Source: Candidatus Saccharimonadota bacterium (GTDB lineage Bacteria; Patescibacteriota; Patescibacteriia; 2-12-FULL-60-25). Taken from it: a stretch of 32,000 nucleotides of DNA. The stretch lies in NCBI GenBank assembly GCA_016699205.1, contig CP064964.1:90001-122000 (forward strand), written 5' to 3'. The notes beneath the pieces were generated by a model. That model was not told the DNA's origin and made no database searches. It saw only the letters and a list, made by a program, of their open reading frames with translations. A program made the position numbers and the translations under genes. Below are positions 1 through 32,000 of this stretch, in pieces. Positions within the stretch are counted from its first letter, which is position 1. The number at the start of each line of letters is the position of its first letter.

Positions 1-267
1 GATATCGACGTCCTTGGCGCAGTCATCACCATGTACGACCCGCGCACCAAATTGTCGGACGATGTTTTGCACGAGTTGTACAAATATTTTCCAAACAATA
101 TTTTCCGTTCTGTTATTCCTCGTAATGTCCGCTTGGCTGAAGCTCCGAGCTTTGGCCGTACCATTGTTCATTTTGATGCCGCTTCCAAGGGAGCGAAGGC
201 CTATGAACGTCTCGCGCAAGAGATTATCGAGCGCGAGGCGATTGGGCTCGAAATTCCAACCGTATGA
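1..267 (+). CDS. parA: ParA/Soj-family partition ATPase, C-terminal fragment (5' end outside window)
   Basis: The frame is open from base 1 (DIDVLGAVITMYDPRTKLSDDV...NVRLAEAPSFGRTIVHFD...KGAKAYERLAQEI), a typical ParA/Soj C-terminus. The TGA at 265-267 overlaps the parB ATG (ATGA at 264-267). Confidence 0.85.
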   Translation, partial: DIDVLGAVITMYDPRTKLSDDVLHELYKYFPNNIFRSVIPRNVRLAEAPSFGRTIVHFDAASKGAKAYERLAQEIIEREAIGLEIPTV

Positions 268-1145
268 TCATGCCACAACGTCAAACCGGTTTGGGTCGGG
301 GATTAGGCGCGCTTATTCCGCCTAAACCAGCTCCTGTCCAACCGATGGCTAATCCTGAGCCGAGAATGTCGGAATCCGAGGAATTGCCAGGACAGAGAAT
401 TTTGGAAGCTCCGATCGACAAGATTTCTCGTAACCCGCATCAGCCGCGTTTAACGTTTGATCACGCGGATCTTGAAGATCTCATCTCCAGTATCCGCGAA
501 CATGGTGTTTTGCAACCCTTGATCGTTACGCCTGTTGCTGATGGAACGTATCAGCTGATTGCGGGTGAGCGCCGTTTGCGCGCATCGACGATTGCCGGAT
601 TAAAAACGGTTCCGGTTGTCGTACGTGATGCAACGGAATTGCAGAAGCTTGAATTGGCAATTATCGAGAACGTACAACGCTCTGATTTGAATCCGATTGA
701 AGAGGCCAAAGCTTATCAGCGTTTAATCGACGAGTTTGGGATGACGCAGGACGATGTTGGCCGCAAGATGGGTAAGAGCCGTCCGCAAGTTGGAAATATT
801 ATCCGCTTGCTCCAGCTCCCGCAGGAGATTCAGCAGGCTTTGGTCGAGAAAAAGATTTCTTCTTCCAATGGCCGTACGCTTTTGTCTTTGCCGACGGATG
901 CCGAGCGCATGGAGCTTTTCCATGCCATGATTGCGGGTAATTTCACGGTACGACAAACAGAGGAACGTGTTGGAGTGCGACGTTTGCCGCGTACACTTGA
1001 TCCGAATATCTCTGCCGCTGAGGATCGCTTGCGTACAAAACTACACGCCAAGGTCTCAATCAAGAGAAATGCAAAGGGCGTCGGAGAAATCCGCGTGCAT
1101 TTTGGATCTGATGAAGAGCTTGGCTCGTTGCTGGAGCGGTTGTAA
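264..1145 (+). CDS. parB: ParB/Spo0J chromosome partitioning protein
   Basis: 293 aa. It has the ParB box LQPLIVTP...YQLIAGERRLRA and the HTH segment MTQDDVGRKMGKSRPQVGNIIRLL. It overlaps parA by 4 nt. Confidence 0.92.
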   Translation: MIMPQRQTGLGRGLGALIPPKPAPVQPMANPEPRMSESEELPGQRILEAPIDKISRNPHQPRLTFDHADLEDLISSIREHGVLQPLIVTPVADGTYQLIAGERRLRASTIAGLKTVPVVVRDATELQKLELAIIENVQRSDLNPIEEAKAYQRLIDEFGMTQDDVGRKMGKSRPQVGNIIRLLQLPQEIQQALVEKKISSSNGRTLLSLPTDAERMELFHAMIAGNFTVRQTEERVGVRRLPRTLDPNISAAEDRLRTKLHAKVSIKRNAKGVGEIRVHFGSDEELGSLLERL

Positions 1146-1151
1146 ACGCTT

Positions 1152-2617
1152 CTATCTTCCACCCGGCAGCATGCCCTTGATCCAGGACGAAATCCTGGAT
1201 TTTGCGTATTGCTTCACTTTTTGTTTGGCTTGGCGCGTTTTTACGAAGTTTGCCCAATCGGGATTTGGGCCTTTGCGGGACTTGTCGACGATAATATCGA
1301 CCATGTCTCCGTTTTGGATGTACAGGTGTTTCCGATATCCGTGTGAATGGCGTACGCGAAATCGACGCAGGTACTGTCCTCCGGAAGGTCGATGACGTCT
1401 CCTTTGGGTGTGAAGACAAAGATGCGGTCGCGGAAAACGTCGATCTTTAATTCTTCCAGAGACTGGAGATAGAGTTTTTTGTCTTCCATTTCTTTTTGGA
1501 TATCAGCGAGCTCGCGAACCCATTCCGGTGCGCGCGATTTATTGCCGGTCAATTCAATTTTTCCGTGCTCGTCATAAGCCCAGTGTGCAGCAATACCGAA
1601 TTCGTTCATGGCATGCATTTCTTTTGTGCGGATTTGGAATTCGACAATTTCACCGTCTTCGCAAAAAACCGTCGTATGCAGCGAGCGGTATCCGTTTGGT
1701 TTTGGCTGAGCAATATAATCCTTGATACGGCCTTTGAGCGGCGTCCATTTGCTATGGATAATACCGAGGGCGGCGTAACAGTCGGCGACGTTATCGACAA
1801 TGATGCGGAGCGCGATCAGGTCGTAAATACGCGCGATATTGCGTTCATTTTTCAGGAGTTTGCGGTATAGCGAATAGAGATGTTTGGCGCGTCCTTGTAC
1901 CAAAACATTCTGCATTCCAGCTTCTGACAGAAGCGCATCTGTATTGACGATCAATTTGTCGACGTATTCTTGCTTGCCTTCCCGACCGGAACGAGAAATT
2001 TCTTTCACCCATTCGTATTCTTTTGGATAGACATACTTGAAAGCGGCGTCTTCAAGACGTCCCTTCATTTCACCCATACCAAGCCGGTTGGCAATGGGAG
2101 CAAAGATTTCGAGTGATTCGAGGGCGATGCGGAATTGTTTTTTTGGCGGAATGCTCTCGAGCGTCTCCAAATTGTGCAGGCGGTCGGCAAATTTGATGAA
2201 GACAACACGTACATCAGCAGCCATGGTCAAGAACATTTTGCGCAGGTTCTCGATGTATCGCTCAATGCCGCGATATTTGATCTTACCAAGCTTCGTAATA
2301 CCGCCGACCATGTCAGCGACATCCTCGCCAAATTCTTTCTGAATATCCTCGAGTGTCTTTTGCGTGTCTTCTGGAACATCATGAAGCAGGCCCGCAATGA
2401 TAATCGGGGCGGGTAAACGCATCTCGGCGAGGTTGAGAGCGGCCGCAAGCGGGTGGATGATGTACGGCTCGCCGGAAGCGCGCTTTTGACCCTCGTGGGC
2501 TGCTTTGGCAAATTCGTATGCTCGGACGATATCCTCGCGGCGGGCTTTTGGATCATAAGCAGCCACGAGATCGCAGAGCGCCTCGACGGTTTGGGACTTG
2601 TTGGCTGATCCAGACAT
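1152..2617 (-). CDS. rel: RelA/SpoT-homologue (RSH) (p)ppGpp synthetase/hydrolase; reading frame broken near 1312-1325 as assembled
   Basis: ORF 1241..2689 carries the HD motif (LLHDVPEDT), the synthetase motif (RIKDYIAQPKPNGYRSLHTTV) and the start of a TGS domain (FVFTPKGDVIDLPEDSTCVDFAYAIHTDIGN). The TGS end and C-terminus (NGDMVDIIVDKSRKGPNPDWANFVKTRQAKQKV...) continue in another frame to TAG 1152-1154. I placed the start at ATG 2617 (TGcTACAAT lies 12 nt upstream); the longest ORF would start at 2689. Confidence 0.85.
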
Positions 2618-2698
2618 AGATTTACCCACATTGTAGCAAGTTTTTGAGACCGTCAATGCGTTGCTCCCTGCGAGCGAAACGGGTAACATGTGGTCGAT

Positions 2699-3895
2699 AT
2701 GAGCGACGCAACCGCCACCATCGTGGAAACGCCTGCCAAGACAGGGGAATTACGCGTCGAATCGCTCCATAACTCGGCAGAAGCGGCGATTGAATCGGGC
2801 GATGTTTCTGGTGTTTACCGCATTGCCCAGAACCAGGTTGATGAGACGGTGACGAGAGAGCTCGGTATTTCTAAGATCGATGATGCGCAAACAGCCGCGG
2901 TTGCGGGACCAGAAATTATCGCCCTTAAGCAAGCTGATGCCGAGCTTGGAAATCGTACACAGGCCGCATTGGGAAATTTGAAGACCGTTATCGGATCGTT
3001 CAACACGCCGACGACACTACCTTCGCGCGAGGCTCCAAAAGCCCCTGAGGTAACTCCAGCTGAAGCAGAAGAAGCTCGTTTGGCTGCGGTTGCCGAAAAA
3101 GCCATGCAAGAGGGTCCGCTCACGACAGAAGAAATGGCGGCCGATTTGGAAAAACATGAGGCAGAAGAGTCTCGTAAGGAGATGGCAAAAATTACTCCGG
3201 AGGAAGCCGCTACCGCAATACCACTCATTATTAAACGGGAAGATCCGGTTATTACTGTTGAGGAATTAAAACCTGAAGAACAGAAAGAAGTGCAGGAAGT
3301 AGCAGCATTGGCGGAACTTGATGAAGATATTGAGCGCGGTGTTCAAACGTTTGAGAAAGAGTTGGCGAAAATTGATGCGGAGCTTGTTGCTGAGAAAAAA
3401 GCCTTTGAAGATTTTAATGCATCGCATGGCATGGCTCACACAAAGCTTGAACAAGCTTATTTGGATGCACTCGCAAATAGAATTGCCGCGTTGGAATTTG
3501 AAAAGAAATCTCACGAAACAGGCGATGTTTCTTTAGAGGCAAAAGCAAAGGCGGCTGAACTTAAACAGCTGGCAGACAAGGCGGAGTCAAGTTATCAAGA
3601 GATGTATAATGCTTTTCTTCATCAGCCTGAAACCGCATCCAAAGAATCAAAGCTCGAGAAAATCGGATTACATCTGGATGAAGAGGATGAGAATTATGAG
3701 GCTCAGCAATATGAGCAATACCATCCAGGAAATACCTTTGGCCAAATAAAATCCAGTGGCTCAGCGCGCATGACGAGCGGTAACGGCACATTTGAAGGTG
3801 TTTCAGCGTCTCAGACGCAGAAGCCCAAAGGTCGATTTGGCAAGTTTATCGACGGACTTAAGTCCTGGAAGTACTTCACCAGCAAATCATCCTAA
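2699..3895 (+). CDS. hypothetical acidic coiled-coil protein with C-terminal amphipathic basic helix
   Basis: I placed the start at ATG 2699 (TAACAT lies 9 nt upstream); GTG 2690 is the longest-ORF alternative. The protein is about 400 aa, very E/A/K-rich, and has no TM segment. Its C-terminus reads GRFGKFIDGLKSWKYF. No family was recognised. Confidence 0.6.
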   Translation: MSDATATIVETPAKTGELRVESLHNSAEAAIESGDVSGVYRIAQNQVDETVTRELGISKIDDAQTAAVAGPEIIALKQADAELGNRTQAALGNLKTVIGSFNTPTTLPSREAPKAPEVTPAEAEEARLAAVAEKAMQEGPLTTEEMAADLEKHEAEESRKEMAKITPEEAATAIPLIIKREDPVITVEELKPEEQKEVQEVAALAELDEDIERGVQTFEKELAKIDAELVAEKKAFEDFNASHGMAHTKLEQAYLDALANRIAALEFEKKSHETGDVSLEAKAKAAELKQLADKAESSYQEMYNAFLHQPETASKESKLEKIGLHLDEEDENYEAQQYEQYHPGNTFGQIKSSGSARMTSGNGTFEGVSASQTQKPKGRFGKFIDGLKSWKYFTSKSS

Positions 3896-3896
3896 A

Positions 3897-3932
3897 AGAA
3901 AACACTCGCTATTCAGCGGGTGTTTTCTTTTT
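3897..3932. terminator. bidirectional rho-independent terminator between convergent genes
   Basis: A 13-bp stem AGAAAACACTCGC / GCGGGTGTTTTCT (one G-U pair) with a 6-nt loop and T-runs on both strands. It overlaps the last codons of topA. Confidence 0.75.
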
Positions 3933-6488
3933 GCGCGGCGCACGTTTGGTTTTGGATTTGGCTGGGCCTTTAGCTGCACGCTCGGCGATGAGCTCGATGG
4001 CTTTCTCAAGCGTGACATCTTCCGGCTTCATGTCTTTTGGAATCGTGGCATTCACTTTTCCGTGTTTGACGTAGTTGCCGTATTTACCGCTGTGGAGCGT
4101 GATCGGTTTATTATCTTCCGGATGTTTACCGATTTCCTTGCCAACACCGCCGCCACGAGTGCCTTTAGGCTGAGCGAGCATTTCAAGGGCTCTTTCAAGC
4201 GTAATCGTTAAAACGTCGTCCGGCTCCTTAATCGATCTAAAGTCGCCGTCATGGACGATATAGGGCCCGAAACGGCCTAAGCCGGCGCGGATCTCTTTGC
4301 CAGTATCTTCCTTAACTCCGAGAAGTCGAGGAAGAGCGAGGATGGAGAGGGCTTTGTTGAAATCGAGCGTTTCGAGAGGGATCGTCTTTGGGATGCTGGC
4401 GCGTTTAGGTTTCTTTTTAGAATCCTCGACTTCTTCACCGAGCTGGAGATATGGGCCGTAAGAACCGGTGCGCAAGAAGATTGGCAAGCCAGACTCCGGG
4501 TCCATGCCAAGCGAGGTTGGTCCTTGCTGAGCGCTCTTCAAGACTGTGTCGACAGCTTCTTTTGTGGCTTCACCCGGAAACATATCGGGTGGGAGGGATG
4601 CTTTGATCGGCGCGCCCGTGTTAGGAAGTGTCGACTCGACGTATGGACCAAACTTACCAACCTTAACGGAGTAGCCTTCCAATTCCGGAATGATAATCTT
4701 CTTTGCTTCTTCCGGATTAATGTTCTCGAGCTCATCGTTAATGCGATTGCGTAAGCCTTTATCGCCGAGATAGAAGTTGCGGAGATAGGGAAGCCACTCT
4801 TCTTTTCCTTCTGCGATTTTGTCGAGTGATTTTTCCATCGTTGAGGTGAAGGTTACGTCGACGAGATCGGAAAGATGCTTCTCGAGCAATTGGGTTACGG
4901 CAAAAGCCGTGAAGCTCGGGATAAGGGCGCTGCCTTGTTTGGCGACATAGCCACGATCAAGCAGCGTCGAGATCGTTGCAGCGTAGGTACTTGGGCGGCC
5001 GATGCCTTCTTTTTCCATGAACTGAATGAGCGAAGCTTCCGTAAAGCGTGCCGGCGGCTTGGTTTCGTGGGCGAGCGGCTTGGTTTCAACGCAGCTTGGT
5101 TGATCGCCGGTTTTTAACTCAGGAAGTGCTTTTTCACGTTCTTCCAAAGCTTGCTCGACATCGTCGGCGCCTTCTACGTAGGCGCGCAAAAATCCAGGGA
5201 ACAGGATTTTCATTCCTGAGGCACTAAATTCATTTTTGTCAGCAACGATGCGAGCGGAAATCTGCAGTTGCTCAGCATCTTTCATCTGCGATGCCATCGT
5301 ACGCATCCAAATCAATTCGTAGACATCATGTTCGCTGCCGGAGAGACCGGTTTCGTGAGGTGCGGTAAAGGTCAAGCTCGGACGAATGGCCTCGTGAGCT
5401 TCTTGCGCGCCGGCTGCGGCCGCGTGATGTTTTGCCTCGCCAATAAACTCGGCGCCGAAACGCGAGGTGATGCCGCTCTTAATGCCTTTGACCGCTTCTG
5501 CCGACAAATTGACCGAGTCGGTACGCATGTAGGTGATGAAACCTTTTTCGTAGAGCGATTGCGCGACGCGCATCGTGTCGCGCGAAGACAGACCGATTTT
5601 ACGGTTGGATTCTTGCTGGAGCGTAGAAGTTGTGAATGGAGCCGGTGCTTTGCGCTTGGTTTCTTTTTGTGTGACATCCGTTACGTTCCAATCGGCTTTG
5701 CGCGTGGAATCGGCGATGGCTTTGGAAGTTGCTTCGTCGAGCAATAAAATATCCTTGGCATCAGCTCTGAGTGTGCCGGTGTTTTCATCAAAGTCTTTTC
5801 CGTTGGCGACACGTTTTCCATCGACAAGAACGAGCTTGGCCTCAAACTTTGTTTTATCTTTCTCAAGTTCTGCGAGGACATCCCAGTAGGAGCCTTTGCG
5901 GAAAGCCATTCGCAGCCGTTCACGGTCGACAATTGCTTTGAGCGATGAAGATTGAACGCGGCCGGCGGATAGTCCAAAGGCGATTTTCTTCCAGAGAACA
6001 GGGGACACCGTGTAACCGACGAGACGGTCGAGAATACGGCGCGCTTCTTGCGCATGAACAAGATTTTCGTCGATGTCGCGCGGGTGTGCGAGAGCAGCAT
6101 CGATAGCGGTCTTGGTGATTTCATGGAAGACCATGCGCTTCACCGGAACCTTGGGCTTCAAAAGCTGCAAGAGGTGCCAGGAGATGCTTTCTCCTTCTCT
6201 GTCCTCGTCAGTCGCCAGATAGATGTCATCGGCGTTTTTAAGCAGCCGCTTGATTTCTGCAACGGTTTTGGCTTTCTTTGGGCTGATGACGTAAAGCGGT
6301 GCAAAGTCGTTTTCAACATCGACGCCAAGCTTACCGAAATCGGTTTTTTTGTATTGTTCCGGAACTTCGTCTTGCGAAGACGGAAGGTCACGAACATGAC
6401 CCATGGAGGCGATCACCTCGTAGTCCTTGCCCAAGAACTTGCGGATGGTTTTGGCTTTGGTCGGGGACTCAACGATTACTAAATGCAT
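3909..6488 (-). CDS. topA: DNA topoisomerase I (type IA)
   Basis: 859 aa. It has the Toprim N-terminus MHLVIVESPTKAKTIRKFLG...GHVRDLP, the acidic cluster ATDEDREGE and the catalytic-Tyr region FITYMRTDS. The C-terminal repeats (GKFGPYV, GSYGPYL, GRFGPYI, GKYGNYV) lack Cys4 zinc fingers, and the tail is Lys-rich. Confidence 0.95.
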   Translation of the reverse strand: MHLVIVESPTKAKTIRKFLGKDYEVIASMGHVRDLPSSQDEVPEQYKKTDFGKLGVDVENDFAPLYVISPKKAKTVAEIKRLLKNADDIYLATDEDREGESISWHLLQLLKPKVPVKRMVFHEITKTAIDAALAHPRDIDENLVHAQEARRILDRLVGYTVSPVLWKKIAFGLSAGRVQSSSLKAIVDRERLRMAFRKGSYWDVLAELEKDKTKFEAKLVLVDGKRVANGKDFDENTGTLRADAKDILLLDEATSKAIADSTRKADWNVTDVTQKETKRKAPAPFTTSTLQQESNRKIGLSSRDTMRVAQSLYEKGFITYMRTDSVNLSAEAVKGIKSGITSRFGAEFIGEAKHHAAAAGAQEAHEAIRPSLTFTAPHETGLSGSEHDVYELIWMRTMASQMKDAEQLQISARIVADKNEFSASGMKILFPGFLRAYVEGADDVEQALEEREKALPELKTGDQPSCVETKPLAHETKPPARFTEASLIQFMEKEGIGRPSTYAATISTLLDRGYVAKQGSALIPSFTAFAVTQLLEKHLSDLVDVTFTSTMEKSLDKIAEGKEEWLPYLRNFYLGDKGLRNRINDELENINPEEAKKIIIPELEGYSVKVGKFGPYVESTLPNTGAPIKASLPPDMFPGEATKEAVDTVLKSAQQGPTSLGMDPESGLPIFLRTGSYGPYLQLGEEVEDSKKKPKRASIPKTIPLETLDFNKALSILALPRLLGVKEDTGKEIRAGLGRFGPYIVHDGDFRSIKEPDDVLTITLERALEMLAQPKGTRGGGVGKEIGKHPEDNKPITLHSGKYGNYVKHGKVNATIPKDMKPEDVTLEKAIELIAERAAKGPAKSKTKRAPRKKKTPAE

Positions 6489-6492
6489 AGGG

Positions 6493-6517
6493 CAGGTTTC
6501 AGTGGTCAGGTTTCAGT
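6493..6517 (+). repeat. inverted-repeat arm (left) of the four-helix-bundle cassette
   Basis: CAGGTTTCAGTGGTCAGGTTTCAGT is the reverse complement of 6888-6912 at 24 of 25 positions. It is itself a tandem of a ~14-nt unit. It begins 5 nt upstream of the topA start codon and contains the cassette ORF stop codon. Confidence 0.85.
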
Positions 6518-6928
6518 TTTTAGTAGGGAGGAGATTAGTCCATTCATGATCTTGGAAATCTCGTTGATATCTTGTAGTAGAGCACTTACTTCCAGCGAAT
6601 ACAAATCCTTTATGATTAAGATTTGTGTTTCTATTTCTGCGAGTGAGCCGTGCGCTGTTCTTACAAAGTGCAGGAAATCCTTTCTTGTACCACGCTTTGA
6701 ACCTTCCGCTATGTTAGAAGGAACTGATATAGCTGATCGTCTCAGTTGATTTTTTAAGCCGAATTCTTCTTTACTCGGTATTTTTTCAAGCAGTAAGTAG
6801 ATGCTTTTTGTGAGCAGCATGCTTTTCTGCCAAACAATTAAGTCCTTGAAACTTTTGATTGTTTTGTTGCCAGTTGGTCGATTCGCTACTGAAACCTGAC
6901 CACTGACACCTGAAAACTGTGTAGACAT
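6506..6928 (-). CDS. four-helix-bundle protein (23S rRNA intervening-sequence protein family)
   Basis: The core FKDLIVWQKSMLLTKSIY...LKNQLRRSAISVPSNIAEGSKRGTRKDFLHFVRTAHGSLAEIETQILI matches that family. The only in-frame start upstream of the core and clear of dprA is ATG 6928; the longest ORF, to 7003, would overlap dprA. Confidence 0.85.
   Translation of the reverse strand: MSTQFSGVSGQVSVANRPTGNKTIKSFKDLIVWQKSMLLTKSIYLLLEKIPSKEEFGLKNQLRRSAISVPSNIAEGSKRGTRKDFLHFVRTAHGSLAEIETQILIIKDLYSLEVSALLQDINEISKIMNGLISSLLKTET
6888..6912 (-). repeat. inverted-repeat arm (right) of the four-helix-bundle cassette
   Basis: ACTGAAACCTGACCACTGACACCTG. Its reverse complement differs from 6493-6517 at one position. 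It encodes residues SGVSGQVSV of the cassette ORF. Confidence 0.85.
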
Positions 6929-6944
6929 ATATATAAGACAAAGG

Positions 6945-7832
6945 TCATTTATGCAAACGTGAGGACGTTCGAGACCAGAATTGTCCGCCAAGTTGAGCCA
7001 CATATCCCTTCATCTCGAGTAGCGAGAGATGGGCGCTGGTTGTCGCCGAATCGAGGTTGGCTTGGGTTGCGAGATCATCGATATGGATATGACCGTTTAC
7101 CAGGGCGAGAATATGACTTTCTTGGGCGGTCAGAGGCATGGAAGCTCGTACTTGCGAGACGAGTTCCGGCCGATCGAGTTTTAAGGAATCAAGAATATCT
7201 TGGGCATTTGTGCAGGCTTTGGCGCCGAGCGATAAGAGCCGATTGCAGCCCATAGAAACATCCGACCAAATTGATCCGGGGACAGCCAGGACTTCACGAT
7301 TATATTCAAGCGCGAGCTTTGCCGTGATAAGAGAACCGCTGCTTTCATTAGCTTCGATCACTAGCGTTGCCGGAGTCCAGCCGGCGATGAGGCGATTTCT
7401 GCGCGGGAAGGCGTGCTTGAAGGAGGGCGATCCGGGTGGATTTTCCGAGATGATCGCTCCGCCGTTTTCTAAAATTCTATGCGCGAGCTTGAGATGTTCC
7501 CGTGGGTATATCGTGGGCTCGTCGATTCCGGTGCCGAGGATTGCGATCGTGTAGCCGCCTGCTTCAAGAGCTGTCGTGTGTGCTTCTCCGTCGATACCAA
7601 GCGCAAGTCCGGAAACGATTCCAATGCCGGCGCTTACAAGTCCGCGCACGATTTCTTGCGTTGCACGGCGACCGTAGGAAGTGCAACGACGTGTGCCGAC
7701 AATCGAGACGCACGGAATATCTTGTAATATTCCACGCAAGTACAATCCGTTTGGCGGATTGCTTATTTGACGGAGCAACGGCGGATAACGCGCGTCGCTA
7801 ATCGAGAGCATTTCAATGTTATTTGGAAGCAC
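6945..7832 (-). CDS. dprA: DNA-processing protein DprA (Smf)
   Basis: 295 aa with the DprA core GLALGIDGEAHTTALEAGGYTIAILGTGID...FPRRNRLIAG. The start is GTG 7832 (alternative ATG 7811). Confidence 0.9.
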   Translation of the reverse strand: MLPNNIEMLSISDARYPPLLRQISNPPNGLYLRGILQDIPCVSIVGTRRCTSYGRRATQEIVRGLVSAGIGIVSGLALGIDGEAHTTALEAGGYTIAILGTGIDEPTIYPREHLKLAHRILENGGAIISENPPGSPSFKHAFPRRNRLIAGWTPATLVIEANESSGSLITAKLALEYNREVLAVPGSIWSDVSMGCNRLLSLGAKACTNAQDILDSLKLDRPELVSQVRASMPLTAQESHILALVNGHIHIDDLATQANLDSATTSAHLSLLEMKGYVAQLGGQFWSRTSSRLHK

Positions 7833-7842
7833 TCTCTACTCC

Positions 7843-7869
7843 GTTGTATCAAAATTAAAATTATGTCAA
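7843..7869 (-). promoter_or_regulatory. candidate promoter of dprA
   Basis: The minus strand reads TTGACA (7864-7869), a 15-nt spacer ending in TGa, then TACAAC (7843-7848), with GTG 7832 10 nt downstream. The spacer is shorter than the optimum. Confidence 0.4.
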
Positions 7870-7884
7870 GGGGATATCCTTAAA

Positions 7885-7915
7885 ACAAAACGCCCGCTGG
7901 TGGCGGGTGTTTTGT
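7885..7915 (-). terminator. rho-independent terminator after pth / tRNA-like element
   Basis: Stem ACAAAACGCCCGC / GCGGGTGTTTTGT (one G-U pair) with a 5-nt loop, followed by a T-run on the minus strand. Confidence 0.65.
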
Positions 7916-7923
7916 ATTGGTTT

Positions 7924-8049
7924 GGCAACAATTGCAGACTTGGTACTCCTCTATCAGGATATTGTTTTCTGCTCACTGCGTCAAATTCCTTACGGAGCCG
8001 ATGCGGGGAATCGAACCCCGAACCACAGAGTACCAAGTCTGCAGTTGCC
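7924..8049. repeat. 22-bp inverted repeat (3-nt bulge) spanning the tRNA-like element
   Basis: GGCAAC-aat-TGCAGACTTGGTACTC (7924-7948) is complementary to GAGTACCAAGTCTGCA-GTTGCC (8028-8049). The right arm is the D/anticodon region of the tRNA-like sequence. Confidence 0.8.
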
Positions 8050-8062
8050 CCAGGCCATCGGC
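7996..8062 (-). tRNA. aberrant tRNA-like element (possible decayed tRNA; identity unclear)
   Basis: It has a canonical T arm CGGGG-TTCGATT-CCCCG (8004-8020) stacked on the acceptor helix GCCGATG/CATCGGC. However, only 13 nt lie where a D arm should be, the anticodon loop has 8 nt (GCAGA-CTTGGTAC-TCTGT), and no CCA is encoded. Total length is 67 nt. Confidence 0.35.
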
Positions 8063-8067
8063 TCGCC

Positions 8068-8637
8068 TTACACTCCGTTCCACGCATTCATCGTCTTTGT
8101 CAAGCCTTGGGAGATCCAATCGTTCATGGCTTGATTAAGTTTTTTTGTTTGCGCTTTCAGTAACTTCTTTTCTGCGGCAGAAAATTTACCTAAAACGTAA
8201 TCTTCTTTTGCCATGTGACGATCTGGTTTACTAACGCCAATACGGAGACGTGCGATATCGCGTGAACCGAGGCTTTGCTGAATCGACAAAATACCGTTAT
8301 GACCAGCAGGTCCGGAACCGGTTGAGAATTTGAATGATCCAACATCAAAATCCATTTCATCTTGAACGACGAGAATATCGGCGTTGTCCATTTTGAAATA
8401 GGATTTGAACATTTGTACCGAGTTGCCGGAAAGATTCATGAAGGTCAGCGGACGAGCGAATAGAATCTTTTTACCGTCGATATTGGCTTCTGCGACCTCG
8501 GCATGAAAGGCTGCTTTTTTGGAGAATGGCGTTGCGCCCACGCTTTCTGCGAACGCTGTAATAGCGTCCCAGCCAATGTTATGGCGGGTTCCGTCGTATT
8601 CCTTGCCAGGGTTCCCGAGACCGACGATGAGTTTCAT
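8068..8637 (-). CDS. pth: peptidyl-tRNA hydrolase
   Basis: 189 aa with MKLIVGLGNPGKEYDGTRHNIGW and GHNG motifs. TATCAT lies 7 nt upstream of the ATG. Confidence 0.95.
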   Translation of the reverse strand: MKLIVGLGNPGKEYDGTRHNIGWDAITAFAESVGATPFSKKAAFHAEVAEANIDGKKILFARPLTFMNLSGNSVQMFKSYFKMDNADILVVQDEMDFDVGSFKFSTGSGPAGHNGILSIQQSLGSRDIARLRIGVSKPDRHMAKEDYVLGKFSAAEKKLLKAQTKKLNQAMNDWISQGLTKTMNAWNGV

Positions 8638-8668
8638 GTGGGTAATGATATGCTATTCTGTCATAGAT

Positions 8669-9094
8669 ATGCAAAAGAATCATGATGCGGATCGATATTG
8701 GCTCGTGACTTTTGGTTACTGTTTCTCAGCTGCATTCATTTTTAATCTTGTTTTAGCTGTTATCTTTTCTCAATCGGGTTCATTTGATTTTGGAGGTGAC
8801 TTATTATTAATTTTTGTTGGCATCCCTTTATTTATTGCAATTGCTACTGTGATGATTGATGAGGCGAGATCAAAGGTCCGACCTGCGAACGTGTCTAAAA
8901 AAAGACATTGGGTCAAAATACTTATTTTCATTCTCCTCTCACAGGTCATTTCGTATGTGCCCTACACACTTCTTCGCAATACTTTAGAATGGTACTCATA
9001 CGATAGCCGGTCTCCTGAGGGGAACGCGAAGCGCTTGAACGCACAAGAGAATCGTAACCCTTATATACAAGGTGGATCTGTGTACATCAAATAA
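8669..9094 (+). CDS. hypothetical small membrane protein (about 3 TM segments)
   Basis: I placed the start at ATG 8669 (TGcTATTCT lies 9 nt upstream); the longer ORF from 8519 would overlap pth. Hydrophobic stretches include YWLVTFGYCFSAAFIFNLVLAVIF, LLLIFVGIPLFIAIATVMI and WVKILIFILLSQVISYV. Confidence 0.55.
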   Translation: MQKNHDADRYWLVTFGYCFSAAFIFNLVLAVIFSQSGSFDFGGDLLLIFVGIPLFIAIATVMIDEARSKVRPANVSKKRHWVKILIFILLSQVISYVPYTLLRNTLEWYSYDSRSPEGNAKRLNAQENRNPYIQGGSVYIK

Positions 9095-9123
9095 CAAAAT
9101 TCCCGCCAAAGCGGGAATTTTGT
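9094..9123. terminator. bidirectional rho-independent terminator
   Basis: A 13-bp perfect stem ACAAAATTCCCGC / GCGGGAATTTTGT with loop CAAA. It lies between the convergent membrane-protein gene and the repaired end of der. Confidence 0.75.
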
Positions 9124-9125
9124 GC

Positions 9126-10609
9126 TTAGTAGCGGCGACCACCGTGCTTCTGACGGCGCATGGTCTGGTTGACGAGCTTTTTTCTTTGTGGCGGACTTTT
9201 CCGACGACGGCTTCCATACCTGGACCGTTTACGTTGCGTTTCTTTTCCGTCTTGGCCATCGGCAAGTGGCGGACTTTGACGCGGATCGGGGTACCGGTGA
9301 AGGAGAATTTATCGCGTAAGCGCTTTTGGAAGAACTTGAGCCAGTTATTGTGCAAGTTGTCCTTGTCACCGTGTACCGTGACCAGGAAGGTCGGCGGTGC
9401 GTGGCCAGTTTGGGCGACGTCGTAAATACGAGGGGATTTTGGACCGTAGCTGGCAAGCGGCTTCATCTTTTGAATACACCACTTGAGTACGCGGTTTACG
9501 GCGTTATAGTCGATGTGACGCATGCGTTCCTCTTGAACCTTTACAGCCATCTCGATGAGTTTTCCGGCGCGCAAATCTTCCTTAGCACTCACAAAGACCA
9601 TCGGAGCCCAGGAAAGGAATGGGAAAAGCTGACGAATCAGCATTTCATATTCATTGGTAGAACCCGTGTCTTTGTTCTGAACTAAATCCCATTTGTTAGC
9701 GACCAGAATCAAACCTTTGCTCGATTCCTCCAACATGCCAGCCAAGTGGCGATCCTAAGCAGAAGGATCGACGGTTGCATCAAAGACGAGCAAGGCAACA
9801 TCGGCGGCTTCAACAGCTTGGCGATTACGTTCGATCGCTGCTTCTTCAATTCCTTTTTCTACGCGCGAACGCTTGCGCATACCAGCGGTATCAACAATCA
9901 CGACTTCCTGTCCGTTGTATTTCAAATGCGTGTCCTGAGGTTCACGCGTGGTGTGGGGGATCGGGGATACGATGGAGCGCTCCTCGCCAACGATGGCGTT
10001 TACGAGAGAGGACTTTCCGACGTTCGGGCGGCCGACAAGCGTGATGCGGAGCGGGCGGGCTTCCGGAATAACCTGCGGCGGCTTACCGATGCGGTTGAGT
10101 TCGATAAACAATTCGTCGAGCAAATCTCCAGAGCCGAGAGAAGTAGCTGCGCTGACGATGTGTGGGACGCCAAATCCGAGGGCTTGCCACTCTTTAGCCA
10201 TGCCGTCGTTGAATTCACGAAGCGTATCGACCTTGTTGGCCACGAGCCAGACATTCTTGTGAAGCTTGCGTACGTGGCGAGCGAGATCGAGATCCTGCGG
10301 CATGATTCCGGTACGAGCATCGACCACAAAGAGAACGACGTCTGCTTCTTTGATGGCTTTCTCGGCTTGTTTGCGGATACCTTCGCCGATCACATCTTTC
10401 TCCGTATCCATTCCACCGGTGTCGACCATTTCAAAAGAAGCTCCGTTCCAAATAACGGGAGCGTAGTTGCGGTCGCGGGTTGTGTGCGGACTGGCGCTGA
10501 CGATGGCACGGCCGGACTCAGTCAAGCGATTCCACAACGTGGATTTACCGACATTCGTACGTCCTACCAAGGCTACACGCGGCAAGTCACGGCCGAGTTT
10601 GTGTCGCAT
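9126..10609 (-). pseudogene. der: ribosome-associated GTPase Der (EngA), disrupted as assembled (in-frame TAG at 9755-9757; frameshift at T6 run 9178-9183)
   Basis: There are two tandem GTPase domains (GRTNVGKST...DTGG...NKVD and GRPNVGKSS...DTAG...NKWD) plus a KH-like domain, split into ORFs 9755..10609 and 8996..9745 in the same frame. The assembled C-terminus reads through the terminator. Adding one base to the run gives ...GKVRHKEKKLVNQTMRRQKHGGRRY and TAA at 9126-9128, just ahead of the hairpin. Confidence 0.9.
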
Positions 10610-12074
10610 ACGGATTGGCTACCAGCGCATAGGAGCTCTCGCCGAGAAGGACGAGGAAATCCGTATCTTCATTAATGATGACTTCCTGGGTGGAAGCGGC
10701 CGTGTAGACGGCGCGTCGCTTGATTCCGTCGGAACCGACCGTGGTCGTAACCGAGGAAAGCGATACATCAGCAGCGAGCTGGCGGCGCAATTTGGCTAGT
10801 TCATCGGATTTTTTGCCATCTGTCAAGTCTACCAGGAGGGTCCGGGTGTAGTTGCGTCGGTTGGCATTGCCCATGTTTTGGGCAGAAAAGCCCTCTAAGT
10901 TGAGGTTATTGCTGATTTGGAAGGCTAAACCAGTGTGTAGAGTACCGTTTTTCACCTCGACTTTGGAGAGCGCTGGGGCGTCTTTAGCGCGCTCTTCATC
11001 GCTAGCAAAGGGGTCTTTGACGAGGGATTTGATGCGGGTCCAGTCATTACCGCGAGGGAAGAGGAGGACGTTGCCGTTCAGGTTGGCAGCGACGAGTTCA
11101 CCATCTTCCGCATCGGTAAGAACATGAAAGGTCATGTTCTCGGTAGAGAAGTCCTGGAGTAGCGGAGCTAATTTAATAGCGTCCCAAGGAGAGAGGTCGG
11201 ATTGGAGATGGCTCGTGATCGCTTGGTAGAGCTTGGCGAGTTTGCCTGGATCGCCGAGTGTATTGAGTGACAAAAGCTTTTGACGAACGGCGATCATCAC
11301 TAATTGCTGACGGCGAGCGCGAGCAAAGTCGCCGCCCTCGCCGTTGGAGCCGTGACGTGATCGAACGTAAATAAGCGCCGTCTTACCGTCCATGACTTGC
11401 GGACCCTTTCTAAACGAAACGGTTTGCCACTTTTCATCCGTTGTCGGGTACTCGCTATCCGTGAAGGAACGCTCTACATCGATATTGATACCGCCGATGG
11501 CGTCGATAAAGGCTGCGAAGCCGCGGAAATCGATACGGACAACGTGATCGATGTTAACACCGAGGAAATCAGAAAATTTGCGAGCGGTACGGATAGCGCC
11601 TTCACCTGGATGATCTTGTTCTTCCCAAGCGTGAACGGCGTTGATCTTTTCAAATGTTCCGTTGCCACGCGGATAAGCCATGTCGCGAGGGATAGAGACA
11701 ATGCCGACTTCTTTACTGTCGAGATCGACGGTGGCGAGCATGATGCTGTCTGTCAAAAGCGAACCATCATGACCGGCGCCGCCGATGCCGAGCACGAGAA
11801 CGCGCATGAGATTTGGCTCGTTGTCTGCTTGTCCGGTGATGGTGCCGACTTCTGCAGGGGAATCACCAAAGACGAGCTGACGGACATCGCTAATCACCGG
11901 AAGGTTGCCGAATTCCGTGAAGACCGACGTGCCGCGCTCAGCTGAGCGATAGGAAGCAGCGGCGCCAGCAAAAGAAATAAGCGCAACAAATAGCGTAAAA
12001 ACGCCGGCCAGCGCAAGCGTTTTGCGGCGGGCAACGGCGTCATGATCGACGTTCAAAAAATTCACGGACGACAT
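10587..12074 (-). CDS. LytR/CpsA/Psr (LCP) family cell-envelope protein
   Basis: 495 aa with an N-terminal TM anchor. The LCP core reads VLVLGIGGAGHDGSLLTDSIMLATVDL...VSIPRDMAYP...FEKINAVHAW...IDHVVRIDFRGFAAFIDAIGGINIDV, followed by a C-terminal extension. The 3' end overlaps the der start by 23 nt. Confidence 0.85.
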   Translation of the reverse strand: MSSVNFLNVDHDAVARRKTLALAGVFTLFVALISFAGAAASYRSAERGTSVFTEFGNLPVISDVRQLVFGDSPAEVGTITGQADNEPNLMRVLVLGIGGAGHDGSLLTDSIMLATVDLDSKEVGIVSIPRDMAYPRGNGTFEKINAVHAWEEQDHPGEGAIRTARKFSDFLGVNIDHVVRIDFRGFAAFIDAIGGINIDVERSFTDSEYPTTDEKWQTVSFRKGPQVMDGKTALIYVRSRHGSNGEGGDFARARRQQLVMIAVRQKLLSLNTLGDPGKLAKLYQAITSHLQSDLSPWDAIKLAPLLQDFSTENMTFHVLTDAEDGELVAANLNGNVLLFPRGNDWTRIKSLVKDPFASDEERAKDAPALSKVEVKNGTLHTGLAFQISNNLNLEGFSAQNMGNANRRNYTRTLLVDLTDGKKSDELAKLRRQLAADVSLSSVTTTVGSDGIKRRAVYTAASTQEVIINEDTDFLVLLGESSYALVANPYATQTRP

Positions 12075-12178
12075 GTCGTGTAGAAAGCAAAATCGTTTTT
12101 GAGATTAACACAATTTATGACAGAGAGCAAAGAGCATGGAGCATCCAGCCTCTGGGGGTAAATACACTTCACCCGGGC

Positions 12179-12209
12179 ATGTTCTGTGCTTAATGTTCTA
12201 TGTTATACT
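12179..12209 (+). promoter_or_regulatory. direct-repeat promoter module of the T4SS-like operon
   Basis: ATGTTCTGTGC-tta-ATGTTCTATGT-TATACT, with the ATG at 12221 11 nt downstream. The TGt before TATACT forms an extended -10. It is 25 of 31 identical to the minus-strand module at 29078-29108. Confidence 0.5.
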
Positions 12210-12220
12210 GTTAGCGATTT

Positions 12221-15133
12221 ATGTCTTTGCGTTCATTGGCCGCTTGGAAAAAGCCTCTTGTTGTTAGTTTGCTGTTTTTTCTGATCGGTACAAATCTCTT
12301 AACGATGTTTGCGCCCACCGCGCATGCGCAAGACGGGGGTCGAGCCGCAGATGCCGCTGCTGCATTAATCGGTTCTGAAGCAAGACCAAGTGACAGTGCA
12401 GCGATTCGGATGGCGAGCGAGGCTGCTGCTTCTTCATCGGCTGTAAGTACGAGCGATGCTTGTACCGGCAGCGGTGTATTTGGTCCATTTTTAGGGTTTA
12501 TCTGTAGCGGCATGACACTGGTTCTTGGGCTTATTGTTGAACTACTTGGCAAGCTTGTTACATTGATTTTGTCCATTCTTCTCGCCTTCGCAAAATACAA
12601 TGCATTCGCGAGCGCGGCTCCGGTACAAGTTGGTTGGCCGATCGTGAGAGACATCTGCAACATGTTTTTCATCATCGTCCTTTTGGTTTCCGCTTTTGCG
12701 ACGATCATCGATCAAGCACAGAGTGATTTGCATTACACCAAGGTATTACCAAGGCTTCTGGCGATGGCTGTGTTGATCAACTTTTCAAAAACGCTCATCC
12801 AGCTGCTGATTGATTTTTCGCAGGTCGTGATGCTCACGTTTGTAAATGCGTTTGCCGCTTCGGCGAGCGGTAACTTTGTTAATGCTCTCGGATTGACGAC
12901 GATCATGCAGCTCGACACATCAGTTCCAGCAGGCACGGCAAACATGGCAAATATCATCATCTCGTACATGCTGGCGATTTTCATGCTTGGCATCATGATC
13001 TCGGTTGTCAGTCTTCTGACGAGATTCCTTATTTTCCGTATTGTCGGCCTTTGGATCGCACTTATTTTTTCACCTCTTGCTTTCTTTGTTACGGCGGTTC
13101 CAGGACGTTTGGCAAAGGGTCTCGGCAGTATTGCGAGCGATTATTGGGGTCGATTGGGCAGCTTGTTGAGCGGAGGACCGATTATTGCTTTCTTTTTGTG
13201 GCTTACGCTCGCCATTGTTCAGCAGGCGAACTCTGGAGCAGCAGGACAAGGACTTTCTCAGGTTTTGGACTTTGAAGTTGAGGGACCCGTGCAAGTTTTT
13301 TTGACTTCTATCGGTAATGCGCAGTCGATCGCGTCGTTCGTTGTCGGTATCACCTTGTTGATGATGGGCTTGGATCAGGCCGTGAAAACATCCGGACAAA
13401 TCAGCAGTACGTTGGGCGCTTTTGCTAGTAAGGCGAAGAGCGCAGGTACGTCGCTGGGTCGATTGGGTGCGTTGGCGCCGTTTTTGGCGGCTGGGTATGG
13501 AGCTCGTGCAGGAGCGCGAGCTGTTGATCAACGCTTTGATGTCACGAGACGTGCTTCAGCGCTTGGTCTTAAGACCGTTGGACGTGTTCCAGGTGTCGGG
13601 TCCGCTGTACGTCCGACGTTGGCGCGCGGTCTTACGATGCGAAGAGAAGAAGCTGCTGCTCAGGCTGCTCAGGAAGCCAAATTGGTTGGAAATGTTGCCA
13701 AGTTTGGTACTGATCAAGAACAGAAGATGGTCGGAAAGACTTACAGTATGAGCGGAAGCGCGTTCCGTACTCTTGGAGCTAGATCCGGCTCGATGAAAGT
13801 CGCCGAGATTTTGGCCACCGACAAGATTCGCGATCGCGAGATCAAGAAAAATGAAGAGAGCTATGTTGACCGCTTGAAGGCCTCCGGTATGTCGGAAGCT
13901 GAGGCGAAGAATGGCAGCAAGGTTTTGGCTGAGAAGGATGCTTATCGCGAACAGATGGGCTTTATTCAAAATCAGATCGAGTTGGCACGCGGACTTGGCG
14001 ACTTGGACAAGGTCGAAGATCTTGAGAAGGCGATTCGTATCAATCCATACATGGCTTCCGATAAAGACCGCCAGTCGCAGATTGATAAGCTCGCTACCGA
14101 TCCAGAGAAGTACAAGGATATTAATAAACAGGATGCGATGAGTGGAGATCTCTTAACTGGATTCATGCAGAAGCATGGATGGGAAACCAATGCAGCAGGG
14201 GAGCTCGCCATCAAAGACACGGCTGCTTATGACCGTTTGAAGGAATCTGTTCAGAAGTCTGGCAATAAGTCGCTTCTTGAAGGCTTGGAGGCACATGAGA
14301 CGTTTGTTGTTAATTCACCAGGGCTTAAAACATCAGAAGCCACACAGTTACAGCATCGCAAGAATTCAGCAGATGGCATGATTCAATCATTCAGTGTAGC
14401 CAGAGAAAATGGAGAGTGGCAGAAGGATTCGTCTGGTAATTTGAAAGCTGGAACACGTGTTCAAACAAAAAACTATACAAAGTCCCTTGCAGATCTTGAA
14501 TCAGCAACAGCAGCCCGTAAAAGCTCAGGTGATACTGTGCCTCGTGATGTTATACCGCAAAACAATATTGCAAATGCAAAGCTTGCCGATTCATTTATCT
14601 CAAACAATGGCACGCTGACGGACTATCTAGCTAAAGCAAAGAGTAGCGATGTCGATACTCTGCCTATTCAGACTATCCAGTATCAAGTTTTCAATGGAGC
14701 GGAATCTGGTATCGCTGCGCTGAATACCGGTGACTCAATCAAGGCAAATGAGACATTGAAACCCGTTAGTAGAATTCTCGCGCAGATTGATCAACAAGGT
14801 ATTTCAGACACGATGCAATCGGATATTATCGAGTCGTTCTCGACTGGCCTTAGGGACGTTTCAGGAAAGATCAATACTTCATTTGTAAGAAATATCGATA
14901 AACTGACACCACAGATTCGAGATTCCTTGGTGAAAACATTAGAAACCGCTAAGAAACGTGCGGACGACATACTTCAGAATGTCGCTAAAGATAAGATGAC
15001 GGAAGCACAGAAGGAAGTTGTTGCATTTTCAGATGCTGTTTCTAAGGAAATTGATATCAATCGCAAGAACATCAACTCACGCATTCTCAATGCCTATCGC
15101 CCAGGTCGCGATCGAGCTAGCGGAAATACATAA
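12221..15133 (+). CDS. VirB6/TrbL-like polytopic membrane protein with signal peptide and a ~550-aa hydrophilic C-terminal extension
   Basis: 970 aa. The signal peptide reads MSLRSLAAWKKPLVVSLLFFLIGTNLLTMFAPTAHA-QD. About 7-8 hydrophobic helices fall between residues ~80 and 390, in a TrbL/VirB6-like arrangement, followed by a long charged tail. It is the first gene of a cluster that contains VirB4 and PrgI-like genes. Confidence 0.7.
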   Translation: MSLRSLAAWKKPLVVSLLFFLIGTNLLTMFAPTAHAQDGGRAADAAAALIGSEARPSDSAAIRMASEAAASSSAVSTSDACTGSGVFGPFLGFICSGMTLVLGLIVELLGKLVTLILSILLAFAKYNAFASAAPVQVGWPIVRDICNMFFIIVLLVSAFATIIDQAQSDLHYTKVLPRLLAMAVLINFSKTLIQLLIDFSQVVMLTFVNAFAASASGNFVNALGLTTIMQLDTSVPAGTANMANIIISYMLAIFMLGIMISVVSLLTRFLIFRIVGLWIALIFSPLAFFVTAVPGRLAKGLGSIASDYWGRLGSLLSGGPIIAFFLWLTLAIVQQANSGAAGQGLSQVLDFEVEGPVQVFLTSIGNAQSIASFVVGITLLMMGLDQAVKTSGQISSTLGAFASKAKSAGTSLGRLGALAPFLAAGYGARAGARAVDQRFDVTRRASALGLKTVGRVPGVGSAVRPTLARGLTMRREEAAAQAAQEAKLVGNVAKFGTDQEQKMVGKTYSMSGSAFRTLGARSGSMKVAEILATDKIRDREIKKNEESYVDRLKASGMSEAEAKNGSKVLAEKDAYREQMGFIQNQIELARGLGDLDKVEDLEKAIRINPYMASDKDRQSQIDKLATDPEKYKDINKQDAMSGDLLTGFMQKHGWETNAAGELAIKDTAAYDRLKESVQKSGNKSLLEGLEAHETFVVNSPGLKTSEATQLQHRKNSADGMIQSFSVARENGEWQKDSSGNLKAGTRVQTKNYTKSLADLESATAARKSSGDTVPRDVIPQNNIANAKLADSFISNNGTLTDYLAKAKSSDVDTLPIQTIQYQVFNGAESGIAALNTGDSIKANETLKPVSRILAQIDQQGISDTMQSDIIESFSTGLRDVSGKINTSFVRNIDKLTPQIRDSLVKTLETAKKRADDILQNVAKDKMTEAQKEVVAFSDAVSKEIDINRKNINSRILNAYRPGRDRASGNT

Positions 15134-15139
15134 TCATCT

Positions 15140-16711
15140 ATGACTCATGATGAATGGCTGGAAGGCTTTAATGCCGCGCCGGATGCCGTTCAGGAGTACC
15201 TGCTCGGTCCCTCTTCTGGAACAGCTGAAGACGCAGCTCAGACGCGATTGGCTTACGATAATGATGCCTGGGACCGCTTGATGGATGCGGTTTGGGATCT
15301 GCTGTTCAAGAAAAGTTCACGCGGCGAGTTTGAAGCAAAATTAAAGATCGTTGCAGGGGATAGAAAACCGGAAGAAGTCGAGCGCGTGGTTTTGCGCTGG
15401 GTTGTATTACCTTTAGCGGATTTGGTTACTTGGGATGTCGAGGCGCGTTTACTCGAACTCGGGGTTCCGATTGGAGAAATTCAGGGTGCCGTGCGCGTTT
15501 CTTTGCGTCCGGTATCGTATGGCGCGGCTGTGCGACGTATTGCATCGACAGCAAAGATTAGCTTGTTGAATGAGGAGATCGTTAGAAAGATTCGTGACGT
15601 CATGGTCTCGGTTATTAAAGGCGTGAGATCAAAGGAACAAGCGCTTGAGATTTTGCAAAGGCAGCAGTCGGAGGGAGGTTTGGGATTCGCTCCTCAACAA
15701 GCACAAGCGTTTATTGCAGAAATGGAAACGTTTTTGGCGACAACGCAGGTCATGTCAGAGCAGGAATATGCCGAGTGGTATCGAAACTTTCAGCAGCAGT
15801 CGAATGCAGAGGAGGCGGAGGCTGCGAGCGCAAAACAGAAATCATCAGGCGACGAATTGAGTGGTGCAGGTATGCCAAAACCAGCCGTAAGCACGGATCC
15901 TGTTTTGGAAGCGGCTATCGATAGTGGGATGGCGCAGATCGGTGATTTGAAGTTGGATGAATATACAGCCAAACGCTTGAGGAATGTTGTGTCTACGCGT
16001 CTACGCGACGTGAGAAATGCCATGCAAACAAGAGCCATGCTGGAACGCGAGACGCATGTTGGCGGCGTGGGTCTGGCTCCGGACGTTGCGGCGCGGGTTG
16101 CTGCTATTATCGAGTCTACGTATCAGACCCAGCATTCTGCAATCGATGAAGAGCAGAGAAAGAGGATCGAGAGCATGCAGGATGAACAGCGTAAGAAGAT
16201 TGATGAACGAAAACAGCGTGAGAGCGAGGAGCATGCGGCTTGGTACAAGCAGAAAGTTGCTGGTGCGAAGGGAGATATAGCCGTTGAGCAGTTGCGGGCA
16301 GCGATGCAGGGGCAGGTTTTAGTGGATAGTGGTCAGGTTTCAGTGCAAGCGAAGCCTTCCATGATTGATATCGTGCCTCCGATGCGTCTTTCTGGACTTG
16401 GTGATGAATTAAAGTCGATGGATATTGAAACATTCCGTAGACAAGCCAAGACGCCAGAGCAGGCGGCTGAGAAGATTTATCAGAAGCTGGAAACCCTAAA
16501 GCGCGAGAACTTTGAACGCTGGACGGATGGCGTTGCCGCTTGGAGATCATCGCCATTACAGCAACAGTATCTGCGTTTAGTAACTGAAAGTTTCTCAACG
16601 GCTAAGCCGGTTGCACAACTCGTAGAGGAGAAGCGTAAAATTGATCCAAATCTACCAACAGCAGAGGAATTGGGAGCGATTATTGCGCTGAATGCCAGGA
16701 TTCAATTTTAG
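15140..16711 (+). CDS. hypothetical soluble acidic protein of the T4SS-like cluster
   Basis: 523 aa, starting 6 nt after the upstream gene. It has no TM segment, an internal duplicated ~50-aa motif and coiled-coil-like E/K/Q-rich stretches. No family was recognised. Confidence 0.75.
   Translation: MTHDEWLEGFNAAPDAVQEYLLGPSSGTAEDAAQTRLAYDNDAWDRLMDAVWDLLFKKSSRGEFEAKLKIVAGDRKPEEVERVVLRWVVLPLADLVTWDVEARLLELGVPIGEIQGAVRVSLRPVSYGAAVRRIASTAKISLLNEEIVRKIRDVMVSVIKGVRSKEQALEILQRQQSEGGLGFAPQQAQAFIAEMETFLATTQVMSEQEYAEWYRNFQQQSNAEEAEAASAKQKSSGDELSGAGMPKPAVSTDPVLEAAIDSGMAQIGDLKLDEYTAKRLRNVVSTRLRDVRNAMQTRAMLERETHVGGVGLAPDVAARVAAIIESTYQTQHSAIDEEQRKRIESMQDEQRKKIDERKQRESEEHAAWYKQKVAGAKGDIAVEQLRAAMQGQVLVDSGQVSVQAKPSMIDIVPPMRLSGLGDELKSMDIETFRRQAKTPEQAAEKIYQKLETLKRENFERWTDGVAAWRSSPLQQQYLRLVTESFSTAKPVAQLVEEKRKIDPNLPTAEELGAIIALNARIQF
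16304..16344 (+). repeat. third copy of the cassette repeat motif, inside a coding region
   Basis: ATGCAGGGGCAGGTTTTAGTGGATAGTGGTCAGGTTTCAGT. The 17-mer AGTGGTCAGGTTTCAGT (16328-16344) is identical to 6501-6517, and the upstream blocks ATGCA/GGGCAGGTTT/AGTGG also match 6483-6505. It encodes MQGQVLVDSGQVSV. Confidence 0.7.
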
Positions 16712-16807
16712 TTGTCATCCCCGTGAAAACGGGGATCCAGCTGAGTGAGATTGAATAAATGCTCGGATTTGTTAAGGCTGGATTCCTGCCTTCGCAGGAA
16801 TGACAAG
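16712..16807. repeat. pair of 30-nt palindromic (REP-like) units in inverted orientation
   Basis: Unit A is TTGTCAT-CCCCGT-GAAA-ACGGGG-ATCCAGC (16712-16741). The reverse complement of unit B (16778-16807) is TTGTCAT-TCCTGC-GAAG-GCAGGA-ATCCAGC. The flanks are identical and the hairpin stems differ by compensatory changes. Confidence 0.8.
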
Positions 16808-16812
16808 CATTG

Positions 16813-16821
16813 TGCTATAAT
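16813..16821 (+). promoter_or_regulatory. extended -10 promoter internal to the T4SS-like cluster
   Basis: TGcTATAAT, with ATG 16830 8 nt downstream. There is no Shine-Dalgarno sequence. Confidence 0.55.
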
Positions 16822-16829
16822 TACATCAA

Positions 16830-17273
16830 ATGCCAGAGAAATTCGTTGTACCTCAATTTATCGATAACGAAGATAAAATTCTCGGCCCGATTACGGTCAG
16901 ACAATTTTTGCTGTCTCTAGGTGGTACATTTGCGATATTTATCGAGTATCGTATTTTTACTTTGCCATTTTTCATCATCTTGGCGATTTTGACTGCAGCT
17001 TTTGTCGGCGTGTTTGGATTCTTGAAGATTAATGGCCAACCATTCCATTTGTTTTTCGTGAATGTCCTGCAAACCATGTCTCGGCCTAGGCTTCGGGTAT
17101 GGCATAAAGCGTTGAATGATGCCGAGTTGAAAGTTTTGGCGATTATGGCGCCTAAGGTGGAAGCGATCACGGCCTCCGTTACCAAGAGTCGTCCGGAATC
17201 GACACGTTTAAGGGATTTGGCTCTCACCGTAAATACGGGCGGGGTGTACAATCCTGATGAAGATCAGTCCTGA
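16830..17273 (+). CDS. PrgI-family (VirB3-like) small membrane protein
   Basis: 147 aa. The N-terminus FVVPQFIDNEDKILGPITVRQFLLSLGG, followed by two hydrophobic helices, is the PrgI-family pattern seen next to VirB4 in Gram-positive-type T4SS. Confidence 0.7.
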   Translation: MPEKFVVPQFIDNEDKILGPITVRQFLLSLGGTFAIFIEYRIFTLPFFIILAILTAAFVGVFGFLKINGQPFHLFFVNVLQTMSRPRLRVWHKALNDAELKVLAIMAPKVEAITASVTKSRPESTRLRDLALTVNTGGVYNPDEDQS

Positions 17274-17961
17274 TATGCAAAGCGCAAAACTAGCCGGACC
17301 TAAACCCGGAGTACCATCACAACGTTTCCTCGATGTCGCAGAGATCCGCGACAATATTGTCATTATGCGCGATGGAACATTACGTTCCATTTTGCTTGTT
17401 TCCAGCATCAACTTTTCGTTGAAGTCTGTTGATGAACAAAATGCCATCGTGCAAGCCTATATGCAGTTTTTGAATGGATTGGATTATCCGATTCAGGTCG
17501 TCATCCAGTCGCGTCGAATGAATATCGATAATTACATGCGCCAGTTGGATGAGAGCGAGAAAGTATTAACCAGCGATCTTTTAAAGCGCCAAATTCATGA
17601 CTATAAAGATTTCGTTGTTCAGCTCGTAAAGCTTGGTGATATCATGCAGAAGCGATTTTACGTGGTTGTTCCGTTGAACCCGGCTACGGACAAGGGGACG
17701 GTGCAGAAGGGATTTGCCCAGCGTTTAGCAGAAATTTTTTCGCCAACCATTGTTGGAAAACTTACAGAGGAACGTTTTCAAAAATTGCAGTTCGATCTCA
17801 GCTTGCGTGTGAATCAAATTATCGGCAGATTGGCGAGTATGTCGCTTAATGCCGTGCAGCTTGATACGCAGAGTTTAATCGAGATGCTGTATACCGTTTA
17901 TAATCCGGAATTGTTTGAAACGCAGCGCATGAGCGATATCAGTAAACTCCAACTCGAATAA
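17257..17961 (+). CDS. hypothetical T4SS-associated protein resembling the extreme N-terminal module of Gram-positive VirB4 ATPases
   Basis: 234 aa. The start is ATG 17257 (17-nt overlap with the upstream gene) or ATG 17275. It carries the pattern QRFLDVAEIRDNIVIMRDGTLRSILLVSSINFSLKSVDEQNAIVQAYMQFLNGLDYPIQVVIQS. The stop lies 1 nt before the virB4 ATG. Confidence 0.7.
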   Translation: MKISPDMQSAKLAGPKPGVPSQRFLDVAEIRDNIVIMRDGTLRSILLVSSINFSLKSVDEQNAIVQAYMQFLNGLDYPIQVVIQSRRMNIDNYMRQLDESEKVLTSDLLKRQIHDYKDFVVQLVKLGDIMQKRFYVVVPLNPATDKGTVQKGFAQRLAEIFSPTIVGKLTEERFQKLQFDLSLRVNQIIGRLASMSLNAVQLDTQSLIEMLYTVYNPELFETQRMSDISKLQLE

Positions 17962-17962
17962 T

Positions 17963-19861
17963 ATGGCCTTTACACCGGAACAAAAACCAGGCTTTGACCC
18001 TTCGCAGATCACGAAGGGCGGTGTTGGCTTGCAAAAAGGCCCAAATAAGGAAGAACGCGCCAAGGCCACAGAAGAACAAAAAATCGCTCTTGAGGAAGAG
18101 CGTATTTATCGTAAGGGTGTTGCATCGATCAAAGATTTGATTGCGCCAGCATCAATGGTCGTTGAACCGTCATTTGTGCGTCTGGGCGATGTTTATTGCC
18201 GTACGCTGTTCGTCGTCACGTATCCGCGTTATGTGACGGTTGGATGGGCCTCGCCGATTATTAACTTGTCGGCACAGTTGGATATCGCGATGTTCTTTTA
18301 TCCGATTAAAGCGGATATCGTTTTGAAGCAGCTCAAGCGTAAAGTCGGTGTCCTTGAAGCGCAGATTTCTTCTGATGCCGAGTCCGGAAAGCCTCGCGAT
18401 CCGATCAATGAGACGGCTTTGCGCGATATCGAGCAGCTGCGTGATGATTTGACGCAGGGTATTGAGCACTTTTTCCAATTTGCGTTTTATTGCACGTTCT
18501 ATTCAAAAGATAAGGATGAGCTGGAGCGTGTAACATCAAGTGTAGAAAGCACATTTGCTGCGATGTTGATTTATACGCGTCGATCGTATTTCCAGGCTGA
18601 ACAAGGCTTCAACTCGACATTGCCGGTTGGAAACGATGAGTTACAGATCACCTTTAACATGAGCACCTCGCCGATTGCGTCGTCTTTTCCGTTTACATCG
18701 GCGGAGCTTACGAGCGATAACGGTATTTTGTATGGCGTGAATCGCCATAATAACTCGCTCATCATTTTTGACCGTTTCTCGCTTCAGAACGCGAATGCGA
18801 TTGTCTTTGCTACTTCTGGTGCCGGTAAATCGTATGCGGTTAAGCTCGAGATCATCCGATCGTTGATGCTTGGCGTGGATGTTATCGTTATCGATCCAGA
18901 ATCGGAATATAAGCATTTGTCCGATGCCGTCGGAGGAACGTATATCAACATTTCTTTGGCCTCGCGCTCCAAGATCAATCCATTTGATTTGCCGAGACCG
19001 ACAGGAGAAGCGTTTGCTGTCGAGGATATTATCCGAAGTGCTGTTATTACGATCAAAGGCTTGCTGCGCTTGATGTTGGGCAAGGTTACGACGACAGAAG
19101 ACTCGATCTTGGACCGAGCATTGCTTGAAACGTACGCCAAGAAGGACATCATGCCGGGCGCTGATCTCTCATCGGTCGAGCCGCCAATTTTGCAGGACTT
19201 CCAGAGTATTCTTGAAGGCATGGAGGGGACGGCCGAGTTGATTGTCAAACTTAAAAAGTTTACGGAGGGCACATTCTCCGGTCTTTTGAACTCGCCGACC
19301 ACCGTGCAGATGAATAATCAGCTCGTGGTTTTCTCGGTGCGTGATCTTGAAGATGAATTGCGATCCATGTCGATCTATACGATTATCAACTACATTTGGA
19401 ATGTGGTGCGATCGGAACGTAAGAAGCGCATTTTGATTATTGATGAGGCTTGGTGGCTGATGCAGTCGGAAGATTCTGCCAAGTTTATCTTTGCTCTCGT
19501 GAAACGCTGCCGTAAGTACTTCTTGGGAATCACGACAATTACACAGGATGTGAATGACTTTTTGACTTCACCTTACGGACAGGCGATTGTAACCAACAGC
19601 TCGATGCAGCTTTTGTTAAAGCAATCGCCGGCTGCCATCGACCTTGTTGCCAGAACATTCTTGCTGACGCAGTCGGAAAAATATCTTTTGCTTGAGTCTG
19701 GCGTTGGTGAGGGTATTTTCTTTGCCGGAGCCAAGCATGCCGCTATTCAGATCGTTGCTTCTTACACGGAGGACCAGATCGTTACAACGAATCCGCAGCA
19801 ACTGCTCAAGATCGAGGCCGCCAAGAAGGAGTTTGAAGAATCACAAAACCCTGGAGTCTAG
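17963..19861 (+). CDS. virB4: VirB4-family type IV secretion ATPase
   Basis: 632 aa. It has a VirB4 N-domain (YCRTLFVVTYPRYVTVGWASPIIN), Walker A FATSGAGKSYAVK, Walker B RILIIDEAWWLM and the downstream motif GITTITQDVNDF. Confidence 0.9.
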   Translation: MAFTPEQKPGFDPSQITKGGVGLQKGPNKEERAKATEEQKIALEEERIYRKGVASIKDLIAPASMVVEPSFVRLGDVYCRTLFVVTYPRYVTVGWASPIINLSAQLDIAMFFYPIKADIVLKQLKRKVGVLEAQISSDAESGKPRDPINETALRDIEQLRDDLTQGIEHFFQFAFYCTFYSKDKDELERVTSSVESTFAAMLIYTRRSYFQAEQGFNSTLPVGNDELQITFNMSTSPIASSFPFTSAELTSDNGILYGVNRHNNSLIIFDRFSLQNANAIVFATSGAGKSYAVKLEIIRSLMLGVDVIVIDPESEYKHLSDAVGGTYINISLASRSKINPFDLPRPTGEAFAVEDIIRSAVITIKGLLRLMLGKVTTTEDSILDRALLETYAKKDIMPGADLSSVEPPILQDFQSILEGMEGTAELIVKLKKFTEGTFSGLLNSPTTVQMNNQLVVFSVRDLEDELRSMSIYTIINYIWNVVRSERKKRILIIDEAWWLMQSEDSAKFIFALVKRCRKYFLGITTITQDVNDFLTSPYGQAIVTNSSMQLLLKQSPAAIDLVARTFLLTQSEKYLLLESGVGEGIFFAGAKHAAIQIVASYTEDQIVTTNPQQLLKIEAAKKEFEESQNPGV

Positions 19862-19871
19862 AATTTAATCT

Positions 19872-20495
19872 ATGAGAAATCGCATTCTACTTATCTTGCT
19901 CGTCATCGCCGCTCTTGCCGGCGTTATTGCCGTTGTCTGGTTCATCTTGCGACCGGTTCTTCCGGGAGGTTTAGCACCTCAGCCGCCTGGATCGACACAG
20001 AATCAAGCTGAGAAGCCGTTTAATCCGACGCCTGCCTTGCCGCAGCCAACGACGTCGACAGGAACGGTTGATGCAACGTCAGCCGCTGAGCGGGAGCGTC
20101 AGGCGCAGGAAGCCTTGAAGCGCACGTCGCTTGATATGGCAGCTCGCTTGAATACCTATTCAAATGCTGATGGATTTGATGCGTTGCGCGTGCTCCAGGC
20201 TAGCGTTGATCCGGCGATGGCATTAAAGCTGGAAGCGACGCGTATTGGCTTGCGTCGTGATCATCCAAGCTTTGGAAATTCCTGGGGCCAAACAGTTCAA
20301 GCTCTCTCGGCCGAGATCAACAGCCCGCCGCCAATTTTGACCGCAACCCAAGCTTCCGTGACTGTTCAGGCGCAAACGACGGTTGAGGATGCTGGGAAAG
20401 CAAATGTTGTTACGCAGAATGGTATCGATCTGACGTTTAAACGCAATGGCAATGCCTGGGTTGTCATCGACATGGGTATCCGCGCTGGCGAATAA
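19872..20495 (+). CDS. hypothetical bitopic membrane protein (possible VirB8-like component)
   Basis: 207 aa with a single N-terminal TM (ILLILLVIAALAGVIAVVWFIL), a Pro-rich linker and a ~120-aa C-terminal domain. It lies directly after virB4. Confidence 0.7.
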   Translation: MRNRILLILLVIAALAGVIAVVWFILRPVLPGGLAPQPPGSTQNQAEKPFNPTPALPQPTTSTGTVDATSAAERERQAQEALKRTSLDMAARLNTYSNADGFDALRVLQASVDPAMALKLEATRIGLRRDHPSFGNSWGQTVQALSAEINSPPPILTATQASVTVQAQTTVEDAGKANVVTQNGIDLTFKRNGNAWVVIDMGIRAGE

Positions 20496-21117
20496 GATAC
20501 TCGATAGCTTATTTCCGCCCGTCTGTATCGGTTGTGGTACAGGCGGGTTTTGGTGTTGTGATGATTGTCTCGAATCGATCGATTTTGCCGTAGTGGCGCC
20601 TCACGTTGAAGGAATTGATCGATTAAAGATTATCGGATCTTATGCGCATCCGGTCCTTAGAAAATTGATGACGAATTATAAATATCGATCCGCAAGATGC
20701 TTTGAACCGACGCTACGCGAACTTGTCAGACGCTGGAGAGATCAGACAGCTTTCAGAATCGAAGGGGATTGGACGATTGTTCCAACACCAACGGATGAGA
20801 AGCACATTTTGGAGCGCGGGTTTGACCATACGGAACATCTGGCGATGATCGTGCGTGATGAGCTCATACCACAAGCGAAGGTCATGAAACTCATGAGGCG
20901 CAATCGCAAGACTGAAGCGAATGCAAATTTACATGATATAGAACTGCGTAAGGGAAATCTTCTGAATTCGATTGAGTGTATCGAGCAGGTGAGTCGGAAT
21001 ATCCTACTAATCGATGACATTGTTACAAGCGGAGCGACAATGGGGGAATGTGCCAAGGCTTTGCGTAACGCTGGGGCAGAAAAGATCGAGGGATTTGCTT
21101 TTGCTTTGGGTGGTTGA
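20446..21117 (+). CDS. comF: ComF-family competence protein (phosphoribosyltransferase-type)
   Basis: It has the N-terminal Cys pairs LFPPVCIGCG...WCCDDC and the C-terminal PRTase motif ILLIDDIVTSGATMGECAKAL. Possible in-frame starts are ATG 20446, ATG 20452 and TTG 20461, all of which overlap the upstream gene by 35-50 nt. Confidence 0.85.
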   Translation: MAMPGLSSTWVSALANKILDSLFPPVCIGCGTGGFWCCDDCLESIDFAVVAPHVEGIDRLKIIGSYAHPVLRKLMTNYKYRSARCFEPTLRELVRRWRDQTAFRIEGDWTIVPTPTDEKHILERGFDHTEHLAMIVRDELIPQAKVMKLMRRNRKTEANANLHDIELRKGNLLNSIECIEQVSRNILLIDDIVTSGATMGECAKALRNAGAEKIEGFAFALGG

Positions 21118-21120
21118 AAT

Positions 21121-21147
21121 AAAAATCCGCATATTGAGCGGATTTTT
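21121..21147. terminator. rho-independent terminator ending the T4SS-comF operon (also faces the convergent SRPBCC remnant)
   Basis: Stem AAAAATCCGC / GCGGATTTTT with a 7-nt loop and a T-run. Confidence 0.8.
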
Positions 21148-21156
21148 ATTTCAGAG

Positions 21157-21591
21157 CTACGCTGTCCTCTCTACGAATTCCTTAAACGCTACCAAATATT
21201 TCATGGATTGTTTTTTAAATGCTCCTGGCATCAAGAAGCCAATAATTTTCATAAATCCCTGAAATTGGAACTCCTGTTCCGTGATATACTTTGTTTTTGT
21301 CTCGGAAATGGGTATAAAAATATTTTTTACAATATTGAATACCCCCTTTGCCTCATACGTACCCGTAATTCTTTTGGAAGATTTCTCACGGTCACTGTTT
21401 CAATCATCTCCATCTCACCTCTGTCCGTCTTGAACTTTAGACGTGATTTTGCACCTACCTGGCCAGGCTCACCGCTTATTGGCTCAAACTGATAAGCCCC
21501 TCCATCCACTCTTTAAGTTGTCTTGGTTATCAAATAACTCAATCACCTTGCTCATTGGCCGGTCGATAACGATTTCTGAAGAGTATTTCAT
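21157..21591 (-). pseudogene. SRPBCC-superfamily protein gene broken by three 1-nt frame shifts as assembled
   Basis: Three consecutive frame segments read MKYSSEIVIDRPMSKVIELFDNQDNLK / EWMEGLIS / FEPISGEPGQVGAKSRLKFKTDRGEMEMIETVTVRNLPKE / (F)TGTYEAKGVFNIVKNIF...FQGFMKIIGFLMPGAFKKQSMKYLVAFKEFVERTA. The shifts map to short runs at about 21512-21514, 21486-21488 and 21367-21368. Confidence 0.75.
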
Positions 21592-21662
21592 AAAATGATA
21601 GTCTAGGATTCTGTTGAAAACAACAGCCTGCGAATAGGGTATTAATGGGGAGGGCCAACCGT

Positions 21663-22043
21663 TTATTTTTTTGAGAAGAACCCTACAGTATTGCCTTCTG
21701 TATCAGAAAAGAAACCGAAGAAACCAAAGCCTTCTACCGGCACTTTTGCCATAAGCACCTTGCCGCCTGCGGCTTCAACACGGTCGAGCTCACTACAGTC
21801 TTCCGAATAGAAATAGACCATGGTTCCAGTGCCCCCTGGTTTGCTTTGATTGTTTTTTACCAATGCTCCGGCTGCACCCTCGCCATCATCAGTCCATGGG
21901 AAGGCATACATCGTCATCCCCATTTCTTCTGGCACAGGCATCTTATGAAGCTCTTTACCGATTACTGTCTCATAAAATTTTTTAGCTCGATCCATGTTAT
22001 CGACAGAGATCTCAAACCATGTCACGACGTTCTTGTTTGTCAT
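21663..22043 (-). CDS. VOC-family (glyoxalase/bleomycin-resistance fold) protein
   Basis: 126 aa with the pattern VTWFEISVDNMDRAKKFYETVIG...GTMVYFYSEDCSELDRVEAAGGKVLMAK...GFFGFFSDTEGNTVGFFS. Confidence 0.85.
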   Translation of the reverse strand: MTNKNVVTWFEISVDNMDRAKKFYETVIGKELHKMPVPEEMGMTMYAFPWTDDGEGAAGALVKNNQSKPGGTGTMVYFYSEDCSELDRVEAAGGKVLMAKVPVEGFGFFGFFSDTEGNTVGFFSKK

Positions 22044-22063
22044 AGTATGTATATTATAGTTAA

Positions 22064-22501
22064 TTACTTTTCAGTTTTATACCGTTTCTTCATCTCAGCG
22101 TAAGAGCGCTTTATAACAGCCCTAAGTACTTTGAGATCTATATCCTCAATGCTTTTTATCGCAAGACATGATTTGCCAGAGAATTTGTACTTGCCGAGAT
22201 TTTCCATGTCTTTTTTGCCATTCTCCCAGCCAATCATATTGTATAAAGTAAAGCCGGCCGATGAGCTTGTGAAGCCCGTGATGAGATGGGTATGTTCACC
22301 GCCTTTGCTATCTAGGTAGTGATATTTTCCAAAGCCAAATATCTTGTTCCACATTACACAGGGCGAGCCTGTGACTTTTGTGTATAGGTCAATCAATGCA
22401 AGTGCTTCACGATGCTTTTTTTCTTTTCCCTTGAGGTTTTCTTTCAAAAACGTTTCAGGACTAATGGCTGTTGGTTGCGTTTTGTTGGTGTATGTTTTCA
22501 T
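22064..22501 (-). CDS. DUF1801 (YdhG-like) domain protein
   Basis: 145 aa with the pattern NKTQPTAISPETFL...VMWNKIFGFGKYHY...GFTSSSAGFTLY...LGKYKFSGKSCLAIKSIEDIDLKVL. The start overlaps the stop of the upstream GNAT gene (ATGA). Confidence 0.8.
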   Translation of the reverse strand: MKTYTNKTQPTAISPETFLKENLKGKEKKHREALALIDLYTKVTGSPCVMWNKIFGFGKYHYLDSKGGEHTHLITGFTSSSAGFTLYNMIGWENGKKDMENLGKYKFSGKSCLAIKSIEDIDLKVLRAVIKRSYAEMKKRYKTEK

Positions 22502-22932
22502 ACGTTGAAATTAAAATGATTAACCGCAACTTCTTTGCCTCCTATTGCACGGTAAAAGGCGACCGCGCCCTCGTCTTCAGACTCAGCCTCGACAAAAATC
22601 GTCTCCACACCGCGTCCTCGTGCTTCTTGCTTCAATGCTTCCATAAGCTGTGCGCCTAGTCCTCGCTTTTGAAACTCAGGATGTACAGCAATGTCGTAGA
22701 TATACATCTCCTTTGTCCCGTGAATCGGTGTCATTGCAAAAGCGACTAATCCACCGACAATACGCGCCTCTACGACCGCTCCCATGATCACACAAGCACT
22801 GTTTTGGAGCATTGAGGATAGATACGAGTCTGACGTGCTGTATTCAGACTCAAATGCAAGCGTAAAAACAGCAACAAGCTCTTTTAGCTCATCGAGATTT
22901 TCTAATTTTTTTATTGTTGAGTGATTATCCAT
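22498..22932 (-). CDS. GNAT-family N-acetyltransferase resembling the AAC(3)-I aminoglycoside acetyltransferase group
   Basis: I placed the start at ATG 22932; the longer ORF to 23097 overlaps the upstream gene. Motifs SDSYLSSML, EMYIYDIAVHPEFQKRGLGAQLMEALKQEA and IFVEAESEDEGAVAFYRAIGGKEVAVNHFNF line up with my recollection of AAC(3)-Ia. Confidence 0.75.
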   Translation of the reverse strand: MDNHSTIKKLENLDELKELVAVFTLAFESEYSTSDSYLSSMLQNSACVIMGAVVEARIVGGLVAFAMTPIHGTKEMYIYDIAVHPEFQKRGLGAQLMEALKQEARGRGVETIFVEAESEDEGAVAFYRAIGGKEVAVNHFNFNV

Positions 22933-22954
22933 ACAGACTATTCTAAACTTTAAC

Positions 22955-23821
22955 TTATTGTTTTCGAGTGTCCATGTACTTTTTAGCGACTTTGACGGCG
23001 ATGCTTCCACCCGGAACAAACATGCCAACCGCATCGGCGCCGACATCAAAGAGGAAGTTCTGATCCAGAATTTTACCCATGTATTCTTTGAAGACACGGC
23101 TACCTGTACGGATTTCTCCGGTTAAGCCATCGACTTCCAAGATGGCTTCTTTTTGTTTGGATGCCCAGGCGTATTTGAAGGCGTAGACAGGGCGATAGTA
23201 GAGATCGACGCGGGCGACTTCTACTTCTTCCGCCAGAATCTTGTCGGCGTGGATGCCTTTGATCATTTTGGAGAGCGAGTCACGCATGATAGCCGAAACT
23301 CGCGCTTGAGGCGGAACAAGAATAGCGCCTTCCTCGACTTCATCTTTTAACTGACCCGTGACTTCGAACGGTGTCATCGAGATATATTTTTGAAGTTCTG
23401 CAGATGGTTTGGCCGTAATTCCATCGACAATAAGATCTTCATGCTCTTCTTGCAGACAATGCTCGGTGACGGGAACATGGATATGACCATTTTGAACATC
23501 GTATTCCACATCGTGAACCGTGACGCTTTTCACTTCTTTGCCGCTTGTCTGGATTTGGTAATTGGCGGAACGGAGATATTCGTAACGGGCATTGGTTACG
23601 ACATGCCAAAAAGGCTCATAGCGATGTTCGCTATAAACGAGAGTGAAGTCTTCATCCTTTGGCTTACTTAAAAGACTCGTGACTTTGCTGAACGCATCAA
23701 AAGCCGTCACCTTTTTCTGCCAAGCGCGTTCTTTGGCGATCTCCGGAGTAATCTGGTCTCTGAGAAGGAGAATTCTTTGGGTAGCGATATTGATTTCCAT
23801 AGACGTAGTGGAGAGTATCAC
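22955..23821 (-). CDS. hypothetical protein
   Basis: The 288-aa ORF runs from GTG 23821. ATG 23800 (MEINIATQ...) is preceded by TGaTACTCT 11 nt upstream and may be the real start. No family was recognised. Confidence 0.7.
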   Translation of the reverse strand: MILSTTSMEINIATQRILLLRDQITPEIAKERAWQKKVTAFDAFSKVTSLLSKPKDEDFTLVYSEHRYEPFWHVVTNARYEYLRSANYQIQTSGKEVKSVTVHDVEYDVQNGHIHVPVTEHCLQEEHEDLIVDGITAKPSAELQKYISMTPFEVTGQLKDEVEEGAILVPPQARVSAIMRDSLSKMIKGIHADKILAEEVEVARVDLYYRPVYAFKYAWASKQKEAILEVDGLTGEIRTGSRVFKEYMGKILDQNFLFDVGADAVGMFVPGGSIAVKVAKKYMDTRKQ

Positions 23822-23840
23822 GGAAAGCGGTTATTTCCGC

Positions 23841-23866
23841 AAAAGCGACCCTTGTGGGTCGCTTTT
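23841..23866 (-). terminator. rho-independent terminator after tRNA-Ser(UGA)
   Basis: An 11-bp stem AAAAGCGACCC / GGGTCGCTTTT with loop TTGT. Confidence 0.7.
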
Positions 23867-23869
23867 GTA

Positions 23870-23958
23870 TGGCGGAGAGGGTGAGATTCGAACTCACGGT
23901 ACCTTTTGGGTACGGCAGATTTCAAGTCTGCTGCTTTAGACCACTCAGCCACCTCTCC
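23870..23958 (-). tRNA. tRNA-Ser (anticodon UGA), CCA encoded
   Basis: The reverse complement folds as acceptor GGAGAGG, anticodon arm GCAGA-CTTGAAA-TCTGC, a long variable arm GTACC-caaaa-GGTAC, T arm GTGAG-TTCGAAT-CTCAC, then CCTCTCC-G-CCA. Length is 89 nt. Confidence 0.95.
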
Positions 23959-24007
23959 ATTGGTCTAGCGGGGATAAAATACGTCATCAGAGGCCTTTTG
24001 TCGAATG

Positions 24008-24730
24008 TTATTCAGCTCTTATCAGAACGAGCTGCTTGCTCGACTCGGCGTCAATCGACATCTCTCCTTGATAATATCCGTACTCATGAAGCTTAAACAC
24101 CAGTCTATCCTTGGAAGCACTGTCGATAACTCCCCAATATCTGAACTTTTCCGGCCGTCTACTGTTCAGTGCTGTTGCAAATGAAATCGTGTATGTGCCG
24201 TTAGGAAGCGGGCTGAGACCGACGGTCCCGGTGGTGTAGAACTGTTCATCGAGACCACGGTATAAAACCATACTCATTTGATGATCGGATGCTTCCACAT
24301 TCTTGAGATCAAAGGTTAGCTGAGTACCAGCAAAATTTGTCTTCCATTTACCCTCCATTATTTCGCGGATAGCGGGTAATCCGCGAACCGCGCGCTCGGA
24401 AGATTGTTGCATGAAAAATTGACTCAAGAAAATCCGTCCAACGATAATTACTGGTATGAGGAATGCACAAACAAGATATATTGATATGGTCTTGACTCGG
24501 TTTTGACCCTTGGCGAGAAAAATGATCGGCGTCAGCAAGATCATGAGTATGATAAACGGCCCCCCATAAAGCAGCGCCAGAATAAACCATGGGACGGAGG
24601 CCGAGCCCCCATAGCCCAAAGCGCTTATCGCCAGGAATCCAATGTAAAGGTTTCCAAGAAAAAATGCGATAACTAGACAGATAATAGCCACGATAAGTCC
24701 CGTTTTGGTCGAGTGCGGTGTTTCATTCAT
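24008..24730 (-). CDS. hypothetical membrane protein (about 4 TM segments plus a C-terminal beta-rich domain)
   Basis: 240 aa. The N-terminal half is hydrophobic (GLIVAIICLVIAFFLGNLYIGFLAISAL, PWFILALLYGGPFIILMILLTPIIFL, ISIYLVCAFLIPVIIVGRIFL). No family was recognised. Confidence 0.7.
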   Translation of the reverse strand: MNETPHSTKTGLIVAIICLVIAFFLGNLYIGFLAISALGYGGSASVPWFILALLYGGPFIILMILLTPIIFLAKGQNRVKTISIYLVCAFLIPVIIVGRIFLSQFFMQQSSERAVRGLPAIREIMEGKWKTNFAGTQLTFDLKNVEASDHQMSMVLYRGLDEQFYTTGTVGLSPLPNGTYTISFATALNSRRPEKFRYWGVIDSASKDRLVFKLHEYGYYQGEMSIDAESSKQLVLIRAE

Positions 24731-24787
24731 ACTGCAATGTTCGATAGGATGTTAACATAATGCCGTACTTATGTCGATTTTACGGCC

Positions 24788-24816
24788 TTGAACAGAAGTT
24801 ATTTTTGATCTAAGCT
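24788..24816 (+). promoter_or_regulatory. candidate promoter of tRNA-Ser(GCU)
   Basis: TTGAAC (24788-24793), a 17-nt spacer, TAAGCT (24811-24816). The tRNA starts at 24833. Confidence 0.45.
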
Positions 24817-24832
24817 AGCTCCGCTTCAGCAT

Positions 24833-24921
24833 GGAGAGGTACCCAAGAGGCTGAAGGGGGGAGATTGCTAATCTCCTAGGGTCGAAAGGCCGCGAGGGTT
24901 CGAATCCCTCCCTCTCCGCCA
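24833..24921 (+). tRNA. tRNA-Ser (anticodon GCU), CCA encoded
   Basis: Acceptor GGAGAGG, anticodon arm GGAGA-TTGCTAA-TCTCC, a long variable arm, T arm GAGGG-TTCGAAT-CCCTC, then CCTCTCC-G-CCA. Length is 89 nt. Confidence 0.95.
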
Positions 24922-24922
24922 T

Positions 24923-24951
24923 AAAACCGCGTCTCAAACAGACGCGGTTTT
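24923..24951 (+). terminator. rho-independent terminator after tRNA-Ser(GCU)
   Basis: A 12-bp stem AAAACCGCGTCT / AGACGCGGTTTT with loop CAAAC. Confidence 0.8.
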
Positions 24952-24984
24952 ATGAAAATATGCTCATTGGACTAATATTCACTT

Positions 24985-27618
24985 ATGGACTCTCCTGTAT
25001 TCATTCAATTGTTTCGACGTCTCTTGCCTGGAATGTTTATCTGCGCAGTGCTTTTTTCAAATATTACTATTGTGCAGGCTGCGCCTGTGACCGTTGCAGG
25101 CTTTGAATTAAATGGATTGCTTGGCTCTGAAGCAACTTTCAATGCGACAACCAATGACGTTGATCTTGAGACGGTCACTCTTTCCAGAGGGGCTGGGATT
25201 TCACCTTCAGCCTTAGGCAATGCCTTTTCAGCCAGCTCTTTTGTTGTCGGGGGGCTAAAGGCGAATGCAATTTCTAGTAATGAATTTTTTCAGGTGACGA
25301 TACAGCCTCGCAACGGCATGAGTTTTTCACTACAGGCCATCAATTTTAATCTTCGGAGAAGCGGTACTGGTCCAAACGCATATCAGTGGCAATACAGTCT
25401 GGACGGTTTTGCTACAACTGGTACCGATGTTGGTGCTGAGGGCTCATATACCGGGACAGGCACGAATGGTGCTGCCATGACTCCAATAGACCTGTCATCC
25501 GTTACCGCATTGCAAAACATACCATCTGGATCTCCCGTCACGTTTCGACTTTACGCCTGGGGGGCCACGGGCGCACCAGGCACGATTGCTTTTGGGAGAC
25601 TTGCGGGTAATGATCTAGAATTCATTGGCGAATCTGGACCTGGGAATATCGTGGCTTTTGAAGAGGCCGGACAGCCTGGAGATCAAGCGAGCCATGGGGC
25701 AACGACTCTGAACGCCTCCATTGCATCGGCCACCCTCACGAGAGGATCTGGTTTGAACCCATCTGGGCTGCTTAACGCATTTTCATCAAATGGCTATTTT
25801 GTCGCAGGCACAAAAACGAATGCGATACAAGAAAATGATTTCATCCAGATACATATTCCCGTTAAAGACGGTTTCCGCATGTCCCTTTCCGAGATGAATT
25901 ATGTCATTCGAAGAAGCGCTCAGGGCCCCATGACGTTTCAGTGGCAATATAGCCTTGATGAGTTTTCCACTTCTGGAACTGATTTAGGATCTGAAATCAC
26001 TTATAGCGGTACGGATGATTTAGGAGTCACTCAAACCGCCATTCCTCTAAGCGGATTGCTACCACTTCAAGGAGCAAGGATACTCACGTTGAGACTGTAT
26101 GCTTGGGGTGCTACATCTTCTAACGGTACGTTTGCTCTTGGTAGAGAAAGTGGACCGGATTTTGAGCTATCTGGCACGGTTTCACCCAACATCATTTTAG
26201 GATTTGATGCGAACACCTTGTCCGGCAATGAGTCGCTTTTTCCAGCAACATTCTTGAATACACAGCTGCTATCCACTCAGGTGAGTAGAGGAGTCGGAAT
26301 TGATCCGACTCTGGCAAGTAACTCGTATGCTTCTGTGAACTTCCTAACGGGTGCTACGAGCACAAATGCCGTAACAAATGATGAATACTATCAGTTTCAT
26401 GTACAGTCGCAAACAGGCTATTACATTACCCTTACCAATCTTTTTCAAACTAATCTGCGTACGTTTTCCGGTCCGACCACCTATCAATGGCAGTATAGTT
26501 TAAACGAATTTGCCACGCCCGGGATTATTCTTGGAACACCCCAGGTTTATACGGGAACAGATGCGAACGGAAGAACCGCGACAACTACCGCTCCAGCAGA
26601 TGTTCCCACGCTCCAAAACGTCACGAGCGTTTCATTGCGTATGTATGCGTGGGGTGCATCCGCCACCACAGGCACGTTTTCTTACGGAAGACTTACAGGT
26701 AATGATTTATCTCTCTCGGGCGAGGTGACTATCTTTAGAAATTTTGTCACCTATTCTGCTGGAGATGGCGGCGTGATATCCGGATCATCTACTCAATATA
26801 TCGATTACAATTCTTCGACCATCGCTGTTACGGCAACGCCGTTTACCTTAAATCAATTCTCGCATTGGAGCGACGGGAGAACAGATAACCCAAGACAGGA
26901 TTATAACGTCACCACAACGCAAACATACACCGCCTATTTCAAGGCTCGGCAGGCCACTTCAACAGGAGGCGGCGGCTCTTTTATACCGCCTAAAGGCATT
27001 GGCAGAGGGAAGCGTGATGTAACCGTTGAAATAGATAAGACCCAAACGATCGGCGAGGTTGATGAACAAGGTATTAATTTTCTTGCAAAAATACGTAGTA
27101 CAGGCCTTTTCACCTTAGATGACGCTCCGTTAGCAGAACATGCTATTCAGCTGGTCAGTGTTGACTTGAATGTGCCTCGAGTCGTTCTCCGTTTCAATTC
27201 CATGGCTAATACTCAATCGTTTGCTCTCGGTGATTCGCGTACCATTGATTTGAATAGTGATGGTATTGCAGACATCTCGGCGACGTTTGCCCATGTCTAT
27301 ATCAATAGAATTGAAATCACATTAAAGAAGTTACATCAAAAGACTTTATTATCGGAAAGGGTTTCTCCGGGTTTTCGTTTTACTCGTGAGCTCAAAACTG
27401 GCTCGTTAGGTGATGATGTGAAGGCATTGCAGCTGTTCCTTAACTCCAACGGCTTTCTTGTGGCTGCAAGCGGTCCTGGTTCAAAAGGAAAGGAAACGAC
27501 ACGATTTGGAGCTGGAACCCGCGAGGCTCTCAGACGCTATCAAAAAACTCATGGGATACGGGCTACCGGTATCCTCGGACCGCTTTCACGTGCCCATATT
27601 CAGGCGAACTCGAGGTAG
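24985..27618 (+). CDS. secreted cell-surface protein: three tandem ~183-aa modules, an InlB-B-repeat-like domain and a C-terminal peptidoglycan-binding domain
   Basis: 877 aa. The signal peptide ends ...NITIVQA-AP. The modules span about 25081-25635, 25636-26181 and 26182-26727; anchors YQWQYSLDGF, FQWQYSLDEF and YQWQYSLNEF start at 25381, 25936 and 26482, and each module ends in RLYAWGA...GT. The segment FVTYSAGDGGVISG...FSHWSDG...TYTAYF resembles an InlB B-repeat. The C-terminus LGDDVKALQLFLNSNGF...RFGAGTREALRRYQKTHGIRATGILG is a PG_binding_1-type domain. Confidence 0.85.
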   Translation: MDSPVFIQLFRRLLPGMFICAVLFSNITIVQAAPVTVAGFELNGLLGSEATFNATTNDVDLETVTLSRGAGISPSALGNAFSASSFVVGGLKANAISSNEFFQVTIQPRNGMSFSLQAINFNLRRSGTGPNAYQWQYSLDGFATTGTDVGAEGSYTGTGTNGAAMTPIDLSSVTALQNIPSGSPVTFRLYAWGATGAPGTIAFGRLAGNDLEFIGESGPGNIVAFEEAGQPGDQASHGATTLNASIASATLTRGSGLNPSGLLNAFSSNGYFVAGTKTNAIQENDFIQIHIPVKDGFRMSLSEMNYVIRRSAQGPMTFQWQYSLDEFSTSGTDLGSEITYSGTDDLGVTQTAIPLSGLLPLQGARILTLRLYAWGATSSNGTFALGRESGPDFELSGTVSPNIILGFDANTLSGNESLFPATFLNTQLLSTQVSRGVGIDPTLASNSYASVNFLTGATSTNAVTNDEYYQFHVQSQTGYYITLTNLFQTNLRTFSGPTTYQWQYSLNEFATPGIILGTPQVYTGTDANGRTATTTAPADVPTLQNVTSVSLRMYAWGASATTGTFSYGRLTGNDLSLSGEVTIFRNFVTYSAGDGGVISGSSTQYIDYNSSTIAVTATPFTLNQFSHWSDGRTDNPRQDYNVTTTQTYTAYFKARQATSTGGGGSFIPPKGIGRGKRDVTVEIDKTQTIGEVDEQGINFLAKIRSTGLFTLDDAPLAEHAIQLVSVDLNVPRVVLRFNSMANTQSFALGDSRTIDLNSDGIADISATFAHVYINRIEITLKKLHQKTLLSERVSPGFRFTRELKTGSLGDDVKALQLFLNSNGFLVAASGPGSKGKETTRFGAGTREALRRYQKTHGIRATGILGPLSRAHIQANSR

Positions 27619-27622
27619 GGGC

Positions 27623-27650
27623 TTGACGATTTTTACCAAACGGCTATAGT
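27623..27650 (+). promoter_or_regulatory. sigma70-like promoter upstream of the XRE regulator gene
   Basis: TTGACG (27623-27628), a 16-nt spacer, TATAGT (27645-27650). The ATG at 27692 lies 41 nt downstream. Confidence 0.5.
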
Positions 27651-27691
27651 ACGCATCGTTCAGTTGTTATTCTTTTATTTCGAGACTAGAT

Positions 27692-27913
27692 ATGAGCAAA
27701 ACTCCAAAATATAATCTTTCCAAACTTGCGGCCAAGATCAAGGGTCTTCGCGCCAAGCATGAATTGACTCGTGACGAGCTTTCCAAGAAAGCCAAGGTCA
27801 ACTACAACACGATCATCAAGCTTGAGAGCGGCGCCAACAAGAACCCGACAATCAAGACCTTGATCGGAATCGCCATGGTGTTCAAGACTTCGGTCGAGGA
27901 TATCATCGCCTAA
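27692..27913 (+). CDS. XRE-family helix-turn-helix transcriptional regulator
   Basis: 73 aa with the pattern LRAKHELTRDELSKKAKVNYNTIIKLESGANKNPTIKTLIGIAMVFKTSVEDI. Confidence 0.85.
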   Translation: MSKTPKYNLSKLAAKIKGLRAKHELTRDELSKKAKVNYNTIIKLESGANKNPTIKTLIGIAMVFKTSVEDIIA

Positions 27914-27920
27914 GCCGTAC

Positions 27921-27946
27921 AAAACCCCGCCTGATGGCGGGGTTTT
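27921..27946 (+). terminator. rho-independent terminator
   Basis: An 11-bp stem AAAACCCCGCC / GGCGGGGTTTT with loop TGAT. Confidence 0.8.
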
Positions 27947-27970
27947 GATTAGGGCGATATAATCGACTAT

Positions 27971-28435
27971 ATGCTTAAACAAGGAACCAAGGCACCGGAA
28001 TTTACTCTGCCGGATCAGGAAGGAAAGATGCATTCGTTGAAAGACCAGAAAGGGAAGTGGACACTGATTTATTTCTATCCAAAGGACGATACACCAGGAT
28101 GTACGGTTGAAGCGTGTACGATCCGCGATAACTACGGATCATTCAAGAAAATGGGGATCACGGTTTGGGGCATTAGCATTGATCCGGTCAAGAAACACGC
28201 CAAGTTTGTCGAGAAATACGATTTGCCATTCACGCTGCTTTCCGATGAAAAGAAGGAGGTTGTGGAGGCTTACAAGATCTGGGGCAAGAAAAAGTTCATG
28301 GGGCGCGAGTATATGGGTACAAATCGCGTGAGCTTTTTGATCGATGACAAAGGCAAGATCGCTAAAGTGTATGAAGAAGTGAAGCCAGCCAAGCACGCCG
28401 AGGAAGTGCTGGCAGATGCGAAGGAAATGAAATAG
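27971..28435 (+). CDS. bcp: thiol peroxidase / peroxiredoxin Bcp
   Basis: 154 aa with the motifs APEFTLPDQEGKMHSL and LIYFYPKDDTPGCTVEAC. TATAAT (27958-27963) lies 7 nt upstream of the ATG. Confidence 0.92.
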   Translation: MLKQGTKAPEFTLPDQEGKMHSLKDQKGKWTLIYFYPKDDTPGCTVEACTIRDNYGSFKKMGITVWGISIDPVKKHAKFVEKYDLPFTLLSDEKKEVVEAYKIWGKKKFMGREYMGTNRVSFLIDDKGKIAKVYEEVKPAKHAEEVLADAKEMK

Positions 28436-28440
28436 GAATA

Positions 28441-28471
28441 AAAAAAGCCACCCTCGACGGGTGGCTTTTTT
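28441..28471. terminator. bidirectional rho-independent terminator (bcp / tRNA-Arg)
   Basis: A 13-bp stem AAAAAAGCCACCC / GGGTGGCTTTTTT with loop TCGAC. Confidence 0.8.
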
Positions 28472-28472
28472 A

Positions 28473-28549
28473 TGGTGCGGCCGAAACGATTCGAACGTTT
28501 GACCTCTTCCTTCGCAGGGAAGCGCTCTATCCAGCTGAGCTACGGCCGC
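28473..28549 (-). tRNA. tRNA-Arg (anticodon GCG), CCA encoded
   Basis: The reverse complement is GCGGCCG-TA-GCTC-AGCTGGATA-GAGC-G-CTTCC-CTGCGAA-GGAAG-AGGTC-AAACG-TTCGAAT-CGTTT-CGGCCGC-A-CCA. Length is 77 nt. Confidence 0.93.
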
Positions 28550-28558
28550 CAACAACCA

Positions 28559-29068
28559 TTAAATCTTTAATAGCCGCCCGATTATATCAGAAAGATGCTC
28601 TCCTTGCAAGTCCAGATCCTCTTGAAGGTACTGGCGCAAATGGCTGCGTAGTTCCACGGGGTCTTGGTCGATCAGCTCCAAGCGCATGCGCTGGGCCAAG
28701 GTTGCTTTTGGCTCAATATAGAGGACTTTGGCCATTGGAGGCTGATACACGATGCCAAAGTTGCCGATATCCTGAAACAGGTGAAGTTTACCGTCTACAA
28801 CGATGCCATTGTCGCCGATTTGAACGAGGATATGGCGAGGCTCTTGGCTGCCGACCAACAATATAATGATGGCGGAGAGAAAGATGATAAAAGCGAACAA
28901 GAAATTAGCCGTCCAAACAGCATAAGCGATTAGCAAAACCGACAGAACGGCTAGCCCGAAATACCAGGTTTTTCCGCGCTCATGCTTATCAAAAGCCGGC
29001 ATTTCCCAGACAAAGCGGTCTTGGGATGAAATCATGGCGTCCTCGACTTCCGAGGGAAAAGATCGCAT
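28559..29068 (-). CDS. hypothetical 2-TM membrane protein
   Basis: I placed the start at ATG 29068 (9 nt after TGcTACAAT); alternatives are ATG 29035 and the longest ORF from 29119. It has a hydrophobic hairpin WYFGLAVLSVLLIAYAVWTANFLFAFIIFLSAIIILLV followed by a ~100-aa soluble domain. No family was recognised. Confidence 0.65.
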   Translation of the reverse strand: MRSFPSEVEDAMISSQDRFVWEMPAFDKHERGKTWYFGLAVLSVLLIAYAVWTANFLFAFIIFLSAIIILLVGSQEPRHILVQIGDNGIVVDGKLHLFQDIGNFGIVYQPPMAKVLYIEPKATLAQRMRLELIDQDPVELRSHLRQYLQEDLDLQGEHLSDIIGRLLKI

Positions 29069-29077
29069 ATATCGGCC

Positions 29078-29108
29078 ATTGTAGCATAGAACATCAGGCA
29101 TAGAACAT
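29078..29108 (-). promoter_or_regulatory. direct-repeat promoter module (second copy of the T4SS operon module)
   Basis: The minus strand reads ATGTTCTATGC-ctg-ATGTTCTATGC-TACAAT, with ATG 29068 9 nt downstream. It is 25 of 31 identical to 12179-12209 and has the same 11+3+11+6 layout. Confidence 0.5.
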
Positions 29109-29117
29109 TTATCGCAC

Positions 29118-31213
29118 ATGCTCTATGCTCTATGCCATATGCTGCGCTGGGAGGAACCCGTCTCATTCGTTAAAGGAGCGACAGCCCCGGTGCGTAAAGC
29201 CTGGGAGAGCTTAGGTATCCGGACGATCGGGGATCTCTTGCTGACACTTCCACGCCGATACGATGACTTCTCCCAAATCGCTAAGATTGCTAATGCGCAG
29301 AATGGCGATTTCGTGACGCTCGAGGGAACCGTTGTTAAATGCATCAAGCTCAATACCTTTCGTAAGCGTTTTGCCGTTTTCAGACTGATGTTTGAGGACG
29401 AGACCGGAAAGTTGAATGCGAACTTTTTTAATCAGCCTTGGGTTTTGGAAGAATTCAAACCAGGTCGAAAAATCTTTTTGTCTGGAAAGATTCAAATTAA
29501 AGCACCTTACGGAAAAACACTCGTAAGCAAGATTTGGGAACCAGCAGAAGCCCGAACATTAGCTGCAGGAAAGGTCGCGCCGGTTTATGGTTTGGCTGGA
29601 ACATTGATACAGAAAACGTATCGACGTTTGATGCAGTATGTTTTAGAGAATGTCGAGTGGCCGGAAGACGCTGTTGATAAGGCTGAACTTGATCGATTAA
29701 AACTTTTGTCACTGCAAGAGGCTGTTCGAGCTGTCCATGAACCAAATTCTAGTGAGCATGCCGAGCAGGGACGGCGCCGATTGGCTTTTGATGAAGTTCT
29801 TGGCTATCAACTTGCGCTTGGCGCTGAAAGAAAGCGCGCGACAAAAGCAGGTGCGCCCGCGATTACCTTTGATCAAATTTTTGCCAAGAAATTTGTGGAG
29901 GGTTTGCCGTATCCATTGACCGGAGACCAGAAGAAATCGGTGTGGGCGGCTTTGCAGGATATGGAGCGCGATCAGCCGATGCGTCGGCTCATCCAAGGCG
30001 ATGTTGGTTCAGGAAAAACGGTTGTCGCGGCTTTTTGGCTGCGCATGTGCATCGACAGGGACATTCAGCTGTCTTGCTCGCACCAACAGATATTTTGGCG
30101 AGACAGCACGCGCTTACATTCCAGCGCCTGTTTGCAACGCATAATATTCCATTTGCGTTGGTGACGAGAACGGAAAAGAGACTCTATCAAGGCAGAAATG
30201 AGGAACCGATGAAGGTAGGGCAGATTGAATCGCTGGCGGAGCAGGGGAATATCGTGATGGTCGGCACACATGCCTTGCTTGAGAATGGGCGTTTGCCTAA
30301 GGATTTGGCTCTGGCGATTGTGGATGAACAGCATCGATTTGGCGTAGGGCAGCGTGAAGCGTTATTACTCGGTTCGCGAGATGACGGGCATGTTCCGCAT
30401 CTCTTATCGATGACAGCGACGCCGATTCCTCGGACATTGGCGCTGACTCTGTACGGGGATTTGGATATTTCACTCATCGTCGAAAAGCCAGCCGGACGTT
30501 TGCCGATTACGACGAAAGTTTGTCATGGAGAGCAACGCGAGAAGGCGTATCAGGCGATTCGTGATGCGATCGGACGTAAAGAGAAAGCGTATATTGTTTG
30601 TCCGCTGATTGATCCTTCGGATGCGCTTGGAGTTACATCGGTGACGGAGGCGTTGAAGAACTTATCGAAGGGACCGCTTGAAGGGATCAAGCTTGGTTTG
30701 CTGCATGGTCGATTGAAACCAAAAGAAAAAGAAGAAACGATGGAGGCGTTTAAAAATGGCGATGTCGATGTTTTGATCGCGACAAGCGTGATTGAAGTCG
30801 GCGTGGACGTTCCGCAGGCGACAGTGATCGCTATTGAAGGCGCTGAGCGATTTGGATTGGCACAGCTTCATCAATTACGCGGACGTGTCGGAAGATCAAG
30901 CCTGCCGAGCTCCTGTTACTTGCTGACGGATACCGAAGGGCCTGGATTGGAGCGCTTGATGACGATGGAACGCGTACAGGATGGCTTCCGATTAGCAGAA
31001 GAGGATTTGAAGCTGCGTGGAAGCGGACAATTGCTCGGAACGCAGCAGAGCGGCCATGAGGCGCTTACCATCGCCAGAATTACGGATGGTGAAATTATTT
31101 CCCAAGCGAGAGATGAAGCTCGGAAAATTCTTGATACGGATCCAGATTTATCAAAACATCCGCTTTGGAAACGTGCCGTCGAGGGGATGCGGGACTCGGC
31201 TCACTTGGAATAG
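29118..31213 (+). CDS. recG: ATP-dependent DNA helicase RecG; frameshift at T5 run 30032-30036 as assembled
   Basis: ORF 29118..30164 ends in Walker A (GDVGSGKTVVAAF). ORF 29942..31213 continues in another frame with LAAHVHRQGHSAVLLAPTDILARQH, DEQHRFGV, SMTATPIPRT and QLHQLRGRVGR. One extra T joins them as GKTVVAAFLAAHV. The likely start is ATG 29139 (MLRWEEPVSFVKG) or 29118. Confidence 0.9.
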
Positions 31214-32000
31214 AGCGCAATCGCATCTTTCAGATGCTTGCATTCAGCCGGAGTAATGAAACGTGTGAAGCCGAGGCGTTTTGCTTCTTTGAGGCGCATA
31301 TCCATGCGGGCTACAGGTCGGATTTCACCGGTTAAACCCACTTCTCCCCAAACAGCGAGATCGTCCGGAAGAGGTTTATCGAGTTTGGCCGAAGCAGCGG
31401 CCAGACAAATAGCGAGGTCAACCGCGGTTTCTTTTGCCTCGATACCGCCAACAGCATTAGCAAAGACATCTTGATCGCCAAAACCTACGCCTGCACGACG
31501 GCCCATGACGGCGAGGAGCAAACTAAGTCGATTGAGATCGATACCGGAGGCGCGGCGAAGGGGAGTGCCGTAGCCGGCTGGGGTTACGAGAGCCTGTAAT
31601 TCGACGAGAATCGGGCGCTGGCCTTCGAGAAGGCACGTGACGACGGTTCCTGGGGCTTGTTTTGGGCGGTCAGCGAGGAGGGCGGCGCTTGGATCCTCGA
31701 CAACGGAGAGGCCGGACTCGTTCATCGTTAGGAGGGCGGAGGCGTCCGTGGTGCCAAAGCGGTGTTTGGTGACACGCATCAAGCGAAACGCGTGGCTGCG
31801 GTCGCCTTCCATCATGATGACGGTGTCGACGAGGTGCTCGAGTAGACGCGGTCCGGCGAGATCGCCTTCTTTGTTTACTTGTCCAACGAGAATGACTGGC
31901 ACTCCGGATTTTTTAGCCGTTTCTGCAATCCAACCTGCGCTCGCGCGGACTTGGGACATGTTTCCTGGTTCACCTGGAACTTCTGGAGCACGCATCGACT
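31201..32000 (-). CDS. radA: DNA repair protein RadA/Sms, C-terminal two-thirds (5' end outside window)
   Basis: It has the KNRFG-type motif (VTKHRFGTT) and a Lon-protease-like C-terminal domain (GGIEAKETAVDLAICLAAASA...GEVGLTGEIRPV). The frame is open to the window edge. It overlaps the recG 3' end by 13 nt, convergently. Confidence 0.92.
   Translation of the reverse strand, partial: SMRAPEVPGEPGNMSQVRASAGWIAETAKKSGVPVILVGQVNKEGDLAGPRLLEHLVDTVIMMEGDRSHAFRLMRVTKHRFGTTDASALLTMNESGLSVVEDPSAALLADRPKQAPGTVVTCLLEGQRPILVELQALVTPAGYGTPLRRASGIDLNRLSLLLAVMGRRAGVGFGDQDVFANAVGGIEAKETAVDLAICLAAASAKLDKPLPDDLAVWGEVGLTGEIRPVARMDMRLKEAKRLGFTRFITPAECKHLKDAIALYSK

Follow-up and report, generated by a model that had tools for sequence, protein, structure and literature searches.

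Gene and arms between dprA and topA

The window considered here, the whole 32-kb stretch of a 1.08-Mb contig, carries dprA (6945-7832; PF02481 at E 2.8e-72) and topA (3909-6488; PF01131, PF01751 and PF13368) on the minus strand, and between them, co-oriented with both, an ORF of 140 aa (6506-6928, minus strand) from the S23p / 23S_rRNA_IVP four-helix-bundle (4HB) family. I matched this ORF to PF05635 (E 2.8e-34, aa 28-130, 118 bits against a cut-off of 33.8) and to TIGR02436 (E 8.7e-34, 116 bits against a cut-off of 24). As modelled, the protein shares the fold of Xcc0516 (2GSC) and BT_0352 (2RLD): the AF2 monomer (pLDDT 88.5) has four helices, at residues 27-47, 52-78, 82-110 and 115-136, Foldseek aligns it with 2GSC at an rmsd of 1.0-1.2 A (TM 0.87) and with 2RLD at TM 0.85, and phmmer finds 2GSC at E 2.8e-18. 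The N-terminal 26-27 or so residues are arm-encoded and disordered. Avd (bAvd; PDB 4DWL, 8UB7/8UB8) has the same four-helix-bundle fold (TM 0.8), but its identity to the 4HB protein is just 11-13%. As for an Avd component of a diversity-generating retroelement, the bAvd models score below their cut-offs (21 against 40 bits in Pfam, 21.6 against 80 bits in NCBIfam) and no RVT domain was found among 23 ORFs scanned across the window.

The ORF is enclosed by two core arms of 25 nt (6493-6517 and 6888-6912), 370 nt apart and complementary at 24 of 25 positions (96%). With flanking heptads, the 5' arm in transcript sense reaches to about 6888-6919 (minus strand) and consists of five CAG-phased heptads (CAGTTTT CAGGTGT CAGTGGT CAGGTTT CAGTAGC); the 3' arm, of complementary CTG-phased heptads, reaches to about 6490-6523 (minus strand) and ends 4 nt (CCCT) ahead of the topA ATG at 6488. 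The 14-mer GGTCAGGTTTCAGT occurs five times in the window with at most two mismatches, against 0.08 expected. An earlier note on this DNA had taken the repeat unit to be about 14 nt long. The basic period is in fact 7 nt (CAGnnnn, five units per arm), and the apparent 14-nt unit is two heptads in alternation. Repeats of the STRR type comprise at least three head-to-tail 7-nt units in an intergenic position, and each arm here has five in phase. The note's codon placement was essentially right: codons 6-14 of the ORF (6-13 in the note) lie in the 5' arm, and the final three codons and the TGA (6506-6508) lie in the 3' arm, which begins at an ACT codon. The stop thus lies inside the arm, 17 nt ahead of the topA ATG.

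Folded, the arms are predicted to form a duplex of about 25 bp around the entire ORF, at -43 kcal/mol compared with -14 +/- 3 for shuffled arms. The long-range stem is present in the MFE and centroid structures alike (z = -3.45), with a pair probability of about 1 overall and of at least 0.79 for 24 of the 25 pairs in a 760-nt context, so that the insert has the complementary termini and extended enclosing stem of a ribosomal intervening sequence (IVS). Where the window has its single mismatch, GAAACCTG, two filled relatives (L102 and L001) have GACACCTG, a perfect pairing partner for CAGGTGTC; this difference reads as compensation between the arms. In each of eight related CPR cassettes, drawn from four different sites, the arm duplex lies between -21 and -48 kcal/mol, well under the mean of its shuffled counterparts.

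The interior (6518-6887) has a GC content of 0.386, against 0.530 in dprA, 0.517 in topA and 0.487 in the window, and ranks in the lowest 0.8% of 370-nt windows. The dprA-topA interval yielded no promoter-like or terminator-like consensus. A motif resembling a Shine-Dalgarno (SD) sequence precedes only 2 of 25 window genes, topA not among them, and the genome is essentially SD-less. The earlier note, made from the letters alone, had reported the inverted arms, the ORF family, the AT-rich interior, the shared minus strand without a terminator and the enclosing duplex, and each of these was upheld on computation; its observation is therefore confirmed, and its interpretation is partly supported.

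Empty sites, selection and residence

An empty site, which the earlier note had thought might exist in relatives, was found in their dprA-topA spacers. Delimited against the closest of these (L090), the inserted cassette spans 6489-6924 on the minus strand: with slashes at the junctions, the window reads TGA CCTTTGTCTTATATATATGT/CTACACAG...CCTGCCCT/ATGCAT and L090 reads TGA CCTTTGTCTTATATATATGT/ATGCTTCACTT/ATGCAT. The site is empty in three lineages of related Uhrbacteria, L090 (DprA 86% identical), L086/L087 (76%) and L088/L089 (62%), in which topA directly follows dprA with neither gene nor arms, and heptad arrays are absent from every empty-site locus. It is filled in five (the window, L001, L002, L102 and L103), the sporadic presence among related strains or species by which IVSs are recognised. 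This comparison shows the element to be an insertion or deletion relative to close relatives. The ATG used by the 4HB ORF (6926-6928, minus strand) lies outside the insert and is host-derived, appearing as TATATATATGT in L090 and as ATGTCT/ATGCAT in the empty site of L088; the cassette reads ATC at the position where its relatives have their own ATG. Cassettes related to this one were found at no fewer than four sites, upstream of topA, nrdR, atpC and efp.

Substitution rates divide the ORF in two. The 4HB core (dS 1.3-1.9, omega 0.07-0.10) resembles dprA (dS 1.5-1.9, omega 0.07-0.10), and these rates show strong purifying selection on the core. Because its dS equals that of dprA, the cassette is shown, on the same estimates, to have been inherited vertically at the dprA-topA site over a time roughly equal to that of dprA's own divergence. 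The N-terminal 27 codons, which run through the 5' arm, have a dS of 0.14-0.48 and an omega of 0.6-1.1, values showing that the arm and its N-terminal extension are conserved as nucleic acid, without protein-level constraint. Among arm mismatches from 63 loci, sense-strand G·U and A·C are about equally common (63 vs 59, p = 0.79); there is thus no G·U excess to speak for RNA-level selection, and the complementarity could equally be kept at the DNA level or through concerted evolution of the arms.

In an alternative that I consider unlikely, the arms would act as DNA, as the ends of a mobile or excisable element (TIRs, or a hairpin or cruciform in ssDNA), with structure-dependent recombination or replication slippage inserting and deleting the cassette at hairpin loops and the RNA duplex a by-product. 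The cassette does come and go among close relatives, its arms lost along with the gene, and it has the terminal inverted repeats, insertion polymorphism and AT-richness relative to the host of MITEs and TIR transposons; the several insertion sites and the absence of a G·U bias also fit, cargo-less inverted pairs (below) could be landing pads or scars, and rRNA IVSs occupy the apical loops of helices 9, 25 and 45 (PMC4990558). Unlike MITEs and TIR transposons, however, the cassette carries a selected gene and lacks both conserved termini and, in comparison with the empty sites, a target-site duplication beyond a possible CT. No transposase or recombinase was found in or near it, and arm sequences differ so widely between cassettes that an enzyme would have no conserved terminus to recognise. 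Strict co-orientation with, and a flush fit against, both neighbours (42/52 loci against 10-12 in controls) and a fixed 4-nt offset to the ATG are unusual for a DNA transposon, and the dS shared with dprA indicates long vertical residence.

Family architecture and kinship with ribosomal intervening sequences

The arrangement extends well beyond this locus. Flanking inverted repeats score above shuffled controls in about 55 of 80 PF05635-family loci from many phyla. Identity within arms is 0.73 at lag 7 and 0.20-0.29 at all other lags (61 loci); near the gene, 7 is the only enriched period, and array density is 8.5-fold higher beside the gene. The heptad varies from locus to locus, yet the 3' arm is always the reverse complement of its own 5' arm, and an AG is conserved in 52 of 61 heptads. 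In 42 of 52 loci the 3' arm is followed within 40 nt by the start of a co-oriented ORF (mirror control, 10), and in 42 of 52 the 5' arm is preceded within 40 nt by the end of one (mirror control, 12). A gene between inverted heptamer arrays, flush between co-oriented genes, is thereby shown, at the level of sequence, to be the norm for the family across phyla. The earlier note had presented the mRNA spacer as the exception. In the window, the Rfam scan returned three tRNAs only, with the element between dprA and topA and not in rRNA, and none of 40 sampled family loci lies in rRNA, whereas 42 of 52 sit tightly between genes of their own orientation; the mRNA spacer is therefore the usual home and not an oddity.

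A neutral origin of the arms, as heptanucleotide microsatellites that flank a small gene by chance, is very improbable and already disfavoured. Heptamers are the commonest long simple-sequence repeats in many bacteria and have been ascribed to polymerase slippage (PMC4679880, PMC4692102), and their copy number varies among Coxiella strains (PMC4990558). Chance, though, sits poorly with arms that are reverse-complementary in most loci despite unrelated heptads, with the concentration of arrays beside the gene, with an oriented arrangement flush with both neighbours, and with the conservation of synonymous sites in the arm.

The kinship to rRNA IVSs that the earlier note had pointed to is borne out by the literature. 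The Coxiella burnetii 23S IVS has a PF05635-family ORF, a 28-bp terminal stem and tandem heptamers (GACAGAT, two to three copies), and RNase III cuts it within the stem, both in vitro and as judged by RACE (PMC4990558); 23S_rRNA_IVP ORFs are also known from insertions in CPR 16S and 23S rRNA (bioRxiv 10.1101/2024.02.27.582315). The 23S IVSs of Leptospira and Coxiella share with the cassette a homologous PF05635 ORF, a stem of 25-28 bp enclosing it, heptameric repeats in the arm, sense orientation in the host transcript and sporadic presence. They differ in that the host transcript here is the dprA-topA mRNA operon and not rRNA, that the arms overlap both ends of the ORF, that 4 nt separate the stem from an essential gene's start codon, and that the ORF is under strong purifying selection, whereas that of Coxiella is decaying and probably untranslated.

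On this analogy, the explanation that I favour, somewhat more likely than not, is that the S23p / PF05635 gene and its two inverted arrays of about five tandem heptads form an IVS-type cassette co-transcribed with dprA and topA. It would have inserted in one Candidatus Uhrbacteria lineage into a dprA-topA spacer of 13-45 nt, just after a pre-existing ATG, and, having no promoter of its own, would be transcribed together with both genes. Its arms would pair in the transcript as a duplex of about 25 bp and present RNase III with a substrate, as the Coxiella 23S IVS demonstrably does and that of Leptospira is reported to do; I infer this cleavage by homology, extrapolating from the rRNA-borne relatives. 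Cleavage would free the cassette RNA, split the dprA and topA messages, and take away the stem that ends so close to the SD-less topA start codon. In the window copy the ORF would borrow the host ATG, read through the 5' arm and stop within the 3' arm; ribosomes passing along it would open the stem as well, and topA translation could thereby be coupled to that of the 4HB ORF. Some observations run against an IVS-type cassette with an RNase III-type duplex. A simple need for a duplex does not explain the conserved AG or the strict 7-nt period, heptad arrays also occur without an enclosed gene, as solo arrays and cargo-less inverted pairs, and L103 keeps its gene intact although the pairing of its arms has weakened to about -21 kcal/mol; the arms also lack a G·U excess.

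The junction with the downstream gene permits another, quite unlikely, interpretation of the arms as translational punctuation, that is, stops in all frames followed by an unstructured C-rich junction 4 nt before the next start, allowing termination and reinitiation without an SD. An essentially SD-less genome suits this idea, and the cassettes at topA, atpC, efp and one nrdR locus (L100) all end in CCCT/ATG, the other nrdR locus (L003) reading CCTGCCTC/ATG. The 4HB stop falls 11-24 nt ahead of the downstream ATG in 5 of 6 cassettes; stops close all three frames in 22 of 61 5' arms and 10 of 61 3' arms, against 3% of shuffled arms; a solo array (L099) fills the atpA-atpG spacer up to the ATG; and the TAACTGA heptamer arrays of Beggiatoaceae end 1 nt before start codons (PMC4679880). 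Against this, 20 of 61 3' arms have no stop codon at all, taxa that use SD sequences have an ordinary one between arm and ATG, and punctuation leaves the need for complementary arms unexplained.

Heptads beyond the cassette

The earlier note had allowed that the arms might be peculiar to this locus, and they are not. Elsewhere in the window a single solo array (16310-16345, plus strand) repeats the arms' 14-mer exactly. It comprises five heptads of the cassette-arm family (GGGCAGGTTTTAGTG GATAGTG GTCAGGTTTCAGTG) inside an ORF of 523 aa, in a linker that is hypervariable but constant in length, the rest of the protein being conserved. A cargo-less inverted pair of another heptad (GCATAGA.. / ATGCTCT, 3.7 copies) lies at the start of recG (29083-29143, no strand assigned), and similar pairs occur in L072 and L082, the loops of all three being 4-14 nt long. 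Extra arrays within a few kb of a cassette have the heptad of their own locus's cassette in 23 of 45 cases, against 3.6% for the cassettes of other loci. This usual sharing suggests that protein and heptamer arrays belong to a single system.

Sharing of this kind also bears on the proposal, to my mind unlikely, that the arrays are binding sites of a 4HB pentamer, which reads or maintains its own heptad in RNA or DNA and so may regulate its own cassette and other loci with the same heptad, or propagate arrays as RAYT does REP. The strict 7-nt period and the recurrent AG are what a binding site might show, as is the recurrence of the arms' 14-mer at 16310. Avd of diversity-generating retroelements, the sole characterised member of the fold, is a nucleic acid- and RT-binding pentamer, seen in an RNP with the RT and its RNA (8UB7/8UB8), and Xcc0516 is likewise pentameric according to a passage of PMC4990558 that cites Lin 2006. 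Homologues on plasmids cluster in Nostoc, Calothrix and Anabaena, the taxa that served to define the heptanucleotide STRR, and work on the Nostoc heptamers posits a binding partner yet to be identified (bioRxiv 10.1101/2022.06.06.494920). On the other hand, heptads differ greatly between genomes, so specificity would need to co-evolve with a very conserved protein; 22 of the 45 far arrays have heptads unrelated to their own cassette; and sharing within a genome could stem from local duplication and not from recognition.

The STRR of Calothrix and Nostoc, the GGGAATC repeats of Xanthomonas and the TAACTGA repeats of Beggiatoaceae resemble the arms: they too are 7-nt units in tandem, lie in intergenic spacers and often abut a start codon. 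Bacterial heptanucleotide repeats are genome-specific, and convergent inverted pairs are on record, 70-75 of them in Xanthomonas (PMC4692102). The arrays here bracket a PF05635 gene and the extra arrays nearby share its heptad, whereas the cited heptanucleotide-repeat literature makes no connection to PF05635.

REPtrons (REP/RAYT) offer a further parallel, as they too pair a small gene, set between inverted copies of a short repeat, with further copies scattered through the intergenic regions of the genome. RAYT is an HUH transposase and REPs are single palindromes, whereas the cassette encodes a four-helix bundle without a known catalytic motif and has tandem heptads. Since its first sighting in rRNA intervening sequences in the 1990s, the S23p / four-helix-bundle family has remained without a known function, and the heptanucleotide repeats beside bacterial start codons have gone unexplained for equally long. 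Speculatively, and with the odds against it, PF05635 4HB pentamers and bacterial heptanucleotide arrays may be two halves of one widespread system, in which the array-flanked gene would be 'autonomous', cargo-less hairpins and solo arrays of the same heptad its derivatives or targets, the protein a reader or propagator of arrays that punctuate operons at start codons, and rRNA IVSs the special case that was noticed first. Its arrays would include the STRR, GGGAATC and TAACTGA repeats as well as those found here in CPR, Acidobacteriota, Bacteroidota, Clostridia and Planctomycetota. Inverted-array bracketing, an operon rather than an rRNA home, and heptad sharing together make one testable hypothesis for both puzzles, and Nostoc punctiforme offers a culturable example (NPUN_RS35280 on pNPUN02). 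The window itself shows how an essential topA in an SD-less organism tolerates an insertion of 436 nt at 4 nt from its start codon. Finally, heptad arrays may be misread as CRISPR-like repeats by automated screens.

Anatomy of the cassette between dprA and topA

The 140-aa ORF at 6928-6506 (minus strand) lies between dprA (7832-6945) and topA (6488-3909), both identified with Pfam and both also on the minus strand. It belongs, as read from the sequence, to the four-helix-bundle (4HB) or S23p family, matching PF05635 (23S_rRNA_IVP) with an E-value of 2.8e-34 and TIGR02436 ('four helix bundle protein') with 8.7e-34. Its AlphaFold model (pLDDT 88.5) consists of four helices, residues 27-136, behind a disordered stretch of 26 N-terminal residues, and superposes on Xcc0516 (2GSC) at 1.0-1.2 A; Avd of diversity-generating retroelements (DGRs) is a more distant match. 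A DGR reading was rejected, since the window ORFs scanned include no reverse transcriptase and the Avd models scored below cut-off.

The arm cores, 6888-6912 on the 5' side of the transcript and 6493-6517 on the 3' side, are reverse complements at 24 of 25 positions. The 14-mer GGTCAGGTTTCAGT, allowing up to two mismatches, occurs five times across the window against 0.08 expected. The earlier note took this 14-mer for the repeat unit, but the true period is 7 nt, the 14-mer being two alternating heptad versions and each arm five CAG-phased heptads; this is the one correction to its factual statements, all the rest of which hold. The interior is indeed AT-rich, with a GC content of 0.386 versus 0.53 and 0.52 in the flanking genes, and among windows of that size it ranks in the bottom 0.8%. 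The long-range stem appears in the MFE and centroid structures alike (z = -3.45), arm pair probabilities are about 1 in a 760-nt context, and the arm duplex alone reaches -43 kcal/mol versus -14 +/- 3 with shuffled arms. The dprA-topA interval contains neither a terminator-like nor a promoter-like consensus, and an Rfam search of the window returned only tRNAs, with no known RNA family at the cassette.

Empty sites, selection and arm turnover

The order dprA-cassette-topA, complete with arms, also occurs in four other assemblies (L001, L002, L102 and L103), and the empty site exists as well. In three related lineages (L090, with 86% DprA identity to the window; L086/L087, 76%; L088/L089, 62%) dprA is followed by topA across a spacer of 13-45 nt without an ORF, and a search of these loci for heptad arrays found none. 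The window junction reads TGA CCTTTGTCTTATATATATGT/CTACACAG...CCTGCCCT/ATGCAT, the empty junction of L090 reads TGA CCTTTGTCTTATATATATGT/ATGCTTCACTT/ATGCAT and that of L088 ...ATGTCT/ATGCAT, so the insert spans 6924-6489. The ATG of the ORF (6928) is therefore host flank outside the insert, and the cassette itself has ATC at the position where its relatives have their own ATG. That the arms act in DNA, as a hairpin or terminal inverted repeats in insertion and deletion, is a tentative possibility in keeping with these filled and empty sites; no target-site duplication is visible at the junctions.

In comparisons among the window, L001 and L002, the 4HB core has an omega of 0.07-0.10 and a dS of 1.3-1.9, indistinguishable from dprA (0.07-0.10 and 1.5-1.9), and therefore the protein is functional and its age at this site is about that of the divergence of the lineages. 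The first 27 codons, through the 5' arm, have an omega of 0.6-1.1 and a dS of only 0.14-0.48; what is conserved in this N-terminal stretch is thus its nucleic acid sequence and not its protein sequence. Because heptad slippage leaves column alignment ambiguous, I compared the five orthologous cassettes by duplex energies and unit by unit. The arms change heptad by heptad, and despite this change their complementarity, and with it the potential to pair, is retained: L102 and L001 have GACACCTG opposite CAGGTGTC, and the single mismatch of the window, GAAACCTG, falls at the same place. In L103 the 3' arm now lies outside the ORF.

Heptad arms across the family

A family scan of one genome per species yielded 80 loci from many phyla (Acidobacteriota, Bacteroidota, Clostridia, Planctomycetota, Desulfobacterota, CPR and others), about 55 of which have flanking inverted repeats above shuffled controls. 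These arms are almost always tandem heptads, and the heptad varies by locus (CCAGTAG, AGTGGTT, ACGTTTT, GTTGTCG, AGTACCT and others), the 3' arm always being the reverse complement. Period 7 alone is enriched beside the gene, with 51 arrays within 250 nt versus 34 in 5.7x more flank, periods 4-6 and 8-12 being rare near the gene and in the flanks alike. Identity at lag 7 inside the arms is 0.73 (0.20-0.29 at all other lags), and 52 of 61 5'-arm heptads contain AG. Neutral microsatellites are a highly improbable account of the arms.

At 42 of 52 loci the start of a co-oriented ORF of at least 100 aa is found no farther than 40 nt from the 3' arm (mirror control 10), and at 42 of 52 the 5' arm has the end of a co-oriented ORF at no greater distance than that (mirror control 12); none of 40 sampled family loci lies in an rRNA gene. 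Thus the window arrangement is typical and the name-giving rRNA location is the minority case. The earlier interpretation was half right: the cassette is of the rRNA intervening sequence (IVS) type, but the operon spacer, which it treated as an exception, is the normal home of PF05635. The same gene-plus-arms design occurs in culturable cyanobacteria, including Nostoc punctiforme plasmid pNPUN02 (NPUN_RS35280, with GTCAGGA x5 arms and co-oriented genes on both sides) and a Calothrix plasmid copy with TTAGCTG arrays. In the plasmid collection, 4HB homologues come chiefly from Nostoc, Calothrix, Trichormus, Anabaena and Scytonema, overlapping Calothrix and Nostoc, where heptanucleotide repeats have been reported. 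At one family locus, L041, two 4HB cassettes stand in tandem, and the second (1841-2268) has heptad arms of its own.

Related cassettes stand at the ftsZ-nrdR junction (L003-L005, L100), at the atpD-atpC junction (L099) and upstream of efp (L101), the downstream gene being co-oriented in every case. Where the upstream gene is also co-oriented the 5' arm begins at its stop codon, and the 3' arm ends in ...CCCT/ATG (CCTC/ATG in L003). Such boundaries would suit arms that serve as translational punctuation, an unlikely role by my estimate; the proposal that the arms close all reading frames is only partly true, as 20 of 61 3' arms have no stop codon. Arm duplexes of eight cassettes all fall between -21 and -48 kcal/mol. 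A Shine-Dalgarno-like motif stands no more than 18 nt from the start in only 2 of 25 window genes, and the organism seems to begin translation without one, so a stem that stops 4 nt short of the topA AUG likely matters for initiation.

Heptad arrays also occur without cargo. The exact arm 14-mer recurs in a solo five-heptad array (16310-16345, plus strand) inside the ORF 15140-16711, whose product is a conserved 523-aa protein; the array encodes GQVLVDSGQVSVQ in a linker of this protein that is hypervariable but constant in length. A 78%-identical orthologue has SGQVSV there and a 94%-identical one an unrelated sequence of similar length. The 523-aa protein and IPH19_00585, from a MAG of Candidatus Uhrbacteria, are identical; this is also the group in which the closest 4HB homologues are likewise found. 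At 29083-29143 another heptad forms an inverted pair, with GCATAGAACAT x2 on one side and ATGCTCT x3.7 on the other; the pair overlaps the starts of recG and of the divergent gene 28559-29119 and folds into a modest hairpin (z = -2.6). In L099, another Uhrbacteria genome, a solo array (524-562; TAG GCTACTC ACTACTT CCTACTT TCTACTC ACTTCCCCC ATG) takes up the whole atpA-atpG spacer between stop and start codon, two genes upstream of the 4HB cassette. Cargo-less inverted pairs with loops of 4-14 or 116-132 nt occur in other phyla (L072, L082, L053, L054). Across the 80 loci, 23 of 45 extra arrays carry the heptad of their own locus's cassette, versus 3.6% for the cassettes of other loci. In L100, a pyruvate-kinase-like gene has heptad arrays within its coding sequence (2470-2510 and 2834-2857), with GGATCAA x3 and, at the contig end, CGCAGCA x4.

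Possible roles of the arms, and other features of the window

Given the established anatomy, stability, insertion/deletion status, selection and oriented family-wide architecture, the most likely mechanism, towards which I lean modestly, is co-transcription with dprA and topA and an RNase III-type duplex formed by the arms. The cassette would be transcribed together with both genes, the arms would pair in the transcript, and RNase III would cut the duplex, setting the cassette RNA free and opening up the topA initiation region. Ribosomes that start at the borrowed ATG of this copy and translate across both arms could also unwind the stem and couple topA translation to that of the ORF. The Coxiella burnetii 23S IVS has the same ORF family, seemingly decaying and untranslated, a 28-bp terminal stem that RNase III cuts in the middle (in vitro and by RACE), and a 5' arm of two or three tandem GACAGAT heptamers whose copy number differs among strains (PMC4990558); CPR 16S and 23S rRNA insertions also carry 23S_rRNA_IVP ORFs (bioRxiv 10.1101/2024.02.27.582315). 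Against the RNase III duplex, the strict 7-nt period, the conserved AG and the cargo-less arrays are unexplained by a bare need to pair, and sense-strand G·U pairs are not in excess among the arm mismatches (63 vs 59), though that count is in itself neutral, neither supporting nor excluding an RNA model. Those three features would fit arrays that are putative binding sites of a pentameric 4HB protein, a rather doubtful reading. The alternatives to the RNase III duplex are mutually compatible.

Heptanucleotide repeats have been described, without an explanation, in Calothrix/Nostoc, Xanthomonas and Beggiatoaceae (PMC4692102, PMC4679880, bioRxiv 10.1101/2022.06.06.494920). Those of Xanthomonas include 70-75 convergent inverted pairs (PMC4692102), those of Beggiatoaceae end 1 nt ahead of start codons (PMC4679880), and for Nostoc an unidentified binding partner was postulated (bioRxiv 10.1101/2022.06.06.494920); I found no link to PF05635 genes in these papers. 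Nor, apart from the Coxiella IVS, did I find literature tying the family to flanking heptamer arrays, in a search that mostly left subscription journals uncovered, so that an earlier description is possible. The main value of the cassette is the general pattern, which ties the S23p family, so far function-less, to bacterial heptanucleotide repeats and opens both to experiment. One of the CRISPR-array-linked domains named in a large CRISPR-discovery screen is '23S rRNA IVP' (PMC10910872), and the repeat arrays that such pipelines find beside it may be flanking heptamer arrays.

Two window genes appear split. An in-frame TAG (9755-9757, minus strand) divides der (EngA) into ORFs 9755-10609 and 8996-9745, reading ...VDPSA*DRHLAG where typical Der sequences would lead one to expect Gln (CAG); either the codon has mutated to a stop or the assembly is wrong here. 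The recG gene (29118-31213, plus strand) appears divided between two frames: ORF 29118-30164, which carries the RecG wedge domain, overlaps ORF 29942-31213. This points to a frameshift or to an indel error from long reads. The 523-aa protein belongs to a type IV secretion/conjugation-like cluster (12221-19861), together with a 970-aa membrane protein, a VirB4/TraG-like ATPase and a member of the PrgI family. An imperfect 30-nt inverted repeat (16712-16806, 77%) made up of two GC-rich hairpins (GTCATCCCCGTGAAAACGGGGATC, ATTCCTGCCTTCGCAGGAATGAC) lies between the PrgI-like gene and the 523-aa ORF; it may act as a terminator or be a REP-like element.

Follow-up and report, generated by a model that had tools for sequence, protein, structure and literature searches.

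The window, that is, the whole 32,000-nucleotide stretch of DNA analysed here, belongs to the chromosome of Candidatus Uhrbacteria and contains a tightly packed run of seven open reading frames (ORF1-7, all on the + strand) that encode parts of a type IV secretion system (T4SS) and end with comF. The initial annotation had reported these seven ORFs with junctions of +6, +118, -17, +1, +10 and -50 nt, and both the ORFs and the junctions were reproduced exactly. Each ORF has orthologues, in unchanged order, in 80 further genomes, and I regard all seven as real genes rather than chance ORFs. Those 80 species-level genomes, from Uhr-, Magasanik- and Falkowbacteria, keep the order VirB6-like, ORF2, PrgI, TrsD, VirB4, VirB8-like, ComF. 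All three lineages belong to class ABY1 in GTDB.

Transcription signals

The cluster is probably transcribed from a promoter upstream of ORF1 and from a second one upstream of ORF3, with start sites that would follow the two elements described here, and ends at a terminator after comF. In the operon promoter region (12179-12209, + strand), two ATGTTCTRTG heptad-type repeats spaced 14 nt apart lead into an extended -10 element, TGTTATACT, at 12201-12209, which is the probable operon promoter. Two copies of the motif are present in the window, where chance predicts 0. The region is identical in L202, a contig of the same species, and partly kept in L052, while the flanks diverge, and relatives carry TGnTAnnnT 8-12 nt 5' of the ATG. 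Since the extended -10 lies only 11 nt 5' of the ORF1 ATG, the leader would be very short or absent. The single terminator annotated after comF is real and strong (21114-21154, -21.3 kcal/mol, z = -7.1; none of 200 shuffles folds equally well), and the A-run and U-run that flank its stem mean that it could work in both directions.

The 118-nt gap between ORF2 and ORF3 does hold the REP-like pair that had been described there, an inverted pair of hairpins (16712-16806; arms 16712-16741 and 16777-16806) inserted at the junction, which as RNA folds at -41.7 kcal/mol (z = -5.6 against shuffles). Apart from the window, L202 and L052, none of the loci compared has this pair; the median gap across relatives is 10.5 nt, and unrelated palindromic or satellite inserts occupy the same junction in other lineages. 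As for the internal promoter proposed for this gap, its sequence element is present, an extended -10, TGCTATAAT, at 16813-16821 (+ strand), 8 nt 5' of the ORF3 ATG, and as a candidate promoter it would yield a leaderless or near-leaderless prgI-virB4-comF transcript. A generic -35/-10 scan missed the element because it has no -35 partner, and the same extended -10 is found, equally far from the ATG, in the window and in six related loci (L001, L002, L003, L052, L066 and L073).

Components of the cluster

The initial reading of the cluster as type IV secretion machinery with VirB4 and PrgI was borne out by profile searches. ORF3 (16830-17273, 147 aa), a PrgI/VirB3-like membrane protein, matches Pfam PrgI (PF12666; E 6.5e-10, 39.9 bits, cut-off 27) and has a transmembrane (TM) helix at 47-65. 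ORF5 (17963-19861, 632 aa) carries the Walker A SGAGKS and Walker B ILIIDEAWW motifs already noticed in it, and matches NF045971 (conju_CD1110; E 2.6e-104, 350 bits, cut-off 325) over model positions 170-729, the Pfam families P-loop_TraG, AAA_10 and DUF87, and the VirB4 C-terminal domain of PDB 4ag5 (E 4.9e-47). By its profile matches ORF5 is thus the VirB4 ATPase of the monoderm CD1110/MPF-FATA type, comprising the middle and C-terminal domains. Its N-terminal domain is, judging by sequence similarity, encoded separately as the TrsD-type ORF4 (17257-17961, 234 aa), which matches the NCBIfam models VirB4_plasma (positions 113-233, E 1.9e-7) and CD1110 VirB4 (positions 13-100, E 2.9e-4) as well as TrsD NF041427 (E 1e-3) and VirB4 PRK13853 (positions 19-141, E 1.1e-3), and whose copy in L202 carries a precomputed match to Pfam PF26593 (TraC-like). 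This split is kept, in that the 120 VirB4 homologues listed are about 630 aa long and a TrsD ORF lies 5' of virB4 in 78 loci.

ORF6 (19872-20495, 207 aa) is a bitopic VirB8-like protein according to structure prediction and fold search. Its AF2 model (pLDDT 83.5) consists of an N-terminal TM helix (2-26), a disordered Pro-rich linker (27-70) and an NTF2-like domain of three helices and a four-strand sheet. The best Foldseek match is CagV/VirB8 (6iqt; E 2.6e-4, target-normalised TM-score 0.71), others being Agrobacterium tumefaciens VirB8 (2cc3), TraM (3wz3), TcpC (3ub1) and PrgL (7aed), and hhalign aligns ORF6 with PrgL of pCF10 at E 3.2e-4. In 71 loci virB4 and comF are separated by an ORF of about 192-220 aa. 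The earlier count of four unnamed proteins among the seven was therefore too high, as ORF4 can be named TrsD/VirB4-N and ORF6 VirB8-like.

ORF1 (12221-15133, 970 aa) had been labelled VirB6/TrbL-like. It is indeed polytopic with a signal peptide, having a domain of about 7-8 TM helices (aa ~100-390) followed by a tail of variable sequence, rich in K/R and about 580 aa long, and conservation is confined to aa ~100-390, where 18 residues are invariant among 51 orthologues. The family label fared less well: Pfam TrbL matches 3 of 51 orthologues in one set (best E 1.9e-4) and 3 of 34 in another (best E 5.6e-5), TrbL_4 matches one of the 51, and no other Pfam family recurs in either set. The window protein itself has no Pfam match, and hhalign detected no similarity to PrgH. 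The family is large (8420 cluster representatives at E<=1e-3), and I treat ORF1 as a candidate extended channel subunit, weakly TrbL/VirB6-like in sequence.

ORF2 (15140-16711, 523 aa) is acidic, lacks a TM helix and is present at the same position in 73 loci. All of its 167 homologues are "hypothetical" and all come from Patescibacteria. The AF2 model (pLDDT 83) is all-alpha and found no match in a fold search of PDB and BFVD; the sequence contains an internal duplication of about 60 aa (31% identity over 59 aa, E 1e-8), and a GpsB/DivIVA N-domain profile matches it weakly (E 0.008). I class ORF2 as an orphan component that is conserved in the cluster, all-helical and presumably cytoplasmic.

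ORF7 (20446-21117, 223 aa) is identified by its motifs and profile matches as ComFC, with a zinc ribbon and a phosphoribosyltransferase (PRT)-like domain. It matches TIGR00201 comF (E 1e-18; 68 bits, under the 233-bit cut-off), GntX (E 1e-14), Pfam DZR_2 and Pribosyltran, and, as a profile, Helicobacter pylori ComF (7p0h). Across 69 orthologues there is no or almost no variation in the four Cys, in the RxRGFNQ motif or in the LVDDVxTTGAT loop, which indicates that the zinc ribbon and PRT motifs are under purifying selection.

Linkage of the cluster to comF

The cluster runs directly into comF, as had been proposed: ORF7 overlaps ORF6 by up to 50 nt, and comF lies within 1.2 kb 3' of virB4 in 72 of 74 relatives (species-level loci with VirB4 70-96% identical). 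Of the two exceptions, L059 is an ORF-calling artefact and L072 still has comF on the same strand, beyond an 8.6-kb insert. The comF start is separated from the stop codon of the VirB8-like gene by a median of 1 nt, with overlap in 33 of 71 loci. The initial proposal thus withstood the check on comF adjacency in relatives that had been set for it. Across the 80 genomes identity is 70-96% for VirB4 and only 23-70% for ComF. The LytR-Der-Pth block upstream of the cluster is inverted in L005, L007 and L009, as is the retained Der-Pth part in L057, and no LytR-Der-Pth block was detected upstream in L054-L080; the linkage to comF outlasts inversion or replacement of this flank.

Could the adjacency be inherited synteny without function, with comF just happening to follow the cluster in a reduced genome that rearranges slowly, or could the cluster itself be a decaying remnant? 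All 80 loci fall in one class, so that shared ancestry could explain the adjacency, and this assembly has three broken genes within 32 kb. However, all seven ORFs are intact in the window and its relatives, VirB4 is unusually conserved, the flanks rearrange whereas the cluster-comF junction does not, and the catalytic and zinc motifs of ComFC are invariant, which makes this explanation very improbable.

Missing functions and the published system

Searches with Pfam and NCBIfam on ORFs of at least 120 aa across the 32 kb agree with the initial annotation in finding no VirD4/T4CP, relaxase, VirB11, pilin or hydrolase domain; none of the unassigned small ORFs in the window resembles a pilin gene, and the cluster is without a ComEA-like DNA receptor, nuclease or ssDNA-binding protein. 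The neighbours dprA, topA, recG and radA do all lie within the window, and recG recurs 3' of comF at varying distance in at least 15 of the 80 loci, distant ones included.

I am about 95% confident that the cluster is the known relaxase-less T4SS of the Patescibacteria clade, here with a proposed make-up of membrane platform, VirB4 and ORF2. That system, which goes back to conjugation machinery of monoderms, was described by Quinonero-Coronel et al. (2025; PMC12102498), who state that ABY1 T4SS loci commonly hold comF, recG and radA, a T4SS-comF link confined to this one class. The present cluster is thus an ordinary member of a published system whose pairing with comF was reported in 2025, and the idea put forward initially is not new, that paper having described both the relaxase-less T4SS and the comF/recG/radA association in ABY1. 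With the Patescibacteria-clade T4SS (PMC12102498; Southlakia epibionticum SEML1_0006-0019, Wang et al., 2023, PMC10633639) it shares a chromosomal MPF-FATA-derived VirB4, separate TrsD, PrgI/VirB3, a VirB6-like protein, a VirB8-like protein (there reported mainly in ABY1), the absence of a nearby relaxase or T4CP and, as in ABY1 (PMC12102498), comF, recG and radA in the locus. Unlike that system, it has no recognisable VirB2-like pilin array or hydrolase in the window, and the 523-aa ORF2 family and long variable VirB6 tail correspond to no named component in either paper.

An ordinary conjugative or DNA-export T4SS, with relaxase, coupling protein and oriT elsewhere in the genome, has to be weighed at this point. 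VirB4 is of the conjugative CD1110 family, as in pCF10 Prg/Pcf of Enterococcus faecalis, the MPF-FATA prototype, whose order PrgH(VirB6)-PrgI(VirB3)-PrgJ(VirB4)-(PrgK)-PrgL(VirB8) is recapitulated, and T4CP homologues lie far from virB4 in many Patescibacteria (PMC12102498). In pCF10, VirB4 is undivided and is accompanied by a hydrolase (PrgK), a coupling protein (PcfC), a relaxase (PcfG) and adhesins; the present cluster shows none of these features. The Trs system of Staphylococcus pGO1/pSK41, alone among the classical subclasses, also has a free-standing TrsD related to the N-terminus of VirB4 (PMC12102498), but differs in being plasmid-borne and conjugative, with a relaxase and without a VirB6 homologue (PMC12102498). 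Relaxases occur in only 103 Patescibacteria genomes, seldom near virB4 (PMC12102498), and the cluster sits among housekeeping genes with chromosomal synteny conserved in 80 species rather than on a mobile element; with no relaxase found in these 32 kb either, this reading seems very unlikely.

Possible import or host contact

Ancestral MPF-FATA machines translocate ssDNA. My preferred mechanism, held tentatively and at rather less than even odds, is that in this class the T4SS moves DNA inward and ComFC receives it; substrate, direction and ComFC-T4SS contact I infer from the gene neighbourhood. ORF1, ORF3 and ORF6 would form the membrane platform, powered by the two-part VirB4 (ORF4 and ORF5), with ORF2 as the orphan helical part on the cytoplasmic side. 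DNA from the cell surface or an attached host cell would cross a VirB6/VirB8/VirB3 channel, driven by VirB4/TrsD, and the co-translated ComFC would take it at the cytoplasmic face and hand single strands to DprA, RecA, RadA and RecG, all encoded nearby, for use in recombination or nucleotide salvage. ComFC is known as a membrane-associated, ssDNA-binding protein required for DNA passage across the membrane (PMC9005727). In favour of import I also count the conserved order of the cluster, its tight linkage to comF through rearrangements of the flanks, the constraint on the ComFC motifs, the lack of a relaxase or T4CP in the 32 kb and the presence of dprA, topA, recG and radA in the window.

Alternatively, the machine may serve host contact, as it appears to do in Saccharibacteria, forming an essential conduit or delivering effectors at the epibiont-host interface, with comF only co-expressed. 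Its position at the operon end would then turn on uptake by ComEC and type IV pilus simultaneously, without physical coupling of ComFC to the T4SS, in a "contact, damage, then take up released DNA" scheme like T6SS-competence co-regulation in Vibrio. Epibiotic growth of S. epibionticum (Saccharibacteria) cannot proceed without the homologous T4SS, but comEC, comF and dprA are dispensable (PMC10633639; reviewed in PMC12857230), so the core role of this T4SS family needs no ComFC, and transformation there requires comEC (PMC10633639). In Patescibacterium, a genus of ABY1, both ComEC and a competence pseudopilus are encoded (PMC11809585), and ComFC therefore has a conventional partner. The highly variable ORF1 tail and the large surface-protein genes inserted in the L072 cluster also fit host-specific contact functions. 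On the other hand, overlap or abutment of the VirB8-like stop and comF start over such deep divergence would be expected of proteins that work in a single complex more than of loosely co-regulated ones, and the window has no recognisable effector, adhesin or pilin gene. I consider host contact a serious possibility, though a somewhat doubtful one.

The dispensability of comF in S. epibionticum and the conventional partner of ComFC in Patescibacterium count against import, as do the difference between gene adjacency and function, the confinement of the comF link to one class, the lack of a ComEA-like receptor, nuclease or ssDNA-binding protein in the cluster and the weak VirB6 assignment of ORF1.

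For the import mechanism, the Helicobacter ComB system invoked by the initial annotation offers an analogy, being a T4SS dedicated to DNA import that has neither relaxase nor T4CP and acts upstream of ComEC, ComFC and DprA (PMC9005727). The analogy is loose: ComB, a diderm VirB2-4/6-10 machine, delivers dsDNA to the periplasm, and comF lies outside the comB operons, whereas the present cluster ends in comF, is of the monoderm CD1110/pCF10 kind and lacks VirB7/9/10. Ced of the Sulfolobales (CedA/CedB) is a DNA-import system, a minimal single-membrane importer with a polytopic VirB6-like protein, a VirB4-type ATPase and no relaxase, although CedB is matched only in a generic way (60 bits, cut-off 700) and Ced is archaeal and without a ComFC partner. 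If the import model is right, Ced would be the closest functional analogue, closer than Helicobacter ComB.

The T4SS cluster and its components

The seven ORFs of the cluster, all on the + strand, lie exactly where the initial annotation placed them, with junctions of +6, +118, -17, +1, +10 and -50 nt, and together they are securely a Patescibacteria-clade, MPF-FATA-derived T4SS, typical of a system already published. In the survey of Patescibacteria T4SS by Quinonero-Coronel et al. (2025, PMC12102498), VirB4 forms a distinct clade with ties to MPF-FATA and TrsD is the commonest accessory component; alongside PrgI/VirB3 and VirB6-like proteins there are VirB8-like ones, these chiefly in ABY1, and relaxases are very few. 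The host of the window, a Candidatus Uhrbacteria (Patescibacteria/CPR), is a member of class ABY1. The window has a CD1110/MPF-FATA VirB4, a separate TrsD adjoining virB4, PrgI/VirB3, a VirB8-like protein, a chromosomal location, and no relaxase or coupling protein adjoining the cluster within the 32 kb; a VirB2-like pilin near virB4, which is frequent but not universal in the clade, was not recognised in the window. The central observation, that this T4SS carries comF in ABY1, is already in print. New in this analysis are the structural VirB8 call for ORF6, ORF4 as a VirB4 N-domain, the description of ORF2 as an orphan family, the numbers for the comF junction, and the promoter and terminator anatomy, including candidate promoters with very short or no leaders. 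These add to the T4SS picture without changing it.

ORF5 (17963-19861), which has Walker A and Walker B motifs, belongs by its sequence to the VirB4 ATPases of the monoderm CD1110/MPF-FATA type. The 632-aa protein scores 350 bits against NF045971 (CD1110; curated cut-off 325), covering only model positions 170-729, matches the solved VirB4 C-terminal domain (PDB 4ag5) at E 4.9e-47, and shares 100% identity with proteins listed at NCBI under Candidatus Uhrbacteria bacterium. ORF4 (17257-17961) has matches to four VirB4/TrsD models, in each case to the N-terminal 100-230 positions; its copy in a contig of the same species has PF26593 TraC-like as precomputed Pfam match, and ORF4 is a TrsD-type protein that supplies the VirB4 N-terminal domain missing from ORF5. 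Although this assembly has broken genes elsewhere, the VirB4 split is not an assembly artefact since it is conserved in relatives, and a frameshift as its source is ruled out because all relatives keep it. A TrsD-type ORF lies 5' of virB4 in 78 related loci (median distance 6 nt), and the VirB4 homologues among the matches listed (n=120) are ~630 aa. ORF3 (16830-17273) scores 39.9 bits against PF12666 (cut-off 27), as expected of a PrgI/VirB3-like small membrane protein. The matches to NF045971, 4ag5 and PF12666 bear out the VirB4 and PrgI/VirB3-like calls of the initial annotation. In a clade of four genomes (L018, L019, L022 and L027) an insertion of 4.9-7.4 kb parts trsD from virB4; ten ORFs from the L018 insertion (L018 2320-9760) gave zero Pfam matches.

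Four of the seven proteins had been considered unnameable, which proves too many: besides ORF4 as TrsD/VirB4 N-domain, ORF6 (19872-20495) is predicted to be a bitopic VirB8-like protein of NTF2 fold. In an AlphaFold2 model built from 27 sequences (pLDDT 83.5), a TM helix at the N-terminus is followed by a disordered linker rich in proline and by a domain of three helices and a four-stranded sheet. Foldseek placed CagV, a VirB8 homologue, at the top (TM-score 0.71 on target) and also returned A. tumefaciens VirB8, TraM, TcpC and PrgL among generic NTF2 folds; the generic folds score similarly, and gene context contributes to the assignment. A profile of 71 ORF6 orthologues matches PrgL of pCF10 at E 3.2e-4 (hhalign). 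The gene order in pCF10 is PrgH-PrgI-PrgJ(VirB4)-PrgK-PrgL, and ORF6 therefore occupies the expected VirB8 place.

The VirB6/TrbL label originally given to ORF1 (12221-15133) is a weak one. The protein has a signal peptide, ~7-8 TM helices and a K/R-rich tail of ~580 aa, conservation is confined to residues ~100-390, and both its topology and its position in the cluster are compatible with VirB6. Pfam returned nothing on the window protein, and TrbL/VirB6, the sole recurring family, matched 6 of 85 orthologues (best E 5.6e-5). Comparisons with pCF10 PrgH (hhalign), with 72,556 plasmids (tblastn) and with the PDB (profile search) gave no match. The family is large, with 8420 cluster representatives at E<=1e-3, and ORF1 may, weakly, be regarded as a VirB6/TrbL-like polytopic protein. 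Its tail has no similarity to ORF2.

ORF2 (15140-16711) is a conserved, presumably cytoplasmic component belonging to an orphan family: acidic, all-helical and devoid of TM segments, with an internal duplication of 59 aa and 167 homologues, none of them annotated. Neither Foldseek against PDB and BFVD nor Pfam on 60 family members gave a usable match, and a profile search of the PDB returned a marginal GpsB/DivIVA-like match only. A heptad repeat of CAGGTTT/CAGTGGT type occurs in the window at 6490-6524, 6888-6919 and 16296-16344. It brackets the 23S-IVS-protein gene as a 96% inverted repeat, and the copy inside the ORF2 coding sequence (16296-16344) lies where a disordered, low-confidence linker starts, which suggests a satellite inserted into a coding region.

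Linkage of comF to the cluster

ORF7 (20446-21117) is ComFC, with an N-terminal four-cysteine zinc ribbon followed by a PRT-like domain with a PRPP loop. Pfam finds DZR_2 and Pribosyltran. All 69 orthologues compared keep C27, C30, C38 and C41, and variation in the RxRGFNQ motif and in the PRPP loop (DDxxTxG) is slight or nil. Its match to TIGR00201 (E 1e-18) is under the trusted cut-off, and its profile matches H. pylori ComF (7p0h).

The initial proposal, that a relaxase-less T4SS-like operon running into comF imports DNA or mediates cell-cell contact, depended on the comF adjacency being conserved in relatives. I mapped all window proteins onto 80 species-representative loci from Uhrbacteria, Magasanikbacteria and Falkowbacteria MAGs (VirB4 70-96% identical), and the order VirB6-like, ORF2, PrgI, TrsD, VirB4, ~200-aa ORF, ComF is kept throughout. 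Where there is enough downstream sequence, comF lies <=1.2 kb from virB4 in 72 of 74 loci, so the proposal survives on this point. Of the two exceptions, L059 reflects an artefact of ORF calling, and in L072 the VirB8-like gene and comF are parted by an 8.6-kb insert on the same strand (12663-21185 of that locus). The L072 insert encodes two DUF5667 proteins of 1274 aa and 819 aa, possibly lineage-specific surface components of the system, plus three small ORFs. The comF start follows the stop codon of the VirB8-like gene at a median of 1 nt, with overlap of the two genes in 33 of 71 loci. ComF is only 23-70% identical across the surveyed loci, and these lineages are therefore old. The LytR-Der-Pth block upstream is inverted in some loci and was not detected upstream of the cluster in the most distant ones (L054-L080), while the cluster-comF junction persists in both. 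Neutral synteny or decay, under which this junction would carry no functional meaning, is highly improbable.

Possible function

The cluster is flanked by housekeeping genes, a chromosomal setting. Upstream lie parB, relA/spoT, topA, the 23S-IVS protein gene, dprA, pth, der and a divergent lytR-family gene, and downstream small accessory genes, tRNAs, a gene for a secreted 877-aa PG_binding_1 protein, ahpC, recG and radA; the dprA, topA, recG and radA genes reported near the cluster are thus all located in its flanks. The same-species contig (GCA_963851785.1, CAWKPQ010000002.1) carries this gene set too.

No ORF in the 32 kb matches the coupling protein (T4CP), MOB relaxase, VirB11, pilin or peptidoglycan hydrolase families, in agreement with the earlier failure to recognise VirD4, relaxase, VirB11, pilin or hydrolase. 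Pilin HMMs were applied to ORFs of >=120 aa only; by inspection, the unassigned small ORFs have no features of a VirB2-like pilin, and the intergenic gaps are <=545 nt. A conjugative T4SS or integrative conjugative element has a relaxase, a type IV coupling protein and an oriT; none of the three was found in the window. Conjugation served by relaxase genes situated far from the cluster is unlikely.

Of the proposed functions, the one I prefer is transfer of DNA into the cell and on to ComFC, with a probability of roughly 0.4, because the attachment of comF at operon level is deep and tight, because the ancestral machine moves ssDNA, because the parts for export are missing, and because the transformation-associated dprA, comFC and radA, together with recG, cluster around the T4SS. 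DNA would move inward through the T4SS and then be handed to ComFC, a protein that in H. pylori is membrane-associated, binds ssDNA and is required for DNA passage (PMC9005727).

The main competitor is a host-contact or effector machine with which comF is merely co-expressed, a conventional ComEC route being induced on contact, and it has a substantial chance of being right, if short of even. Saccharibacteria genetics favour it: in Southlakia epibionticum growth on the host requires the T4SS genes, whereas comEC, comF and dprA are non-essential and transformation requires comEC (Wang et al., 2023, PMC10633639; restated in PMC12857230). The presence of ComEC in ABY1 points the same way, since genes for ComEC and for a competence pseudopilus are found in Patescibacterium, a genus of that class (PMC11809585). 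For inward transfer, the ABY1 arrangement, with comFC on the T4SS operon and dprA, radA and recG near, is the clearest genomic hint of an incoming-DNA substrate. In the single species studied in this respect, epibiotic growth requires the Patescibacteria T4SS, which nonetheless lacks parts needed for conjugation, and an incoming-DNA substrate, if true, would bear on how these auxotrophic bacteria acquire nucleotides and genes.

The likeness to Helicobacter ComB drawn by the initial annotation is loose only, because ComB is a diderm system in which a VirB7/VirB9/VirB10 core accompanies VirB2-4, 6 and 8; the VirB7, VirB9 and VirB10 families gave zero matches on any window ORF. Closer in logic is Ced, the single-membrane archaeal importer of Sulfolobales, with no kinship beyond VirB4: the scores are 60 bits against NF041017 CedB (cut-off 700) and 23 bits against CedD (cut-off 600), a similarity generic to VirB4. 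A bolder and rather doubtful form of the import reading would make the conjugation-derived T4SS of ABY1 an inward DNA conduit that docks ComFC directly, independent of ComEC, as a monoderm bacterial counterpart of archaeal Ced. DNA, possibly straight from the attached host, would be handed to DprA, RadA and RecG, with ORF2 and the VirB6 tail replacing the coupling protein.

Operon signals and junction inserts

The REP-like pair, candidate internal promoter and terminator first described for this cluster were all found again. An extended -10 element, TGTTATACT, lies at 12201-12209 (+), 11 nt 5' of the ORF1 ATG, with two ATGTTCTRTG repeats just 5' of it. The stretch upstream of ORF1 is partly kept in the next species (L052) while its flanks diverge, and relatives have TGnTAnnnT about as far from the start codon. 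The 118-nt gap between ORF2 and ORF3 holds an inverted pair of REP-like hairpins (-41.7 kcal/mol, z = -5.6) and TGCTATAAT, 8 nt 5' of the ORF3 ATG; this extended -10 is an identical element at an identical distance in the window and six related loci. The transcription starts, and the near-leaderless transcripts that they imply, are inferred from such motifs. A terminator hairpin with A-run and U-run flanks (21114-21154, -21.3 kcal/mol, z = -7.1) ends the set.

The ORF2/ORF3 junction is 0-30 nt in most relatives, and other lineages carry unrelated palindromic or satellite inserts there. Among Uhrbacteria lineages (e.g. L007, L042, L047, L049, L056 and L057) these are differing palindromic or heptad-satellite arrays of 80-230 nt, a case of repeated acquisition of different arrays in different lineages.

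The tandem ATGTTCTRTG motif, with 14-nt spacing and leading into an extended -10, occurs in the window at 12179-12202 (+), 29085-29108 (-) and 29118-29134 (+), against a chance expectation of 0. Its 24 nt thus stand 5' of the T4SS operon and 5' of a membrane-protein ORF (28559-29068) divergent from recG. Both sites are kept in the same-species contig; at the second site in the next species the extended -10 alone survives. I dropped the idea of a regulator site for a shared regulon, as nearly every match on metagenome contigs was a period-7 ATGTTCT satellite, and no match had any relation to this genome. The motif is probably one of the heptad satellites common in these genomes and not a regulator site.

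Broken genes and other features of the flanks

Three genes within the 32 kb are broken in this assembly: der, recG and an SRPBCC/Polyketide_cyc2 gene. The der/engA gene (8996-10609, -) has an in-frame TAG at 9755-9757, where seven of eight relatives have Gln and one has Trp. An intact der of 493 aa in the same-species contig rules out stop-codon reassignment; the TAG may result from a sequencing error or from a nonsense mutation peculiar to this strain, or it may be a site of read-through. The recG gene is frameshifted at ~30020-30160, just past the GSGKT Walker A (ORFs 29118-30164 and 29942-31213), and fragments of the SRPBCC/Polyketide_cyc2 gene lie at 21150-21600 (- strand); in the same-species contig these are intact at 698 aa and 145 aa, respectively.

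A 240-aa membrane ORF (24008-24730), apparently extra relative to the same-species contig, is bracketed in the window by two tRNA-Ser genes (23870-23958 and 24833-24921) and may be a small insertion at a tRNA. The secreted 877-aa protein (24985-27618), conserved in that contig, has three ~200-aa internal repeats and carries PG_binding_1 at its C-terminus; no hydrolase domain was recognised in it, and it may be anchored to the cell wall as a surface protein. The gaps at 7833-8067 and 8638-8995, in which no Rfam families or tRNAs were found, are unusually long for a compact genome, and the former contains a 20-nt inverted repeat that is 95% complementary (7929-7948 / 8028-8047).

What the first reader, a model, noticed from the sequence alone, without database searches (positions are those of the whole stretch)
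12179..12209. A 31-nt direct-repeat promoter module is shared by the T4SS-like operon and a distant membrane-protein gene
Upstream of the operon the sequence is ATGTTCTGTGC-tta-ATGTTCTATGT-TATACT, then 11 nt, then ATG 12221. On the minus strand at 29108-29078 it is ATGTTCTATGC-ctg-ATGTTCTATGC-TACAAT, then 9 nt, then ATG 29068. The layout is identical: two 11-nt direct repeats with a 14-nt period abutting the -10 hexamer, where the repeat's terminal TGy supplies an extended -10. Hand counting gives 25 of 31 identical positions. The region where a -35 would sit (GTTCTA) does not resemble TTGACA. This suggests either an activator or repressor binding tandem sites, or an alternative sigma factor. 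I found no other copy in the window.
Basis: seen in the sequence. Interest (0 to 1): 0.7.

Follow-up and report, generated by a model that had tools for sequence, protein, structure and literature searches.

The report
Heptad-repeat arms over two leaderless promoters
Two promoters in a tiny uncultured bacterium (Candidatus Uhrbacteria) share a real repeat element built from the 7-base unit ATGYTCT laid over conserved 'extended -10' promoters; it evolves more slowly than neutral DNA where present but is missing in sister species, so it is probably an optional regulator-binding site, not a core promoter part.

Summary
In detail: 12179-12209(+) and 29108-29078(-) share 25/31 bases in the same layout, and chance gives no such pair. 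Each site is the promoter-proximal arm of an imperfect palindrome built from ATGYTCT heptads, with an inverted arm upstream (12118-12144; 29118-29135), in a divergent intergenic region (LCP<->970-aa operon; recG<->169-aa gene). The arm ends in TRTG-n-TAYAMT, a Gram-positive-type extended -10, 9-11 nt before an ATG with no Shine-Dalgarno. That -10 and its spacing are invariant in every Uhrbacteria orthologue. The repeats are not: site 2 has none in four congeners and one heptad fewer in a fifth, and site 1 has none in two. Where present, they change far less than four-fold sites: a 37-nt block at site 2 has 0 changes against 21-42% neutral divergence, and site 1 units differ at 4/22 against about 50%. 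My best reading (about 0.4) is an accessory operator of heptad sites for an unidentified DNA-binding protein, SinR-like in logic. Rivals are cis-only promoter material, a neutral heptamer repeat, an RNA hairpin and an alternative sigma factor. No whole-genome census was possible. Interest is moderate.

The parts
12118..12144 (+). Site 1 left (distal) arm: TGACAGAGAGCAAAGAGCATGGAGCAT. On the minus strand it reads as heptads ATGCTCC/ATGCTCT/TTGCTCT pointing at the LCP gene, and TTGCTC falls where a -35 for the LCP promoter would sit.
   Evidence: It matches the site 2 left arm at 19/27. It differs from L127 in 4 of 28 alignment columns, against 14 of 35 in the loop.
12145..12178 (+). Site 1 loop (34 nt). 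It evolves at about the neutral rate except for a conserved 13-mer, TGGGGGTAAATAC, at 12153-12165.
12179..12203 (+). Site 1 right arm: unit 1 ATGTTCTGTGC (12179-12189), spacer TTA (12190-12192), unit 2 ATGTTCTATGT (12193-12203). In heptad register it reads ATGTTCT/GTGCTTA/ATGTTCT/ATGT.
   Evidence: It is retained in L127, L129 and L130, with units differing at 4 of 22 positions from L129/L130 where LCP four-fold sites differ by about 50-52%. It is absent in L128 and L160.
12199..12209 (+). Extended -10 promoter of the 970-aa/PrgI/VirB4-like operon: TATG-T-TATACT.
   Evidence: Invariant hexamer and TG in window, L121, L122, L127, L128, L129, L130 and L160.
12210..12223 (+). 11-nt discriminator/very short leader with no Shine-Dalgarno, then start codon ATG 12221 of the 970-aa polytopic membrane protein.
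12102..12112 (-). Probable extended -10 of the divergent LCP (LytR-CpsA-Psr) gene: TGTG-T-TAATCT on the minus strand, 27 nt before ATG 12074.
   Evidence: TGYTAAYCT-like box is conserved in the five aligned lineages (window, L127, L128, L129, L130).
29118..29135 (-). Site 2 left (distal) arm: GCATAGAGCATAGAGCAT. On the plus strand it is 2.5 perfect heptads, ATGCTCT ATGCTCT ATGC, running into the recG start.
   Evidence: It is 17/18 identical in L148 despite about 62% four-fold divergence. Apart from its first base (G to C in L155-157), it is unchanged in L151-153 and L155-157.
29109..29117 (-). Site 2 loop: GTGCGATAA (9 nt), invariant in the three lineages that carry the full module.
29084..29108 (-). 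Site 2 right arm: unit 1 ATGTTCTATGC (29108-29098), spacer CTG (29097-29095), unit 2 ATGTTCTATGC (29094-29084).
   Evidence: Unit 1 is invariant. The spacer and unit 2 positions 1 and 6 vary among L151, L153 and L155. L148 has one heptad fewer, and L129, L147, L150 and L149 have no repeats.
29078..29088 (-). Extended -10 promoter of the 169-aa membrane-protein gene: TATG-C-TACAAT.
   Evidence: ATGC-TACAAT, or TGTGT-TATAAT in L149, is conserved in all orthologues, 6-9 nt before the ATG.
29066..29077 (-). 9-nt discriminator with no Shine-Dalgarno, then start codon ATG 29068-29066 of the 169-aa protein (two TM helices). A tRNA gene follows the ORF at 28476-28549.
29124..29141 (+). Inferred recG expression signals made from the heptad array: -10-like TATGCT (29124-29129), 9 nt, then the true recG start ATG 29139 (MLRWEEPVSF).
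   Evidence: The recG start is placed by comparison with orthologues, MLHWEEPVSF in L129. The geometry of a heptad array is shown. The promoter assignment is inference only.
27692..27913 (+). 73-aa XRE/PbsX-family HTH protein, about 1.1 kb from site 2. It is the only DNA-binding protein candidate in the window and a weak candidate.
   Evidence: Pfam HTH_3 in syntenic orthologues. It gives only generic XRE-family hits in PDB and NCBIfam. No link to the repeats was shown.

Best explanation
The shared 31-mer is the promoter-proximal arm of a composite cis element. At each of two divergent intergenic regions, two opposed short arrays of the heptad ATGYTCT (core GTTCTRT / its complement) flank a loop of 9 or 34 nt. 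The arm nearest the target gene runs into a TRTG-type extended -10 that drives a near-leaderless mRNA. RNA polymerase needs only the extended -10, which is the part conserved everywhere (shown by comparison). The heptad arms cover the positions where a -35 and spacer would be (about -13 to -37), and at site 2 also the core promoter of recG. I infer that they are operator sites for a sequence-specific DNA-binding protein that binds heptads in direct and inverted orientation, as SinR or the omega repressor do. That would couple, most likely repress, the T4SS-like operon and the 169-aa gene, and probably their divergent partners LCP and recG. The element is accessory: it has been gained, resized in 7- or 14-nt steps, or lost among congeneric species. 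The binding protein is not identified.
For: The pair is non-random: 2 hits against 0 expected and 25/31 identity against a background maximum of 18-19/31. The left arms are also shared, 19/27, and the left-arm type GCAWRGAGCATRGAGCAT recurs at site 1, site 2 and L148 site 2. There is constraint where the element is present. At site 2, CATAGAGCATAGAGCAT+GTGCGATAA+ATGTTCTATGC (37 nt) has 0 changes in three lineages whose four-fold sites differ by 21-42%. The 3-nt spacer, unit 2 positions 1 and 6 and both discriminators do change, so this is not a recombination tract. At site 1 the units differ at 4/22 from L129/L130, against 17-20/35 in the loop and about 50-52% at LCP four-fold sites. The arms lie upstream of the predicted transcription starts of both genes of each pair, so they are DNA-level elements. 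The repeats are specific: other extended -10 or leaderless promoters in the window (PrgI, AhpC, glyoxalase) lack them, and canonical TTGACA-type promoters exist (DprA, HTH73), so TGTTCT is not the general -35. There is precedent: SinR binds the heptad GTTCTYT in multiple copies and orientations at promoters (PMC3163267).
Against: No regulator was identified, and the nearby 73-aa HTH is a generic XRE protein. Only two loci were seen in the window (32 kb) and the overlapping or flanking loci fetched from relatives, so a regulon is not shown, and neither large scan gave a census. The arm-to-arm distance differs (9, 34 and 35 nt). Unit 1 lies 7 nt closer to the -10 in L148, and L130 has an extra heptad, which is awkward for a rigid operator. 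The module is absent at orthologous promoters of congeners that keep the genes and the -10. L127 changed 5/22 unit positions at site 1, roughly the neutral rate. Similar heptad arrays occur in many unrelated genomes as plain simple-sequence repeats. Part of the site 2 constraint could be due to the overlapping recG core promoter.
Confidence: 0.4

Rival explanations
1. Cis-only promoter material. Heptad arrays are raw material from which promoters are built, with no dedicated regulator. Any (ATGYTCT)n array contains TRTG, a -10-like TATGYT and, exactly 9 nt later, an ATG. Constraint reflects two tightly packed divergent core promoters that share the same 70-146 nt.
For: The geometry is verified. 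The recG signals in the window follow it exactly: TATGCT 29124-29129, 9 nt, ATG 29139. The L109 array runs straight into an ORF start, the L118 array ends in TATGT-TATTTT, and the L112 array abuts TTGACT-N17-TATAAG. The site 2 conserved block coincides with the inferred recG -35-to-start region. The module is replaceable by unrelated sequence in congeners while the -10 persists.
Against: RNA polymerase contacts do not normally fix every base of a 37-nt block including a 9-nt 'loop'. At site 1 the units lie in the -35-to-(-10) spacer of the operon promoter, where sequence is usually free, yet they are conserved at about 18% difference against about 50% neutral. This reading does not explain why two unrelated loci keep the same 11+3+11 arrangement and the same C/T asymmetry between arms.
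Confidence: 0.25
2. Neutral or selfish simple-sequence repeat. The sites are short, decaying heptanucleotide microsatellites (STRR-like) that arose by slippage in permissive intergenic DNA. Their similarity reflects only a shared heptad family.
For: The genome-wide scan for the tandem pattern returned almost only (ATGTTCT/ATGCTCT)n arrays in Herpetosiphon, Bacteroidota, several Patescibacteria and others. TRF sees period 7 at 29118-29143. Relatives differ by 7- or 14-nt indels. Presence is patchy among congeners. A known class of intergenic heptamer repeats near start codons has no proven function (PMC4679880).
Against: The sites change significantly more slowly than four-fold sites in carriers. 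No copy-number variation was seen among same-species strains (window, L121, L122, L143, L154). The arrays are very short, at most 2.5 perfect copies, so slippage should be rare. Only two loci were found in the sampled DNA, both at promoters of divergent gene pairs.
Confidence: 0.17
3. RNA hairpin. The palindrome is transcribed from an upstream promoter and folds as a 5'-UTR structure that controls the downstream gene.
For: The sense strands fold well: site 1 plus strand -34.1 kcal/mol, z = -3.7, against z = -0.7 for the antisense strand; site 2 minus strand z = -3.2; L148 z = -4.7/-5.9. The consistent C/T difference between arms gives G-U pairs only on the sense strand of the downstream gene. 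A consensus structure exists in four site 1 orthologues.
Against: The hairpin ends at or inside the conserved -10, so a transcript from that promoter does not contain it. There is no room for an upstream promoter in the 41-nt intergenic region of congeners. The covariation term is small (-1.75) with only four sequences. The T-to-C change in L151 and L153 breaks a pair without compensation. There is no Rfam match. The G-U asymmetry reduces to one repeated heptad position, so it is about 2 independent events.
Confidence: 0.08
4. Alternative sigma factor. TGTTCT (unit 1) is a non-canonical -35 read together with the -10.
For: TGTYCT sits 18 nt upstream of the hexamer at both sites and in L127, L129 and L130. 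No TTGACA-like -35 is present.
Against: In L148 the unit is 11 nt from the hexamer. In L129, L147, L150, L149, L128 and L160 it is absent while the -10, spacing and gene persist. TG-extended -10 promoters do not need a -35 (own knowledge). The -10 boxes are ordinary sigma-70-type hexamers.
Confidence: 0.05

Closest known systems
SinR operators of Bacillus subtilis (7-bp consensus GTTCTYT; XRE-family tetrameric repressor)
   Same: The unit is a heptad with a nearly identical core (GTTCTRT here). Copies occur in multiple numbers, in both tandem and inverted orientation, overlapping promoters, and looping between separated sites is proposed (PMC3163267). An XRE-family HTH gene lies 1.1 kb from site 2.
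   Different: Position 6 is a purine here and a pyrimidine in SinR sites. The local HTH protein is 73 aa, has no SinR-type multimerisation domain and no specific similarity to SinR. The phylum is different, and binding was not tested. This is an analogy of logic, not membership.
Omega repressor heptad arrays of inc18 plasmids (RHH protein binding contiguous 7-bp WATCACW heptads in direct or inverted orientation at promoters; own knowledge)
   Same: Arrays of 7-bp sites in mixed orientation lie over promoter regions, and affinity is set by copy number and orientation.
   Different: The sequence is unrelated, no ribbon-helix-helix gene was identified in the window, the element is chromosomal, and there are only 2-4 heptads per arm, every second one degenerate.
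Intergenic heptamer direct repeats (TAACTGA repeats of Beggiatoaceae, Cyanobacteria and Bacteroidetes, PMC4679880; cyanobacterial STRR, own knowledge)
   Same: [quoted passage not shown] ATGTTCY arrays of this kind are common in Herpetosiphon and several Patescibacteria.
   Different: Those repeats are proposed to act in the 5' UTR, post-transcriptionally. Here the repeats lie upstream of the -10, so they are not in the mRNA. They are paired as inverted arms and show purifying selection.
Extended -10 ('-16 region', TRTGnTATAAT) promoters and leaderless mRNAs of Gram-positive-type bacteria (own knowledge)
   Same: TRTG-n-TAnnnT is present, no -35 is needed, and 6-11 nt separate the hexamer from an ATG with no Shine-Dalgarno. 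The same form is seen at PrgI, AhpC and the glyoxalase gene in this window.
   Different: Nothing differs for the core promoter. The heptad arms are an addition that ordinary promoters of this type lack.

Membership tests
Extended -10 (TG / TRTG) sigma-70-type promoter | TG one base upstream of a TAnnnT hexamer (TRTGnTAnnnT) | tested here: met
   TATG-T-TATACT (12199-12209) and TATG-C-TACAAT (29088-29078).
Extended -10 (TG / TRTG) sigma-70-type promoter | Conservation of the box and of its position in orthologues | tested here: met
   Hexamer, TG and distance to ATG are invariant in 7 lineages for site 1 and 8 for site 2.
Extended -10 (TG / TRTG) sigma-70-type promoter | Transcription starts 6-8 nt downstream of the hexamer | not testable with these tools
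   This needs 5' RACE, dRNA-seq or metatranscriptome 5' ends.
Leaderless / near-leaderless mRNA | Start codon within a few nt of the predicted start site and no Shine-Dalgarno | tested here: met
   There are 11 nt and 9 nt between hexamer and ATG (6 nt in L148), and no GGAG-like sequence. The start site itself is inferred.
SinR-type heptad operator | Heptad matching GTTCTYT | tested here: not met
   The core here is GTTCTAT / GTTCTGT, with a purine at position 6. The consensus is taken from PMC3163267.
SinR-type heptad operator | Several heptads in direct and inverted orientation over a promoter | tested here: met
SinR-type heptad operator | Cognate SinR-like (HTH plus multimerisation domain) protein | tested here: not met
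   The only HTH protein in the window is 73 aa. Its best PDB hit is a PbsX-family regulator (E 4.6e-5), with no SinR hit, and NCBIfam gives only sub-threshold generic XRE hits.
Simple-sequence repeat / contingency locus | Run of perfect tandem units long enough to slip | tested here: not met
   At most 2.5 perfect heptads (29118-29135). TRF score is 38, with 84% matches.
Simple-sequence repeat / contingency locus | Copy-number differences between strains | tested here: not met
   Copy number is identical in window, L121, L122, L143 and L154. Steps of 7 or 14 nt are seen only between species.
Miniature mobile palindromic element (MITE/REP-like) | Many dispersed copies with conserved internal sequence and terminal inverted repeats | tested here: inconclusive
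   Inverted arms are present, but the loops are unrelated (9 nt against 34 nt). Only two loci were found in the sampled DNA, and no target-site duplication was seen. The whole genome was not available.
Structured RNA family (Rfam) | Match to a curated covariance model | tested here: not met
   No match at site 1. At site 2 there is only a spurious miRNA-hairpin hit, far below threshold.
   There are two loci only in the window plus relatives' loci. The motif is present at orthologous site 1 in 3 of 5 other lineages (L127, L129, L130; absent in L128, L160), and at site 2 in 2 of 7 others plus one partial (full: L151-153, L155-157; partial: L148; none: L129, L147, L150, L149). The whole-genome census failed.

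The most novel reading that the evidence does not exclude
ATG-containing heptad arrays (ATGYTCT)n act as self-contained, slippage-generated 'promoter plus start codon' cassettes in Patescibacteria. Every array carries a TRTG motif, a -10-like TATGYT and, exactly 9 nt later, an ATG. Expansion of an array can therefore create or rebuild leaderless expression signals, as appears to have happened for recG in this lineage, and opposed arrays then double as binding sites for a heptad-reading regulator. This would be a repeat-driven route to promoter birth and regulon growth in reduced genomes.
Probability: 0.12. Interest if true: 0.7.

Novelty: new member of a known kind. Interest (0 to 1): 0.4.

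Why it matters
Almost nothing is known about transcription signals or regulators in Patescibacteria (CPR), which cannot be grown alone; my literature searches found no promoter or transcription-start study for them. This locus gives a concrete, testable cis element: conserved extended -10, near-leaderless promoters overlaid by an optional heptad-repeat element that is under selection. It sits in front of a conjugation/T4SS-like envelope operon whose first gene product is hypervariable, and in front of a widely conserved small membrane protein. If a binding protein exists, it would be one of the first regulator-operator pairs defined in this radiation. If none exists, the case still shows how short heptad repeats supply promoter parts. 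The work is also a caution: a period-14 'direct repeat' can be a disguised period-7 repeat, and searches built on it return generic microsatellites.

Tried and rejected
1. Genome-collection scan with ATGTTCTRTGNNNNATGTTCTRTG. It returned at least 120 loci, but nearly all are plain heptamer arrays, because period 7 also satisfies period 14. My first impression that the window came from Herpetosiphon was wrong.

2. Metagenome scan with a pattern that includes the -10. It gave 16 hits, of which only L143 is relevant. The collection lacks the Uhrbacteria relatives, so it is not a census. The viral scan gave one unrelated sequence seen twice.

3. Close strains L121 and L122 are 99% identical and so uninformative.

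4. Other ideas considered from memory and rejected on spacing or sequence: an alphaproteobacterial-type LexA box (GTTC-N7-GTTC) and the Cheo box; a DnaA box in the site 2 loop (TTATCGCACA has an extra base); a sigma-28 -10 (GCCGATAT at site 2, not conserved in L155); a Pho box near the LCP promoter; OmpR- or LytTR-type direct repeats (wrong period).

5. Cruciform formation as a common mechanism: site 1 is a weak DNA palindrome (z -1.9/-0.4).

6. Rfam gave nothing.

7. RNAalifold covariation: there are too few sequences and the signal is weak.

8. Testing whether ORFs start in register with heptad arrays across all loci was abandoned. The arrays have no stop codons on that strand, so ORF extension would give false positives; gene callers already extended the 169-aa ORF to 180 aa.

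Full report
**1. The observation**

The two sequences are exactly as reported.
- Site 1 (+ strand): ATGTTCTGTGC-tta-ATGTTCTATGT-TATACT at 12179-12209, then 11 nt, then ATG 12221.
- Site 2 (- strand): ATGTTCTATGC-ctg-ATGTTCTATGC-TACAAT at 29108-29078, then 9 nt, then ATG 29068.

A script confirms 25/31 identical positions. Apart from the elements' own inverted arms (19-21/31), the next best ungapped match of either 31-mer in the window is 18-19/31. The 25-nt tandem pattern, allowing three mismatches, occurs only at these two places, with 0.00 expected in shuffles.

The claim that there is no other copy is not correct. A search for the single unit with up to 2 mismatches finds inverted, overlapping copies with a 7-nt period immediately upstream of both sites, at 12127-12144 and 29118-29135. 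Tandem Repeats Finder reports period 7, 3.7 copies, consensus ATGCTCT, at 29118-29143. These left arms also resemble each other, 19/27.

**2. Context**

The window is chromosomal. It carries ParB, RelA/SpoT, TopA, DprA, Pth, Der, an LCP protein, ComFC, an XRE-type HTH, AhpC, the 169-aa protein and RecG. The operon consists of a 970-aa polytopic membrane protein, a 523-aa protein, PrgI, a TraC-like protein and a VirB4-like ATPase.

Exact and near-exact proteins lie on 1.02-1.11-Mb contigs, and a source names the organism Candidatus Uhrbacteria bacterium (Patescibacteria/CPR). Both sites lie in divergent intergenic regions:
- LCP (start 12074, minus strand) <-> 970-aa operon.
- 169-aa gene <-> recG.

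Comparison with orthologues moves the recG start to ATG 29139 (MLRWEEPVSF), so the ATGCTCT heptads are intergenic. The 169-aa protein has two predicted TM helices, and nearly all of its listed homologues are exactly 169 aa.

**3. The promoter part**

The 3' end of the repeat plus the hexamer reads TATG-T-TATACT and TATG-C-TACAAT. That is the TRTGnTATAAT form of extended -10 known from Gram-positive bacteria (own knowledge). There is no canonical -35 and no Shine-Dalgarno sequence.

Other units in the window show the same type of signal 7-11 nt before an ATG: PrgI (TGTGC-TATAAT, 8 nt), AhpC (TATAAT, 7 nt) and the glyoxalase gene (TATAAT, 9 nt). Canonical -35/-10 promoters with leaders also exist at DprA and HTH73.

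In every orthologue I could fetch, the hexamer, the TG and the distance to the ATG are conserved.
- Site 1: window, L121, L122, L127, L128, L129, L130, L160.
- Site 2: window, L143, L154, L151-153, L155-157, L148, L129, L147, L150, L149.

This holds whether or not the repeats are present. The transcription starts themselves remain inferred.

**4. What the repeats are**

Read in a 7-nt register:
- Site 2 is ATGTTCT/ATGCCTG/ATGTTCT/ATGC-TACAAT.
- Site 1 is ATGTTCT/GTGCTTA/ATGTTCT/ATGT-TATACT.

The opposite arms are ATGCTCT/ATGCTCT/ATGCCAT/ATG (recG start) and ATGCTCC/ATGCTCT/TTGCTCT. The '11 + 3' unit is two heptads, the second one degenerate. Relatives differ in whole heptads:
- L148 site 2 has ATGTTCA/ATGCCAT/ATGC-TACAAT, one heptad fewer.
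- L130 site 1 has one heptad more.
- L128 has a 14-nt gap.

Each locus is a long imperfect palindrome.

| Locus | Strand | RNA fold z | DNA fold z |
|---|---|---|---|
| Site 1 | + | -3.7 (-34.1 kcal/mol) | -1.9 |
| Site 1 | - | -0.7 | -0.4 |
| Site 2 | - | -3.2 | -3.0 |
| Site 2 | + | -2.6 | -2.3 |
| L148 | + / - | -4.7 / -5.9 | not run |

There is no Rfam match. Other inverted repeats in the window are ordinary terminator-like hairpins of unrelated sequence.

**5. The large scans and a caveat**

My genome-collection scan returned at least 120 loci dominated by Herpetosiphon. Inspection showed they are plain (ATGTTCT/ATGCTCT)n arrays, which satisfy a period-14 pattern trivially. They show that this heptad is a common simple-sequence repeat in several phyla, not that the module is widespread.

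Eight of those loci are Patescibacteria. There the arrays are intergenic, and in five of the eight (L028, L044, L091, L109, L117) they face an inverted heptad array upstream. Some abut gene starts or promoter boxes. So the window's architecture has relatives of a loose kind.

A metagenome scan with a pattern that includes the -10 gave 16 hits, of which only one (L143) is the same species. That collection lacks the Uhrbacteria relatives. No whole-genome census of the source organism was possible.

**6. Evolution of the repeats**

The relatives are congeneric: TopA 86-97% and VirB4 94-99.5% amino-acid identity.

Site 2:
- The full module is present in the window species (window, L143, L154) and in two further lineages (L151-153 and L155-157).
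- It is partial in L148.
- It is absent in L129, L147, L150 and L149, where the intergenic region is only about 41 nt in the first three.

Site 1:
- The module is present in L127, L129 and L130.
- It is absent in L128 and L160.

The module is therefore dispensable for expression of either gene.

Where it is present, it changes less than neutral sites.
- Four-fold sites of the 169-aa gene and recG differ by 21-42% between the window and L151, L153 and L155.
- The 37-nt block CATAGAGCATAGAGCAT-GTGCGATAA-ATGTTCTATGC is identical in all three lineages. The 3-nt spacer (CTG, CCG, CCA, TTA), unit 2 positions 1 and 6, and both discriminators vary. With a neutral rate of 0.25 per site, 0.75^37 is about 2e-5 (my calculation).
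- At site 1 the two units differ at 4/22 positions from L129 and from L130. The loop differs at 17-20/35, and LCP four-fold sites differ by about 50-52%.
- L127 is an exception, with 5/22 changes.

The conserved block at site 2 is the left arm, the loop and unit 1.

**7. Mechanism**

Shown:
- There are two extended -10, near-leaderless promoters.
- Heptad-based inverted arms lie upstream of them.
- The arms are under constraint in the lineages that carry them.
- The arms have been lost, gained or resized among congeners.

Inferred:
- The arms lie upstream of all four predicted start sites, so they act as DNA.
- They occupy the -13 to -37 region of promoters that need no -35. At site 2 they also cover the inferred recG core promoter (TATGCT 29124-29129, 9 nt, ATG 29139).
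- The most economical function is binding of a protein that reads heptads in either orientation and occludes or bridges the divergent promoters.

SinR of B. subtilis is the closest precedent. [quoted passage not shown] The core here is GTTCTRT. The 73-aa XRE-family protein encoded 1.1 kb from site 2 is the only candidate in the window, but it has only generic XRE similarity. I give this reading about 0.4.

Rivals:
- Cis-only promoter material (0.25). A perfect ATGYTCT array carries TRTG, TATGYT and an ATG 9 nt later.
- Neutral heptamer repeat (0.17).
- RNA hairpin (0.08).
- Alternative sigma factor (0.05).

**8. Comparison with known systems and novelty**

The core promoters are ordinary members of the extended -10 / leaderless class. 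The heptad arms resemble SinR or omega-type heptad operators in logic, and intergenic heptamer repeats (TAACTGA, STRR; PMC4679880) in form. They meet the defining tests of neither:
- The SinR consensus fails at position 6, and there is no SinR-like protein.
- The arms are too short and too stable for a contingency repeat.
- Unlike the TAACTGA repeats, they are not in the mRNA.

I found no literature on Patescibacteria promoters or their regulation. I class the element as a new member of a known kind (a repeat-type cis-regulatory element over a promoter) in a lineage where none has been described.

**9. Verdict**

The feature is real, larger and differently built than described. It is constrained where present but optional across the genus, and its regulator, if any, is unknown. 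Interest is 0.4.

Noticed in passing
window 12221-15133 (970-aa protein) versus neighbours: The first operon protein is hypervariable. It is 86% identical to the L121 strain and 48-82% in congeners, while the adjacent VirB4-like ATPase is 99.8% and 94-99.5% identical. This suggests a diversifying surface or host-contact protein.
   Followed up: partly
window 8996-9745 / 9755-10609 and 29139-30164 / 29942-31213: Der (EngA) and RecG are each split into two overlapping ORFs in the window, but are intact (493 aa; 690-701 aa) in all relatives. These are probably frameshift errors of the assembly, or possibly pseudogenes.
   Followed up: partly
window 12153-12165: A 13-mer, TGGGGGTAAATAC, inside the otherwise fast-evolving site 1 loop is conserved in L127, L129 and L130. 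Its function is unknown.
   Followed up: no
window 16811-16821: An internal extended -10 (TGTGC-TATAAT) lies 8 nt before the PrgI ATG, preceded by a hairpin (GGATTCCTGC...GCAGGAAT). This is probably an internal leaderless promoter within the operon.
   Followed up: no
window 28476-28549 (-), 23873-23958 (-), 24833-24918 (+): There are three tRNA genes. One lies 10 nt downstream of the 169-aa ORF and may be co-transcribed with it from the site 2 promoter.
   Followed up: no
window 24920-24954: A perfect 15-bp inverted repeat (CATAAAACCGCGTCT / AGACGCGGTTTTATG) lies directly after a tRNA gene and 30 nt before the 877-aa peptidoglycan-binding protein gene.
   Followed up: no
L001-L120, Herpetosiphon loci (e.g. 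L005, L014, L042, L049): Intergenic DNA of Herpetosiphon species is packed with many different heptanucleotide tandem arrays (ATGYTCT, CCCCGAT-like, CATCCTT, CACGAAG, TTTGCCT, CTCTGCG), reminiscent of cyanobacterial STRR repeats.
   Followed up: no
L028, L044, L091, L109, L117 (other Patescibacteria): ATGTTCY heptad arrays are paired with an inverted heptad array 12-70 nt upstream: (GGAGCAT)n, (ACATGGA)n or (GAACACG)n. This opposed-array architecture recurs in unrelated CPR genomes.
   Followed up: partly
L148 9905-9995: The recG / 169-aa intergenic region of this relative is a 71-nt near-perfect hairpin (z -4.7/-5.9). Its outer stem ATGCCATATGCT is shared by the recG start and the -10 region of the 169-aa gene.
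   Followed up: partly
L147 13696-17269; L151 17093-18520; L148 13587-20510: Relatives carry integrase/recombinase genes, a primase-like gene and a type I restriction-modification system in the region that corresponds to window ~21-27 kb. This looks like a variable island next to the conserved HTH-AhpC-169aa-recG block.
   Followed up: no
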